From an uncultured Clostridia bacterium (GTDB lineage: Bacteria > Bacillota > Clostridia > TANB77 > CAG-508), in assembly GCA_944388795.1 (NCBI GenBank), contig CALXKD010000001.1, positions 16,084 to 80,083 of the forward strand: DNA of 64,000 nt, read 5' to 3'. This document shows positions 1 through 64,000 of the stretch, piece by piece; positions within the stretch are counted from its first letter, which is position 1, and the number at the start of each line of letters is the position of its first letter. Made by a program: the position numbers and the translations under genes. The notes below the pieces were generated by a model, which saw only the letters and a program-made list of their open reading frames with translations, did not search any database and was not told the DNA's origin.

Positions 1-19642: not shown

Positions 19643-21163
19643 ATGGAAAAATTAAAAAAGATAAATAAAAGATATTTACATATTAGTATCATTATATTCG
19701 GAATTGTGTTTATATTTTTATCAGCATTTCATGCAAATATATGGTTTGATGAAAGTTATTCAGTTGCTATTGCAAAACACAGTTTTAGTGAAATTTGGAC
19801 AATAACAGGAAATGATGTTCATCCACCATTATATTATTGGATGTTACATATTATATGGATGATTTTTGGAAATCAAGTAATGGTATTTAGATTATTTTCA
19901 GTTTTAGCAATTGCTATATTAGGGATTTTAGGATATACCCATATTAGAAAAGATTTTGGAGAAAAAGTAGGTATATTATTTTCGTTTTTAATCTATTTCT
20001 TACCAGTGATGTGTACATATAGTCAGGAAATTAGAATGTATTCATGGTCATGTTTAATTGTAACATTATTAGCAATATATGGGTATAGATTATATAAAAG
20101 TGTAAAAGATAAAAAAGAAGTAAAGCTACAAAATAAAAATTTGATTTTATTTGGGATTTTTAGTATAGCAGCATGTTATATTCATTACTATGCATTAGCA
20201 GTAGCTGGGATTATAAATTTCTTCTTATTGATATATTTCATTAAAAATAGAAAAGAAAATGCAAAAATATTGAGGAATTTTATTATATTAGCTGTTATAC
20301 AAATTATATTATATATTCCTTGGTTATTATACTTAAAAGGACAAGTTGCTCATGTAGAAGGTGGATTTTGGATTACATTTGGAATTAGCACATTGGTAGA
20401 GGTTCCAAGTTTTCAATTTAGAAGACAATTAGATTCAAACTTTGTCTTTGATGCTAATACCATTATTGCATTAGTAGCAGCTTTAGCAATGTATGTATAT
20501 GTTGGATATAGAATATATAAAGCCAAAAAAGAAAAAGAAGAAATGAAGCCAGGCGTATTAGCTCTTGTATTATATGTTCTTGTAATTATTGCAGTATTAA
20601 TGATATCATTTGCTATGAAGCAATCTATTTTATTTGCTAGATATTTATTAGTTATAACAGGATTATATGCATTTGGACTAGCCTTTTTTATGGCAAAGGA
20701 AAAAAGAAAATGGGTAACTATTGTTATATATGCGATTATATTCATTTTAGGATGCATTAGTAATGTTACTAATATTACTATAAATTATGATGATAGTAAC
20801 ATGAAACAAATTGAATATTTAAGAGAAAATATTAAGCCAGAGGATATTATTATATATTCCAATATAGGAAACGGTGGTGTTATAGCAGCATTTTTCCCAG
20901 ATAATAAGCAATATTTCTACAATGGCGGTTATTGGGATGTAGAAGAGGCATATAAAGCTTATGGACCAGGTATGGAAACTGTATATAGTTATGAGGATAT
21001 AATAAAAGATTATCATGGAAGAATTTGGTTAATTGATTCTGAAAATTGTGGATTATATAATGAATTTCCAAAAGAAGGTCTTAAAACTATTGTGGAGCCT
21101 ATAGAATTTAAAACCAAATATCAAAATTATACATATACAATGGTATTGTTAGAAAAAGAATAA
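19643..21163 (+). CDS. GT-C fold membrane glycosyltransferase (ArnT/PMT family-like)
   Basis: About 11 TM segments. DE motif in the first loop (WFDESYS). 506 aa. Confidence 0.55.
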   Translation: MEKLKKINKRYLHISIIIFGIVFIFLSAFHANIWFDESYSVAIAKHSFSEIWTITGNDVHPPLYYWMLHIIWMIFGNQVMVFRLFSVLAIAILGILGYTHIRKDFGEKVGILFSFLIYFLPVMCTYSQEIRMYSWSCLIVTLLAIYGYRLYKSVKDKKEVKLQNKNLILFGIFSIAACYIHYYALAVAGIINFFLLIYFIKNRKENAKILRNFIILAVIQIILYIPWLLYLKGQVAHVEGGFWITFGISTLVEVPSFQFRRQLDSNFVFDANTIIALVAALAMYVYVGYRIYKAKKEKEEMKPGVLALVLYVLVIIAVLMISFAMKQSILFARYLLVITGLYAFGLAFFMAKEKRKWVTIVIYAIIFILGCISNVTNITINYDDSNMKQIEYLRENIKPEDIIIYSNIGNGGVIAAFFPDNKQYFYNGGYWDVEEAYKAYGPGMETVYSYEDIIKDYHGRIWLIDSENCGLYNEFPKEGLKTIVEPIEFKTKYQNYTYTMVLLEKE

Positions 21164-21183
21164 GATAAAAGGAATCATAAAGG

Positions 21184-22536
21184 ATGAGAAAAAGTATAAG
21201 TGCAAAAGCATTAATTGTAAATATAATAACATTTGTTATTTTAATCATGGCGATATATTTTGCATATCAATTTTATCAACAAAATAATTTTAATGATTTT
21301 ATTAGAAGTGAAGCAAAATTAAATACATCAGAATTTAAAAGAGATGAAGAAGAAACCTATTCAGATATGAATAGTTATAAAATTACTTCAAGTGAATTTA
21401 ATGATGCGATGTTTTCTAAAGAAATTCAAGTAGAGAAAAATATACCATATAGAGTAACATGTATGATAAAAACAAAAGGTGTAGAAGCAGAAAAAAATGC
21501 CTCTAGCATAGGGGCACAAATCTCTATAGCAGATACAGTGGAAAGATCTGTTGCTATTAGTGGTGATAATGATTGGCAACAAGTGGAATTTATATTTAAT
21601 TCTAAAAATAGAGATACAGTTGATGTTGCTTTTCGATTAGGAGGAACAGAAGGATATGCAAAAGGTGAGGCATGGTTTTCCGATTTTAAAATAGAACAAG
21701 GAGAAATGGAAAAAGATAGTGATTGGAATTTTGCCTGTTTTATATTTGAAAATACAAATGTGAATATTGATAATCAACAAATAGAAATTCAAGTTACTGA
21801 TAGTGATATAACAGATATTAAAAATACAATTGCTAGATTTGAGGATTCTTGTAATGAGCTATCAGAAGAAAAAATGACAGCTGCATGTGATATATATGAA
21901 ATACAAGCACCAATTACCTCTTTATCTTATGATGAAGAGTTTGGATATTATGTGGCGCCAGAGGATATAGAAAATCAAATAAAAGATATTATTAATCAAA
22001 ATAACTATGATCATATTTTTGCTGTTGTAAGACTAGGAAATGAAGAATATGAAGATGATATTGAAATTAAAGACTGGATAGGATTGGGTTCTATGGATTA
22101 TTATGGTATAGGATTTTCTAATATTCGATTACCCAATAGCTCAAAAAGTTATATATATAAATATGATCGAAGAGTTAATCAATTTCCAGAAGAAGTATTT
22201 TTACATGAATTTTTGCATTCATTAGAAAGAACAGCTGAAGAATATGGATATACTGTTCCAGCTTTACATGATTATAAAGAATATGGATATGAAAATGAAT
22301 ATTTAGTAGGACAAAGACAATGGTATAAAGATTATATGAATCAAGAAATAAATACATCACAAGGATATGTGGGGCTACCAAATGAAATATATACATTAAA
22401 GCCTGCTAAAAAATCAAATTTTGATTATGCATTTGAGCTTAATGTATATCAGGAGCCACAAAATATCATTGAAGAAATTAGAGGTGTTTTTAATAATTTA
22501 TTTAGAAACATAAAATTATTATTAGGAAAAGTATAA
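21184..22536 (+). CDS. Membrane-anchored extracytoplasmic protein with HEXXH motif (LHEFLHSLE)
   Basis: N-terminal TM. No family recognised. Co-directional with the GT2 and GT-C genes. Confidence 0.35.
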   Translation: MRKSISAKALIVNIITFVILIMAIYFAYQFYQQNNFNDFIRSEAKLNTSEFKRDEEETYSDMNSYKITSSEFNDAMFSKEIQVEKNIPYRVTCMIKTKGVEAEKNASSIGAQISIADTVERSVAISGDNDWQQVEFIFNSKNRDTVDVAFRLGGTEGYAKGEAWFSDFKIEQGEMEKDSDWNFACFIFENTNVNIDNQQIEIQVTDSDITDIKNTIARFEDSCNELSEEKMTAACDIYEIQAPITSLSYDEEFGYYVAPEDIENQIKDIINQNNYDHIFAVVRLGNEEYEDDIEIKDWIGLGSMDYYGIGFSNIRLPNSSKSYIYKYDRRVNQFPEEVFLHEFLHSLERTAEEYGYTVPALHDYKEYGYENEYLVGQRQWYKDYMNQEINTSQGYVGLPNEIYTLKPAKKSNFDYAFELNVYQEPQNIIEEIRGVFNNLFRNIKLLLGKV

Positions 22537-22572
22537 AAAATAAGATTAGAATATAAATAAGGAGCAAACAAA

Positions 22573-23595
22573 GTGAAAGTATCAGAATTTAATTATGAAT
22601 TACCAGAAGAATTAATTGCACAAACACCAATAGAAAAAAGAGATGAATCTAGATTAATGGTTTTAGATAGAGATAAACAAACAATAGAACATAAAACCTT
22701 TAAGGATATTATTGATTATTTAGAACCAGGAGATTGTTTGGTTAGAAACAATACAAAGGTTATACCAGCAAGGATTTATGGAAAAAAAGAAACAGGAGCT
22801 CATGTAGAATTCTTATTATTAAAAAATATAGAAGGAGATATATGGGAAAGTATTGTAAGACCAGGAAATAAACTTCATGTGGGGACAAAGGTGATTTTTG
22901 GCGATGGGTTGTTAACAGCTCAAATTCTAGAAATTATGCCAGGAGGAACTAGAAAAGTTAAATTTACATATCAAGGTATTTTTAATGAAATCTTAGATAA
23001 AATTGGACTAATGCCATTACCACCATATATCCATGAAGAATTAAAAGATAATGACCGTTATCAAACGGTTTATGCAAAATATGATGGTTCAGCAGCTGCA
23101 CCAACAGCTGGGCTTCATTTCACACCAGAATTATTAAAAAAAATAGAAGAAAAAGGTGTGAAGATTGCAAATGTTACATTACATGTTGGAATAGGTACTT
23201 TTAGACCTGTAAAGGAAGAAAATGTAGAAAATCATGAAATGCATACAGAGCATTTTTATATAAAACAAGAAGATGTACAAAAAATCAATGAAACAAAAAA
23301 ACAAGGCAAAAAGGTTATTGCAGTTGGAACAACCTCTTGTAGAGTATTAGAAACGATTGCGGATGAAAATGGATTGGTAAAGGAAACAGAAGAAGATACA
23401 AGTATTTTTATTTATCCAGGATATCATTTCAAGTGTTTAGATGGATTAATTACCAATTTTCATTTACCACAATCAACATTATTAATGCTGGTTTCAGCAT
23501 TAGCAGGAAAAGACTATATCATGAAGGCATACAATGAAGCAGTTAAAGAAAAATATCGATTCTTTAGCTTTGGAGATGCCATGTTTATTAGGTAG
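22573..23595 (+). CDS. queA: S-adenosylmethionine:tRNA ribosyltransferase-isomerase
   Basis: 340 aa. [19 protein letters not shown]... canonical QueA. Confidence 0.95.
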
Positions 23596-23631
23596 AGAGC
23601 TACGAAAGAATGAAAACATAGGGGGATTTTT

Positions 23632-25359
23632 ATGTTAATAAAAGATATTGCCATGTTTCTTCCTAGAGGAATCGTATCAACAATTTTAAAGACGGTTAGG
23701 ACAGATATTGATAAAGTAGGAAAAGAACAGATTTTAAAAAATGGTTTATATCATATGACAACAGATGAAGAAACAGTTCAATTAATTCTTGATTCTGGAT
23801 ATCTTAAACCATCAACAGGGATATTGAAGAATTTGAATTCATATGGGACAGCAGCGGTATGTATGTTTAATGGTATACCAACAATGGAAGATTATATGAA
23901 AAATCTGGAAACAACAAAAGCATTTAATAATCCATTAATAACACCCAATATGGTGTTAAATGGCATTAAAATTTCTCCAACAGAAATGCGTGAGCTAGCG
24001 AATTATAAAGCAAGAAGTTTAGCAGATGATGTTATTATATATGAAGGATATTGCGTGCTTCCTAAAGAAGAAGTACAAGCTGTTAAATTGGTACCTGATT
24101 TAAATAGAGATGCTGTAACAAATGAGCCTATTGTGAATCCTAAAACAGGAGAATATGAAATTATATTTAGAGAGGCACAAGAAGCGGAATTAAGTCAAGA
24201 CAAAAAAACATATGAAGCAAAAGAGGATTATTTAAAATATGTAGAAACTGTGAAAAAGAAAATAGGGTATTTAGAAGGAAATCGTTTACCATCAAAAGCA
24301 ATAAATTCCTTTATTACACTGATGTATCAAGGAAAGCTTGAAGGTGATATGACAAAGAAATATTCTAAAAATATTTTTAAGTATATAAAAGAAGCCATTA
24401 AAAGATGGAGAACACCAAAATTAGAAATGTCAACAGATGAAAAAATATATACAGAGATAAAAGAATTTGATCATAAAAAGAAAAATCCATATAGAGATAG
24501 AAAATTTGGATTAGCAGTAGCTGATTTTCAAAAACAAGGATTGGAGCAATTAGAATTAAAAGACGAATTAGAGAAGATAACAACAGGAGAAATAGGAAAG
24601 TTTTTTAGAAGAAAAAACCAACAAATTGATAAAACGAATATCATTCAAAGAGGAATACATGGTATTCATCATAATGATAGAGTGGCAATGCTTTCTATGA
24701 TGATTGCAAGAAATGAAGGAATTTTAGAAGGTGATACAGATCATCGAACAAAAGATATATTATTAATGGCAGCATATGAACATGATATCGGTAGAAAAGT
24801 AGGAAAAATGACATTTAATATAGGTCCACATGCGAAAAGAAGTGCAAGAAAATTAAGAAAAATGGATGTGAAATATTTAAATGGACAACCTTATACTGAA
24901 GAAGATAAAAATATATTAAGAGCAGTTGTGGAGGCACATGAAGGTAAAGATGAGGCAATGGACCAAATATGTGAAAAATATCACATAAGTGAAGAAAATT
25001 TGGAATATACGAAAAAATTAATGAGGATATTGAAAGATGCAGATGCTCTAGATAGGGTAAGACTAGATTATAATACAGGGATTTTGATTACAGACTTAAA
25101 TCCTAAATATTTAAGAACAAATACAGCCAAAAGATTATTAAATGCATCATATCAGTTAGAAGGGTTAACAAATAAAGTATCTTTCGATAAAATTCTGGCA
25201 TATAAGACCGAAGAACAAACAGAGGGAGAAAGTAGACCGAAAGCATATAGGAGATTATTAGAATTTACACCAACTCCAAATAAATTAAATACTTTGGAAG
25301 AAAATAATAGAACAATGAGTAAAGAAAAGAAAAAATATGATTGGGAGCAGGAACAATAA
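23632..25359 (+). CDS. Large hypothetical protein with a C-terminal HD domain, inserted between queA and tgt
   Basis: HD motif GIHHNDRVAMLS...AAYEHDIGR. N-terminal 350 aa unrecognised. Confidence 0.45.
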   Translation: MLIKDIAMFLPRGIVSTILKTVRTDIDKVGKEQILKNGLYHMTTDEETVQLILDSGYLKPSTGILKNLNSYGTAAVCMFNGIPTMEDYMKNLETTKAFNNPLITPNMVLNGIKISPTEMRELANYKARSLADDVIIYEGYCVLPKEEVQAVKLVPDLNRDAVTNEPIVNPKTGEYEIIFREAQEAELSQDKKTYEAKEDYLKYVETVKKKIGYLEGNRLPSKAINSFITLMYQGKLEGDMTKKYSKNIFKYIKEAIKRWRTPKLEMSTDEKIYTEIKEFDHKKKNPYRDRKFGLAVADFQKQGLEQLELKDELEKITTGEIGKFFRRKNQQIDKTNIIQRGIHGIHHNDRVAMLSMMIARNEGILEGDTDHRTKDILLMAAYEHDIGRKVGKMTFNIGPHAKRSARKLRKMDVKYLNGQPYTEEDKNILRAVVEAHEGKDEAMDQICEKYHISEENLEYTKKLMRILKDADALDRVRLDYNTGILITDLNPKYLRTNTAKRLLNASYQLEGLTNKVSFDKILAYKTEEQTEGESRPKAYRRLLEFTPTPNKLNTLEENNRTMSKEKKKYDWEQEQ

Positions 25360-25427
25360 ATAAAAAACGATAAGCTATTAGAAAATGAAATTTGTCGTAG
25401 AGAACTATGAAATAATAAAGGGGAAAT

Positions 25428-25880
25428 TTGAAAATGAAAAAAATTTTAGAAAATAATAAAGTATATTATACAATTATAATAATTTGTATTCTTATCCTAG
25501 TAATCATCATGCTGACTGGAGGAATACAAGTAGGATTTACGATTAATGATAAAACAGTTGTAGATAATGGTGGGCCTTTAGAACCTAGTGATACAGGAAG
25601 CGTTTCTCATTCTGAAACAAAACTACTGATTGTAAATCTTGTCATAACATTAATTTTTATTATATTTTCAATATATAGTTATGTAACAGATAGTAAAAAT
25701 ACATTAAAATTAAAAATATTAGCAGTTATTTTGTTATTAGCTTTTTTAACACCAATATTTGCAGAAAGTAATTATGAAAATAAAATTACAATAGCCGGTG
25801 AAAGAGAAGATATGAGAACAGATCATGAAAACAATACAATGAGTTTAATTGAGAAATTATTAAATAGTAATAACCAATAG
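25428..25880 (+). CDS. Small membrane protein (3 TM), hypothetical
   Basis: Hydrophobic segments. No family. Confidence 0.35.
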   Translation: MKMKKILENNKVYYTIIIICILILVIIMLTGGIQVGFTINDKTVVDNGGPLEPSDTGSVSHSETKLLIVNLVITLIFIIFSIYSYVTDSKNTLKLKILAVILLLAFLTPIFAESNYENKITIAGEREDMRTDHENNTMSLIEKLLNSNNQ

Positions 25881-25949
25881 AGATATATAATTAGAAAATA
25901 ATCTATCAAATTTGCAAAATATTATAAGAATAAAAAAGAAAATATATAA

Positions 25950-27092
<1,143 letters not shown>

Positions 27093-27103
27093 GAGGGATA
27101 CAA

Positions 27104-28612
27104 ATGAACTTATTAGATGAAAATTATTCGAATAAAGAAGTCAATAATACCAAAAAAGTCATGAAGATTATTATTATAGCAATCATTATGGTTGTCATTG
27201 TAATTATAGGAATATTTGCATATATGATGTATTTAGAAAGTACAAATTTGAAGGTTATGATAAATGGTAGTCAGAATGCAGAGGTAGTTAATTTATTACA
27301 ATTTGAATCTGATGGAACAATATATGTGCCTGTAAGAAAAATAGCTTCTTATTTAAATTATAATTCATATAATGGTGAATATACAAATAAATCAGAGGAT
27401 TCTAGTAAATGCTATGTAGAATGTGAAGGTGAGGTAGCCAATCTTACATTAAATTCTAATAAAATATATAAATTAAATTTAGAGAATAAAAGTAGCAATT
27501 ATACATATGTATACATGGATAATCCTGTAAAAGCAATTAATGGAGAATTATATATTACCACTGATGGATTGCAAAAGGTATTTAATGTAACCTTTAATTA
27601 TAATCAAAATAATAATACCATATCTATTTATACAATGCCATATTTAATTAGTAGATATAATAGTACCATTTTAAATTATGGATATACAGCAATTAGTGAA
27701 AAATTTGAAAATCGTAAAGCAGTTGCAAAAGGTATGCTTGTTGTAACAAATGATAAGTATTTGGGAGTTATCGATCCACAAGATGGTACAGAAATTTTAG
27801 AGTGTAAATATGATGATATAACATATCAAGAAGCAACAGGAGATTTTATAGTATGTAGCAATAGTAAATATGGAATTATTGGTACAAACAAAGAAACAAA
27901 AGTAGATATTTCTTATGACAGTATCAGATTAATGGATTATGATGCAGGATTATATATTGTAGAAAGAAATGATAAGTATGGTGTTATAGATTTAGAAGGA
28001 AATAATGTTATCTATGCAGAAAATGATCAAATAGGTGTAGATATATCTAAGTTTGAAGAAAATGATTTAAAAACAGGATATATATTGGTAGGAAATCTAA
28101 TACCAGTTCAAAGAAATAAAAAATGGGGATTATTTGATAAGAATGGAAATCAGGTTGTGGCTTTTGAATATGATAGTTTTGGATATATAGCAAATAATAA
28201 TAGAGAGGCAATTAATTTATTGGTAATACCAGATTATGATGTTATTGTAGCTTGTTTAAATGAAAGATATACCTTAATCAATGCTTCTGGAGAACAAAGC
28301 TTTAAAGCCTTTGTAGATGATATATATATGACAATAAATGGTGGAGAAAAGAGCTATGTGATGATTGCCAATAACAGAACATATGATGTTGAAGAGTATT
28401 TAGATAGATTAGGAGTACAACCTACGACAAATACCCAAAATGAAGATAATTCAAATACAACGGCAAACACATCAACGAATGAAGTAAATACAACCATAGA
28501 AGATAATAACCAAGTAAATAATGAAACTGTAAATCAAGATAATCAAACTGATGAGGTGGAACCCAATACGGAGGAAACACCATCAGATAATGTGGAGGAA
28601 AATGCACAATAA
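27104..28612 (+). CDS. Membrane-anchored WG-beta-repeat (KWG/KYGVID) protein with an N/T/E-rich tail
   Basis: Repeated KYGVIDLEGN / KWGLFDKNGN units. N-terminal TM. Confidence 0.5.
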   Translation: MNLLDENYSNKEVNNTKKVMKIIIIAIIMVVIVIIGIFAYMMYLESTNLKVMINGSQNAEVVNLLQFESDGTIYVPVRKIASYLNYNSYNGEYTNKSEDSSKCYVECEGEVANLTLNSNKIYKLNLENKSSNYTYVYMDNPVKAINGELYITTDGLQKVFNVTFNYNQNNNTISIYTMPYLISRYNSTILNYGYTAISEKFENRKAVAKGMLVVTNDKYLGVIDPQDGTEILECKYDDITYQEATGDFIVCSNSKYGIIGTNKETKVDISYDSIRLMDYDAGLYIVERNDKYGVIDLEGNNVIYAENDQIGVDISKFEENDLKTGYILVGNLIPVQRNKKWGLFDKNGNQVVAFEYDSFGYIANNNREAINLLVIPDYDVIVACLNERYTLINASGEQSFKAFVDDIYMTINGGEKSYVMIANNRTYDVEEYLDRLGVQPTTNTQNEDNSNTTANTSTNEVNTTIEDNNQVNNETVNQDNQTDEVEPNTEETPSDNVEENAQ

Positions 28613-28755
28613 AATAAAGTAAACAATTTAGAGAATATTTACTTGAAAAGTAAGTATTCTCTATTTTTGACCAGTCATACTAATAGAAAAAAAATAAAAA
28701 ATAGTATATAAATATATATGGCATAAATTTATATAAAACTAGAAAGAGGGATAAG

Positions 28756-29691
28756 GTGAATAATATAAAAATATTGGCAAATAGTGCATATCTTCCTGAA
28801 AAAGAAATAAAAAATAATGAGCTAGAATCTGCATTGGGCTTGGAAAATGGTTATATAGAAAAAAGAACAGGAATACAAAATAGATATTATGCAGTAAATG
28901 AAACAATAGAAGATATGGCATTAAAAGCAGTTGAAAATCTTTTTTGTACTGCAGAAGAAAAACAAAATATAGGACTCATTATAGTAGCGACAACTAGTAC
29001 AAATATACTAATGCCAGGAATTGCAAATTATATTCAAAAAAATTTAGCATTACATCCTTGTATATGCTTAGATATATTATCTGGATGTAGTGGCTATATT
29101 AATGCATTTGATATTGCAAAACTATATATTGACTCTGGAAAGATAGAAAAAGCTTTGATTATTGGCGTAGATAAATTATCAGATATAATCGATAAAGAGG
29201 ATATAGGAACAGCAATTGTATTATCAGATGGAGCAGGAGCAACATTAATAGGAAAAGATAGTGATACAAATGACAAAAAAATATATATGTCCAATATAGA
29301 AGCAGATGGAAAACAGAATGATATATTAACTTATCGTTATGGAAAAAGATTATATATGAATGGAAAAGAAGTATATAAATATGCAGTTACAAAAACGGTG
29401 GATAATATAAAAAAATTATTAAATACAGCAAATTTAACATTAGAAGATATAAAATATATCATTCCACATCAGTCCAATTTAAAAATAATGAAAGCGATAT
29501 CCTCAAGATTACATATAAAAAAGGAAAAAATGTATGCGGATATACAAGAAAGAGGAAATACATTTTGTGCCAGTATACCGATTGCTTTATATGATATGCA
29601 AAAGGATAATCTTTTACAAAAAGGAGATAAAGTAATTTTATTGGGATATGGTGGAGGATTAAATACTGGTAGTATAGTAATAGAAATATAA
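28756..29691 (+). CDS. fabH: 3-oxoacyl-ACP synthase III (KAS III)
   Basis: Active-site Cys (SGCSGY), His (HQSN) and Asn (GGGLNTG). GTG start. Confidence 0.8.
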   Translation: MNNIKILANSAYLPEKEIKNNELESALGLENGYIEKRTGIQNRYYAVNETIEDMALKAVENLFCTAEEKQNIGLIIVATTSTNILMPGIANYIQKNLALHPCICLDILSGCSGYINAFDIAKLYIDSGKIEKALIIGVDKLSDIIDKEDIGTAIVLSDGAGATLIGKDSDTNDKKIYMSNIEADGKQNDILTYRYGKRLYMNGKEVYKYAVTKTVDNIKKLLNTANLTLEDIKYIIPHQSNLKIMKAISSRLHIKKEKMYADIQERGNTFCASIPIALYDMQKDNLLQKGDKVILLGYGGGLNTGSIVIEI

Positions 29692-29720
29692 ATATAATTT
29701 ATAAAAAGGAGAAGAAAAAG

Positions 29721-30656
29721 ATGAAAAGAGCGTTTTTATTTCCAGGACAAGGAGCACAAATAGTAGGAATGGGAAAAGATATCTATGAAAAATATGATGA
29801 GGCTAAGAAAATATATGATGAGGCTTCAAAAATATCTGGAATAGATGTGAGAAAACTTTGTTTTGAAGGACCAGAAGAGGATTTAAATAAGACAGAAAAT
29901 ACACAAATCGCTATATTAACAACAAGCTTAGCAATATTAGAGGTGTTAAAAGCAAAGGGAATTGAAGCAGATATTGCAACAGGTCTAAGCTTAGGTGAAT
30001 ATGGAGCATTGATTTATGCAGGGATTATTAGTTTTGAGGATGGAATTCAATTAATTCAAAAAAGAGGATACTATATGGGAAATCTTTTACCTGATGAAAA
30101 ATTTTCTATGGCAGCAGTTATAGGATTAGATTCACAAAAAATAGAAGAAGTTTGCAAAGAAATAGAGCAAACAGGTAAATTTATTGTGGTTGCAAACTAT
30201 AATTGTAGTGTGCAAACGGTTGTATCTGGAGAAGAAGAAGCAATCAATGAAGCTATGGAAAAATTAAAGGAAGCAGGAGCAAAAAGAGTTCTAAAATTAA
30301 ATACAAGTGGACCATTTCACACAAGAAAATTAGAAAAAGCAAAAGAAGCTTATGCTAAAGAGTTAGAAAAGGTCGATTTCCAGATAAAAAATAAAGTAAA
30401 AGTTATTAAAAATATTGATGGTACATATTATACGGAAAATGACAATATAAAGGAAATCTTAGCAAATCATATCATAAGTCCTGTAAGATTTGATAAAGCA
30501 ATCAAATTAATGGAGCAAGAAAATGTAGAGGAATATGTAGAAATTGGACCAGGAAGAACATTAACAGGATTTGTGAAAAAGGAAAATAAAGAGGCAAATA
30601 CATTTAATATAAATACTGTAGAAAGTTTAGAAGCATATTTAGAAGAACATATATAA
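29721..30656 (+). CDS. fabD: Malonyl-CoA:ACP transacylase
   Basis: FPGQGAQ; nucleophile elbow GLSLGEY (Leu in place of the usual His). Confidence 0.85.
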   Translation: MKRAFLFPGQGAQIVGMGKDIYEKYDEAKKIYDEASKISGIDVRKLCFEGPEEDLNKTENTQIAILTTSLAILEVLKAKGIEADIATGLSLGEYGALIYAGIISFEDGIQLIQKRGYYMGNLLPDEKFSMAAVIGLDSQKIEEVCKEIEQTGKFIVVANYNCSVQTVVSGEEEAINEAMEKLKEAGAKRVLKLNTSGPFHTRKLEKAKEAYAKELEKVDFQIKNKVKVIKNIDGTYYTENDNIKEILANHIISPVRFDKAIKLMEQENVEEYVEIGPGRTLTGFVKKENKEANTFNINTVESLEAYLEEHI

Positions 30657-30706
30657 TATGTACATAAATATATAATCAAATCATAAAAAAGAAAGGAAGA
30701 AGGAAA

Positions 30707-31447
30707 ATGGAGGAAAATAAAACTGTATTTGTGACAGGTGGTTCAAGAGGAATTGGAAAAGAAGTAGCTTTGAAATTTGCAGAAAATGGATATAATGTTG
30801 TTATTAATTATGTTTCAAGTAACACGGATGTAGAAGCATTAAAGTCTGAATTTGAAGGTAAAGGTGTAAAGGCATTGATTATGCAAGCAGATGTAACAGA
30901 TAAAACTGCAATTGAAGAATTGGTAAAAAAAGCAATTGAGGGATTTGGAGCAATAGATGTATTAGTCAATAATGCGGGAATTACAAGAGATAATTTACTA
31001 ATGAGAATGAGTGAGGAAGAATTTGATAAAGTAATTGAAATTAATTTAAAAGGAACATATATTGTGACAAAAGCAGTTACAAAATATATGATGAAAAAAA
31101 GAAAAGGTAGTATCATTAATTTATCATCAGTTGTTGGTGTTGCAGGAAATGCTGGACAATGTAATTATGCAGCATCAAAAGCAGGTATTATCGGATTTAC
31201 AAAAAGTATAGCAAAAGAATTAGCATCAAGAAATATAAGATCAAATGCAGTAGCACCAGGATTTATAGAAACAGATATGACAGCTGTTTTATCTGATGAA
31301 ATAAAAGAGAATATACACAATCAAATACCATTAAAAAGAATGGGAACAGCAAAAGAAGTGGCAAATTTAATCTATTTCTTGGGATCAGATGAGAGTGCAT
31401 ATATAACTGGTCAAGTAATTAATATAGATGGTGGAATGGTAATGTAG
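30707..31447 (+). CDS. fabG: 3-oxoacyl-ACP reductase (SDR)
   Basis: TGGSRGIG, NAG, YxxxK (YAASKAG). Confidence 0.9.
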   Translation: MEENKTVFVTGGSRGIGKEVALKFAENGYNVVINYVSSNTDVEALKSEFEGKGVKALIMQADVTDKTAIEELVKKAIEGFGAIDVLVNNAGITRDNLLMRMSEEEFDKVIEINLKGTYIVTKAVTKYMMKKRKGSIINLSSVVGVAGNAGQCNYAASKAGIIGFTKSIAKELASRNIRSNAVAPGFIETDMTAVLSDEIKENIHNQIPLKRMGTAKEVANLIYFLGSDESAYITGQVINIDGGMVM

Positions 31448-31461
31448 AAAGGAAGAGGAAA

Positions 31462-32703
31462 ATGGAAAGAAGAGTTGTTATTACAGGATTAGGAGCATTA
31501 ACTCCAATAGGAAATAATACAAATGACTTTTGGAATGGAATTAAAGAAGGAAAATGTGGAATTGATGAGATTACAAGATTTGATATCTCAAATTTTAAAG
31601 TAAAACTAGCAGCAGAAGTAAAAGACTTTAATGCAGAAGATTATTTTGATAGAAGAGAAGCAAAAAGATTAGATAGATTTTCTCAATATGCAATGGTAGC
31701 AGCTAGAGAAGCTTGGAAAGATAGTGGATTAGATAAAGAAACAGAAAATATGGAAAGAGTAGGAATTATCATTGGTTCTGGAATTGGTGGAATTGGAACA
31801 ACAGAAGAAGAACATGAAAAATATATGACAAAAGGACCAGATAGAGTTTCTCCAATGTATATTCCAATGGGAATTCCTAATATGGCAACAGGAAATGTAG
31901 CAATTGATATTGGTGCAAAAGGAGAATCTATTGCTATGGTAACAGCTTGTGCTTCAGGTACACATAGTATTGGAGAAAGTTTTAGAATGATAAAACATGG
32001 ATATCAAGATGTTGTATTAGCAGGAGGAACAGAAGCAGGAATTACACCACTTGGTATAGCAGGATTTACCAATATTAAAGCATTATCAAAAGCAGAGGAT
32101 AAAACAAGAGCAAGTATTCCATTTGACAAAGAAAGAAGCGGATTCGTTATGGGAGAAGGTGCTGGTGTTATTGTCTTAGAAGAATTAGAACATGCGAAAA
32201 AAAGAGGGGCTAAAATTTATGCAGAAATGGTTGGATATGGTGCAACATCTGATGCATATCATATTACATCACCTGCTCCAGGAGGAGAAGGCGGTGCAAG
32301 AGCTATGAAAATTGCTATGGAGGAAGCACATGTAAATCCAGAAGAAATTACATATATCAATGCACATGGTACATCAACACATTTGAATGATTCATATGAG
32401 ACACAAGCAATCAAAACAGCTTTAGGGGAAGAAAATGCTAGAAAAGTAATGGTAAGTTCAACAAAAGGACATACAGGACATTTATTAGGAGCAGCAGGTG
32501 GCGTGGAAGCCATTGTATGTGCAAAAGCAATTGAAGAGGGATTTGTACCTGCAACAATTAATTATAAAGTTCCTGATGAAGAATGTGATTTAGATGTCGT
32601 TCCAAATGAAGGAAGAAATGTAGAAATAAAATATGCTATTTCTAATTCATTAGGATTTGGAGGACATAATAGTAGTATTTTATTAAAGAAATATGAAGGA
32701 TAA
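31462..32703 (+). CDS. fabF: 3-oxoacyl-ACP synthase II
   Basis: 413 aa. Active-site Cys (TACASG) and His-His (HGTST, GHLLGAAG). Confidence 0.9.
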   Translation: MERRVVITGLGALTPIGNNTNDFWNGIKEGKCGIDEITRFDISNFKVKLAAEVKDFNAEDYFDRREAKRLDRFSQYAMVAAREAWKDSGLDKETENMERVGIIIGSGIGGIGTTEEEHEKYMTKGPDRVSPMYIPMGIPNMATGNVAIDIGAKGESIAMVTACASGTHSIGESFRMIKHGYQDVVLAGGTEAGITPLGIAGFTNIKALSKAEDKTRASIPFDKERSGFVMGEGAGVIVLEELEHAKKRGAKIYAEMVGYGATSDAYHITSPAPGGEGGARAMKIAMEEAHVNPEEITYINAHGTSTHLNDSYETQAIKTALGEENARKVMVSSTKGHTGHLLGAAGGVEAIVCAKAIEEGFVPATINYKVPDEECDLDVVPNEGRNVEIKYAISNSLGFGGHNSSILLKKYEG

Positions 32704-32829
32704 TATTTATAAATGAATAAATATCAGTGTATAGAAAGAAAAAGATACTGATATTTATTCTATTATTGAAAAAGAAGAAATAAAATGTTAAAATACCAGT
32801 AGATATATATTGGTCTAGGAGGTAGAAAT

Positions 32830-33303
32830 ATGGAATATAAAGATATTAAAAAATTAATGGATGACATGGGAAATTCTAAATTAGAGGAATTAGAAATTGA
32901 ATTTCCAGATGGTGTAAAAATTAGTATGAAAAAAAGTGAAAAAAGAGAAGTTATTGTAGAGCCACATGTGATAGAAGCAGGTGCACCAATTTCTGTTCCT
33001 GTTGTAAAACCACAAGAAGAAAAGGGAATTGTTGCTGTAGAAGATAAGGAAAATAAAAAAGAAGAAAACTATAAAGTGATTAAATCACCAATGGTAGGAA
33101 CTTTTTATGCAAGTTCAGCACCAGATAAAGATCCATATGTAAAAGTAGGAGATAAAATCTCAAAAGGGCAAGTTGTATGTATTGTAGAAGCTATGAAATT
33201 AATGAATGAAATTGAATCAGAATTTGATGGCGAAGTTGTAGAAATTTGTGTAAAAAATGAAGATGTTGTAGAATATGGTACACCATTATTTAAAATTAAA
33301 TAA
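32830..33303 (+). CDS. accB: Biotin carboxyl carrier protein of acetyl-CoA carboxylase
   Basis: EAMKLMNEI biotinyl-lysine motif. Confidence 0.9.
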   Translation: MEYKDIKKLMDDMGNSKLEELEIEFPDGVKISMKKSEKREVIVEPHVIEAGAPISVPVVKPQEEKGIVAVEDKENKKEENYKVIKSPMVGTFYASSAPDKDPYVKVGDKISKGQVVCIVEAMKLMNEIESEFDGEVVEICVKNEDVVEYGTPLFKIK

Positions 33304-33339
33304 TGTCCAATTTGGGACGTTTCTGTTTGAGACATTTTT
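33304..33339 (+). repeat. Stop-proximal 36-nt element, copy 2, directly after the accB stop
   Basis: tgtccaatttgggacgtttctgtttgagacattttt. Confidence 0.7.
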
Positions 33340-33391
33340 ATGTAAATCTTGATATGTAAAAATAATGATGAAAAGAAAGGAAAATAAAATG

Positions 33392-33811
33392 TTAAATAAA
33401 GAACAAATTAAAGATATTATACCACAAAGAGAACCATTTTTAATGATTGACGAGGTGGAAGAATATATACCAGGAGAAAGTGCAGTAGCTTACAAAAATG
33501 TTAGTGAAGATGAATACTATTTCAAAGGACATTTTCCTGAAAATCCAATTATGCCAGGTGTCTTAATTGTAGAATCTTTAGCACAAACTGGTGCAGTAGC
33601 CATTCTTTCTATGGAAGAAAATAAAGGAAGAAATGCACTTTTTGGAGGAATTGATAAGTTAAGATTTAAAAGACAAGTAGTTCCTGGAGATAGATTAAAA
33701 TTAGAAGTAAAGATTATCAAGAAAAAAGGTCCTATTGGAATAGGAGAAGCATTAGCAACTGTTGATGGTAAAGTAGCTGTAAAAGGTGAATTAACTTTTG
33801 CGATTGTTTAG
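33392..33811 (+). CDS. fabZ: 3-hydroxyacyl-ACP dehydratase
   Basis: [19 protein letters not shown] hot-dog motif. ORF may start at 33365. Confidence 0.9.
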
Positions 33812-33841
33812 ATTATTTTATTTATATTATATAAAAAATGA

Positions 33842-33925
33842 AAAATTTCTTAGAGTGAGATACTCTAAGAAATTTTTTCATAAAAATGATATCAATAGAT
33901 ATCTGTAATGTCAATAGAAAAAGCA
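33842..33925 (+). repeat. Copy C of the terminator/direct-repeat cassette
   Basis: aaatttcttagagtgagatactctaagaaattttttcataaaaatgatatcaatagatatctgtaatgtcaatagaaaaa. Confidence 0.7.
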
Positions 33926-34067
33926 TATTCTCTAAAAATAAAGCAATAAAAATTAATCAAGAGTTTATAAAATAATAACTAGAAAAAATACCTCTATTTC
34001 AACTTTTGTGCATTTTCATAGCTTCTTAGAGTATCTCAATTTAAGAATGTATAGAGGGGGAAAATAG

Positions 34068-35159
34068 ATGAAAACAAAAGAAAACAAAGGAATTACATTA
34101 ATTGCATTAGTAATTACAATTATTGTTTTATTAATTTTAGCGGGAGTAAGTATTGCAACCTTAACGGGAGAAAATGGAATCCTAACAAGAGCAAGTGATG
34201 CAGATGTAGAAACAAGAGCAGCAAGTGTAGAAGAAAGAAAAAATTTATGGAAAACAGAGAAACAAACAGATAATTATGTAGGAGAAAATACAGCACAAAC
34301 ATTAGAAGAGTTATTAGATGATTTAGAAGAAGAAGATTTAATAACAGGAGAAGAAAGAACAAAAATAAAAGAAACAGGACATGTAGTAATCGGAAGTAAA
34401 GATATTTCATTTTCAGATGGATTAACAAAAACAAGTTATACAATAACCAGTAGTTTAGATGATGTAAATTTCAATAAAATTATCACAGAAGGTGATATTG
34501 CAATAGAAAAACCAGGGTTTACAAGTTATGAAATAAAAGGGATATCTGCTAGTAAAGAAGGAGAATATGTAACAAGTGGAAGTGTAGCAGGAAAAAGTGG
34601 AAACTTAGAAATAGTAGGAGATATAAGTAATGCTACATTTAGATATGCATTAACAAATTTCATGCAAGGAGATGAAACCTTTTATTGTAAAGTTAATATA
34701 GATGGAGAAGAACGCTATAAAGAAATAAAGATTATTCAAGGTGATGTTGTAACATATGAAGAAGATTTTGAAGGATTCCAATATACAGGAGATTGGCAAG
34801 AGGATACAAATGAAAATTATAGTAATGGTAAAGCAAAATATGTACAGGTAACAGATAATAGTAACAAACCCACAGCATTAATAAGTAATTGTCTTGGAAG
34901 TAAAATTGATGTTATATCTAGAAGCAATCAAGAAACAACTATGATTTGGGTACGTCAGTATGATGAGAGTATGGTAATTACAAACTTATTTTATATGGAT
35001 TTTTCAGCTACAGAAGAAGATATAAATAATAAGTCAGAGTATCAATCAACATTAAGCACAGAAATCAAAAGTAATACTAAATCAATAGAATTACAGACTA
35101 GACAAAAATCAACAGGAGAAATGATATTTTATTTAGACGCAATAAGAATATATAGATAA
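34068..35159 (+). CDS. Surface protein paralog P3 (prepilin-like N-terminus KGITLIALVITIIVLLILAGVSIA)
   Basis: First ~40 aa nearly identical to P1, P2 and P4. C-terminal domain unrecognised. Confidence 0.55.
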   Translation: MKTKENKGITLIALVITIIVLLILAGVSIATLTGENGILTRASDADVETRAASVEERKNLWKTEKQTDNYVGENTAQTLEELLDDLEEEDLITGEERTKIKETGHVVIGSKDISFSDGLTKTSYTITSSLDDVNFNKIITEGDIAIEKPGFTSYEIKGISASKEGEYVTSGSVAGKSGNLEIVGDISNATFRYALTNFMQGDETFYCKVNIDGEERYKEIKIIQGDVVTYEEDFEGFQYTGDWQEDTNENYSNGKAKYVQVTDNSNKPTALISNCLGSKIDVISRSNQETTMIWVRQYDESMVITNLFYMDFSATEEDINNKSEYQSTLSTEIKSNTKSIELQTRQKSTGEMIFYLDAIRIYR

Positions 35160-35278
35160 TTAAGATGCAATCTTATAAAATTTATAATAAATCAAAAAAA
35201 TCCTTCCAAAAACTTGTAATTTAAAATATTATTGATATAATAGTATATGGACATAAATGAGAGAAAGGGAGGATTTTT

Positions 35279-36421
35279 ATGTTAAAAAAAGTAGCAATAC
35301 TAGCAAATGGTGGAGATGTATCAGGATTTAATGCAGTAATCAGAGCAATTAAAAAAACATGTGAAACAAATGGAATTGAATGTTACGGTTATATTGATGG
35401 ATACAGAGGCCTTGTGAAAAATAATTATGTTAGATTAGATGGAAATGAAATCGCTTCAGGAATCTTACCAAAAGGTGGTTCAATTATTGGTTCTTCAACA
35501 AATGCTATTGTTTTCCATTATAAAGTAGAACATGAAGATGGAACAGTGACATATGAGGACTTATCAGATCAATGTGTGAAAAATGTAAAAGAGGCAGGAT
35601 TTGATTGTGTATTCACATTAGGAGGAGATAGTACACAAAAATCAGCAAGAGACTTATTCTTAAAAGGAATTAATACAATTGGAGTGCCAAAAACAATTGA
35701 CAATGATGTTGCATGTACAGATATTACATTTGGATATAATACAGCTGTTCATGTAGCAACTGAAGCTATTGATAGATTACATACAACTGCAGAAACACAT
35801 GATAGAATCATGGTATTGGAAGTTATGGGAAGATTTGCAGGTTGGATTGCTTTGGAATCAGCTATTTCAGGAGGAGCAGATGTTGCACTAATTCCAGAAA
35901 TACCATATGACATTCATAAAGCAGCAGAAGCAATTAATAAAAGAAAAGAACAAGGAAAGAGATTTAGTGTTGTAGTTGTTTCAGAAGGGGCACATCCAAA
36001 AGATGCAGAACAGACAACTCATTCAGCAGAAGGAATTGATAATAAAGCAGGAATCAGTGTTAAATTTGGTGGTGAAGGAAATAGAGTAGCTAAAGAACTT
36101 CAAGAATTAACAGGACTAGAATCAAGATGTACGATTTTAGGATATATGCAAAGAGGAGGAACACCAACAGCATATGATAGAGTATTATCTACAAAATATG
36201 GTGCAAAAGCAATGGAATTGGCAATGGAAGGGAAATTTGGTGTTTTAACAGTTATCAAAAACGGAAAATTGGACTGTGTACCATTAGAAATTGTTGTAGG
36301 AGAAAACAAAGAGATTGGAGCAGTTCAAGGTGGTACAGCAGAAAGTAATGTAAGATATGTAACGATGGATAACGATTTAGTAAAAACAGCAAGAGATATT
36401 GGAATTTGTTTAGGAGATTAA
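35279..36421 (+). CDS. 6-phosphofructokinase (PFK-A family; ATP- or PPi-dependent)
   Basis: NGGDVSGFNAVIRA, GGDST, PKTIDNDV, MGRFAGW motifs. Confidence 0.75.
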   Translation: MLKKVAILANGGDVSGFNAVIRAIKKTCETNGIECYGYIDGYRGLVKNNYVRLDGNEIASGILPKGGSIIGSSTNAIVFHYKVEHEDGTVTYEDLSDQCVKNVKEAGFDCVFTLGGDSTQKSARDLFLKGINTIGVPKTIDNDVACTDITFGYNTAVHVATEAIDRLHTTAETHDRIMVLEVMGRFAGWIALESAISGGADVALIPEIPYDIHKAAEAINKRKEQGKRFSVVVVSEGAHPKDAEQTTHSAEGIDNKAGISVKFGGEGNRVAKELQELTGLESRCTILGYMQRGGTPTAYDRVLSTKYGAKAMELAMEGKFGVLTVIKNGKLDCVPLEIVVGENKEIGAVQGGTAESNVRYVTMDNDLVKTARDIGICLGD

Positions 36422-36643
36422 ATTGGGGATTTAGGGAACGGATTCAAAATCCCTAAATCATGAAAATTAATAAAAAATGATAGACTTCAAATAATAAACT
36501 ATATAAAGTTATATTATTTGAGGTCTCTTTTTCTTTTTATTACATTTATATTACATTTTAATTCTTTTTATTGAGATAACAAAATATTATTGGTATAATT
36601 TGGGTATAATGTATATGAAAAAATTAATAGATTCAACAAAAGA

Positions 36644-37300
36644 ATGGAGGAAAAAATGGAAAAGAAGCAAAAAATATTCATTATTTCAATTTGTGTTATA
36701 CTAGCAATCATCATAGTAACTCTTATCGTGTATGTCATAACAAGAAATCAAACAGAGAGTGCAAATGAGAATAGATTAGCAAATATGTATGAAAGAATGA
36801 TGGAAAATGAAACATATAGTATAACCCTTCAATTAAATGATAATAATAAATATACAGTTTCAAGACAAGGTGATGTAGCAAATATTGACACATATAGTGA
36901 TGGAAAACATACAACCAATATTATAAAAGATGGTAATACGTATTTATTAATGTATAGTACAAAAAGATATTATACGTATCAAAATAATGTAACAGGGCTT
37001 GGAGAATTAGCAAATGAGCTAAACGAAATTATCCAAAGCCAAGACCCAGAAAAAGGACAAGAAGAAGTAAATGGTAAAAATTATCGCTATGAAGAATATA
37101 AAGGGGTATCAGACTTTTTAATGAATACAGATGAAGAAATTTCAGAGGAAAATACCAATACCAGATTTTATTTTGATGGTAATCGTTTAAAATACATTAG
37201 AACAATTATGGGAGATAAGTCTGAATTAATTAGTGTAGATGTATCTTATGATGTAAATAATAGTGTATTTGAAATACCATCAGATTTTCAAGAAGGATAA
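36644..37300 (+). CDS. Membrane-anchored hypothetical protein
   Basis: N-terminal TM. No family recognised. Confidence 0.35.
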   Translation: MEEKMEKKQKIFIISICVILAIIIVTLIVYVITRNQTESANENRLANMYERMMENETYSITLQLNDNNKYTVSRQGDVANIDTYSDGKHTTNIIKDGNTYLLMYSTKRYYTYQNNVTGLGELANELNEIIQSQDPEKGQEEVNGKNYRYEEYKGVSDFLMNTDEEISEENTNTRFYFDGNRLKYIRTIMGDKSELISVDVSYDVNNSVFEIPSDFQEG

Positions 37301-37357
37301 AAATTAATAAAATATAATTTTTATTAAAAAATAATATGATTAAGGAGGAATTAAAAA

Positions 37358-38521
37358 ATGTCAGTAAAATTTGTTTTAAATGAAACATCATATTTTGGAA
37401 AAGGAGCAAGAGAAGAGCTTGCAGGAGAAATCCAAAAAAGAGGATTTAAAAAAGTATTTTTAGTAAGTGATAAATCTTTAGTAGAGGCTGGAGTAACAGC
37501 CAAAGTTGAGGAAGTATTAAAAAAAGCAAAAGTTCCTTATGATTTATATGATGAAATAAAACCAAATCCAACAATAAAAAATGTAACAGACGGTGTTGAA
37601 GCTTGTAAAAAATCAGAAGCAAATCTAATTGTAGCTGTTGGTGGAGGTTCAAGTATTGATACAGCAAAAGGAATTTCAATCGTTATGACAAACCCAGATA
37701 GAGCAGATATCAAATCTTTAAATGGAGCATCTGACACAGTAAATAGAGGAATGCCTGTTATTGCTTTACCTACAACAGCAGGAACAGCCGCAGAGGTTAC
37801 TATCAATTATGTTATTACAGATGAAGATGCAGAAGTGAAAATGGTATGTGTAGACCCTAACGATATTCCAATATTAGCAATCATTGATTCAGAATTAATG
37901 GCATCAATGCCAAAAAGTTTAGCAGCAGCAACAGGAATGGATGCATTAACACATGCAGTAGAAGGATATATTACAAAAGCACATAATGAAATGTCAGATA
38001 TGTTTCATATGAAGGCTATTAAAATGATATTCAAATATTTACCAGCAGCAGTTAATGAGAAAGATGAAAAAGCTGTTGAAATGATGGGAATGGCACAATA
38101 TATTGCTGGAATGGGATTCTCAAATGTAGGACTTGGAATTGTTCATTCAATGGCACATCAATTAGGAGCCGTATATGATACACCACATGGAATTGCCAAT
38201 GCTATGTTATTACCAACAGTTATGAGATTTAATGGAGAAGATCCAGCAACTGCACAAAGATTTAGAGAAATCTTAATGAATATCGGAAGACCAGATGCAG
38301 AGCATTTAAATGACCAAGATGTTATTAATACATTCGTATGGATGATTTCAGAATTAAGTAAAACAGTAGGAATTAACACAAAAATTACAGATTATGGAGC
38401 AAAAGAAGAAGATTTTGAAATGCTTGCTGAAAAAGCAATGAATGATCCATGTAAACCAGGAAATCCAAGAGAGGTTACAAAGGAAGATTTCATTGAATTA
38501 TATAGAAGAGCAGCACAATAA
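37358..38521 (+). CDS. Iron-containing (group III) alcohol dehydrogenase
   Basis: GGGSSIDTAK, metal-binding His residues (HAVEGY, HSMAHQLG). Confidence 0.85.
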   Translation: MSVKFVLNETSYFGKGAREELAGEIQKRGFKKVFLVSDKSLVEAGVTAKVEEVLKKAKVPYDLYDEIKPNPTIKNVTDGVEACKKSEANLIVAVGGGSSIDTAKGISIVMTNPDRADIKSLNGASDTVNRGMPVIALPTTAGTAAEVTINYVITDEDAEVKMVCVDPNDIPILAIIDSELMASMPKSLAAATGMDALTHAVEGYITKAHNEMSDMFHMKAIKMIFKYLPAAVNEKDEKAVEMMGMAQYIAGMGFSNVGLGIVHSMAHQLGAVYDTPHGIANAMLLPTVMRFNGEDPATAQRFREILMNIGRPDAEHLNDQDVINTFVWMISELSKTVGINTKITDYGAKEEDFEMLAEKAMNDPCKPGNPREVTKEDFIELYRRAAQ

Positions 38522-38537
38522 AATAAATAAACAATTT

Positions 38538-38585
38538 AAAATTTCTTAGAGTACATTACTCTAGGAAATTTTTTACGAAAATGTT
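38538..38585 (+). repeat. Copy D of the cassette (terminator hairpin part only)
   Basis: aaatttcttagagtacattactctaggaaatttttt. Confidence 0.65.
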
Positions 38586-38759
38586 TTTCTTAAAAGGTTA
38601 GTTTATCAGAAGATTCTTGAAAAGACTTTCTAATTTAACTAATATAGAAACTATATTTGTGATTTAAAACAAAATCAATAAAACTCTTTATTTTCAATGT
38701 TTCTAGAAATTTATATTTTCTTATAGTAATGTACAAAAAGAAAATATAAGGAGGAAAAG

Positions 38760-39908
38760 ATGAAAACAAAAGAGTTAAAAAGAAACAAAGGGATTACATT
38801 AATTGCATTGGTTATTACAATCATCGTGTTATTAATTTTAGCAGGAGTAAGTATTGCGACTTTAGTAGGAGATAATGGTATATTGTCACAAGCGGGAAGA
38901 GCAAAAGAACAAACTGAAATTGCAGAAATTAAAGAACAAGCAAAAATAGATATAACTGAAAAACAATCAGAGAAGATGAGTTCTCAAATAACAGAGAAGG
39001 AGTTACAAGAAATATTAGAAAATTACGGAACTTTAGAAGGTAATGGGGATTTATTAGATAAAGTATTAATAACAGAAAATGGTTATGAAATTCCTATAAA
39101 GGAAATTTATGATGGTACATTAACAAGAGAACCAGTTATTTTGAAAATAGGGGACTATGTAAAATATGATGTAACTTATACAGATATATATACAGGAAAT
39201 GAATTTACAAGTGAAACTGGATGGAGAGTATTAGAAACAGGAACCAATAATGGTGATGGAACATATACAGGATTAAAACTAATATCTACAGGAATACCAG
39301 CACAATTATATTATGAGCAACAAACAATAGAAAATAAAGAGTATAATGGAGTATATGGAAACTGGGCAGGAAATGAAAGTCAAAGAAATGCATATGCAGA
39401 TTTATTTTGGTCTTCTTCTAACAATAACAACAATAATAAAAATATGTATGTAGCAGCAGGTTTATATTATAATTTTGCAAAAATAAGATTTAGTAGAGAG
39501 CTTAATCAAGATGAATATCCAAATGATAATGAAGGCTATTATATAAATATAAATGGGCAAACAGAAGGTGAGTTGGAAGAAACAGCCTTTTTAAAAGGTG
39601 GAGCTACAAAGGTATATAATTTAACGTTAGCAGAATTAAATACTGCAAGAGGAGAAAGTGATTTACGTTCAACAAGTACATTAAATGCTGATGATGGAGC
39701 AAAAGGGTTATTCCAGTTAGCAAGTTTAGAAGAATATGGATATAATAATGAAAATATATGGAACTATATACTAGCTTCTCCACATGATTCTAATAACGCT
39801 GTATATGTAGTAAATGATTGGTATGGAATTGACTATGCAAATGGATGTTGTGGTGTTCGTCCTGTTGTAGAATTACCAGATAACTTCCAAGTAGAAAAAA
39901 TAAAATAA
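38760..39908 (+). CDS. Surface protein paralog P4 (prepilin-like N-terminus)
   Basis: MKTKELKRNKGITLIALVITIIVLLILAGVSIATLVGDNGIL. About 85% nt identity to the P3 5' end. Confidence 0.55.
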   Translation: MKTKELKRNKGITLIALVITIIVLLILAGVSIATLVGDNGILSQAGRAKEQTEIAEIKEQAKIDITEKQSEKMSSQITEKELQEILENYGTLEGNGDLLDKVLITENGYEIPIKEIYDGTLTREPVILKIGDYVKYDVTYTDIYTGNEFTSETGWRVLETGTNNGDGTYTGLKLISTGIPAQLYYEQQTIENKEYNGVYGNWAGNESQRNAYADLFWSSSNNNNNNKNMYVAAGLYYNFAKIRFSRELNQDEYPNDNEGYYININGQTEGELEETAFLKGGATKVYNLTLAELNTARGESDLRSTSTLNADDGAKGLFQLASLEEYGYNNENIWNYILASPHDSNNAVYVVNDWYGIDYANGCCGVRPVVELPDNFQVEKIK

Positions 39909-39977
39909 TATTTAATATTTGGATTGCTTATAAAATTGAAAAATTTAAAAGGTTTTGAATTAAAATTCAAAAAACAC

Positions 39978-40006
39978 TTGTAAAATCTAAAAAAATGTGT
40001 AATAAT
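39978..40006 (+). promoter_or_regulatory. Putative promoter of the valS leader (TTGTAA-N17-extended -10)
   Basis: TTGTAA ... TGTGTAATAAT. Confidence 0.4.
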
Positions 40007-40039
40007 ATTGACATAATAGAAAAAGACAATAAAAAAGAG

Positions 40040-40316
40040 GAGTACATTTATACGGATTTTTAGAGAATAGAAGTCATAGGCTGAAAGCTTCTTAAATTAG
40101 GATAAATGGAAGGTAGCTTTTTTGTTGATATTCTGAAATAACAGTAAGAATATCCGTTTAAGCCACGTTATAGGCTAAGGAGATATATAAATATTTGCAT
40201 TATAATATAATAGATTTTCGAAGAAAGAACGAATAGATAAGCAAATTATTATATAAGTAAGGTGGTACCGTGAATATCATTCGCCCTTATGTTTTTATAC
40301 ATAAGGGCTTTTTTGA
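40040..40316 (+). ncRNA. T-box riboswitch leader, probably Val-specific (GUC specifier), ending in an intrinsic terminator
   Basis: T-box consensus AAGGTGGTACCGTG at 40256-40272. Terminator cgcccttatg...cataagggc plus T6 at 40283-40316. Stem I region holds AGAGA and a candidate specifier gaaGUCAuagg. Lies upstream of valS. Confidence 0.65.
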
Positions 40317-40328
40317 TATTTTATTTAA

Positions 40329-40700
40329 ATGGAGGAAATAAAAATGGGAGATGAAGCAGAAAGTAGCAAAAAGAAAAAATTTGTTGAACTATATGGAAAA
40401 TATAAACTAAGTCCCATAGAAGAATTGATTTTTAAACCACTTCAAAGAAATGGACTTAGTAATTTAACAGAAGAAGAGTTTGAAACATATCTGAACTTAG
40501 ATATAGAAGCTTTGAGAAGAACAAAAATGGAAAAAATCGAACAAGAAAAAACAGAAATAAATATGAAAACAGTAGTCATTGCAGAAGAAACACAAAAATT
40601 TTTAATAGAACATAAAGAAGAAATATTAAAAAGAATAAAGTTGAACAGTTTTAAATGTTCTCAATATTCAAAAAAGGAGGAAGATGAATATGCAAAATAA
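40329..40700 (+). CDS. Small hypothetical protein between the T-box and valS; its stop overlaps the valS start
   Basis: 123 aa, charged. No family recognised. Confidence 0.3.
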   Translation: MEEIKMGDEAESSKKKKFVELYGKYKLSPIEELIFKPLQRNGLSNLTEEEFETYLNLDIEALRRTKMEKIEQEKTEINMKTVVIAEETQKFLIEHKEEILKRIKLNSFKCSQYSKKEEDEYAK

Positions 40701-43350
40701 GTACAATCCAAAAGATTTTGAAGAAAAACTATATCAAGAATGGGAGGAAAAAGGATATTTTAAACCTAGTATGGATAAAACCAAAGAAAGTTATTGCATT
40801 ATGATGCCACCTCCAAATGTAACTGGAAAACTACACATGGGTCATGCTTTAGATGATACCATACAAGATATTTTAATCCGTTTTAAAAGAATGCAAGGAT
40901 ATAATACCTTATGGCTTCCAGGAACAGACCATGCGGCTATTTCAACAGAAATGAAGGTTGTTGAAAAATTAAGAAATGAAGGAAAAACAAAGCAAGAATT
41001 AGGTAGAGAAAAATTCCTAGAGGAAGCATGGGAATGGACAAGAATCTATGGTGGAACCATTGAAATGCAACAAAAGAAATTAGGTTGTTCTTGTGATTGG
41101 GATAGAAAACGTTTTACAATGGATGAAGGATTATCAGATGCAGTTTTAGAGCAATTTGTTGATTTATATAACAAAGGGTTAATCTATAAAGGAAAAAGAA
41201 TGATTAACTATTGCCCAAGTTGTAAAACATCTATATCAGATGCAGAAGTAGAATATAAAGAAGAAGCTTCTCATTTATGGCATATCCGTTATCAAATAAC
41301 AGGTGAAAAAGATAGATATATTGTAGTTGCAACAACAAGACCTGAAACCATGTTAGGAGATACAGCAGTTGCCGTTCATCCAAAGGATGAAAGATACAAA
41401 GATTTAGTTGGAAAAACATGTATTTTACCAATTATGAATAAGGAAATTCCAATCATTGCGGATGAATTTGTTGATAAAGAATTTGGAACAGGATGTGTTA
41501 AAATTACACCAGCTCATGATATGAATGACTATCAAGCAGGTTTAAGACATAACCTAGAGATTGTAGAAGTATTTGATGAAGATTATAAAATGGGTGATTT
41601 AGTTCCAGAATATAAAGGAATGGACTTATTAGAGGCTAGAAAAGCAATTGTGAAAAAGCTAGAAGAAATTGGAGCATTAGTAAAAACAGAAGATTATACG
41701 CATAATGTAGCAAAATGTGAAAGATGTAAAACGACGATAGAGCCAAAAATATCTGAGCAATGGTTTGTTTCTATGAAAGAATTAGCAAAAAGAGCAGCAG
41801 ACTCTGTTAGAAATAATGAAGCTAGATTTGTCCCTAAAAAATATGAAAAACAATATTTTAATTGGCTAGATAATATACAAGATTGGTGTATATCAAGACA
41901 ATTATGGTGGGGACATCAAATACCAGCATATTATTGTGAAGAATGTGGACATATCAATGTTGCCAAAACAGCGCCAGAAAAATGTGAAAAATGTGGAAGT
42001 ACAAAATTACATCAAGATGAAGATACATTGGATACATGGTTTAGTTCAGCATTATGGCCATTTTCAACATTAGGTTGGCCAAACACAGAAACAGAAGATT
42101 ATAAAACATTCTATCCAACAAATGTACTGGTTACAGGATTTGATATTATTACTTTCTGGGTATCTAGAATGATGTCACAAGGATTAGAATTTACTGGTCA
42201 GGCACCATTTAAAGATATTTTAATCCATGGAATGGTTCGTGATAGTCAAGGAAGAAAAATGTCTAAAACTTTAGGAAATGGTATAGATCCAATTGAAATT
42301 ATTGATGAGTATGGAGCAGATAGTTTAAGATTTGCTGTCATATCAGGAACCACAATGGGAAATGACATTCGATACATGCCAGAAAAATTAGAGCAAGCAT
42401 CAAACTTTGCAAATAAAATATGGAATGCAACAAAATTTATTAGAAACAATGATGTAAAAGATGAAGACATTATTACATTCCATACAGAAGTATTTGACAA
42501 AGAAACAGGTAAATACAAAAAAGAATTATTACATTTAGAGGATAAATGGATTATCAATAAACTAGAAACCTTAATCACAGAAGTAACCAATAATATGGAA
42601 AATTATGACTTAGGTGTTGCTTTAGATAAAGTATATAACTTTATTTGGAATGAATTCTGTGATTGGTATATTGAAATGGTAAAACCAAGACTATATAGTG
42701 ATGATTACAAAGAAAAAGTAAAAGTTTGCTATGTATTAGATTATGTATTTGGTATTTCAATGAAACTATTACATCCATTTATGCCATTTGTGACAACAGA
42801 AATTTATAGAAATTTAGTAAAATATAATGATAAAGAATTAATGGTATCAAAATGGCCTTATGCAAAAAATGAGAATGCATTTAAAGAGGAAGAAGAGTTT
42901 GTTGAAAGACTAAAAACAATTATTACTGAAATCAGAAATACAAGAGCAAATATGAATGTACATCCATCAAAAAAAGCAGAATTGATTTTTGTAACTGAAA
43001 AATATGAAAAAGAAATAGAGGAAGCAAAAGAATTCTTATTAAAATTAGGATTTGGAAGTAATATAACCATTCAAAAAGATAAAGCAGGAATTAAAGATGA
43101 TGCCATTAGCATTGTACAAGATGGAATAGAACTATATATGCCATTTGAAGGATTAGTAGATATGGAACAAGAAAGAAAAAGATTACAAGAAGAAAAGAAA
43201 AGACTAGAAGGTGAAGTGGCAAGATGTGAAAAAATGTTGTCTAATCCAGGATTTATGAATAAAGCACCACAAAGCAAAATTGACGAAGAAAAAGCAAAAT
43301 TAGAGAAATATAAAGATATGTTAGCAAAGGTAATGGAATCATTAAGTTAA
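40684..43350 (+). CDS. valS: Valine--tRNA ligase
   Basis: 888 aa. HIGH (PPNVTGKLHMGHAL) and KMSKT (KMSKTLGN) motifs. C-terminal coiled coil. Confidence 0.95.
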   Translation: MNMQNKYNPKDFEEKLYQEWEEKGYFKPSMDKTKESYCIMMPPPNVTGKLHMGHALDDTIQDILIRFKRMQGYNTLWLPGTDHAAISTEMKVVEKLRNEGKTKQELGREKFLEEAWEWTRIYGGTIEMQQKKLGCSCDWDRKRFTMDEGLSDAVLEQFVDLYNKGLIYKGKRMINYCPSCKTSISDAEVEYKEEASHLWHIRYQITGEKDRYIVVATTRPETMLGDTAVAVHPKDERYKDLVGKTCILPIMNKEIPIIADEFVDKEFGTGCVKITPAHDMNDYQAGLRHNLEIVEVFDEDYKMGDLVPEYKGMDLLEARKAIVKKLEEIGALVKTEDYTHNVAKCERCKTTIEPKISEQWFVSMKELAKRAADSVRNNEARFVPKKYEKQYFNWLDNIQDWCISRQLWWGHQIPAYYCEECGHINVAKTAPEKCEKCGSTKLHQDEDTLDTWFSSALWPFSTLGWPNTETEDYKTFYPTNVLVTGFDIITFWVSRMMSQGLEFTGQAPFKDILIHGMVRDSQGRKMSKTLGNGIDPIEIIDEYGADSLRFAVISGTTMGNDIRYMPEKLEQASNFANKIWNATKFIRNNDVKDEDIITFHTEVFDKETGKYKKELLHLEDKWIINKLETLITEVTNNMENYDLGVALDKVYNFIWNEFCDWYIEMVKPRLYSDDYKEKVKVCYVLDYVFGISMKLLHPFMPFVTTEIYRNLVKYNDKELMVSKWPYAKNENAFKEEEEFVERLKTIITEIRNTRANMNVHPSKKAELIFVTEKYEKEIEEAKEFLLKLGFGSNITIQKDKAGIKDDAISIVQDGIELYMPFEGLVDMEQERKRLQEEKKRLEGEVARCEKMLSNPGFMNKAPQSKIDEEKAKLEKYKDMLAKVMESLS

Positions 43351-43361
43351 TAAAATATAAA

Positions 43362-43402
43362 ATAAACACTCCTTTTATTTATATAAGGGAGTGTTTATTT
43401 CA
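43362..43402 (+). terminator. Rho-independent terminator after valS
   Basis: aaacactcctttt...aagggagtgttt. Confidence 0.7.
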
Positions 43403-43422
43403 AGATAGAATATAATATAATT

Positions 43423-44829
43423 TTATCTTAATAAATTAAACCAAGTAGAAAATACCTTTGTACTCATGGTGGCAATATCTATCTTATTGACGGAAACTTG
43501 AGAAACTAAATTAACAGTGCTAAGTACTTCACCATCTAAGGAAAAAGAGATTTCACCTACTTTTTGCCCACTAGATATAGGGGCAGAAATATTTTCATCA
43601 ATCGTTACAGTTTGTTCTATATTTTTTTCACTACCTTTTTCTAACAAAATACCAGTATCATTTTCCAATACAACAGGAATGGTTGCTCGCACACCTTTAT
43701 CAATACTAATTGTTTGAATCAAATCTCCTGACTTTCCAAAGCTCTGGTAAGAAAAATTATTAAAACCATAATCTAATAACTTTTCAGCTTCTGAAAATCT
43801 AACCTTTGTAGAAGGTGCTTTCATAATAACAGAAATTAAAGACAAATCATCACGTGTGGCACTGGCAGATAAGTTATATAGAGCAAGAGAAGTAGAGCCA
43901 GTTTTTAACCCAGTTGCACCGTTATAATTTTTGATTAATTTATTTGTATTAGAAAGTTGCGTTTCACCATCTCGTAAAGTGTCCATCCAAATGGTTGTAT
44001 AGTTTTTAATTTCGGGATATTTATTCAGCAACTCTCTAGACATAACAGCAATATCATAACTAGAAGTCACATGACCATCTTCATCTAAACCATGACAATT
44101 CTTAAAAGTAGTATCGCTCATACCTAATTCATAAGCTTTATCATTCATCATTTGCACAAAGGCTTCTTCTGAACCAGCAATGTATTCTGCCATAGCCACT
44201 ACACAATCATTAGCAGAATTAACACAAATGGCTTTTAGCATTTCATCAACAGTCAAAGTTTCTGTTGTATCTAACCATATTTGAGAACCACCCATAGAAG
44301 CAGCATTTTCACTACAAGGAACAGAATCGGTTAGAGAGATTTTTCCAGAATCAATTGCTTCCATAATGAGAAGTATACTCATGACTTTCGTGACAGAAGC
44401 AGGCCTTAATTGCTCATGAATGTTATGAGCATATAAAATTCTACCAGAGGATTGCTCAATTAAAATGGCAGAGGCAGATTCCAAATTCAAGGAATTGTTA
44501 TCAGTAACGTCACTAGTTGCATTTGTTAATAGAGAAGTATCACTTGATGTGGTAACTGTAGAAGAATTAGTGATATTATTAGAGCTAGAGTTGGAATTAG
44601 TATTAGTATTTGTAGTATTGGTTATGTTATTAGAATTTGTATTAGAGGGGCGTATATTATCATCTAAAATATTTAAAGTGTTTGCACTACTAGACCATAC
44701 ATATAATGAATCGTCAGTAGCTAATACTGAAGAAGCATAAGAAAGAAAAATACAAAGTATTAAAATAATGCTAGAAAAAAGTTTAAAACAAGTTTTATTC
44801 ATATATTTGTAAATCATAAAAACCTCCAA
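43423..44829 (-). CDS. D-alanyl-D-alanine carboxypeptidase (PBP5/DacB-like) with an N/S/T-rich low-complexity insert
   Basis: Signal peptide. SxxK (ASVTK) motif. Confidence 0.75.
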   Translation of the reverse strand: MEVFMIYKYMNKTCFKLFSSIILILCIFLSYASSVLATDDSLYVWSSSANTLNILDDNIRPSNTNSNNITNTTNTNTNSNSSSNNITNSSTVTTSSDTSLLTNATSDVTDNNSLNLESASAILIEQSSGRILYAHNIHEQLRPASVTKVMSILLIMEAIDSGKISLTDSVPCSENAASMGGSQIWLDTTETLTVDEMLKAICVNSANDCVVAMAEYIAGSEEAFVQMMNDKAYELGMSDTTFKNCHGLDEDGHVTSSYDIAVMSRELLNKYPEIKNYTTIWMDTLRDGETQLSNTNKLIKNYNGATGLKTGSTSLALYNLSASATRDDLSLISVIMKAPSTKVRFSEAEKLLDYGFNNFSYQSFGKSGDLIQTISIDKGVRATIPVVLENDTGILLEKGSEKNIEQTVTIDENISAPISSGQKVGEISFSLDGEVLSTVNLVSQVSVNKIDIATMSTKVFSTWFNLLR

Positions 44830-45009
44830 GGTGACAGATAACTGTCAGAAATAAACTAAATCATGTTATTTAAATATATGAAGAAGAAAGAAAAAAAGAA
44901 CTGGAAAACATATGAAACTTTTAGAGAGGATAAATAGATACTTGAAAAAAATTAGAAAAGGTGAGATAATGATGTAGACGCATGTAAACACTCAATAGGA
45001 GGGCTAAAA

Positions 45010-45216
45010 ATGAAAATCATAGCTAAACAGGTATTAAACAATTCTTTGAAGGGAGAGGTAGCCGCTGGTGACAAGAAATATCCTTTCACGCTGGACCTGG
45101 AAACAGGTCAGTGTAAAGTCACAGCAGGCCAGTTAGAAAGTCTGTCTAAGGACAGCTGGAAAAGAGCAATGAAACAGCTCTTGCCTAACAAAGTAATAAG
45201 TTTTGTGACGGAATAA
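45010..45216 (+). CDS. Small hypothetical protein (68 aa) in a GC-rich (~45%) segment
   Basis: RBS AGGAGGG. Followed by a strong terminator at 45228-45286 (gaggagaag...cttctcctc). Codon usage atypical for the host. Confidence 0.4.
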   Translation: MKIIAKQVLNNSLKGEVAAGDKKYPFTLDLETGQCKVTAGQLESLSKDSWKRAMKQLLPNKVISFVTE

Positions 45217-45314
45217 TCATTGCCCAGAGGAGAAGAAAAGAAATTTTCTATGTTGAAGATTTTTTTCTTCTCCTCGTTTTTCTTGACAATCTATAGAGAA
45301 TATATATAATATAA

Positions 45315-46023
45315 ATGAAAATAAAAGATAAGAGAAGGAAACATATGGTAAATATATTATTAGTTGAGGATGATAAAAATATTGCAAATACAATTTCATA
45401 TTATTTACAACAAGAAGGGTTCTTAATAGGCACAGCAAGAACCGTTAAAGAAGGAATAGAAGAAATAAAAGAGAACCTATATGATGTGATGTTATTAGAT
45501 ATTAATTTGCCAGATGGTACAGGATATGAATTATATGAAAAAATGAAAAAAATCCAAGAAATACCAACCATTTTCTTAACTGCATTAGATGAAGAAAAGG
45601 ATATTGTAAAGGGATTTGATTTAGGAGCAGAGGACTATATCACGAAGCCATTTCATGCTGGTGAATTATTATCAAGAATCAAAAATGTATTAAGACATAG
45701 TAAAATAAAAGAGAAAGAAGAAGCAATTAAAATAAACAATGTAGAAATGAATTATACGATTCGGAAGAGTATTAAAAGATGATAAAGAGATAGAATTAAC
45801 AGCATTAGAATATAAAATACTAGGAATGTTATTTAAAAACAAAGGAAGAATAGTTACTAGAGAACAGATTTTATCCTATATATGGGATAATGAAGAGAAT
45901 TTTGTAAATGATAATACATTAACTGTATATATCAAAAGGATTAGAGAAAAAATAGAAAAAGATGCCAATCATCCAGAAATTATAAAAACAGTAAGAGGAC
46001 TGGGATATAAAATATCTGATTAA
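45315..46023 (+). pseudogene. OmpR-family response regulator, split into 45315-45782 and 45826-46023 by a +1 frameshift from one extra C at 45762
   Basis: Receiver domain LLVEDD...DINLPDGTG...KPF. The winged-helix domain resumes in the +1 frame as (G)RVLKDDKEIELTALEYKILGMLFKNKGRIVTREQIL...TVRGLGYKI. Junction acgattCggaag. Confidence 0.8.
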
Positions 46024-46044
46024 AAATAAAGTAAAGGAAAAGAT

Positions 46045-47262
46045 ATGAATACAAAACAAAAACGAAACTTGTATATTTCTATATCTGCCATTGTAATATG
46101 TATTGTTATATGCATTACATTTGTGATTATATATATCCAAAAAGAATATAAGAAGAATATGTATATTTATACCAATCAAGTTATTGCTAAAATTGTAGAA
46201 AAATATCCTGAACAAGAAGAGGAGATTATACAGGATATATTTTTAAATGATGATATAGATAATACAGAGTTAGAAAATATTTTAAGTAAATATGGATTTA
46301 ATGAAGAAAATATTGATATGGAAAACGATAACTTTAAAATAGTATATAAACCTATACTTATATTTTCTTTCATTTTCATAATAGGTGTTTTAGGAATTAT
46401 CAGAATATATGCAATCTACATAAGAAAACAAAATCAAAAGTTGAAAAAATTAGATGCGTATTGTAAAGAAATATTAAAAGGAAATTATATCATAGATTTA
46501 AAAGAGCAAGATGAAAGTGATTTTAGTAAATTAAAAAATGATATTTATGATATGACCATTATGTTAAAAGAAAAAAATAGTTTATTAGAAAAAAATAACA
46601 AAGATTTTGAAAAATTGATAGCAGATATTTCTCATCAATTAAAAACGCCACTAACTTCTTTAAATTTGATTAATGACATTTTATATACAGATTTACCAGA
46701 AGAAAAGAAAAAAGAATTTTTAGATAGTAGTCAAAAAGAACTAGAAAAAATTAATTGGCTCATAAAAACTGTATTAAATATAGCCAAATTAGACTCAAAA
46801 ACACTGATTTTAGACAAAAAGAATGAAAATGCATATCATTTATGCTTAGAAGTAAAAAACAATTTTAAAGCCATGTGTGAGATAAATCATGTAGATATAG
46901 AAATTGTATCCAATAAAGAAGAAACCATTAATTGTGATAAAAAATGGACAATAGAAGCTATGAATAATATTGTGAAAAATGCAATTGAGCATGGTGCAAA
47001 AATGATAACCATACAACTAGAAGAAAATACGATGTATACAAAAATTACAATAAGAGATAATGGAGAAGGGATAGACAAAGAAGATTTAGGACATATTTTT
47101 GACAGATTTTATAAAGCAAAAAATAGTAAAGAAAGTAGTTTAGGTATTGGACTTGCCTTTTGTAAAAGTATTATTAGAAATCAAGATGGAGATATTCGTG
47201 TAAAAAGTTCTAAAAAAGAAAAAGATACTTGGACAGAATTTATGATTAAATTATATAAATAA
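46045..47262 (+). CDS. Sensor histidine kinase
   Basis: Two TMs. H-box ISHQLKTPLTS, N-box NAIEHG, G1 DNGEGI, G2 GIGLAF. Confidence 0.85.
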   Translation: MNTKQKRNLYISISAIVICIVICITFVIIYIQKEYKKNMYIYTNQVIAKIVEKYPEQEEEIIQDIFLNDDIDNTELENILSKYGFNEENIDMENDNFKIVYKPILIFSFIFIIGVLGIIRIYAIYIRKQNQKLKKLDAYCKEILKGNYIIDLKEQDESDFSKLKNDIYDMTIMLKEKNSLLEKNNKDFEKLIADISHQLKTPLTSLNLINDILYTDLPEEKKKEFLDSSQKELEKINWLIKTVLNIAKLDSKTLILDKKNENAYHLCLEVKNNFKAMCEINHVDIEIVSNKEETINCDKKWTIEAMNNIVKNAIEHGAKMITIQLEENTMYTKITIRDNGEGIDKEDLGHIFDRFYKAKNSKESSLGIGLAFCKSIIRNQDGDIRVKSSKKEKDTWTEFMIKLYK

Positions 47263-47368
47263 AAAATTGAATAAGTCATTTTAGAGTCACTTTTATGTAG
47301 TAATATAATACTAACAATAAAAGTGACATTTTATATATTTGCTTAAAACATAAGAAAGGAGATTGTTT

Positions 47369-48049
47369 ATGGAGATATTAAAAGTAGAAAATCTAACGAA
47401 AAAATACGGTAAAAAAGATACAGAGGTAGTTGCATTAGACAATATATCTTTTAGCGTGAATAAGGGAGAATTTGTAGCTATTGTAGGAGCTTCTGGAAGT
47501 GGAAAATCCACCTTACTACATCTAATCGGAGGTGTAGATAAACCAACCAGTGGAAAAGTATATATTAATGGAACAGATATCTATTCTTTGAATAATGATA
47601 ATTTAGCAATTTTTAGAAGAAGGCAAGTAGGACTTATCTATCAATTCTATAATTTAATTCCTATCTTAAATGTAAAAGAAAATATTACATTGCCATGTGA
47701 TTTAGATGGGCAAAAAGTAGATGAAAAGAGATTGAATGAATTGTTATATATTCTTGGATTAGAAAAAAGAATTAATCACTTACCAAATGAGTTATCAGGA
47801 GGACAACAACAAAGAGTTTCTATTGGAAGGGCTATGATGAATCATCCAAGTATTGTGTTAGCAGATGAACCAACTGGAAATTTGGATAGTAAAGCCTCAA
47901 GAGAAATTATTGATTTATTAAAAGTATCAAATCAGAAATATAATCAAACCTTAATTGTCATTACCCATGATGAAAATATTGCTCTAGAGGCAGATAGAAT
48001 TATTACAATACAAGATGGAAAGTTGATGAGTGATGAGAAAATAAAGTAA
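47369..48049 (+). CDS. ABC transporter ATP-binding protein (MacB/FtsE-like)
   Basis: Walker A GASGSGKST, signature LSGGQQQRV, Walker B VLADEPTGNLD. Confidence 0.9.
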   Translation: MEILKVENLTKKYGKKDTEVVALDNISFSVNKGEFVAIVGASGSGKSTLLHLIGGVDKPTSGKVYINGTDIYSLNNDNLAIFRRRQVGLIYQFYNLIPILNVKENITLPCDLDGQKVDEKRLNELLYILGLEKRINHLPNELSGGQQQRVSIGRAMMNHPSIVLADEPTGNLDSKASREIIDLLKVSNQKYNQTLIVITHDENIALEADRIITIQDGKLMSDEKIK

Positions 48050-48062
48050 AGGGGAGAGAAGG

Positions 48063-50648
48063 ATGAAAATTTTAAATACATTAACACTCAAAAATTTAAA
48101 ATTAAATAAGAAGAGAACAATTGTGACTATTATTGGTATTTCTCTTTCTGTTGCTTTAATATGTGCCATCACAACATTTACAGTTAGTATTCAAAAATCT
48201 TTACTAGAAAGAGAAATCAAAACAAATGGAAATTATCACATTCGTGTACAAGATATATCAAAAGAAAATGAAAAATATTTGGAGAATAATGCTAAAATAG
48301 AGGATTTACAAATATCACAAGAGATCGGATATGCCTACTTAGAAGAATCTCAAAATGAAAACAAACCCTATGCTTATATCGAAGGATATGATGAGAAACT
48401 TTTGCAAAATGGAGGAATTGTTTTAGTAGAAGGAAGATTACCAGAAAATGAAAATGAAATTGTAATACCAGAACATGTTATTCAAAATGGAAAAGTAAAC
48501 TGGAAGGTTGGCGATACCATAGAATTAGATATTGGTAATCGATACAAAGGAGAATATATATTAAATCAGTCAAATCCATATTATACAGACCAAGATAGAT
48601 TAGATAGAAAAGAAAGTGGGATTGAAGATGATTTAGAACAAGAAACCTTTGTTGCAAATACCAAAAAAACATTTACAATTGTAGGTATTATGGAACGATT
48701 AAATAGTGAGAGTTATTCTGCTCCAGGTTATACCATGATAACAAAATTAGATAAGATTGATGATACCAAAAATGTAAATATGTCTATTATATTAAAAGAT
48801 CCAACAGAAGTATATGAGTTTGAAGATTATTTAAAAAATGATTTACAAATTGATAAAACAAATATTTCTGAAAACCAAGATTTATTGTATTACATGGGAA
48901 TCTTCAAAAGTGATAGAATGGAAAGTTTTGTTTTAGCCATGATAGCAATTGTGATTGGTATTATTGTTTTGACTTCTGCCTTTGTTATCAAGAATAGTTT
49001 TAGTATATCTCTTACAGAAAAAACAAGGGAATTAGGAATGATAGCAAGTGTAGGAGCAACAGCAAAACAAATTAGAAAAAGTATCTTTTTTGAAGGTGCT
49101 ATATTAGGACTCATTTCTATACCATTAGGAATTGTAATAGGCATTGTAGCAATTGGAATTGTATTAGCAATTGTTAATGGAATTATCAATTCAGGAAGTA
49201 CGCCATTAATTGATAATTTTGAATTACATTTAACCATATCTGGTATTGCTATTTTAGTAGCTATCATTGTATCGATTGTTATGATTATCATTTCATTAAT
49301 TAGACCAAGTTATCGAGCAGGGAAAATATCACCAATTGATGCTATAAGAGAAAGTTCAGATATAAAAGTAAAAAAGAATAAGCGTAAATATAAGGAATAT
49401 AAACTAACAAAAAGAATATTTGGAATAGAAGGCGTGATTGCTAGAAAGAATTTTAGAAGAAGTAGAAAAAGATATAGAACAACTATATTTTCCATATTTC
49501 TAAGCATTGTCTTGTTTATCTCTATGAATGCTTTTGCTGAAAGTGTATTTGGATTATCTTCTTTAGAATATCAAGTGTCAAGGATTAATTTAACAGTATA
49601 TAGTAATAATCAGACAGAAGAAGAAAAAGAAAACTATTTTAATAAAATTAAAGATTTAGATGGAATCAAAGAATATGTAATTTTACAAATGGCATATGCG
49701 CATATTGATAATCAAAAAATATATACAGAAAAAGCATTAGAACATTATTCAGAAATGAATGGATTAACGATTTATTCACTTGGTGATGAAGCTTATAGAA
49801 ACTATGTATCCGAATTAGGACTAAATTATGAAGAGGTCAAAGATGAAGCGATTCTTTGCGATACAAGAATTTTATATGAATATGAAGAGGGAAAAGATGG
49901 TGTCAAACGAGTAGAAACAAATCTAACCAATTTGAATGCAGGAGATACATTAGAATATTATAATATGGAAGATGAAGAAGGAAACCTATCAGAAGAAGGA
50001 AGTATCAAAATTGCTAAAAGAGCGGATAAATATCCATTAGGTTTATTATTTCAAGATACACATCCTGTTATTATTATCTCAGATGAGATGATGGAAAACT
50101 TCGAACATGATGTAGTTGCTATGCATATAAATGCAGAAGATCCATATAAATTACAAGAGGAAATTGTAGAAATTGATAAAACCAATCAAAGTAATATTTA
50201 TAATGCAGAAGAAGATGTAAGAGCAGCAAGAAACATGAATCTAATTGTATCTATATTTGTATATGGATTTATAGTAGTGATTAGCATTATTGGTGTAACG
50301 AATATATTTAATACTATAACCACCAATATGGCATTAAGAAATAGAGAATTTGCGATATTAAAATCTATAGGTATGACAAACAAAGAATTTAAGAGAATGA
50401 TTCATTATGAAAGTTTTATATATGGCTTAAAAGCACTTATATTTGGATTGCCAGTAGGTGTCGCATTATCTTATCTAATCTATACAGTTACAGCAGATGT
50501 CTATACAACAGATTATGAACTTCCTATAATACCAATTTTTATTTCTATTATATTTGTATTTGCCATTATCTTTATGACGATGCGATATGCTGTTAAGAAA
50601 ACTAAAAATCAGAATATTATTGAAACCATTAGAAAAGAGAATATTTAA
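48063..50648 (+). CDS. ABC transporter permease with two FtsX/MacB-type domains (4+4 TM, two large extracytoplasmic domains)
   Basis: 861 aa. Duplicated FtsX architecture. Gene order RR-HK-ATPase-permease is typical of peptide-antibiotic sensing/detox modules. Confidence 0.8.
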   Translation: MKILNTLTLKNLKLNKKRTIVTIIGISLSVALICAITTFTVSIQKSLLEREIKTNGNYHIRVQDISKENEKYLENNAKIEDLQISQEIGYAYLEESQNENKPYAYIEGYDEKLLQNGGIVLVEGRLPENENEIVIPEHVIQNGKVNWKVGDTIELDIGNRYKGEYILNQSNPYYTDQDRLDRKESGIEDDLEQETFVANTKKTFTIVGIMERLNSESYSAPGYTMITKLDKIDDTKNVNMSIILKDPTEVYEFEDYLKNDLQIDKTNISENQDLLYYMGIFKSDRMESFVLAMIAIVIGIIVLTSAFVIKNSFSISLTEKTRELGMIASVGATAKQIRKSIFFEGAILGLISIPLGIVIGIVAIGIVLAIVNGIINSGSTPLIDNFELHLTISGIAILVAIIVSIVMIIISLIRPSYRAGKISPIDAIRESSDIKVKKNKRKYKEYKLTKRIFGIEGVIARKNFRRSRKRYRTTIFSIFLSIVLFISMNAFAESVFGLSSLEYQVSRINLTVYSNNQTEEEKENYFNKIKDLDGIKEYVILQMAYAHIDNQKIYTEKALEHYSEMNGLTIYSLGDEAYRNYVSELGLNYEEVKDEAILCDTRILYEYEEGKDGVKRVETNLTNLNAGDTLEYYNMEDEEGNLSEEGSIKIAKRADKYPLGLLFQDTHPVIIISDEMMENFEHDVVAMHINAEDPYKLQEEIVEIDKTNQSNIYNAEEDVRAARNMNLIVSIFVYGFIVVISIIGVTNIFNTITTNMALRNREFAILKSIGMTNKEFKRMIHYESFIYGLKALIFGLPVGVALSYLIYTVTADVYTTDYELPIIPIFISIIFVFAIIFMTMRYAVKKTKNQNIIETIRKENI

Positions 50649-50654
50649 AAAATA

Positions 50655-50700
50655 GAATAACAAAATCCAGTTGGTCAAAAGGAGCCAACTGGATTTTGCT
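50655..50700. terminator. Bidirectional terminator hairpin
   Basis: aaaatccagttggtcaaaaggagccaactggatttt. Confidence 0.7.
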
Positions 50701-50722
50701 ATATTTGTTTTCTCCGACATAG

Positions 50723-51166
50723 TTATCTTACAACATATACGTATGTATCAAAAAAATCACACTCGTAATTAACATCATTATCTTGGCATATGTACATACA
50801 TTTCGAAAAGTTTAACTCAATTTGACTATTACCAGAATTTGATATCCATATAGCATTTGACCTTTTTGTAAAGCACATAAATCCACAAAGATTGTGGATA
50901 TTACCTTTGTACGGATAATGACATTTGTTAAACACTCTAATGACACAGTTTGCGTCGTCTGGTGATACTTGGTTAACTTCACGAAATCCTGCCCTTAGAA
51001 TGTTTTCAATGGCTATTTCTCGAAGCGTTTGAATACTAGGAAAGTCCATTTCTCTTCCTGTACTATCCATGGGGATTCCATTTTTTTCACAAAAACTTAT
51101 TTGATTAAAATGGATATTCCGGATTTTCTCACATTCTTTTCTTGAAAGAACAAATTTTACAACCAT
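50723..51166 (-). CDS. Cys-rich hypothetical protein (147 aa) in a GC-elevated segment
   Basis: No family recognised. 9 Cys, several His. Confidence 0.35.
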   Translation of the reverse strand: MVVKFVLSRKECEKIRNIHFNQISFCEKNGIPMDSTGREMDFPSIQTLREIAIENILRAGFREVNQVSPDDANCVIRVFNKCHYPYKGNIHNLCGFMCFTKRSNAIWISNSGNSQIELNFSKCMYICQDNDVNYECDFFDTYVYVVR

Positions 51167-51436
51167 AATAATCCTCCTTGAACATATTGATGTGTTACAT
51201 ATAATATTAAACTAAGTAGTCGGAGAGGAAGCTCTCTTACTAATTAGTAATAAAGGAAAATAAATATATATGAATAAGGAATTTCCTTATGTGAACAATA
51301 GTATATCATGATTTCTTATGATTTTCCATACTTTATCTTTATAAAAAACAAATGTCAAATAAGTGATTTTTATTGAAGAAAAAATCGTTTTATGATAGGA
51401 TTATATTAATGAAATGAAAAGTTGAAGAGGGAAAAT

Positions 51437-52570
51437 ATGAGTACAAAAGAAATTGTAGAAGAAAAACAATTAGTAAAAAGTGAAGTAGAGGAGTATGCCA
51501 AGTTCGATATATTAAGATATGCACAAGTTTGGGAGGATGCAGATATCTTAATACAAGCATTAGATATACATGAAAATGATAATATATTGTCTATTGCATC
51601 AGCAGGAGAAAATGCAATTAGCATGTTAATCAAAAATCCAAATAAAGTTTTTGCAATTGATTTAAGTGAAAATCAAATTGCTTGTACAGAATTGAAAATT
51701 GTAGCATATAAATATTTAGATTATCAAGAATGTATGGAGTTTATTGGTGTTTTTGATTGTAATGATAGAATCAAAACTTATCAAAAAATTGCAGATAAAC
51801 TATCTAAAGATACAAGAACATATTTAGAAAGCAATTTAGAAATGCTAGAAAAAGGAATTATTCATACAGGAAAATTCGAGAAATATTTTCATCTATTTGG
51901 TAAAAAAATTTTACCATTTATTCATAAAAAATCAATAAGAGAAGAATTATTACAAAAGAAAACAAAGGAAGAGAGAATTCAATTTTATGATCAGAAATGG
52001 AATAATATGAGATGGCAAATGCTTTTTAGGATATTCTTTTCTAAAACCGTCATGGGAAAATTGGGAAGAGATAAAGCCTTTTTTCGTTATGTCCATGTAA
52101 ATGTGGCTGAGCATATTTTAGAAAGAACGAAATATGCTATCACAGAATTAGATACATCAGAAAATTCCTATTTACAGTATATTATTCATGGAAAATATGA
52201 TGAAAATGTGTTGCCAGTAGCATATAGAAAAGAAAATTTTGAGATGATTAAAAAAAATATAGATAAAATTTACTTGTTAAAAGATTCTGTTGAAGATTTT
52301 ATTCAAAAAGAAGAGATAGATTATATTAGTAAATATAATTTAAGCGATATCTTTGAATATATGAGTGATGAGCAAATGTGCAAAATATTTGAAAAGATAT
52401 TTACCAAATCACCACCTGGAACAAGAATTGCTTATTGGAATATGTTAGCTGATAAAAGAGCATCAAAATATTTTGATAATTTAGTATACAAGGAAAAAGA
52501 ATCAAAAGAATTATTTAAACAAGATAAAGCCTTTTTCTATAGTAAATTTATTATAGAGGAGGTCATGTAA
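51437..52570 (+). CDS. DUF3419 / BtaA-like protein (SAM:diacylglycerol 3-amino-3-carboxypropyltransferase family)
   Basis: LRYAQVWEDADILIQAL...ILSIASAGENAISML...VFAIDLSENQIACTELK matches the DUF3419 signature (YAQxWEDP...ItSaGcNaL...AVDln.aQ). ORF may start at 51422. Confidence 0.6.
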   Translation: MSTKEIVEEKQLVKSEVEEYAKFDILRYAQVWEDADILIQALDIHENDNILSIASAGENAISMLIKNPNKVFAIDLSENQIACTELKIVAYKYLDYQECMEFIGVFDCNDRIKTYQKIADKLSKDTRTYLESNLEMLEKGIIHTGKFEKYFHLFGKKILPFIHKKSIREELLQKKTKEERIQFYDQKWNNMRWQMLFRIFFSKTVMGKLGRDKAFFRYVHVNVAEHILERTKYAITELDTSENSYLQYIIHGKYDENVLPVAYRKENFEMIKKNIDKIYLLKDSVEDFIQKEEIDYISKYNLSDIFEYMSDEQMCKIFEKIFTKSPPGTRIAYWNMLADKRASKYFDNLVYKEKESKELFKQDKAFFYSKFIIEEVM

Positions 52571-53917
52571 ATGAACATAGAGTGGTTAAGTATTGGATTT
52601 GTTTTATGTATGCTTTTGATTGCTATGTGTATGATAAAAATAATCGAAAAAAAGACCAAAATACATGCAGAATTGAAACGAAAACTATTACATATGACAA
52701 TGGGATTGATTATGCTAACTTTTCCTTATGTATTTCATAATGTACTTTCTGTAGGAATATTAGCAATTATTGCATTAGCAATATTAATTTTATTAAAACA
52801 TACAAAATTAAAAGAAGGATTAGGAACAGTATTATATAGTGTCAATAGAGAATCTTTAGGTGAAATTTTTTTTGTGATATCTGTATTCTTGATTTTCTAT
52901 TTATCAAAAGGAAATAAAGTTTTATACAGTATTCCTATATTAATTTTAACCTTTGCAGATAGTGCAGCAGCATTAATTGGAAAGAATTATGGAAAGAAAA
53001 ATTTAGCAGAGCTAAATGAAGATGCCAAAAGTATTGAAGGAAGTTTTATCTTTTTTATGGTGGCTTTTGTAGCAACATTGGTATCGCTATTACTGTTCAC
53101 AGATGTAGGAAGAGAAGAAACATTAATCATTGCAACGATTGTAGGATTTAATGTAGCTTTAGTTGAAATGATTTCACATAGTGGAAATGATAATCTATTG
53201 ATTCCATTAACAACATATGCATTTTTGGCAACACATATGGGGTTAGGTGTAGAACAATTAAGAATCAATTTCATGATATTAGGTGTGATATTTATACTAG
53301 TAACGATTGCCAATAGAGTAAAGGCATGGAGCAAACTGGCATTAGCTGAAACACTGGTAGTAGGGTATCTAACGATTACATTATATGGAATATATGCCAT
53401 TATACCACCATTGATTTTGTTTTTAACAGTTATGAGATTTCCTAAAGTTGCGGAAAAAGAACAGCACAATCTATATGATGCTAGAATTATTGAAACCAAT
53501 GTGATTTTAGGAATAGCTATTTGTGGAATTGTAGCAATTACTGGATGGAAAGCAGAATTTTTTATGATATATAGTTTAGTATATAGCATGCATTTAGCTA
53601 TTAATACATTTGTAAGATTAAAATATTATTTTAATTTATCAGAAATGGATAGTATCATTTTATCTTTTGCGAAAGGATTATGTTTTATCTTTTTACCAAG
53701 TTTAGTCATTCAAAATCTGGTATTTCATAAATTGCCTAGCATATCAATGATCGTTCTTATGGTTATATGCTTATTAGCTAGTTGTTTTATGATATATATA
53801 CAAAAGAAAAAGGTAGAAAAAGAAGAAATTTCAATAAAAAATGGATATATGCATACAGAAATTGTGCTAGTATTAACAGCTATCATCTGTTTTATCCAAT
53901 ACTTTAAAATTGCATAG
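52571..53917 (+). CDS. Polytopic membrane protein. N-terminal half resembles CTP-dependent polyprenol (dolichol/phytol/farnesol) kinase of the CTP_transf_1 superfamily (CdsA/CarS-related). C-terminal half adds extra TMs.
   Basis: RKLLH near the N-terminus. FADSAAALIGKNYGKKNL (compare GDGxAAIxGxxxGK). KSIEGSFIFFMVAF (compare KSWEGS). At least 10 predicted TMs. Confidence 0.55.
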   Translation: MNIEWLSIGFVLCMLLIAMCMIKIIEKKTKIHAELKRKLLHMTMGLIMLTFPYVFHNVLSVGILAIIALAILILLKHTKLKEGLGTVLYSVNRESLGEIFFVISVFLIFYLSKGNKVLYSIPILILTFADSAAALIGKNYGKKNLAELNEDAKSIEGSFIFFMVAFVATLVSLLLFTDVGREETLIIATIVGFNVALVEMISHSGNDNLLIPLTTYAFLATHMGLGVEQLRINFMILGVIFILVTIANRVKAWSKLALAETLVVGYLTITLYGIYAIIPPLILFLTVMRFPKVAEKEQHNLYDARIIETNVILGIAICGIVAITGWKAEFFMIYSLVYSMHLAINTFVRLKYYFNLSEMDSIILSFAKGLCFIFLPSLVIQNLVFHKLPSISMIVLMVICLLASCFMIYIQKKKVEKEEISIKNGYMHTEIVLVLTAIICFIQYFKIA

Positions 53918-53952
53918 GAGGAAAGTATGATAAGCATCATACAAAAAAGAAA

Positions 53953-54873
53953 ATGAAATTTGAAATTATAGAGAATCAAGAAAATATAAAAGTAACAGTT
54001 TTAGAAAATGGAGAAGAAAGGGCAAAAGCTACTTGCTATTTTCAAAATACACCAAAACAAAATGGTGAAAAAATCGGAACAATCGGAGAAATGGACATTT
54101 TAGATAAGCAATATGGAGTAATATTATTAGAAAAATGTGAAGAAATTTTAAAAGAAAAAGGATTACATTATATAGTTGCACCAATGAATGAAAATACATG
54201 GGGAAAATATAGAACAATGAAGCAGTCAAATGGAGAACCTCTATTTTTATTAGAGAATGTCAATCCTATGAGTGATAATGAGATATTATTAAAAGCAGGT
54301 TATCAAGAGATATATACATATACTTCAACCAAAGGAAAGTTGAAAAATGCTTACCAATCTCAAAGTATAGAAATGATGAGGAAAAAAATACAAGAAAAAG
54401 GTATTACTATTAGAAATTTTAATAAAGAAAATTATATGGAAGATCTAAAGAAAATATATCATATTTCATTAAAAAGCTTTGGAAGAAATCCGCTATATAC
54501 ACCGATTGATGAAGAACCTTTTTTAAAACAATATATACCATATGTTCATTTAGCTGATGAAGATATTATTTTATTAGCAGAAAAAGATGGAAAAGAAATT
54601 GGATTTATATTCTGCATACCAGATTTTGAAGAAGCAAAAAGAGGAGAAAAGCTTAGTACGATTATTGTGAAAACTGTTGCAGTGATACCAGAATTTCAAA
54701 AGCTTGCTATTGGAAATGTATTAATGAATGATATTGCAAAAATTGCCAAACAGAAAGGATTTAAAAATTGGATATGTGCTTTTATGTATGCCAATAATAC
54801 TTCACAAAAAATGGCAAAACGAAATCAGACAGAAGTTATAAGAGAGTATGCCTTGTATGGAAAGGAAATATGA
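53953..54873 (+). CDS. GNAT-fold acyl-CoA N-acyltransferase-like protein (two-lobed)
   Basis: C-terminal lobe EIGFIFCIPDF...VAVIPEFQKLAIGNVLMNDIAKIAKQKGF resembles a GNAT core. Weak. Confidence 0.35.
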   Translation: MKFEIIENQENIKVTVLENGEERAKATCYFQNTPKQNGEKIGTIGEMDILDKQYGVILLEKCEEILKEKGLHYIVAPMNENTWGKYRTMKQSNGEPLFLLENVNPMSDNEILLKAGYQEIYTYTSTKGKLKNAYQSQSIEMMRKKIQEKGITIRNFNKENYMEDLKKIYHISLKSFGRNPLYTPIDEEPFLKQYIPYVHLADEDIILLAEKDGKEIGFIFCIPDFEEAKRGEKLSTIIVKTVAVIPEFQKLAIGNVLMNDIAKIAKQKGFKNWICAFMYANNTSQKMAKRNQTEVIREYALYGKEI

Positions 54874-54912
54874 TTCTTTTTCAACTAAAAAGAAGGGGAT
54901 GAAATACACAAG

Positions 54913-56406
54913 ATGAGAAATTTAGCCTATCAACTAATCAAAAATTATGAAAAAATGCCAGATAAAATATGTTTAGTCGAAAAAAATACACAAGTTACTT
55001 ATGCAGAGCTATATAACCTAGTAGCTAATTTTAAAGACAATTTGAAACGTAAAGGAATTAAACAAGGAGATAAAGTGTTAGTACTAGTTCCTATGTCAAT
55101 CAATTTATATGTAACTTTACTTTCTATTTGGTCATTGGGAGCGATTCCTTGTTTTATGGATGCAGGCTTTATAAAAAGCGGATTAAAGAAAAATGAATTT
55201 GATGATATTAATGGTATTGTTGGAACGACTAAATATATTGTATACAGCCAAGTGAATGAAAATTTAAAAAACTTAAAAATAAAGATAGATGTCAAACAAA
55301 TTAAAAAAACACCGTTTAGTAGAAAGTTAGTAGTAGAAGAAGTAGAAAAAGATTTTCCGGGTATTTTAACATATACAAGTGGAACAACAGGTGTTCCCAA
55401 GATAGCAGCAAGGACACATGAATTTTTAGAAAATCAAGGAAATATATTAAAACAAATAGCCAATTATGAAGAAAAAGATAGGGAACTTTCCACTATTCCC
55501 ATATTTACATTATCCAATATTTATGTTGGAATTACAACTGTCATAGCAAATGGGAATTTCACCAATTTAGGAAAATCAAATCCTAGAAAGTTAGTAAAAC
55601 AAATAAGAGATAAAAACATTAATAGAATCATGGCTTCACCTGGACTATTACAAGTCATTGTAAATTATTGTATTGATAAGGATATAAAATTAGAAGGTGT
55701 GAAAAAAATCTATACAGGTGGAGGAGCTGTATTTTTAGATTTAATCAAAAAATTACAACAGGTTTTTGAAAATGCAACCATACGTACAATATATGGATCA
55801 ACAGAAGCAGAACCAATTGCTATATTACATATAGAGGATATGACAAAACAAGACATAAAAGACACAGGAAATGGAAAAGGTATTTTAGCAGGAGAGATTG
55901 TTGGCGTAAAAGAATGTAAAATCATAAAACCACCCAAAGAACCAATCGGAACTATCACAAAGGACAAATTTTTAAATTTACAAACAAATGAAGTAGGAGA
56001 GATTGTTGTAACAGGAACGAATGTGCTAAAAGGATATGTTGGTGGCATAGGTGATAAAGAAAACAAATTTACAGTAGAAGATACTATATATCACAGAACA
56101 GGAGATATGGGACAAATCGATGAAAAAGGTAGATTATGGTTAAGAGGAAGAGTAAAAGAGCCATATTTTCATATTGAAGCAGCTTTACATGCAAAATTTG
56201 CAATTGGAAAGACAGCTGTATTTGAAAATGATTCAAAATTGATTCTGGTATTGGAAAATAATGAAAAAACATCAATAGAAGAAATTAAAAAAGCGATTCC
56301 TTTTGAAAAGATTGATGAAATCAAATATGTTCCAAAGATACCAGTGGATAAAAGACATAGTACAAAGGTAGATTATAATGAATTAAGAAAAATATTAAAT
56401 ATATAA
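54913..56406 (+). CDS. Adenylate-forming enzyme (acyl-CoA synthetase / fatty acyl-AMP ligase family)
   Basis: AMP-binding motif LTYTSGTTGVPK. Conserved YHRTGD and K near the C-terminus. Confidence 0.75.
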   Translation: MRNLAYQLIKNYEKMPDKICLVEKNTQVTYAELYNLVANFKDNLKRKGIKQGDKVLVLVPMSINLYVTLLSIWSLGAIPCFMDAGFIKSGLKKNEFDDINGIVGTTKYIVYSQVNENLKNLKIKIDVKQIKKTPFSRKLVVEEVEKDFPGILTYTSGTTGVPKIAARTHEFLENQGNILKQIANYEEKDRELSTIPIFTLSNIYVGITTVIANGNFTNLGKSNPRKLVKQIRDKNINRIMASPGLLQVIVNYCIDKDIKLEGVKKIYTGGGAVFLDLIKKLQQVFENATIRTIYGSTEAEPIAILHIEDMTKQDIKDTGNGKGILAGEIVGVKECKIIKPPKEPIGTITKDKFLNLQTNEVGEIVVTGTNVLKGYVGGIGDKENKFTVEDTIYHRTGDMGQIDEKGRLWLRGRVKEPYFHIEAALHAKFAIGKTAVFENDSKLILVLENNEKTSIEEIKKAIPFEKIDEIKYVPKIPVDKRHSTKVDYNELRKILNI

Positions 56407-56417
56407 AGGGGTAAAAT

Positions 56418-57335
56418 ATGAATCAAATAAAAAAATGGTATACATACCAAAAAGAGAGATTTCCAGTACTTGTATATGGACTATATGTGTTTTGTATTGT
56501 ATTTGCTACTTTTTGTTATAGTTACTATTACTATAATGCAGGCATTTTAACATCACCAATACCTACAACCATGTATTTGGAAAGTACAGGGATACAATAT
56601 ATAAAACTAATCCCTATGTTTTTAGTAGCTTTTTTACAGTTTTTAATGGTAAGGATATTAGATGAATTTAAAGATTATGAAGAGGATTGTAAATATAGGC
56701 CATATAGACCTGTACCAAGAGGATTAGTTAAATTAAGTGAATTAAAAGTTTTATTAATCATATGTGCTGTTTTACAAGTGATGATTACTATATTTTTTTC
56801 TAATTCAATATATAATATCTTATCATTTATCTGTTTAATGGTTGTATGGGCCTATATATTACTCATGAATAAAGATTTCTTTATGAAAAAATTTTTGGAC
56901 AAGCACTTATTAATTAATGTTGCTTTAGATGAAATGGTATTACCTTTATTGATTATATATCTAAGTACCTTTATTTGTCCTACAGGTTCTTGGTTAGCAG
57001 TAATGGCATATATCATATCTTGGATAGTAGAAGTTGCTAGAAAGATTAGGTGTAAAGAAGATGAAGAAGAGGGAGTTAAAACCTATACAGCTGTTTTAGG
57101 TATTGGTAAAGCAATGATACTAATATTTGTATTGGAAACTTTGTTAATGCTTGTACAAGGTATAATCCTAGGACAGAAAAATTATATCTGGATAGTTGCT
57201 TTATATATATTAGCCAATATTTCTAATATTTTATTTGCAAAAAAGAAAACAAGAAAGATGGCAAAATTAGCAGAACTTTCGGCAAATATCTATATAGCCA
57301 TTGTATATTGTAGTTTAGTAATATTAATTTTATAG
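56418..57335 (+). CDS. UbiA-family integral-membrane prenyltransferase
   Basis: First Asp-rich motif LDEFKDYEEDCKYRPYRPVPRG (DxxxD...RPxRPxPxG). About 8 TMs. 305 aa. Confidence 0.65.
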   Translation: MNQIKKWYTYQKERFPVLVYGLYVFCIVFATFCYSYYYYNAGILTSPIPTTMYLESTGIQYIKLIPMFLVAFLQFLMVRILDEFKDYEEDCKYRPYRPVPRGLVKLSELKVLLIICAVLQVMITIFFSNSIYNILSFICLMVVWAYILLMNKDFFMKKFLDKHLLINVALDEMVLPLLIIYLSTFICPTGSWLAVMAYIISWIVEVARKIRCKEDEEEGVKTYTAVLGIGKAMILIFVLETLLMLVQGIILGQKNYIWIVALYILANISNILFAKKKTRKMAKLAELSANIYIAIVYCSLVILIL

Positions 57336-57346
57336 GAGAACAGATA

Positions 57347-59902
57347 ATGAAATATGTATTAAAACAAAATAGTAAACAATATGAATTTATGGGAGGAAAA
57401 GCAACTGCTTTGGCAAAAATGGGACAAGCAATTGATAATATTCCAAAGTGGTTTGTTGTGTCCTATAAGGGCTTTGATAAAGAGGAAAAAAATATAAAAG
57501 AAGAAGCAATAAAAGAAGTAGAAGAATCTTTAAAAATGTTTCCAGATGATACCTATTTTGCGATTCGTTCATCAGCAGGAAACGAGGATTCCAAAGAAAC
57601 ATCTTTTGCAGGACAATTTGATACTTTTTTATATATTCCTAAAAAAGAGGTTATCGAAAAAATAAAAGAAGTATATTTATCTGCTTTTTCAGAAAGAATT
57701 GAAACATATCGAAAAGAAAATCATATAGAAGAGGTAATGATTCCATCAGTTATTGTGCAAAAAATGGTAAAATCAGAAAAAGCAGGTGTGGCATTTGGAG
57801 CAAATCCGACTACTTCTAATATAAAAGAGATTGTCATTAATGGTGTATATGGATTAGGAAGTAGCTTAGTAGATGGTGTGGCAACAGCAGATACCTATAC
57901 CATTTTAAATGGTAAAATTACAAAAACAATAGCTAAAAAAGATTATTGTCATATTTATGTAGATGGTGAAATTAAGCAAGAAATAGTAAACGAAAAACAA
58001 AAGGATAAAGCAGTTTTAACAGATAACCAGATATTAGAAGTTAAAGAACTAGTAGAAAAAGCAAATACATTTTTTGGAAGATTTCAAGATATTGAATGGG
58101 CTTATGAAGATGGAAAGTTATACCTATTGCAATCTAGACCAATTACAACATTAGGAATAGTAAAAAATAAAGAAGAAAAGTTAAATGTATTTGACAATAG
58201 TAATATTGTAGAAAGTTATGGAGGAATTACAACCCCTTTAACATTCTCTTTTATTAGAACTGTCTATGAAAATGTATATTTAGAATTGTGTAAAATATTT
58301 CATGTAAAAGCAGAAAAAATAGAAATGAATGCACAGATGTTTAAAAACATGTTAGCTTTAATAGACGGCCGTGTGTATTATAATCTATATGGTTGGTATG
58401 GGTTACTTTCCATGTTCCCAGGATTAGGAAAAAACAAGAAATTCATGGAGCAAATGATGGGAGTAAAAGAATCTTTGCCAGATGACTTGTTTCCAGTACC
58501 ACAAGCTACATTTTATGATAAAATTGGATTGATTTCAACTGGATATGGATTATTAAAAGGATTTATAAAGATAAGAAAAATGACAGATAAATTCTATGTA
58601 AGATTGAATGAAGCATTAGAAGATAAAGACATCCAGCATATGGATTTATATGAACTACATGATTATTACTATGAATTGGAAGGAAAACTGTTACATAAAT
58701 GGGATGCACCACTAGTCAATGACTTTTTGGCAATGATTTTTTATGGACAATTGAAACAAGAATGTGAAAAATTATTTAAAGAAAATGGAAACTTGATACA
58801 TAATGATTTATTATGTGATGAAGGAAATATCATTAGTGCAGAGCCAGCGAAAAGAATTCGAGAAATGGCAGAGATTGCAAAAGATGATGAAAAACTTTTA
58901 AAATTATTAGAAAATGAAGATATGTTATATATCCAAAAAGAACTTCCTAAATATCCAGAATTTTATGAAAAAATACAAGCATATTTAGATAAATTTTCAG
59001 ATAGATGTTTGCAGGAGTTAAAATTAGAAACATTAACATTAAAAGATAATCCTATTAGCTTATATCATTCAATATTGACATTTGCAAGAAGAATGCAAAA
59101 AACAAAAGTAAATGCATTAGATTCTGTAGAAGCTAGAAAACAGGCAGAAAGAAAAGTAAAACAAATTTTAAAGTTTAAGCCATTGGAAAAAGCTAAATTT
59201 AACTTTTTATTAAAACAAGCAAGATATACAGTAAAAAATAGAGAAAATCTTAGGTTTGAAAGAACAAGACTTTTTGGAAGAGTAAGAGAAATCTTTTTAA
59301 GAATAGGATATATATTAACTTCTTTAAATGTTATAGAAGAAAAAAGAGACATATTTTATTTAGAAGTAGATGAAATTTTATACTATATCGATGGAAAATC
59401 TACGACCAATAATTTGAAAGATTTAATTGCGATACGAAAGAAAGAGTATGAAAGATATAAGGAAACTAATCCAGATGAAAGATTTTACACTTATGGAGCA
59501 GTAAATATAGGAAATAACTTTAAAAAGGAAATAGAAGTTCACGCAGATAAAACACATATAGATAAGATAAAAGATGAAAAAGAAACTTTAAAAGGAATTG
59601 GAGCATCACCAGGAAGAATTAGTGGACGAGTAAAAGTAATAGATAATCCGGCAAATGCAAAATTAGAACAAGGAGAAATTTTAGTTGCTGAGTATACAGA
59701 TCCGGGTTGGATTATGCTATTTCCGGCTGCAAGTGGAATTTTAGTAGAAAGGGGAAGTTTATTATCTCATTCAGCAATTGTTTCAAGAGAACTTGGTATA
59801 CCTGCAGTAGTAGGAATTACAGGATTACTGGATAATATAAAAACCGGTGATATAGTGGAATTAGATGGAACAACAGGCATTGTAAGAAAAATGTCCAATT
59901 AG
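57347..59902 (+). CDS. PEP-utilising phosphotransferase with rifampin-phosphotransferase-like architecture: N-terminal PPDK_N ATP-grasp, central domain, C-terminal phospho-His swivel domain
   Basis: N-terminus MGGKATALAKMGQ...IPKWFVV. C-terminus ERGSLLSHSAIVSRELGIPAVVG (PEP-utilisers motif). No TIM-barrel PEP/pyruvate domain. 851 aa. Confidence 0.7.
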   Translation: MKYVLKQNSKQYEFMGGKATALAKMGQAIDNIPKWFVVSYKGFDKEEKNIKEEAIKEVEESLKMFPDDTYFAIRSSAGNEDSKETSFAGQFDTFLYIPKKEVIEKIKEVYLSAFSERIETYRKENHIEEVMIPSVIVQKMVKSEKAGVAFGANPTTSNIKEIVINGVYGLGSSLVDGVATADTYTILNGKITKTIAKKDYCHIYVDGEIKQEIVNEKQKDKAVLTDNQILEVKELVEKANTFFGRFQDIEWAYEDGKLYLLQSRPITTLGIVKNKEEKLNVFDNSNIVESYGGITTPLTFSFIRTVYENVYLELCKIFHVKAEKIEMNAQMFKNMLALIDGRVYYNLYGWYGLLSMFPGLGKNKKFMEQMMGVKESLPDDLFPVPQATFYDKIGLISTGYGLLKGFIKIRKMTDKFYVRLNEALEDKDIQHMDLYELHDYYYELEGKLLHKWDAPLVNDFLAMIFYGQLKQECEKLFKENGNLIHNDLLCDEGNIISAEPAKRIREMAEIAKDDEKLLKLLENEDMLYIQKELPKYPEFYEKIQAYLDKFSDRCLQELKLETLTLKDNPISLYHSILTFARRMQKTKVNALDSVEARKQAERKVKQILKFKPLEKAKFNFLLKQARYTVKNRENLRFERTRLFGRVREIFLRIGYILTSLNVIEEKRDIFYLEVDEILYYIDGKSTTNNLKDLIAIRKKEYERYKETNPDERFYTYGAVNIGNNFKKEIEVHADKTHIDKIKDEKETLKGIGASPGRISGRVKVIDNPANAKLEQGEILVAEYTDPGWIMLFPAASGILVERGSLLSHSAIVSRELGIPAVVGITGLLDNIKTGDIVELDGTTGIVRKMSN

Positions 59903-59926
59903 GGACGTTTCTGTCTGGACATTTTT
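59893..59926 (+). repeat. Stop-proximal 36-nt element, copy 3; overlaps the last codons of the phosphotransferase gene
   Basis: tgtccaattagggacgtttctgtctggacattttt; the stop codon TAG is inside the element. Confidence 0.7.
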
Positions 59927-60067
59927 CAAAATAAAATAATTAAAAAACGGATATAAAAATGATAAAGGACATACCGAAAAACAAAAATATCTAATTTGGT
60001 GTGTCCTTGTCTTATATGTAGGGAAAATTTTATGTATGGTAAAGATAAAAGTTGTTTTTTATAATTT

Positions 60068-60103
60068 AAAAATGTCCCAATAGGAAACGTCCCCAATTGG
60101 ACA
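60068..60103 (-). repeat. Stop-proximal 36-nt element, copy 4, directly after the stop of the DUF4130-like gene; convergent with copy 3
   Basis: Minus strand tgtccaattggggacgtttcctattgggacattt. Confidence 0.7.
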
Positions 60104-60862
60104 TTATGGTTCTTCAATTAAATCTTGCCAATATTTTTTAGGCATAAATTGCATTTGACATCTAGCATTTTTTCTTTCTTGTATGGCAATGGTTTTGAAA
60201 AATAATTTCCAAAGTTCTTGGTATTTTTGTTCTTCTTCAGTAACATCAGGTATTGTTAAATTGGTGCTATCAATGATTTTGTATTCTTGTGAGTTATATA
60301 AAAAACAAATATTTCTGTTCTTATCGTGAATGATAAAGTTTTGTGTAGGTAGTCTTTTAATAAAGTGATGTCCTAAAGGTTCTATAATATTGTTATCTGG
60401 GTGAATAGAGGCATAATACAAATTTTTTCCTATTTCCATAAATCGAAGTAATCCTTTTAACTTATGGCATTCTGATAAAGCTCTTTTTCTCATATTGATA
60501 ACAGAAAAGACATAGGAAATAGTAAGCATAGTGTTAATTTTAGGTCCGATGTCAAATCCATCACATAAATATTTTAGAATTTTAATTTCTTTCTCTTTTC
60601 CATCTGATAAAAAAGCATAAAAACTATTATATAGAGCTTCATAGCAAATATTTTTATTAATTCCTTCAAAAACACGTTTTGCCTTTTCATAATTGGTATT
60701 TATATATTGTGTTTTATCTAAAAAATTTTGTATATATTCCTCTTCTGAAACAATTTTTTGTGGCAATGTTTTATGAGAATAGCTCTCAAAAACAATGGTT
60801 AATAATCCATCAAATGTACCATCATATAAATAGGTTGTGTTTACAAGCTTCCAGTTAGACAT
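60104..60862 (-). CDS. Probable DNA metabolism protein (TIGR03915/DUF4130-like; uracil-DNA-glycosylase-superfamily relative), partner of the radical SAM protein
   Basis: 252 aa. Overlaps and is co-directional with the upstream radical SAM gene. This pairing is characteristic of the family. Confidence 0.5.
   Translation of the reverse strand: MSNWKLVNTTYLYDGTFDGLLTIVFESYSHKTLPQKIVSEEEYIQNFLDKTQYINTNYEKAKRVFEGINKNICYEALYNSFYAFLSDGKEKEIKILKYLCDGFDIGPKINTMLTISYVFSVINMRKRALSECHKLKGLLRFMEIGKNLYYASIHPDNNIIEPLGHHFIKRLPTQNFIIHDKNRNICFLYNSQEYKIIDSTNLTIPDVTEEEQKYQELWKLFFKTIAIQERKNARCQMQFMPKKYWQDLIEEP

Positions 60863-64000: not shown

Follow-up and report, generated by a model that had tools for sequence, protein, structure and literature searches.

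Terminator-like cassettes before pilin-like genes of an uncultured gut Clostridia bacterium as the probable ends of invertible promoter switches with locus-specific spacers

Introduction

The Cre/loxP and FLP/FRT systems recombine at sites composed of inverted arms around a short asymmetric spacer; sites placed in inverted order give inversion of the DNA between them, and partner sites need matching spacers, so that sites with unlike spacers would form mutually orthogonal pairs. In Escherichia coli, the one fimS switch, served by FimB and FimE, measures 314 bp, has inverted repeats of 9 bp and lies next to the genes of its recombinases. In Clostridioides difficile, the invertible segments of cwpV and flgB do not include the promoter, and control is exerted through the leader RNA, by terminator formation. 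Mpi, one of the recombinases of Bacteroides fragilis, is a serine recombinase.

Global promoter inversions in B. fragilis, which involve the Mpi and Tsr recombinases, are described in PMC2268961, PMC11602134 and PMC10403206. In C. difficile, the tyrosine recombinase RecV is a 'master' enzyme that inverts some but not all sites (cwpV, flgB and others; PMC5903667). For Mycoplasma penetrans, PMC2268961 and PMC10502178 summarize the promoter inversions of Horino et al. (2003): 38 mpl genes (P35 family) for surface lipoproteins, most of them with an invertible promoter of their own. Within Clostridia, PMC11892184 defines an inverton group 139, linked to tyrosine 'invertase group 35', with 33 invertons, 32 of which come from this class, and a recombinase or integrase nearby; the same source places an inverton of Clostridium sp. 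D5 at 3525576-3525601 ... 3525807-3525832, with repeats of ~25 nt and an element of ~256 bp.

The DNA analyzed here, referred to as the window, is a stretch of 64,000 nucleotides (64 kb; one strand, 5' to 3') from an uncultured Clostridia bacterium (GCA_944388795.1 CALXKD010000001.1:16084-80083), in which positions are counted from the first letter. A sequence-only reading had described a conserved cassette, located at 33842-33925 at the locus under study (P3), in front of each of four pilin-like paralogs (P1-P4), and had interpreted it as a terminator hairpin followed by a pair of TCAATARA repeats serving as a transcription-factor operator. Our analysis suggests instead, with a probability of roughly 0.88, that each cassette is the gene-distal end of a ~175-bp invertible promoter switch (inverton). 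The same reading's further guess, a phase-variable surface-protein regulon, was right, by way of DNA inversion.

Results

Paired sites with mirrored spacers at four loci

The cassette sequences were recovered at all four loci where they had been reported, each time between an unrelated upstream gene and a gene encoding the N-terminus ..KGITL(I/L)ALVITIIxLLILAG, and the paralogs do carry the cassette as a unit. An exact-protein look-up of FabZ, encoded upstream of P3 and taken with the chosen start codon, gave no record. The strict hairpin TTTCTTAGAGT-N(3-9)-ACTCTAAGAAA occurs twice in the window, compared to 0.00 copies expected from 100 shuffles, and is found at all four loci once one mismatch is tolerated. 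Its general form is TTCTTAGAGT-N5-ACTCTAAGAA. The earlier description of its stems as invariant does not hold, because an A.C mismatch interrupts the stem of P1 (ACTCCAAGAA) and a G.U pair is present in that of P4 (ACTCTAGGAA); the loops comprise four distinct sequences, all of them 5 nt long.

With at most one mismatch, the arm TTCTTAGAGT is present in 12 copies in the 64-kb window, three each at P1-P4 and none elsewhere. At every locus the copies are arranged A, A', A: first the 5' arm of the hairpin, then its 3' arm, read on the opposite strand, and finally a third copy, which starts at 10417, 12164, 34023 and 38718, 166-176 nt downstream of the first copy and ~20-30 nt ahead of each start codon. 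A motif that had been singled out near the ribosome-binding sites of P1 and P3, TTCTTAGA(A/G)TATCT(A/C)AA, is present there, but is in fact this third arm copy together with its spacer. As a consequence of the inverted order of the 3' arm and the third copy, the putative operator is surrounded by inverted repeats, and at all four window loci the inner arm of the hairpin (ACTCTAAGAA) and the third copy (TTCTTAGAGT) bound a segment.

The spacer that follows the third copy is, at four of four window loci, the exact reverse complement of the hairpin loop of the same locus (TAGAT/ATCTA at P1, CATTT/AAATG at P2, GAGAT/ATCTC at P3 and ACATT/AATGT at P4), and gives way to the other arm in degenerate form. 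Every end thus has the arrangement arm-spacer-arm and the two ends are mutually inverted, which amounts to a lox- or FRT-type layout for inversion. Accordingly, the loop differences, previously attributed to selection on structure, are better read as the asymmetric spacers of recombination sites, mirrored at the partner site.

At P3, the distal site (33847..33871) comprises the outer arm TTCTTAGAGT (33847-33856), the spacer GAGAT (33857-33861) and the inner arm ACTCTAAGAA (33862-33871). The predicted body of the invertible segment extends over 33872..34022, with an architecture identical to that of P2, and the proximal site (34023..34047) is formed by the inner arm TTCTTAGAGT, the spacer ATCTC and the degenerate outer arm AATTTAAGAA. 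The corresponding distal and proximal sites are TTCTTAGAGT-TAGAT-ACTCCAAGAA (10250..10274) and TTCTTAGAAT-ATCTA-AACAAAAGAA (10417..10441) at P1; TTCTTAGAGT-CATTT-ACTCTAAGAA (11998..12022) and TTCTTACAGT-AAATG-ACTTTAAGAG (12164..12188) at P2; and TTCTTAGAGT-ACATT-ACTCTAGGAA (38543..38567) and TTCTTATAGT-AATGT-ACAAAAAGAA (38718..38742) at P4. Outside the promoter described below, the interiors of the segments differ greatly between copies, with a mean column identity of 68% even when the conserved ends are included. An Rfam scan of the whole window at gathering thresholds returned no RNA family, and a riboswitch or leader RNA at the cassette finds no support in it.

A predicted promoter inside the segment and a terminator-like distal site

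The octamer TCAATARA on its own is not enriched in the window (24 occurrences, 20.8 expected); its only non-random aspect is the pair that stands beside the hairpin with a fixed 19-nt pitch at three of the four loci. In a promoter scan, this pair turned out to be the reverse complement of TTGACA-17-TG-n-TAT(C/T)AT at P1, P2 and P3, so that what had been taken for an operator is, on the opposite strand, the -35 and extended -10 of a predicted promoter with 11 of 12 matches to the sigma-70/sigma-A consensus in addition to the TG of the extended -10. The three predicted promoters lie on the minus strand at 10318-10290 (P1, TTGACA-17-TG-TATCAT), 12065-12037 (P2, TTGACA-17-TG-TATTAT) and 33914-33886 (P3, TTGACA, 17 nt and a TG-extended TATCAT; formerly the 'TCAATAGA direct repeat'), are directed away from the pilin-like gene, that is, in the OFF orientation, and have their -10 end 14-15 nt from the hairpin. 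Inversion is predicted to place the -10 end of P3 ~14 nt upstream of the proximal site and ~59 nt upstream of the ATG. By the same scan, the inter-site segment of P4 is devoid of a consensus promoter; the P4 ortholog of a chicken MAG (L069) retains one. Judging from the consensus match, these elements probably act as promoters and make expression of the gene dependent on the orientation of the segment.

The terminator hairpin of the sequence-only reading is borne out as far as its form is concerned. The distal hairpins of the window loci have folding energies of -15.6 to -19.1 kcal/mol (-15.8 at P1, -15.6 at P2 and -16.2 at P4) and z of about -6.4 to -7.0; that of P3, which with its A- and T-tracts spans 33841-33877, is terminator-like on both strands (plus strand, -19.1; minus strand, -18.1, with a stem of 16 pairs; z about -7). 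A terminator scan flags the hairpins of P2 and P3 for their stem-loop and U-tract form, and the A-tract ahead of the distal sites and the T-tract behind them are 80-96% conserved. The distal stems are AT-rich, with just 3 G-C pairs, and their termination strength is uncertain.

Hairpins of the proximal sites at the window loci reach only -8.0 to -11.8 kcal/mol, their fold being weak because the outer arm is degenerate; the one of P3 (-8.0, z -0.9) has no U-tract, and proximal sites in which both arms are intact are followed by A-rich sequence, likewise without a U-tract. From its form, the distal site would thus combine a recombination site with a bidirectional intrinsic terminator, and its asymmetry with the proximal site fits a scheme in which the former stops the transcripts of the upstream gene and of the OFF state and the latter lets the ON transcript read through.

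Exact inversion of the P2 segment

Contigs encoding the exact P1 protein of the window were retrieved from ten assemblies of other samples, and two more by a further look-up. In the P2 region, three assemblies are inverted and seven match the window; these are separate metagenome assemblies of the same strain. The three inverted contigs (L109, ENA ERZ24773237; L113, Logan SRR12730750; L118, ENA ERZ28614623) are identical to the window, base for base, once positions 12005..12181 are reverse-complemented, and show P2 in its ON form. The breakpoints can be resolved only to an 11-nt shared core, AGT-CATTT-ACT (the loop and 3 nt on either side; 12005-12016 and 12170-12181), the C/G difference between the two inner arms of P2 moves together with the segment, and the flanks are identical, with no indel. 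P2 therefore exists in both orientations between unchanged flanks. A repeat of 11 bp is too short to mislead assemblers, and the three contigs come from different pipelines that give the same result; the inversion is therefore no artifact of assembly.

In the flipped state, the predicted promoter of P2 faces the gene, with its -10 end 55 nt before the GTG start codon. The P1 switch, located 1.7 kb upstream, is unaltered on all three inverted contigs, which indicates that neighboring switches flip independently.

State of the other three switches

P3 has the window form (OFF) in eight of eight complete assemblies, and two further contigs (L089 and L090) break within its switch; P1 and P4 have the window orientation in 10 of 10 assemblies each. 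A scan of JGI metagenomes for a 35-mer covering promoter and site of P3 produced no matches. A strain variant has altered both spacers of P1 in concert, from TAGAT/ATCTA to TATAT/ATATA, which suggests continuing constraint.

These data bear on the possibility that the switches of P1, P3 and P4 are fossils, locked in the OFF state or, for P4, left without a promoter, whose genes are expressed, if at all, from other signals, with P2 alone still flipping. The invariance of the three loci across 8-10 assemblies each, the decayed promoter of P4 and the fact that no recombinase was found in the sequences of this lineage that were searched are all in keeping with such a state; against it stand the intact sites and perfectly mirrored spacers of the three loci, the concerted change at P1 and the two contigs that break in the P3 switch. 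Moreover, consensus assemblies display the majority state only, and OFF is the majority throughout the family, where the gene-linked switches that could be scored comprise 48 OFF and 6 ON (about 5 distinct ON loci); invariance at P1 and P3 consequently shows neither locking nor flipping. We regard the fossil state as improbable, at something like one chance in ten.

On the invertible-promoter reading, the switches of P1, P3 and P4 could be slow, OFF-biased or locked. Inversion is strongly implied at P1 and P3, whose switches may still be active, and the switch of P4, where mirrored sites persist without a consensus promoter, has probably decayed.

Both orientations and private spacers in related genomes

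A hairpin scan with one genome per species identified 83 loci, almost all of them in uncultured Clostridia MAGs of low GC content (26-29%), about a dozen in number and derived from the guts of humans, chickens and other hosts, which contain from several to at least 9 switches per MAG in the blocks retrieved. Matches in Bdellovibrionales, Methylomonas and 'Bacilli' MAGs (L023, L081 and L042, respectively) lack the switch architecture and were taken as chance or unrelated; among the viral contigs scanned for the hairpin there were no matches, and hence no phage link.

Site pairs were counted at distances of 120-280 bp over the 83 related loci and the window. Of 77 pairs, 69 have spacers that are exactly reverse-complementary, a figure for which 1000 random re-pairings gave an expectation of 1.8 and a maximum of 7, and in none of the 77 are the two spacers directly identical. 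At least 40 different spacers are represented among 56 gene-linked pairs, and they are mostly distinct within a genome. The distal consensus of these 56 pairs is AAAA.T TTCTTAGAGT NNNNT ACTCTAAGAA A.TTTTT, in which the 5-nt spacer consists of four freely variable positions and a mostly fixed T; the proximal outer arm has on average 2.5 mismatches in 10, versus 0.3-0.4 for each of the other three arms. The -10 element is situated 14-17 nt from the adjacent site in most switches of related genomes, whichever their orientation.

Perfect hairpins are not scattered away from pilin-like genes, as a generic repeat would be: in related genomes, 95 of 114 are accompanied by a matching partner site, and a recognizable GITLIALVITIIVLLILAG-type pilin-like gene is located at most 1 kb away from 71 of the 95; only 8 of the 114 are internal hairpins without a partner. 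Both orientations are also found among relatives. In the CAKNJL MAG, two loci, L001 (ON) and L002 (OFF), have the same 55-nt promoter-plus-arm module, reverse-complemented at one relative to the other. Orthologous loci of two species (L049, ON; L012, OFF) are collinear in their flanks, with 74% and 91% identity, and the segments between these flanks are 48% identical when compared directly and 82% identical when one of them is reverse-complemented.

A MITE-like mobile element with terminal inverted repeats and an outward promoter, inserted separately in either orientation and never flipping, would also produce many copies per genome with conserved ends and no recombinase adjacent to them. It is nevertheless very unlikely, considering that one locus of a single strain (P2) has both orientations between identical flanks without an indel, that a private spacer is mirrored at both ends of every copy, that the interiors outside the promoter are strongly divergent, that the copies stand at a constant distance from the start codon of genes of one family and that no target-site duplication is evident by eye. 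Hardly any more credit can be given to a static insulating terminator with a paired TCAATARA operator for a co-regulating transcription factor, without DNA rearrangement: the terminator-like hairpin and the conserved pitch of the repeat pair agree with it, but the pair coincides base for base with a promoter of the opposite strand, the third arm copy and the mirrored spacers are left unexplained, the module occurs in both orientations between fixed flanks, and the exact inversion of P2 has already largely refuted it, along with the proposed co-regulation through a shared DNA-binding protein.

A tyrosine recombinase family associated with the sites

Recombinases were searched for with regex motifs, with phmmer using XerD and Hin as well as the site-associated recombinase described below, and, on the ORFs of the window, with Pfam. 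These searches turned up no recombinase gene in the window itself, in the 10 kb past either end or in ~0.75 Mb of loci of the related low-GC clade. The invertible-promoter reading calls for such an enzyme, and a second metagenome scan detected the same sites in higher-GC Firmicutes contigs, where they adjoin a conserved tyrosine recombinase made of PF00589 and a SAM-like N-terminal domain. At three loci (L126, L127 and L140), the recombinase gene is enclosed by two sites with reverse-complementary spacers (GATTT/AAATC, ATTCT/AGAAT and GTTTT/AAAAC, respectively); at four others (L128, L133, L137 and L005), a single site is present immediately behind the stop codon of the recombinase, on contigs that stop short of the opposite side.

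For an independent check, a homolog with 60% identity (P0146) was retrieved through protein identity alone. In nine of nine contigs, its gene is flanked by TTCGTAGAGT-GCTTT-ACTCTACGAA and TTCGTAGAGT-AAAGC-ACTCTAAGAA, 1402 bp apart, and the 1.4-kb segment has one orientation relative to its neighbors in 5 contigs and the other in 4. An outer-arm polymorphism remains with the flanks, which places the crossover inside of it. Together with the three enclosed genes, these contigs tie the PF00589 family, which has about 8,000 homologs annotated only as integrase or recombinase, to the site family, with the gene residing within a self-inverting cassette. By association in other Firmicutes, this family is a candidate for the enzyme of the window switches; moreover, because partner sites match over the whole spacer rather than over a 2-bp core, a tyrosine enzyme appears favored over a serine invertase.

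Products of the switched genes

The four genes are on the plus strand: P1 at 10463..11953 (496 aa), P2 at 12205..13140, P3 at 34068..35159 (363 aa) and P4 at 38760..39908 (382 aa). The frame of P2 breaks near 13110-13140, and homology goes on in another frame; the only switch of the window that has been seen flipped is thus followed by a gene that is frameshifted in this strain. The designation of the genes as pilin-like has partial support. The four proteins share a hydrophobic N-terminal helix; the N_methyl family (PF07963) scores 16.6-17 bits in two of them, below its cutoff of 21.2, and position +5 after the Gly is an Ala where pilins have Glu5. NCBIfam has no match for the P1-P4 proteins, the window ORFs that were scanned include no pilus machinery, and neither the arm sequences nor the N-terminal peptide led to anything relevant in a literature search.

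The P3 protein has >7,800 unnamed homologs. Two close orthologs, P0001 and P0002, are each encoded immediately downstream of another gene and lack a switch, which is uninformative as to flipping of P3. A structural model of the protein (pLDDT 86) has two N-terminal helices, with a long helix over residues 6-33, followed by β-sandwich domains that, in model comparisons, most resemble CBM51, CBM6, CBM61 and the gingipain K1 domain, all of the carbohydrate-binding or adhesin type. On the strength of this predicted fold, the switched proteins can reasonably be given the working label of "variable surface lectin or adhesin".

Discussion

The invertible-promoter reading can be summarized as follows. 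Each locus has two lox-like sites of ~25 bp, with inverted 10-11-bp arms and a 5-nt asymmetric spacer, the second of them inverted 166-176 bp downstream of the first; the segment in between would hold, at 14-17 nt from one of its ends, a strong promoter of the sigma-A type. In the OFF state, this promoter would direct transcription away from the gene and into the adjoining distal site, which, by virtue of its bidirectional intrinsic terminator form, would end both the transcript of the upstream gene and the abortive OFF transcript. A recombinase encoded elsewhere in the genome, most likely of the tyrosine type, would swap strands within the spacer and thereby flip the segment; in the ON state, the promoter would then read into the pilin-like gene through the proximal site, which should not terminate, given its degenerate outer arm and the absence of a U-tract. 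Because each locus has a spacer of its own, we propose that every switch flips alone, without recombining with the others.

In its broadest form, the proposal is that a widespread family of Firmicutes tyrosine recombinases uses a site whose spacer is free, and that in a clade made up of small gut Clostridia with low GC this site has been multiplied into dozens of orthogonal, spacer-addressed, terminating promoter switches, which would set glycan-binding surface proteins ON and OFF in combination. We put this forward tentatively, as a scenario with somewhat less than even odds.

What appeared to be a static "terminator plus operator" is a demonstrated DNA switch, and uncultured genome-reduced gut Clostridia of human, chicken and other hosts would thereby have a surface variation comparable to that of Bacteroides capsules and Mycoplasma lipoproteins. 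The switches also explain why contigs fragment at these genes, and provide a probable regulatory logic for >7,800 unannotated proteins with CBM-like domains. For annotation, the implication would be that the distal site doubles as recombination site and terminator. If confirmed, the pairing of the site with a recombinase family through private spacers could serve as a source of orthogonal recombination sites; if true, the arrangement would constitute a natural counterpart of engineered heterospecific lox arrays, driven by a recombinase that in other lineages resides inside a self-inverting cassette of its own.

Like fimS of E. coli, the switches described here would combine an invertible promoter for a surface appendage gene with tyrosine recombinases; fimS, however, has no terminator-forming site and does not belong to a multigene family. 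Relative to loxP, with its 13 + 8 + 13 layout, the sites have arms of 10-11 bp and a spacer of 5 nt, and they differ from heterospecific lox sites in being used naturally at multiple loci, with at least 40 spacers, the dependence on the spacer being suggested by co-variation.

With B. fragilis, they share many dispersed invertible promoters, an inverted-repeat consensus common to them, surface control in a gut commensal and, on the proposed reading, a recombinase that acts in trans and is not adjacent to most targets; in contrast, the targets in B. fragilis are capsule operons, there is one repeat consensus and the distal repeat is not known to form a terminator hairpin. We know of no report of locus-private spacers in the B. 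fragilis inverted repeats. The RecV system of C. difficile is likewise clostridial and flips short segments upstream of surface and motility genes, but at 7-8 sites per genome with dissimilar repeats, whereas here the promoter is inside the segment and one consensus is common to dozens of loci.

The geometry of inverton group 139 is close to that of the window switches, although its members have a recombinase nearby and the window switches stand without one. Likened by this geometry, the group may include the TTCTTAGAGT-N5-ACTCTAAGAA site family; in part of the supplements of PMC11892184, no sequence matches the site motif.

Judging from later summaries of that system, the closest functional analogue is the mpl family of M. 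penetrans. Both are families of surface genes distributed over several loci and turned ON or OFF independently through a small promoter segment of their own, both have candidate tyrosine recombinases for many loci, and both hosts are low in GC. The mpl loci reportedly have a terminator-forming third repeat copy. They differ in that mpl genes encode lipoproteins, rather than proteins with a pilin-like helix and CBM-like domains, and that the site sequence is another one; furthermore, the host here is an uncultured gut Clostridia bacterium with a GC content of about 28.7%, and its sites are full lox-like palindromes with locus-specific spacers.

In summary, phase variation by invertible promoters is already known and it is the setting that is new: a palindromic site with a private spacer, its role as a bidirectional terminator and its multiplication ahead of the genes of a single, huge protein family in gut Clostridia with reduced genomes appear to be what distinguishes these switches from the systems described so far.

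P2 and its strain variants

The reading frame of P2, one of four pilin-like genes (P1-P4) that each follow an invertible promoter switch, is broken near window positions 13110-13140, ending ...CCNQLTITRSGCWWNM* (feature region 13060-13700). Past the break, another frame keeps homology to the P1 C-terminal repeats (xxNCxNxG / GGIVG) until ~13690; the gene is called as the same 311-aa and 56-aa pieces in all assemblies of the window's strain, and an intact 545-aa version is found in another strain (L110). The sole switch observed flipping therefore stands, in this strain, before a frameshifted gene.

The counterpart of window 10242-12204 lies at 19875-20090 of contig L119 (ENA ERZ15808757 NODE_193). 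This strain variant is devoid of the P1 gene, with a P1-type switch joined straight to the P2 coding sequence; both spacers, located within the two inverted sites of the switch, have changed in concert and read TATAT/ATATA, compared to TAGAT/ATCTA in the P1 switch of the window.

A decayed promoter, absent switches and long leaders

In the P4 switch (segment 38568-38717), the mirrored sites are still intact and the promoter has decayed: the minus strand reads CTGATA...AAACAT, and a weak TTGAAA-17-TAATAT on the plus strand (window 38617-38645) faces the P4 gene. The P4 ortholog of a chicken MAG has kept a consensus promoter (L069 4755). The nearest P3 homologs of other lineages (92-96% identity; L114 1-600, L116 and L117 1-600) have no switch of their own and start 27-72 nt after another gene, one with LRR_5 repeats; this arrangement makes it probable that some members of the P3 family are expressed as the second gene of an operon.

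A subfamily of switches in CAKNJL, a related MAG, and its relatives is characterized by a leader of ~160-430 nt between the proximal (gene-near) site and the N-terminal motif of the gene. Within these long leaders, ~60-100 nt beyond the proximal site, lies an additional promoter-like element that is static, TTGACTTAATTC...TAAAAT (L001, L007, L012, L025, L041, L043, L049); judged from this element, the invertible promoter may not be the sole determinant of expression in this subfamily.

Several metagenome contigs have their start or end in or immediately beside switches (L089 1-176, L090 1-146, L111 1-168, L115 1-43), and the first 58 nt of L089, which precede the P3 segment, are unrelated to the window. 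Such breaks could reflect an assembly graph split by mixed orientations, or other rearrangements.

Genomic context and recombinase cassettes of other Firmicutes

Within the window (28.7% GC), switches and their genes are scattered singly between core genes rather than grouped on an island, surrounded by ordinary housekeeping genes (pheT, ffh, rpsP, rimM, trmD, rplS, dapA/dapB, queA/tgt, the fab cluster, pfk, Fe-ADH, valS and ftsZ). Two conserved ORFs, encoding a HEXXH-containing 360-aa protein directly upstream of the P1 switch (9159-10241) and a 268-aa protein (3857-4663), match no Pfam or NCBIfam family.

In higher-GC Firmicutes, a tyrosine recombinase gene itself sits between two switch-type sites and occurs in both orientations (L126 3120-4525; L127 655-1993; L140 2586-3886; L141-L149 around 2785-4211). 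An outward-facing TTGACA-17-TAAAAA-like promoter lies beside one site of L127, and in L141-L149 the recombinase gene adjoins genes for TraG-like T4SS coupling proteins, which suggests a mobile-element context.

Follow-up and report, generated by a model that had tools for sequence, protein, structure and literature searches.

In the window, a stretch of 64,000 nucleotides from an uncultured gut Clostridia bacterium, six open reading frames (called g1 to g6) are found on the plus strand between positions 51437 and 59902. They encode a DUF3419 protein, predicted to be a SAM-dependent transferase of a cluster-specific subfamily within the BtaA superfamily (g1, 51437-52570), a 448-aa polytopic membrane protein whose N-terminal half has the CdsA/CarS/polyprenol-kinase superfamily fold (g2, 52571-53917), a predicted tandem-GNAT, acyl-CoA-dependent N-acyltransferase (g3, 53953-54873), a predicted adenylating enzyme of the ANL superfamily, that is, an acyl-CoA or acyl-AMP ligase (g4, 54913-56406), a predicted membrane prenyltransferase of an uncharacterised UbiA subfamily (g5, 56418-57335), and an 851-aa RPH-type phosphotransferase with ATP-grasp, central substrate and phospho-His swivel domains (g6, 57347-59902). 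The gaps from g1 to g6 are 0, 35, 39, 11 and 11 nt, and the description of the genes as co-directional and tightly packed, given in an earlier note on this DNA, is thus borne out by the computed range of 0-39 nt. Also correct is its statement that the region upstream of the cluster is divergent.

The upstream neighbour (50723-51166) lies on the minus strand, and the 270-nt region between it and g1 (51167-51436, plus strand) likely holds the operon promoter and the ribosome-binding site of g1. A promoter-like TTGAAC-16-TATAAT is present at 51178-51205, a kind of site that is not enriched in AT-rich DNA here. The ATG at 51437 is favoured as the start of g1 because a GAGGG ribosome-binding site is located 7 nt before it; the TTG at 51422 was considered as an alternative start and is less favoured. 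An Rfam search of 51167-51436, permissive settings included, gave zero matches. In the window, genes for a two-component system and for an ABC transporter of the BceAB kind are found next to the operon.

At the downstream end of the operon, the stop-proximal repeat that had been named as its boundary is indeed real. This element, TGTCCAATTAGGGACGTTTCTGTCTGGACATTTTT (59892-59926, plus strand), overlaps the g6 stop codon and contains an inverted repeat, ATGTCC...GGACAT, followed by a run of T. A convergent copy is found at 60070-60103, behind a minus-strand DUF4130 gene, and the window holds four copies in all, every one at a stop codon.

Family membership of the six proteins

The Pfam profiles that the earlier note had named as a check support five of its six family assignments, while g2 can be placed at the superfamily level only. 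For g1, the DUF3419 score is 226.6 bits, and the SAM-binding core, Y..WED and SAGxN, is common to g1 and the btaA-type proteins, with Y28, W32, E33, D34, G57, N59 and D75 invariant between them; SAM is predicted to be used by g1 because this core is conserved. BtaA itself is the SAM:diacylglycerol 3-amino-3-carboxypropyl transferase of the DGTS pathway. However, the identity of g1 to the DUF3419 proteins of btaA-btaB pairs is only 23-25%, compared to 39-47% for cluster-type homologues of distant taxa and 78% for the homologue in locus L016, and the motifs NLSDIFEYMS, WNM and DKAFFY are the cluster-type proteins' own. A class I methyltransferase of ca 220 aa stands directly downstream in each of two btaA-type loci (L106 and L107); a BtaB-like N-methyltransferase is found neither in the window cluster nor among the recurrent flanking families of ca 70 loci. 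The BtaA-like assignment can thus be kept for the family and its SAM core, but since the subfamily is distinct from the btaA-btaB-linked BtaA and BtaB is absent, the reading as a betaine-lipid enzyme is unsupported.

The full-length g2 gave no Pfam or NCBIfam match. Its N-terminal half reaches CTP_transf_1 at E=7e-4 (19.9 bits, under the 24-bit cutoff), 5 of 65 g2 relatives match DUF92 (E<=0.01), and one relative matches the CdsA model PRK11624 (E=8.8e-4). The best natural fold matches are CdsA and CarS. The fold, shared with solved superfamily members, covers about aa 1-220, and the C-terminal half adds ca 8 further helices. What remains of the proposed polyprenol kinase/CdsA/CarS identity is therefore the superfamily fold, but no profile match above cutoff. 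Invariant or near-invariant in the family are RKxxH, D..AA..G..G, KSxEGS and E......DNLxxP, which may correspond to the dolichol/phytol kinase motifs and not to the cytidylyltransferase signature; the G-x-D-N-L-x-I-P of g2 would likewise recall the kinase branch rather than PGHGG..DR.D of the cytidylyltransferases. On this reading, g2 may be a kinase rather than a cytidylyltransferase.

The g3 protein, described earlier simply as a GNAT-like acyltransferase, does match Pfam GNAT (48.7 bits) and can be specified as an MshD-type tandem GNAT, with fold matches that also include Eis and aminoglycoside acetyltransferases. In sequence, its profile shows no relationship to any solved protein at E<0.01, SidF included, and the invariant residues of the family itself include W83, R87, E101, Y182-T183-P184 and K240. 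The assignment of g4 as an acyl-AMP/CoA ligase is confirmed at the family level by an AMP-binding score of 141.2 bits, and the translation holds YTSGTTGVPK, YGSTE, TGD and a C-terminal Lys, which we take to be the ANL core motifs. No equivalog cutoff is reached: the best NCBIfam model is PRK09274 (280.6 bits, cutoff 478), the second-best matches are of the OleC type (160.8 bits, cutoff 900), and the nearest PDB match scores only 69 bits.

That g5 belongs to the UbiA family was found to be right, with 69.4 bits (cutoff 34.2) and both acidic motifs, D82-E-x-K-D86-x-E-x-D90..R94..R97..PRG and E205..RK..E216..GV.TY (G219-V-x-T-Y), invariant across phyla. The protein falls into none of the characterised subfamilies (DGGGPS, chlorophyll synthase, MenA, UbiA, Rv3806c and others): NCBIfam scores are all far under the respective cutoffs, the best being PRK13592 with 68.3 bits (cutoff 443). 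Among solved proteins, the g5 profile comes nearest to DGGGPS (E=2.6e-5), followed by chlorophyll synthase (E=1.2e-4).

Finally, g6 matches PPDK_N (191.7 bits) and PEP-utilizers (86.8 bits), and Rph_4th is among the precomputed matches. Its best PDB matches are the Listeria RPH structures 5fbs and 5hv1, and the catalytic His motif is conserved, with GSLLSHSAIVSRELGIPAVVG of g6 aligned to the 21-letter His-motif segment of RPH. An RPH-type, PEP-dependent kinase had been proposed. The architecture and the His motif agree with this, but the dependence on PEP does not, because g6 aligns with RPH and a C-terminal PEP/pyruvate-binding TIM-barrel domain is missing (no PEP-utilizers_C match in Pfam); the true PEPS model TIGR01418 gives 240 bits against a cutoff of 740. 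Rifampin phosphotransferase uses ATP, and judging from the domain composition ATP, not PEP, should also be the phosphoryl source of g6. The protein scores under the cutoffs of both Rph models (NF041857, 318 of 999; NF000283, 219 of 1700) and of the PigC model (331.8 bits, cutoff 1300), and its top model, PRK06241.2-2, an unnamed 'PEP synthase', gives 716 bits (cutoff 883).

Conservation of the gene neighbourhood

In 28 of the 30 metagenome loci that have enough flank (GC 0.44-0.72), all six families lie side by side, and they are also grouped in cultured bacteria, namely in Brevibacillus and, on a plasmid, in the alphaproteobacterium Roseinatronobacter. The neighbourhood check named by the earlier note thus shows the families to be syntenic. 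The usual gene order is HMGR-UbiA-RPH-DUF3419-g2-GNAT-ligase, while the window and L016 have DUF3419-g2-GNAT-ligase-UbiA-RPH, both without HMGR. The window cluster is an atypical, rotated copy, lacking HMGR, of a strongly conserved operon that recurs across several bacterial phyla. The g2 proteins of L016 and the window are 70% identical, and the two loci have the same gene order in different flanks. Neighbouring genes touch or overlap at their start and stop codons, as seen in the 0-nt gap between g1 and g2 in the window and in the overlapping coordinates of other loci. A literature search aimed at the cluster found no described pathway of such composition, which agrees with the claim that none is known in Firmicutes, but the operon itself spans several phyla.

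The HMG-CoA reductase (HMGR) gene is present in 23 of the 28 complete metagenome loci, where it heads the operon; the other five and the window retain the ligase and the GNAT without it. The enzyme is divergent and class-I-like, with 306-345 bits compared to an equivalog cutoff of 441.8, and its gene at the head of the usual operon form reinforces the link to isoprenoids. Accessory genes occur in some loci: seven have a P450, L043 has an MFS transporter along with a sulfotransferase, and L016 encodes an A-T didomain. The top NCBIfam matches of the Brevibacillus P450 are terpene oxidases, with scores far under the cutoffs. One variant of the neighbourhood has a GH3 acyl-acid amido synthetase at the position expected for the ligase and the GNAT.

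A candidate pathway and its alternatives

From the genes present, their synteny, and the families and folds of their products, we infer possible substrates, an order of steps and a fate of the product, in the membrane or by export. Our best explanation, plausible but tentative, is that the six genes would form one functional unit, a membrane-associated pathway to a prenylated, N-acylated amino-acid-type amphiphile. An isoprenoid is suggested because of the UbiA gene, the class-I-like HMGR standing first in most loci, the g2 fold being nearest to CdsA and CarS, and the Brevibacillus P450; against it, the window copy lacks HMGR, so that the isoprenoid would have to be supplied from elsewhere in the genome. 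Its alcohol would be activated by g2 (CTP-type) and g6 (probably ATP-using), possibly sequentially to the diphosphate, and by analogy the position of g2 beside the UbiA gene may reflect a VTE5-to-VTE2 logic. We know of no enzyme of the RPH/PEPS family that makes a prenyl diphosphate, which counts against this step. Next, g5 would prenylate an oxygen nucleophile to yield an ether or an ester, O-prenylation being suggested because the profile is nearest to DGGGPS and chlorophyll synthase. A SAM-derived 3-amino-3-carboxypropyl group (less likely a methyl) would then be added to a hydroxyl by g1, which, given an identity of ca 24% to btaA-type proteins, could be a methyltransferase instead. A carboxylic acid would be activated by g4 and moved by g3 onto the new amine. 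N-acylation of a small-molecule amine is proposed here because g3 is an MshD-like tandem GNAT and because the GH3 synthetase replaces the ligase and the GNAT in the variant context.

The operon could alternatively be a compact biosynthetic gene cluster for an exported specialised metabolite, a signal or an antibiotic, in the form of a prenylated N-acyl amino-acid-like small molecule. The chemistry overlaps with that of the best explanation, and the fate of the product is the only difference. We consider export rather unlikely, as the core genes have no conserved exporter beside them in the flanks of ca 70 loci and as two of the six enzymes are polytopic and sit in the membrane. In favour of export, the operon occurs patchily and seems mobile (the Roseinatronobacter copy is plasmid-borne, and flanks differ among related Clostridia), and the g6 relatives include PigC and RedH, prodiginine ligases of secondary metabolism. 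The P450, MFS, sulfotransferase and A-T didomain genes also speak for it, but they fit a membrane lipid equally well. Another option is a polyprenyl-phosphate carrier route for cell-envelope modification, where g2 would regenerate polyprenyl phosphate from polyprenol, g6 would phospho-activate a small donor, the UbiA enzyme would link this donor to polyprenyl phosphate, and the others would tailor it before transfer outside the cell. Enzymes of the UbiA family can use donors other than prenyl diphosphates, and Rv3806c of Mycobacterium, a member of the family, joins PRPP and decaprenyl phosphate. The relation of g2 to the polyprenol-kinase/CdsA superfamily would also be consistent with a carrier, as would the neighbouring transporter and two-component system, since systems of the BceAB type respond to cell-envelope-active peptides. 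However, this adjacency is not conserved (L016 and other loci are flanked differently), the flanks of ca 70 loci contain no conserved flippase, glycosyltransferase or extracytoplasmic transferase, and the g5 profile is nearer to DGGGPS and chlorophyll synthase, with Rv3806c absent from its PDB sequence matches, which makes the carrier route improbable.

The HMGR gene allows a further interpretation, in which the mevalonate made in the usual operon would be the acyl donor instead of an isoprenoid precursor. The adenylating enzyme would form mevalonyl-CoA, the tandem GNAT would transfer the acyl group to an amine, and the two phosphotransferases and the UbiA enzyme would decorate the hydroxyls of the scaffold. 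OleC-type enzymes, second in rank among the NCBIfam matches of g4, act on beta-hydroxy acids, and mevalonate is a beta-hydroxy acid. The divergence of the operon HMGR, below its equivalog cutoff, and its place at the head of 23 of the 28 complete loci are in line with this, and the pairing of a ligase with a two-domain GNAT-type transacylase has precedent in fungal fusarinine siderophore synthesis, where SidI is a mevalonyl-CoA ligase and SidF the transacylase (PMC3709128, PMC11751504). Yet the ligase and the GNAT persist in the five complete loci and the window that have no HMGR, a SidH-like hydratase is missing, the OleC-type score of g4 is far under cutoff, and the g3 profile is unrelated in sequence to SidF, so that we judge a mevalonyl amide to be unlikely. 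Much less probable still is that the genes form an island for drug inactivation, or that they are unrelated and came to lie together by chance. RPH-like kinases and Eis/AAC-like GNATs are antibiotic-modifying families, rifampin phosphotransferase is the best solved relative of g6, and Eis and aminoglycoside acetyltransferases are among the fold matches of g3. But g6 is far under the RPH equivalog cutoffs, the UbiA, DUF3419, HMGR and adenylating enzymes have no place in drug inactivation, and chance is excluded because, over the whole GC range, 28 of the 30 loci keep the six families together in fixed sub-blocks. This reading is effectively refuted by synteny.

Comparison with known systems

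DGTS synthesis by BtaA and BtaB in Rhodobacter and rhizobia shares with the present cluster a DUF3419 protein with the Y..WED and SAGxN core, but it lacks the partners that g1 has here, that is, the UbiA enzyme, the kinases, the GNAT and the ligase. In fungi, mevalonate from HMGR, an acyl-CoA ligase and a two-domain acyltransferase are known to act together (PMC3709128, PMC11751504). The usual operon resembles this SidI/SidH/SidF system in having HMGR, an ANL ligase and a two-domain (tandem) GNAT, but differs from it in the lack of both detectable SidF similarity and a hydratase, and the window copy also in the lack of HMGR. MshD mycothiol synthase, MAB_4324 and Eis are tandem GNATs as well, to which g3 is only 10-15% identical. 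The likeness to the archaeal pair of DGGGPS and CarS (CDP-archaeol synthase) is remote, at 14-15% identity, and the cluster is without the GGGPS, G1P dehydrogenase and CDP-alcohol transferase of the ether-lipid set.

In the phytol salvage of plants and cyanobacteria, the phytol kinase VTE5 is followed by the phytyl-phosphate kinase VTE6 and the UbiA-family homogentisate phytyltransferase VTE2. The cluster likewise has a membrane protein of the CTP_transf_1/DUF92 superfamily beside a UbiA enzyme, with a second phosphotransferase at hand. However, this second kinase is an RPH-type His-swivel enzyme and not a DUF92 protein, g2 bears the additional C-terminal half of ca 8 helices, and g5 is nearest to DGGGPS and chlorophyll synthase, not to the aromatic prenyltransferases. 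As for g6 itself, it is under every equivalog cutoff, and its fixed partnership with a UbiA enzyme is not a trait of RPH or PigC, but with RPH, PigC and RedH it shares the three-domain architecture, the phospho-His motif and the absence of the PEP/pyruvate domain.

Organization and surroundings of the cluster

As the earlier note had reported, the cluster consists of six co-directional ORFs, all on the forward strand. These are g1 (51437–52570, DUF3419), g2 (52571–53917, a polytopic protein), g3 (53953–54873, GNAT), g4 (54913–56406, AMP-binding), g5 (56418–57335, UbiA) and g6 (57347–59902, PPDK_N and PEP-utilizers), and the gaps between them are, in order, 0, 35, 39, 11 and 11 nt. A GAGGG ribosome-binding site is located 7 nt 5' of the ATG of g1 at 51437, and the G+C content is 25–32% across the whole window, the cluster showing no compositional break. 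The divergent upstream region described before was also recovered, with the gene at 50723–51166 on the opposite strand, and the next gene downstream is convergent with the cluster. A promoter and terminator scan of the AT-rich window was uninformative (64 sites against 64.1 expected), and an Rfam search of the region upstream of the operon and of the entire window returned no riboswitch and no other family.

The gene at 50723–51166 (reverse strand) is a 147-aa ORF without a Pfam match, found in the same position in all six contigs L001–L006 of related genomes. The region just upstream of the cluster (45315–50648; L001:2775–8078) encodes a two-component system and an ABC transporter, the latter composed of an ATPase and an 861-aa MacB_PCD/FtsX permease and resembling the BceAB type. 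In L001–L006 gene calling gives two separate ORFs for the response regulator (Response_reg, 145 aa, and Trans_reg_C, 65 aa), which suggests a split or frameshifted OmpR-type regulator. On the other side, outside the cluster and convergent with it, two genes with a 22-nt overlap (60104–62139, reverse strand) encode a radical SAM/HHH protein (432 aa) and a DUF4130 protein (252 aa). Some same-lineage assemblies have frame changes within g4 (L004:11276–12921) or near residue 747 of g6 (L009:7855–10477, L011:14945–17564), which may reflect either errors of assembly or inactivation in individual strains.

Four copies of a repeated element, TGTCCAATTRGGGACGTTTC...GGACATTTTT, are present in the window, each adjoining or overlapping a stop codon: 13762–13781 (reverse strand), 33304–33323 (forward), 59892–59926 (forward), where it overlaps the stop codon of g6 and provides the last codons of this gene together with the stop, and 60070–60103 (reverse), behind the DUF4130 gene. 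The latter two copies face each other. Within the element an inverted repeat, ATGTCC/GGACAT, precedes a T run, and no chance matches are expected (0 in 100 shuffles). It may be a terminator-type repeat.

Conservation of the operon

The six genes constitute a conserved unit, and the gene-neighbourhood comparison proposed in the earlier note places the same families in synteny in cultured hosts as well as in metagenome loci. A genome-contig search with g2 alone as the query gave 10 loci of 70–96% identity, all from close relatives. The window itself derives from uncultured Clostridia of chicken and human guts. The same-lineage contigs have the cluster at the same place, and in L016, a Hadza gut genome with 58–77% protein identity, 70% for g2, the six genes keep their order between different flanks, an AddA-type helicase upstream and an adenylation-carrier didomain protein downstream. 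The gene for the latter (L016:17312–19123, 603 aa, AMP-binding and PP-binding) starts 19 nt after the cluster and is absent from the window; some versions of the operon may therefore use a carrier-bound acyl group. More distant g2 relatives, ca 30–40% identical, have the same gene company in L017, L019/L020 and L022/L023, and L018 and L021 agree over the shorter stretch that these contigs cover.

A metagenome scan of soils, peats and sediments yielded another 80 loci, which were searched with custom HMMs for the seven families. Among the 30 loci that could be assessed, that is, with at least 6.2 kb upstream and at least 2.8 kb downstream of g2, the six families are adjacent in 28, and a gene for HMG-CoA reductase (HMGR) is also present in 23 of these 28; the G+C content spans 0.44–0.72. 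The order HMGR-UbiA-RPH-DUF3419-g2-GNAT-ligase was found in 22 metagenome loci, and the same order, followed by a P450, is present in the cultured Brevibacillus laterosporus B9, at ca 461.5–475 kb of NZ_CP011076.1 (L024). Two sub-blocks, (HMGR)-UbiA-RPH and DUF3419-g2-GNAT-ligase, stay intact where the order changes; in the window they stand in the opposite order, without HMGR. In Roseinatronobacter sp. S2, also cultured, the operon resides at 128.2–136.2 kb of a 137-kb plasmid, NZ_CP121116.1, under generic RefSeq names ('UbiA family prenyltransferase', 'PEP/pyruvate-binding domain-containing protein', 'DUF3419 family protein', 'AMP-binding protein' and two 'hypothetical protein' entries). Hosts of the operon include gut Clostridia from chickens and humans, bacteria of soils and peats, and at least two organisms in culture. 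The reductases of the operon are class-I-like, scoring 306–345 bits against an equivalog cutoff of 441.8.

A survey of the flanks of the operon loci revealed no other gene as a conserved partner. In seven loci (e.g. L024:12874–14100, L043:5869–7230, L051:4222–5625) a cytochrome P450 is found with the operon or with g2, and the Brevibacillus one has its best NCBIfam matches, at scores far short of the cutoffs, in models of terpene oxidases (albaflavenone monooxygenase, pentalenene oxygenase). Relatives of g2 also occur outside the usual operon (L051:605–7024, L061:4952–11371, L043:4699–11335, L055:1766–4413). The other contexts are sulfotransferase-P450-MFS-DUF3419-g2, HMGR-g2 among glycoside hydrolase genes, and, in this order, an enolase-superfamily protein, a GH3 amido synthetase, a P450 and g2. 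In view of the ligase and the GNAT of the operon the last of these is suggestive, because a GH3 enzyme does in one protein the work of an adenylase and an N-acyltransferase.

Family assignments of the encoded proteins

Pfam searches uphold five of the six assignments made previously (DUF3419, GNAT, AMP-binding, UbiA and the RPH-type domains), and no cluster protein reaches an equivalog cutoff in NCBIfam. For g4 (AMP-binding, 141.2 bits) the closest NCBIfam model is PRK09274, at 281 bits against a cutoff of 478, with OleC-type models next. The last protein, g6, matches PPDK_N (191.7 bits) and the PEP-utilizers swivel domain (86.8 bits); its closest NCBIfam model is an unnamed 'PEP synthase' (716 of 883), and PigC, RedH and Rph reach ca 320–330 bits, far under their cutoffs. 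Its best solved relatives are structures of the Listeria rifampin phosphotransferase (RPH), the alignment spanning the ATP-grasp and swivel domains, catalytic histidine motif included. Enzymes with this architecture, RPH and PEP synthase, use ATP, and the Pfam search detected no PEP/pyruvate-binding domain in g6. The description of g6 as PEP-dependent in the earlier note was therefore a slip.

The DUF3419 protein g1 (226.6 bits) is 45% identical to the protein of the Brevibacillus cluster and 39% to that of the Roseinatronobacter cluster, against only 20–25% to all other DUF3419 proteins in plasmid records. Two of the genes compared, from Chondrinema and Rhizobium leguminosarum, each lie directly 5' of a gene for a class I methyltransferase of ca 220 residues, which is the btaA-btaB arrangement. 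In the alignment with the btaA-type proteins, a common SAM-binding core is seen (Y..WED, SAGxN and an acidic residue after strand 2), and the cluster-type proteins also carry specific motifs of their own. A BtaB-like gene is absent from the window cluster, and none recurs in the flanks of the other loci. Judged from these sequences, g1 is thus a putative BtaA-superfamily transferase and not a BtaA orthologue.

For g5 (UbiA, 69.4 bits; closest NCBIfam model PRK13592, 68 of 443), six homologues of different lineages share an invariant N-terminal YQxERFP motif, D82-E-x-K-D86-x-E-x-D90 followed by R94, R97 and P100-R-G102, and a second acidic motif, E205..RK..E216..GV.TY. Among solved proteins the g5 profile comes closest to digeranylgeranylglyceryl phosphate synthase (E=2.6e-5) and to chlorophyll synthase (E=1.2e-4), both of which prenylate an oxygen atom.

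In closely related genomes the UbiA gene exists as two alleles, of which the window (56418–57335) has the intact one. The second, always 994 nt long, is found at L001:13848–14841 and in L002, L006, L007, L008, L009, L011, L012 and L013. Its frame shifts to +1 beyond the first ca 60 codons, from ..PEYQIQWIKLIPMFIV.. onwards, and it shows ca 69% identity to the window allele over residues 59–305. The downstream part has a dN/dS of 0.08–0.31 among seven loci and is thus still subject to selection, which rules out a decaying pseudogene; the allele would therefore be a working gene, either split into two polypeptides (a first-helix peptide and a 256-aa body) or read by a programmed +1 frameshift.

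The GNAT match of g3 covers residues 184–290 (48.7 bits). A model built from 24 relatives has a pLDDT of 93.9 and superposes on solved tandem-GNAT acyltransferases, and g3 is a tandem GNAT. The enzymes matched acylate small-molecule amines from acyl-CoA. A cyanobacterium and a planctomycete are among the sources named for g3 relatives.

The doubtful gene is g2, which at full length has no match in Pfam or NCBIfam. Its N-terminal 220 residues match CTP_transf_1 at E=7e-4 and 19.9 bits, below the cutoff of 24 bits. An exhaustive search puts the family at 3033 representatives at 50% identity (E<=1e-3), mostly of 430–460 residues. When 65 diverse members are aligned, the 16 invariant residues all fall in the N-half, within E34, R37-K38-x-x-H41, D130-x-x-x-A134, K153-x-x-E-G157-S and G205-x-D207-N208-x-x-x-P212, which coincide with the motifs singled out in the earlier note. 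Five of the 65 members match DUF92; NCBIfam gives almost no matches to the N-halves of the family, and the g2 profile none to PDB sequences. Taken with fold searches of PDB libraries, this weak sequence evidence supports membership of the CdsA/CarS/polyprenol-kinase superfamily. The polyprenol-kinase-like assignment thus stands at the superfamily level. Within it g2 may be a kinase and not a cytidylyltransferase, a reading based on the E......DNLxxP motif in which dolichol and phytol kinases end. The C-half comprises ca eight weakly conserved helices and has no identifiable relative. An apparent DUF3419-g2 fusion, P0222 (L017:9525–11791, 596 aa), is probably an assembly frameshift and not a true fusion, and was left out of the evidence; on the same contig the RPH gene is split as well, and DUF3419 pieces lie in several frames.

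Proposed pathway and comparison with known systems

In the unit, two membrane enzymes from lipid and isoprenoid families are combined with two phosphotransferases, with a BtaA-superfamily transferase that depends on SAM, and with a pair formed by an acid-activating enzyme and an amine N-acyltransferase; HMGR usually heads the operon. We class it as a biosynthetic operon for a lipid or a lipidated metabolite. From the conservation of the unit, its enzyme families and the leading HMGR we infer, tentatively and at somewhat less than even odds, a membrane-associated pathway whose product would be an amphiphile bearing an isoprenoid and an amino-acid decoration. In this pathway, an isoprenoid alcohol would be activated by g2 and g6, the prenyl group would be moved onto oxygen by g5, a SAM-derived aminocarboxypropyl group would be attached by g1, and the amine of this group would be N-acylated by g4 and g3.

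A drug-inactivation island or a chance juxtaposition of six genes is ruled out by the synteny. HMGR, the ligase and the GNAT could instead make a mevalonyl amide in the manner of the fungal SidI/SidF pair (PMC3709128, PMC11751504); however, a profile search detects no similarity of g3 to SidF, and we consider this improbable. A polyprenyl-phosphate carrier pathway is a similarly long shot. The chemistry of the amphiphile pathway might also hold with an exported specialised metabolite as the product, which we judge to be unlikely.

It is a possible, but rather doubtful, outcome that the operon represents an undescribed, widespread bacterial pathway to a new lipid class, prenyl ethers or esters with a SAM-derived head group of the homoserine type that is N-acylated on its amine. 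If so, the dedicated class-I-like HMGR would explain HMGR genes found apart from a mevalonate-pathway gene set, and with the RPH-type enzyme a role in activating lipids or isoprenoids would be shown for the first time in the PEP-synthase/RPH family. A literature search on laterally transferred HMGR gave nothing relevant. As the product of the operon, a new isoprenoid amino-lipid or lipidated metabolite would give a function at once to four large uncharacterised groups, namely the cluster-type DUF3419 proteins, the g2 family, this UbiA subfamily and the non-RPH branch of the His-swivel phosphotransferases, and a role to the divergent reductases of the operon. The operon is compact and widespread, and has cultured hosts among its carriers.

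All the cluster enzymes fall into known superfamilies, and all score below the thresholds for membership of characterised families. To our knowledge, no known pathway combines these enzyme families. This agrees with the earlier note, which knew of no described pathway of this composition in Firmicutes: full-text literature gave no description of the cluster or of the gene combination, most subscription journals being outside the coverage, and this absence is not proof. A trimethylated betaine lipid is not indicated as the product. Unlike the window cluster, which has no BtaB-like gene, the btaA-btaB systems carry an adjacent methyltransferase of their own.

Follow-up and report, generated by a model that had tools for sequence, protein, structure and literature searches.

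Four Copies of a 36-nt Unit at Gene Ends

The window, by which we mean the full 64,000-nt stretch under study, contains exactly four copies of a 36-nt unit matching T-GTCCAATTNGGGACGTTTC-(5–7 nt)-G(G/A)GACA-TTTTT, a density of approximately one copy per 16 kb. They lie at the 3′ ends of genes whose identities were confirmed by Pfam. Copy 1 (13746–13781, minus strand, 61 bits) begins at the base following the TAA stop codon of dapB (13782–13784). It is placed between this stop codon and an ordinary strong intrinsic terminator, made of a 15-bp stem and a T-run (13686–13718, minus strand), 28 nt downstream of the unit, which is thus not needed for termination at this site. Copy 2, an AATTTG variant (33304–33339, plus strand), starts at the base after the TAA stop of accB (33301–33303) and ends 25 nt upstream of the fabZ start (33365), in an operon-internal position. 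Copy 4 (60068–60103, minus strand) likewise starts at the base after the TAA stop (60104–60106) of a DUF4130 gene. Copy 3, an AATTAG variant (59892–59927, plus strand), differs from these three in providing the stop codon itself: its internal TAG (59900–59902) terminates a gene encoding a PPDK_N/PEP-utilizers (kinase) protein. The C-terminus of this protein reads ...RKMSN*, the last three codons (MSN) being element sequence. An earlier sequence-only reading had proposed four elements fused to or overlapping stop codons, and the ORF ends bear this out; its positions were accurate to within one base, copy 3 having been placed at 59893–59926.

Copies 3 and 4 are inverted relative to each other across a 140-nt spacer (59928–60067) that contains a further hairpin, as had been noted. 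This central hairpin (59965–60008, AAGGACATACC...GGTGTGTCCTT) folds at −20 kcal/mol (z = −5.2) and, judging from this predicted fold, is likely a bidirectional terminator of the convergent genes. When the whole 225-nt region from copy 3 to copy 4 is folded, both units pair with each other (−71.8 kcal/mol, z = −8.4). The pair has the same orientation in 10 of 10 independent assemblies of the window species.

A 20-mer search of the window allowing three mismatches returned the four copies only, against an expectation of 0 in shuffled sequence. A covariance model run on the window with filters off recovered the same four with E values of 1e-10 to 6e-14; the next match (E = 0.14) falls on copy 3, on its reverse strand.

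Structure and Sequence of the Unit

The unit is an imperfect palindrome with the 5′ arm TGTCCAA and the 3′ arm TTG(G/A)GACA, followed by a T-run. The stem TGTCC/GGACA described previously is present but too short: the outer stem, TGTCCAA/TTG(G|A)GACA, comprises 7 bp with a one-base bulge. The conserved loop, TTGGGGACGTTTCYNT, is 15–17 nt long and not approximately 25 nt as first described; its conservation holds in most copies, but in L137/L138 the loop motif has decayed while the arms TGTCCAA/TTGGACA and the T-run are kept. At the RNA level, an outer stem of 7–9 bp is followed by U5, and RNAfold predicts −6 to −15 kcal/mol with the stem formed in most variants. Pairing is also possible between the stop-codon purines and the initial U's of the U-run. 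In the subfamilies TGTCTCA...TGAGACA and TGTCCCA...TGGGACA, compensatory changes restore perfect 7-bp stems; this covariation is based on a few subfamilies from two or three genomes. The 5′ boundary of the 170 sampled copies is sharp, at T(−1), and their 20-nt cores are conserved to near identity; conservation of the 5′ half is overstated, as the search pattern fixed this half in most sampled copies.

Like an intrinsic terminator, the unit combines a hairpin with a U-run, in sense orientation and downstream of a gene. Its 15–17 nt loop exceeds the short loop of 3–8 nt of canonical terminators, which counts against a terminator role. A terminator scan called hairpin 1 in copies 1 and 2, corresponding in copy 1 to AATGTCC-AATTGG-GGACGTT with a T-rich tail. 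The standard scan of positions 59500–60500 called no terminator.

Several other functions for the sequence were considered and rejected. A small ORF (TAATG...MSNWGRFCLGHF) is interrupted at codon 4 in copy 3, indels in the 3′ half shift its frame and the peptides are not conserved. No promoter is carried by the unit, as −35 and −10 boxes are consistent in neither direction and TTGGGA-16-TATAAT occurs only where the flank supplies the −10 box. The palindrome CCAATTGG is not maintained as a DNA site, being broken without compensation by the AGTTGG, ATTTGG, TTTTGG, and AATTAG variants. The DNA encoding the N-terminus MSNW of the DUF4130 protein (ATGTCTAACTGG) matches the unit at 10 of 12 positions, a coincidence and not a fifth partial copy.

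A Repeat Family of Uncultured Gut Clostridia

The unit was found in at least 41 species-level metagenome-assembled genomes (MAGs) of uncultured low-GC gut Clostridia, in more than 118 matching regions. Sampling 8-kb blocks around copies yielded 170 unit copies across approximately 1 Mb of loci. Copies number in the dozens per genome, and at least 10–18 strict copies were counted in single MAGs. Numerous copies, most of them with the loop, are the opposite of the few isolated or loopless copies that would have spoken against a specific element. Searches of phage, plasmid, and viral collections gave no match to the unit, and an origin from such replicons was discarded on these grounds. A string search of the literature with the core sequence turned up no paper.

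None of the 4227 Rfam families, including gut-2 (RF02990), matched the window at the gathering threshold, and among 16 loci compared with Rfam only a T-box leader, and no unit copy, was detected at threshold. Permissive thresholds gave only generic long-hairpin (plant miRNA) matches and a weak gut-2 hairpin match. In this local match, hairpin 1 aligns with the gut-2 model (guccaccAAUUGGgguggac vs AAUGUCCAAUUGGGGACGUU) and has the same CC-AAUUGG-GG loop closure; it is the best sub-threshold bacterial match, scoring 11 bits over 20 of 48 model positions (gathering score, 39.8), and stands as an unverified lead.

Placement at In-Frame Stop Codons

Among 162 termini sampled, 103 face the 3′ end of a gene. 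Thirty-four of these 103 are at offset 0 from the stop codon, seven more use the internal TAG and 79 fall between −11 and +12 nt of the stop. Ordinary terminator-like hairpins are placed more loosely, with 9 of 116 at offset 0 and a median of approximately 15 nt. Cramped intergenic space does not account for stop adjacency, since the enrichment remains where 100–200 nt or more are free: with at least 100 nt of free intergenic space, 13 of 44 gene-3′-facing ends are exactly at the stop, for 0.22 expected. Sense copies therefore have their 5′ end at, or a few bases from, an in-frame stop codon far above chance.

The stops found at offset 0 (TAA 23, TAG 6, TGA 5) are in proportion to genomic use (519/186/115). 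Only 2 of 128 other termini are preceded by a stop-like triplet, which rules out a DNA target motif TRR|T. The association is thus with in-frame stop codons of any type and not with a DNA triplet. The proposal that the element targets stop codons stands as a statistical statement of this kind, mechanism aside, and does not extend to a DNA triplet. Nor are copies always adjacent to a stop: beside the third of gene-3′-facing termini at offset 0, antisense units and other positions exist. In co-directional regions we counted 37 sense and 17 antisense solo units, some antisense units being found just upstream of ribosome-binding sites. Divergent regions rarely contain units (8 of 108 classified). 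Many other solo copies are operon-internal, like copy 2. A strong terminator inside an operon would be harmful, which counts against the terminator-like role that we favor below.

Inverted Pairs and Composite Elements

The sampled units comprise 91 solo units and 40 inverted pairs separated by 62–499 bp. In the pairs, the 5′ ends always point outward and the interiors are heterogeneous. The L004 pair encloses a promoter and a T-box leader, and one unit lies between a T-box leader and its gene. Some composite elements present in several copies are also bounded by units as terminal inverted repeats; their interiors are common to non-orthologous sites in four MAGs and occur twice within one MAG. 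Two families were distinguished, one of approximately 290 bp (L013, L075, L044, and L054) and one of approximately 365 bp (L017, L063, L110, and L066); in both, the interiors are shared and the flanks differ.

Terminal inverted repeats surrounding a short, non-coding, multi-copy body are the hallmark of MITEs, and the composites have both. A further MITE feature, a flanking target-site duplication, is not seen. With five boundary definitions and lengths of 2–9, direct repeats of at least 3 nt did not exceed chance expectation at any of the five offsets among 42 pairs, and three comparisons of filled with empty sites showed no duplication. A duplication of TAA, hinted at by the accB site, was dismissed, as copies after TGA or TAG stops still read on ...ATGTAAAG. 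HUH/Y1 transposition leaves no target duplication, and in this respect the unit resembles REP elements.

A tblastn search of the sampled loci and the window with an approximate IS200 TnpA query gave nothing at E < 5. The approximately 1 Mb of loci contains neither an IS200-like ORF nor a multi-copy ORF family, none of the inverted pairs encloses an ORF, and inspection of the ORFs on small contigs revealed no transposase. No cognate autonomous IS with unit termini was present in the 8-kb blocks of the sampled loci. The Transposase_31 gene beside DUF4130 in L123/L124 was set aside, no unit being nearby. As no mobilizing enzyme was found in these loci, mobility is deduced only from presence/absence patterns and from the composite copies.

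Gain and Loss between Relatives

Orthologous sites were compared, as first proposed with the description of the element, and copies proved to be present or absent among relatives. At a site that in the window is a 29-nt operon junction, L060 carries a pair of 163 nt directly abutting a stop codon. The window likewise lacks, at the orthologous sites, the copy of L059 and the pair of L009. The accB copy is missing in L060, and lineage-specific versions of it occur in the contigs of six relatives, the junction being occupied in six of the seven lineages sampled. At the 3′ end of the DUF4130 gene, a copy is present in the closest relatives only; a relative with 96% identity has a loop variant at the position of copy 4, which other hairpins occupy in more distant relatives. 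These sequence comparisons show that related genomes have gained and lost copies, and that no target-site duplication accompanies such changes. Some of the "empty" sites may be losses and not ancestral states.

A Probable REP- and TRIT-Like Family

On balance, we consider it probable that the unit is a lineage-specific interspersed palindromic repeat family, similar to REP/BIME/REPIN and TRIT elements, acting as a terminator-like 3′ hairpin. A REP/BIME-like repeat was among the options of the sequence-only reading, and it is the one favored by the clade-wide distribution, the inverted pairs, the presence/absence patterns and the association with stops. Like REPs, which are imperfect palindromes of approximately 20–40 nt with many extragenic copies, the unit is short, intergenic, numerous and frequently arranged as inverted doublets (Bertels and Rainey 2011, PMC3116915; PMC3337134; PMC5581495). 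It shares with them vertical persistence in a lineage, turnover within genomes and a presumed mobilization in trans, REPINs being inverted REP pairs mobilized in this manner (PMC3116915, PMC3337134). REP/RAYT systems are characterized by a single-copy RAYT (Y1/HUH transposase) gene that the repeats flank, and by inverted doublets with a short spacer as the replicating unit. In the sampled loci, no RAYT or IS200-like gene was found. Moreover, the spacing of unit pairs is variable and often long, their interior can be host regulatory DNA (T-box), the hairpins are short, with stems of 4–7 bp, and the link to stop codons is nucleotide-precise. The unit thus resembles an already known type of repeat, from which its unusually precise placement sets it apart.

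Under this explanation, the RNA hairpin and U-run would serve the upstream gene either as an intrinsic terminator of moderate strength or as a hairpin protecting its 3′ end, and paired units would form an extended double-stranded stem by which transcripts are insulated or processed. Selection on such a host-level role may retain the arms and the T-run. The conserved loop would be recognized by a putative trans-acting protein, candidates being an HUH/RAYT-like or recombinase-like mobilizing enzyme that makes no duplication, or a terminator-binding factor as suggested for TRIT. Exact placement at stops might result from selection, or from erosion of the junction, read out at translation, and not from a DNA target motif.

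Duplication of a TA target and a fixed core characterize the Correia repeat-enclosed elements (CREEs). By contrast, the unit shows no duplication at any offset, and most of its occurrences are solo 36-nt units; the interiors of its pairs fall into several unrelated families or into none. The likeness to the CREE/NEMIS elements of Neisseria and to other MITEs is that of small, non-coding, gene-adjacent elements with terminal inverted repeats (PMC2649163; PMC10969869). Such elements can form long RNA hairpins on which RNase III acts, can end or promote transcription, and vary in presence among strains (PMC2649163; PMC10969869).

Alternative Explanations

A less probable account, to which we nevertheless give appreciable weight, is that of a host cis-regulatory module of the TRIT type that is not mobile. 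TRIT, the Tuberculosis Rho-independent terminator motif of Mycobacterium, is a sequence-conserved palindromic motif that occupies a very narrow range of positions around stops (Gardner et al. 2011, PMC3152330). Its center lies at approximately −8 from the stop, compared with +10 to +20 for ordinary terminators (PMC3152330). Both are clade-limited palindromic hairpins conserved in sequence and structure, narrowly positioned at gene ends and present in approximately 100 or more copies per genome, and in both the conservation suggests an extra factor; the authors of the TRIT study proposed a factor binding the motif. The two have no sequence homology and belong to different phyla, so that the likeness is one in kind only. 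The unit also has a clear U-run, begins at +1 and not inside the ORF, forms inverted pairs 62–499 bp apart, bounds composites, and shows documented insertion/loss polymorphism.

As a host module, the unit would be a specialized terminator or 3′-UTR hairpin whose loop binds a dedicated host factor or senses the terminating ribosome. The 5′ arm falls inside the approximately 12 nt occupied by a ribosome at the stop codon; masking by a translating ribosome could lead to read-through, and untranslated RNA to termination. Local duplication or gene conversion would generate the copies, which selection would then keep. Placement at in-frame stops whatever the codon fits such a translation-level readout, as do the 79 of 103 gene-3′-facing termini close to the stop, and conditional termination would make operon-internal copies (accB|fabZ) tolerable. 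The occupancy of the accB junction in most lineages sampled and the TRIT precedent are also in its favor. It fits poorly with the antisense units upstream of ribosome-binding sites, with the unit between the T-box leader and its gene, and with units ending multi-copy composites at unrelated sites. Pairs are several-fold above independent placement (40 pairs vs 91 solos), and at one old site the loop has decayed with the arms kept, the opposite of what loop binding predicts there.

It is rather unlikely that the unit is placed or tolerated only at the first base after any in-frame stop, its position being set by translation and not by DNA sequence. In one variant, the unit would be a genome-wide ribosome-sensing intrinsic terminator: the ribosome terminating at the stop would mask its 5′ arm, which would enforce polarity without Rho. 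In another, a mobile element would home to the ribosome-free boundary of the transcript, for instance to single-stranded DNA past the stop. In both, the conserved loop might be the handle for a dedicated putative protein. If true, such placement would be a new principle for positioning terminators or mobile elements.

We regard as improbable the possibility that inverted units are crossover sites at which a site-specific recombinase or homologous recombination inverts or exchanges the enclosed intergenic regulatory segment, in the manner of an inverton or shufflon. The interior of the L103 pair is inverted relative to L028 with conserved flanks (score 23 vs 3, reached by 0 of 2000 shuffles), L063 and L075 share both flanks with unrelated interiors, and in L004 a promoter and T-box leader are enclosed. 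However, this inversion, which is between species, is the only one among approximately five informative orthologous pairs, and occasional RecA-mediated exchange of 36–44-bp inverted repeats would explain the single case. Both orientations within a population, which define invertons, were not observed. At the window pair, neither the ten assemblies, uniform in orientation, nor a search of JGI metagenomes, which gave no inverted junction, provided evidence of active inversion; a switch between these convergent genes has no obvious use. Solo units, moreover, are the majority.

A DNA uptake signal for natural transformation, co-opted into terminators like the DUS/USS of Neisseria and Pasteurellaceae, is very improbable. 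The resemblance lies in sequence conservation inside terminator-like hairpins, which often occur downstream of genes as inverted pairs (PMC1852404), and several window proteins have prepilin-like N-termini, judged by eye alone. DUS/USS are 9–11 nt long and generally number 1,000 or more per genome (Kingsford et al. 2007, PMC1852404), against 36 nt and approximately one copy per 16 kb in the window for the unit. Its layout is also structured, with a 5′ end sharply defined at stop codons. Uptake sequences are not known from this phylum.

Finally, although terminators in these compact genomes often begin near stop codons, chance likeness of ordinary unrelated terminators is refuted by the four window matches for none expected and by near-identical 20-nt cores in 170 copies from at least 41 genomes.

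Significance for Annotation and Gene Expression

After the mycobacterial TRIT, this is the second independent case of a sequence-conserved hairpin locked to stop codons. Comparing the two makes it testable why lineages standardize their gene-end hairpins and which protein reads them. The MAGs carrying the unit represent abundant yet uncultured gut Clostridia, for which a 36-nt landmark can aid the annotation of gene 3′ ends, operon boundaries, false C-terminal extensions and assembly breaks. Insertion into operons and the bracketing of regulatory regions such as the T-box make it plausible that the unit contributes to differences in expression among closely related gut strains. Proteins themselves are altered by the element: the kinase of the window gains three element-encoded residues, and in a relative dapB acquires an 11-residue tail.

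The Repeat Unit in the Window and in Other Clostridia

The 20-mer TGTCCAATTGGGGACGTTTC, searched with up to three mismatches across the whole window, identified four 36-nt units and no others, and none was obtained in 100 shuffles. The same four copies were recovered by an ungapped weight-matrix scan and by a covariance model without filters (E = 1e-10 to 6e-14); the next match of that model (E = 0.14) falls on copy 3 again, read in reverse. According to the ORF tables, the TAA stop codons of dapB, accB, and a DUF4130 gene are the three bases preceding the first T of copy 1 (13746–13781, minus strand), copy 2 (33304–33339, plus strand), and copy 4 (60068–60103, minus strand), respectively. Copy 3 (59892–59927, plus strand) overlaps its gene: a TAG within the unit's AATTAG variant ends a PPDK_N/PEP-utilizers protein of 851 aa, whose C-terminus (...RKMSN*) has its MSN* (59891–59902) encoded by the unit. 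Pfam confirmed the identities of the four host genes and of the neighbors dapA and fabZ. A spacer of 140 nt, with a strong hairpin at its center (−20 kcal/mol, z = −5.2), separates copies 3 and 4, which are inverted relative to each other. The stop-hugging repeat, like the facing pair with its hairpin-bearing spacer, both first proposed from the sequence alone, is therefore real.

A scan of species-representative genomes with GTCCAATTNGGGACGTTTC matched at least 118 regions. Among the matches listed, 116 belong to 41 assemblies whose titles read uncultured Clostridia, Clostridium, Eubacteriales, or Bacillota and which derive from the gut of chickens, humans, and other hosts; many copies thus exist outside the window. 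The two others, in an archaeal and an alphaproteobacterial MAG, have only the 19-mer in common with the unit and look like chance matches. The unit was not found in 50,697 phage records, 72,556 plasmids, or IMG/VR; in the window and 16 sampled loci it falls under every Rfam gathering score, and its core string does not occur in indexed papers.

Together, the window and the loci sampled from MAGs of other gut Clostridia (L numbers; G+C content of 28.6%) contain 170 copies, with the consensus T-GTCCAATTGGGGACGTTTC-YNTTT-G(G/A)GACA-TTTTT, often followed by ATGTAAAG. The 5' boundary is sharp: a T occupies position −1 in 164 of the 170 copies, and the composition upstream is that of the background. 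Because the search pattern itself dictated the first 20 nt, their invariance partly reflects ascertainment. With the 3' half as anchor, the canonical 5' half was recovered in 81 of 99 cases, and with one to three changes in about 14 more.

Structure of the Unit

Base pairing between the two arms, TGTCCAA and TTG(G/A)GACA, gives a seven-pair stem in which a single base is bulged; the TTGGACA variant pairs perfectly. Covariation is seen as compensatory stem changes in a few subfamilies: TGTCTCA...TGAGACA (L108; TGTCTA...GAGACA in L048) and TGTCCCA...TGGGACA (L083) restore perfect seven-pair stems by changes on both sides. RNAfold predicts the outer stem, at −6 to −15 kcal/mol (z = −1.8 to −5.6), in the majority of variants, often extended by stop-codon purines pairing with the first U's of the U-run. 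For the GAGACA variants, an alternative 5' hairpin, (AA)UGUCC-AAUUGG-GGACG(UU), is predicted, and a terminator scan scored it as terminator-like in copies 1 and 2. Among variant copies its GTCC/GGAC arms are constant, and the six-base loop drifts without compensation.

The terminator-like hairpin of the sequence-only reading stands as far as the stem and the T-run are concerned, but the outer loop of 15–17 nt exceeds that of a textbook terminator and a standard terminator scan called nothing in the region of copies 3 and 4. If transcribed through, this pair is predicted to fold arm to arm (−71.8 kcal/mol, z = −8.4). A classical 15-bp terminator lies 28 nt past copy 1. Such a backup is present at only 6 of 37 stop-adjacent sense solos (single units), a frequency close to the ~15% that a looser scan gave across all gene ends.

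Solos, Pairs, and Composite Elements

We distinguished 91 solos and 40 inverted pairs, 62–499 bp end to end with 5' ends outward; the reverse arrangement is essentially absent from the sampled loci. Pairs are several-fold commoner than independent placement would predict at the observed density of about one unit per 16 kb. Their interiors are heterogeneous, and none contains an ORF in the sampled loci. Two interior families recur among unrelated flanks in several genomes, and twice in one MAG: family A, of ~290 bp (L013 3786–4077, L075 7241–7533, L044 120–408, and L054 6216–6510), and family B, of ~365 bp (L017 3214–3582, L063 4287–4651, L110 632–1005, and L066 6775–7049). They behave like composite MITE-like elements with the unit as terminal inverted repeat. 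Both families, which have no Rfam match, are quasi-palindromic, with an inward TATAAT-like box in each arm (AAAATACTATATAAT or AAATATAGAATATAA) and, at the center, a long hairpin whose sequence varies by copy with pairing kept. They might encode convergent small RNAs.

In L004 (5744–6242), an inverted pair brackets host regulatory DNA. The left unit begins directly after the upstream gene's TAA, with a promoter (TTGCAA-17-TATAAT, with TG) next; the pair encloses a complete T-box leader (RF00230, 97 bits), and the right unit has the T-box terminator on one side and the ribosome-binding site of the downstream gene on the other.

Association with Stop Codons

Among 103 unit termini facing a gene 3' end, 34 start on the base after the stop codon, the internal TAG of the AATTAG variant serves as stop at 7 more, in sampled genes, and some 79 fall between −11 and +12 relative to the stop. 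An expectation of 16.8, obtained by placing termini uniformly in the gap that remains beside the element, was discarded as circular. Where at least 100 nt of free space is available, 13 of 44 termini are at offset 0 for 0.22 expected; with at least 200 nt, 7 of 24 for 0.07 expected. The proposed tie to stop codons is thus strongly supported, as a statistical association. Terminator-like hairpins of the ordinary kind are placed more loosely in these sequences, with 9 of 116 at offset 0 and a median of ~15 nt from the stop. Termini facing a gene 5' end stop 12–130 nt before the start codon, leaving the ribosome-binding site intact. Divergent intergenic regions are depleted in units (8 of 108 classified), and co-directional regions contain 37 sense versus 17 antisense solos.

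The abutted stops (23 TAA, 6 TAG, and 5 TGA) follow genomic proportions (519/186/115), and away from stops only 2 of 128 termini are preceded by a stop-like triplet. A DNA-reading enzyme would be blind to the difference between in-frame stops and other TRR triplets, and placement therefore reflects something that is read out through translation or selection. We infer three candidate reasons for its base-exactness. Function may require the 5' arm to lie inside the footprint of the terminating ribosome, or insertion may be directed at the boundary between translated and untranslated sequence. Alternatively, a deletion-prone 5' junction may erode as far as the stop codon, where selection would put an end to it; this would fit the 13 nt missing from L015 and the observation that spacers are shorter where a site is filled. 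The erosion candidate is weakened by three insertions that look recent, at offsets 0, 0, and +4, since placement then seems near final at birth. A DNA target motif is ruled out by the 2 of 128 termini and the genomic stop-codon proportions.

Gain, Loss, and Turnover

By blastn, the window is syntenic with five loci from four related MAGs, allowing filled and empty sites to be compared. In L060, a 163-nt pair directly follows a TGA stop, where the window junction of the same two genes is only 29 nt. L059 has a unit 4 nt past a stop, preceded by two partial 12-nt 5' copies, and L009 a pair immediately after a classical terminator; the window lacks both. The dapB ORF of L015 lacks 13 nt relative to the window, stop codon included; it reads through the unit (~5241–5290) and ends in ...MEDVQLGTFLFETF*, which the unit encodes.

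On the 3' side of the DUF4130 gene, a 96%-identity relative carries the loop variant GTCCTTTTGGGGAC at the same position. At 92% DUF4130 identity, L119 (1523–1560) carries, where copy 4 would be, a hairpin with 11 perfect base pairs, AGTTGCCAAAG-AGGCACGTCCC-CTTTGGCAACT plus TTTT. This sequence, AGTTGCCAAAGAGGCACGTCCCCTTTGGCAAC-TTTT, is similar to the unit's reverse complement, with ACGTCCCC and CCAAA in common, and may be a flipped, remodeled descendant of the unit. Relatives at 87–76% have unrelated terminators and different neighboring genes.

At the accB/fabZ junction, a unit begins directly after the stop in six contigs from relatives (AccB 91–98% identical), and the site is empty only in L060. 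Each contig has its own version, including one 5' stutter and two altered loops; in L137 and L138 the GGGGACGTTTC motif is gone, with perfect arms (TGTCCAA/TTGGACA) and the T-run kept. The unit evolves faster than its flanking genes, and the loop is lost before the arms. These comparisons indicate that some sites are old or repeatedly occupied; some of the "empty" sites, at least, may reflect loss. In the 5' stutter, the first 9–12 nt of the unit (TGTCCAATTGGG) are partially repeated in tandem, once or twice, straight before a full copy (L059 6711–6735; L139/L140 863–874; also L070, L032, L046, L042, L068, L067, L025, and L081). Such a stutter could be what is left of an earlier copy that a later one overwrote in place, or result from slippage.

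Pair interiors also change. L028 (3660–3809) and L103 (4250–4399), from two species, have both flanks in common with interiors in opposite orientation (alignment score 23 inverted versus 3 direct, 48 of 69 columns identical, 23 reached in 0 of 2000 shuffles). L063 (4287–4651) and L075 (7241–7533) also have both flanks in common, with unrelated interiors, one family having replaced the other. The window pair has the same orientation in ten independent assemblies of its species, and its predicted inverted junction was absent from a JGI metagenome scan; there is no sign of ongoing switching at this pair. We read the single L028/L103 inversion as occasional recombination between 36–44-bp inverted repeats.

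No target-site duplication was detected, either as flanking direct repeats under five boundary definitions or in filled-versus-empty comparisons. In ~1 Mb of loci, neither an approximate IS200 TnpA query nor a survey of multicopy ORF families and ORFs on small contigs gave a candidate enzyme. One lineage (L123/L124, 2333–3343) carries a Transposase_31 gene (PF04754, YhgA/Rpn-like) convergent to DUF4130, with no unit nearby and hence no evident link to the repeat.

Comparison with Known Systems

We observe a family with a defined architecture, turnover without duplication, a stop-codon and strand bias, and pairing potential with few compensatory variants. All this is accounted for most simply by a REP/REPIN-type interspersed palindromic repeat, specific to this lineage, whose unit also serves as a TRIT-type hairpin at gene ends, which supports the earlier suggestion of a small mobile REP/BIME-like repeat. 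The RNA hairpin and U-run would terminate or stabilize transcripts, and the conserved loop could be the recognition handle of a putative protein, either a mobilizing enzyme or a binding factor.

The closest analogue in behavior is TRIT, a clade-restricted palindrome of 147 copies with a narrow position around −8 from stops and a suspected factor (PMC3152330); it has no sequence in common with the unit, however, and lacks pair and composite forms. REP/REPIN-RAYT systems resemble the unit in size, inverted doublets, and persistence (PMC3116915; PMC3337134; PMC5581495), but their pair geometry is different and their defining enzyme was not found in the ~1 Mb of loci. Correia elements and other MITEs resemble families A and B in their composite forms and RNA-hairpin consequences (PMC2649163; PMC10969869), but not in the target duplication that defines them. 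DUS/USS likewise place a conserved word inside terminators (PMC1852404), but differ in length and, about ten-fold or more, in density. The unit is thus REP/TRIT-like and not a new kind; what is notable is its base-exact anchoring, blind to the type of stop codon, and its interest lies in this and in the putative protein to which the conserved loop points. The gut-2 RNA (RF02990, a gut metagenome motif) has the same CC-AAUUGG-GG loop and gives, as a tentative lead, a weak 11-bit local match (gathering score 39.8) to the unit's first hairpin at 60086–60105 (minus strand).

By eye, prepilin-like N-termini (KGITLIALVITIIVLLILAG...) are found on several large proteins (window 12097–13140 and 34068–35159; L051 2610–3908), which suggests that genes resembling those for type IV pilins or pseudopilins are numerous in this clade.
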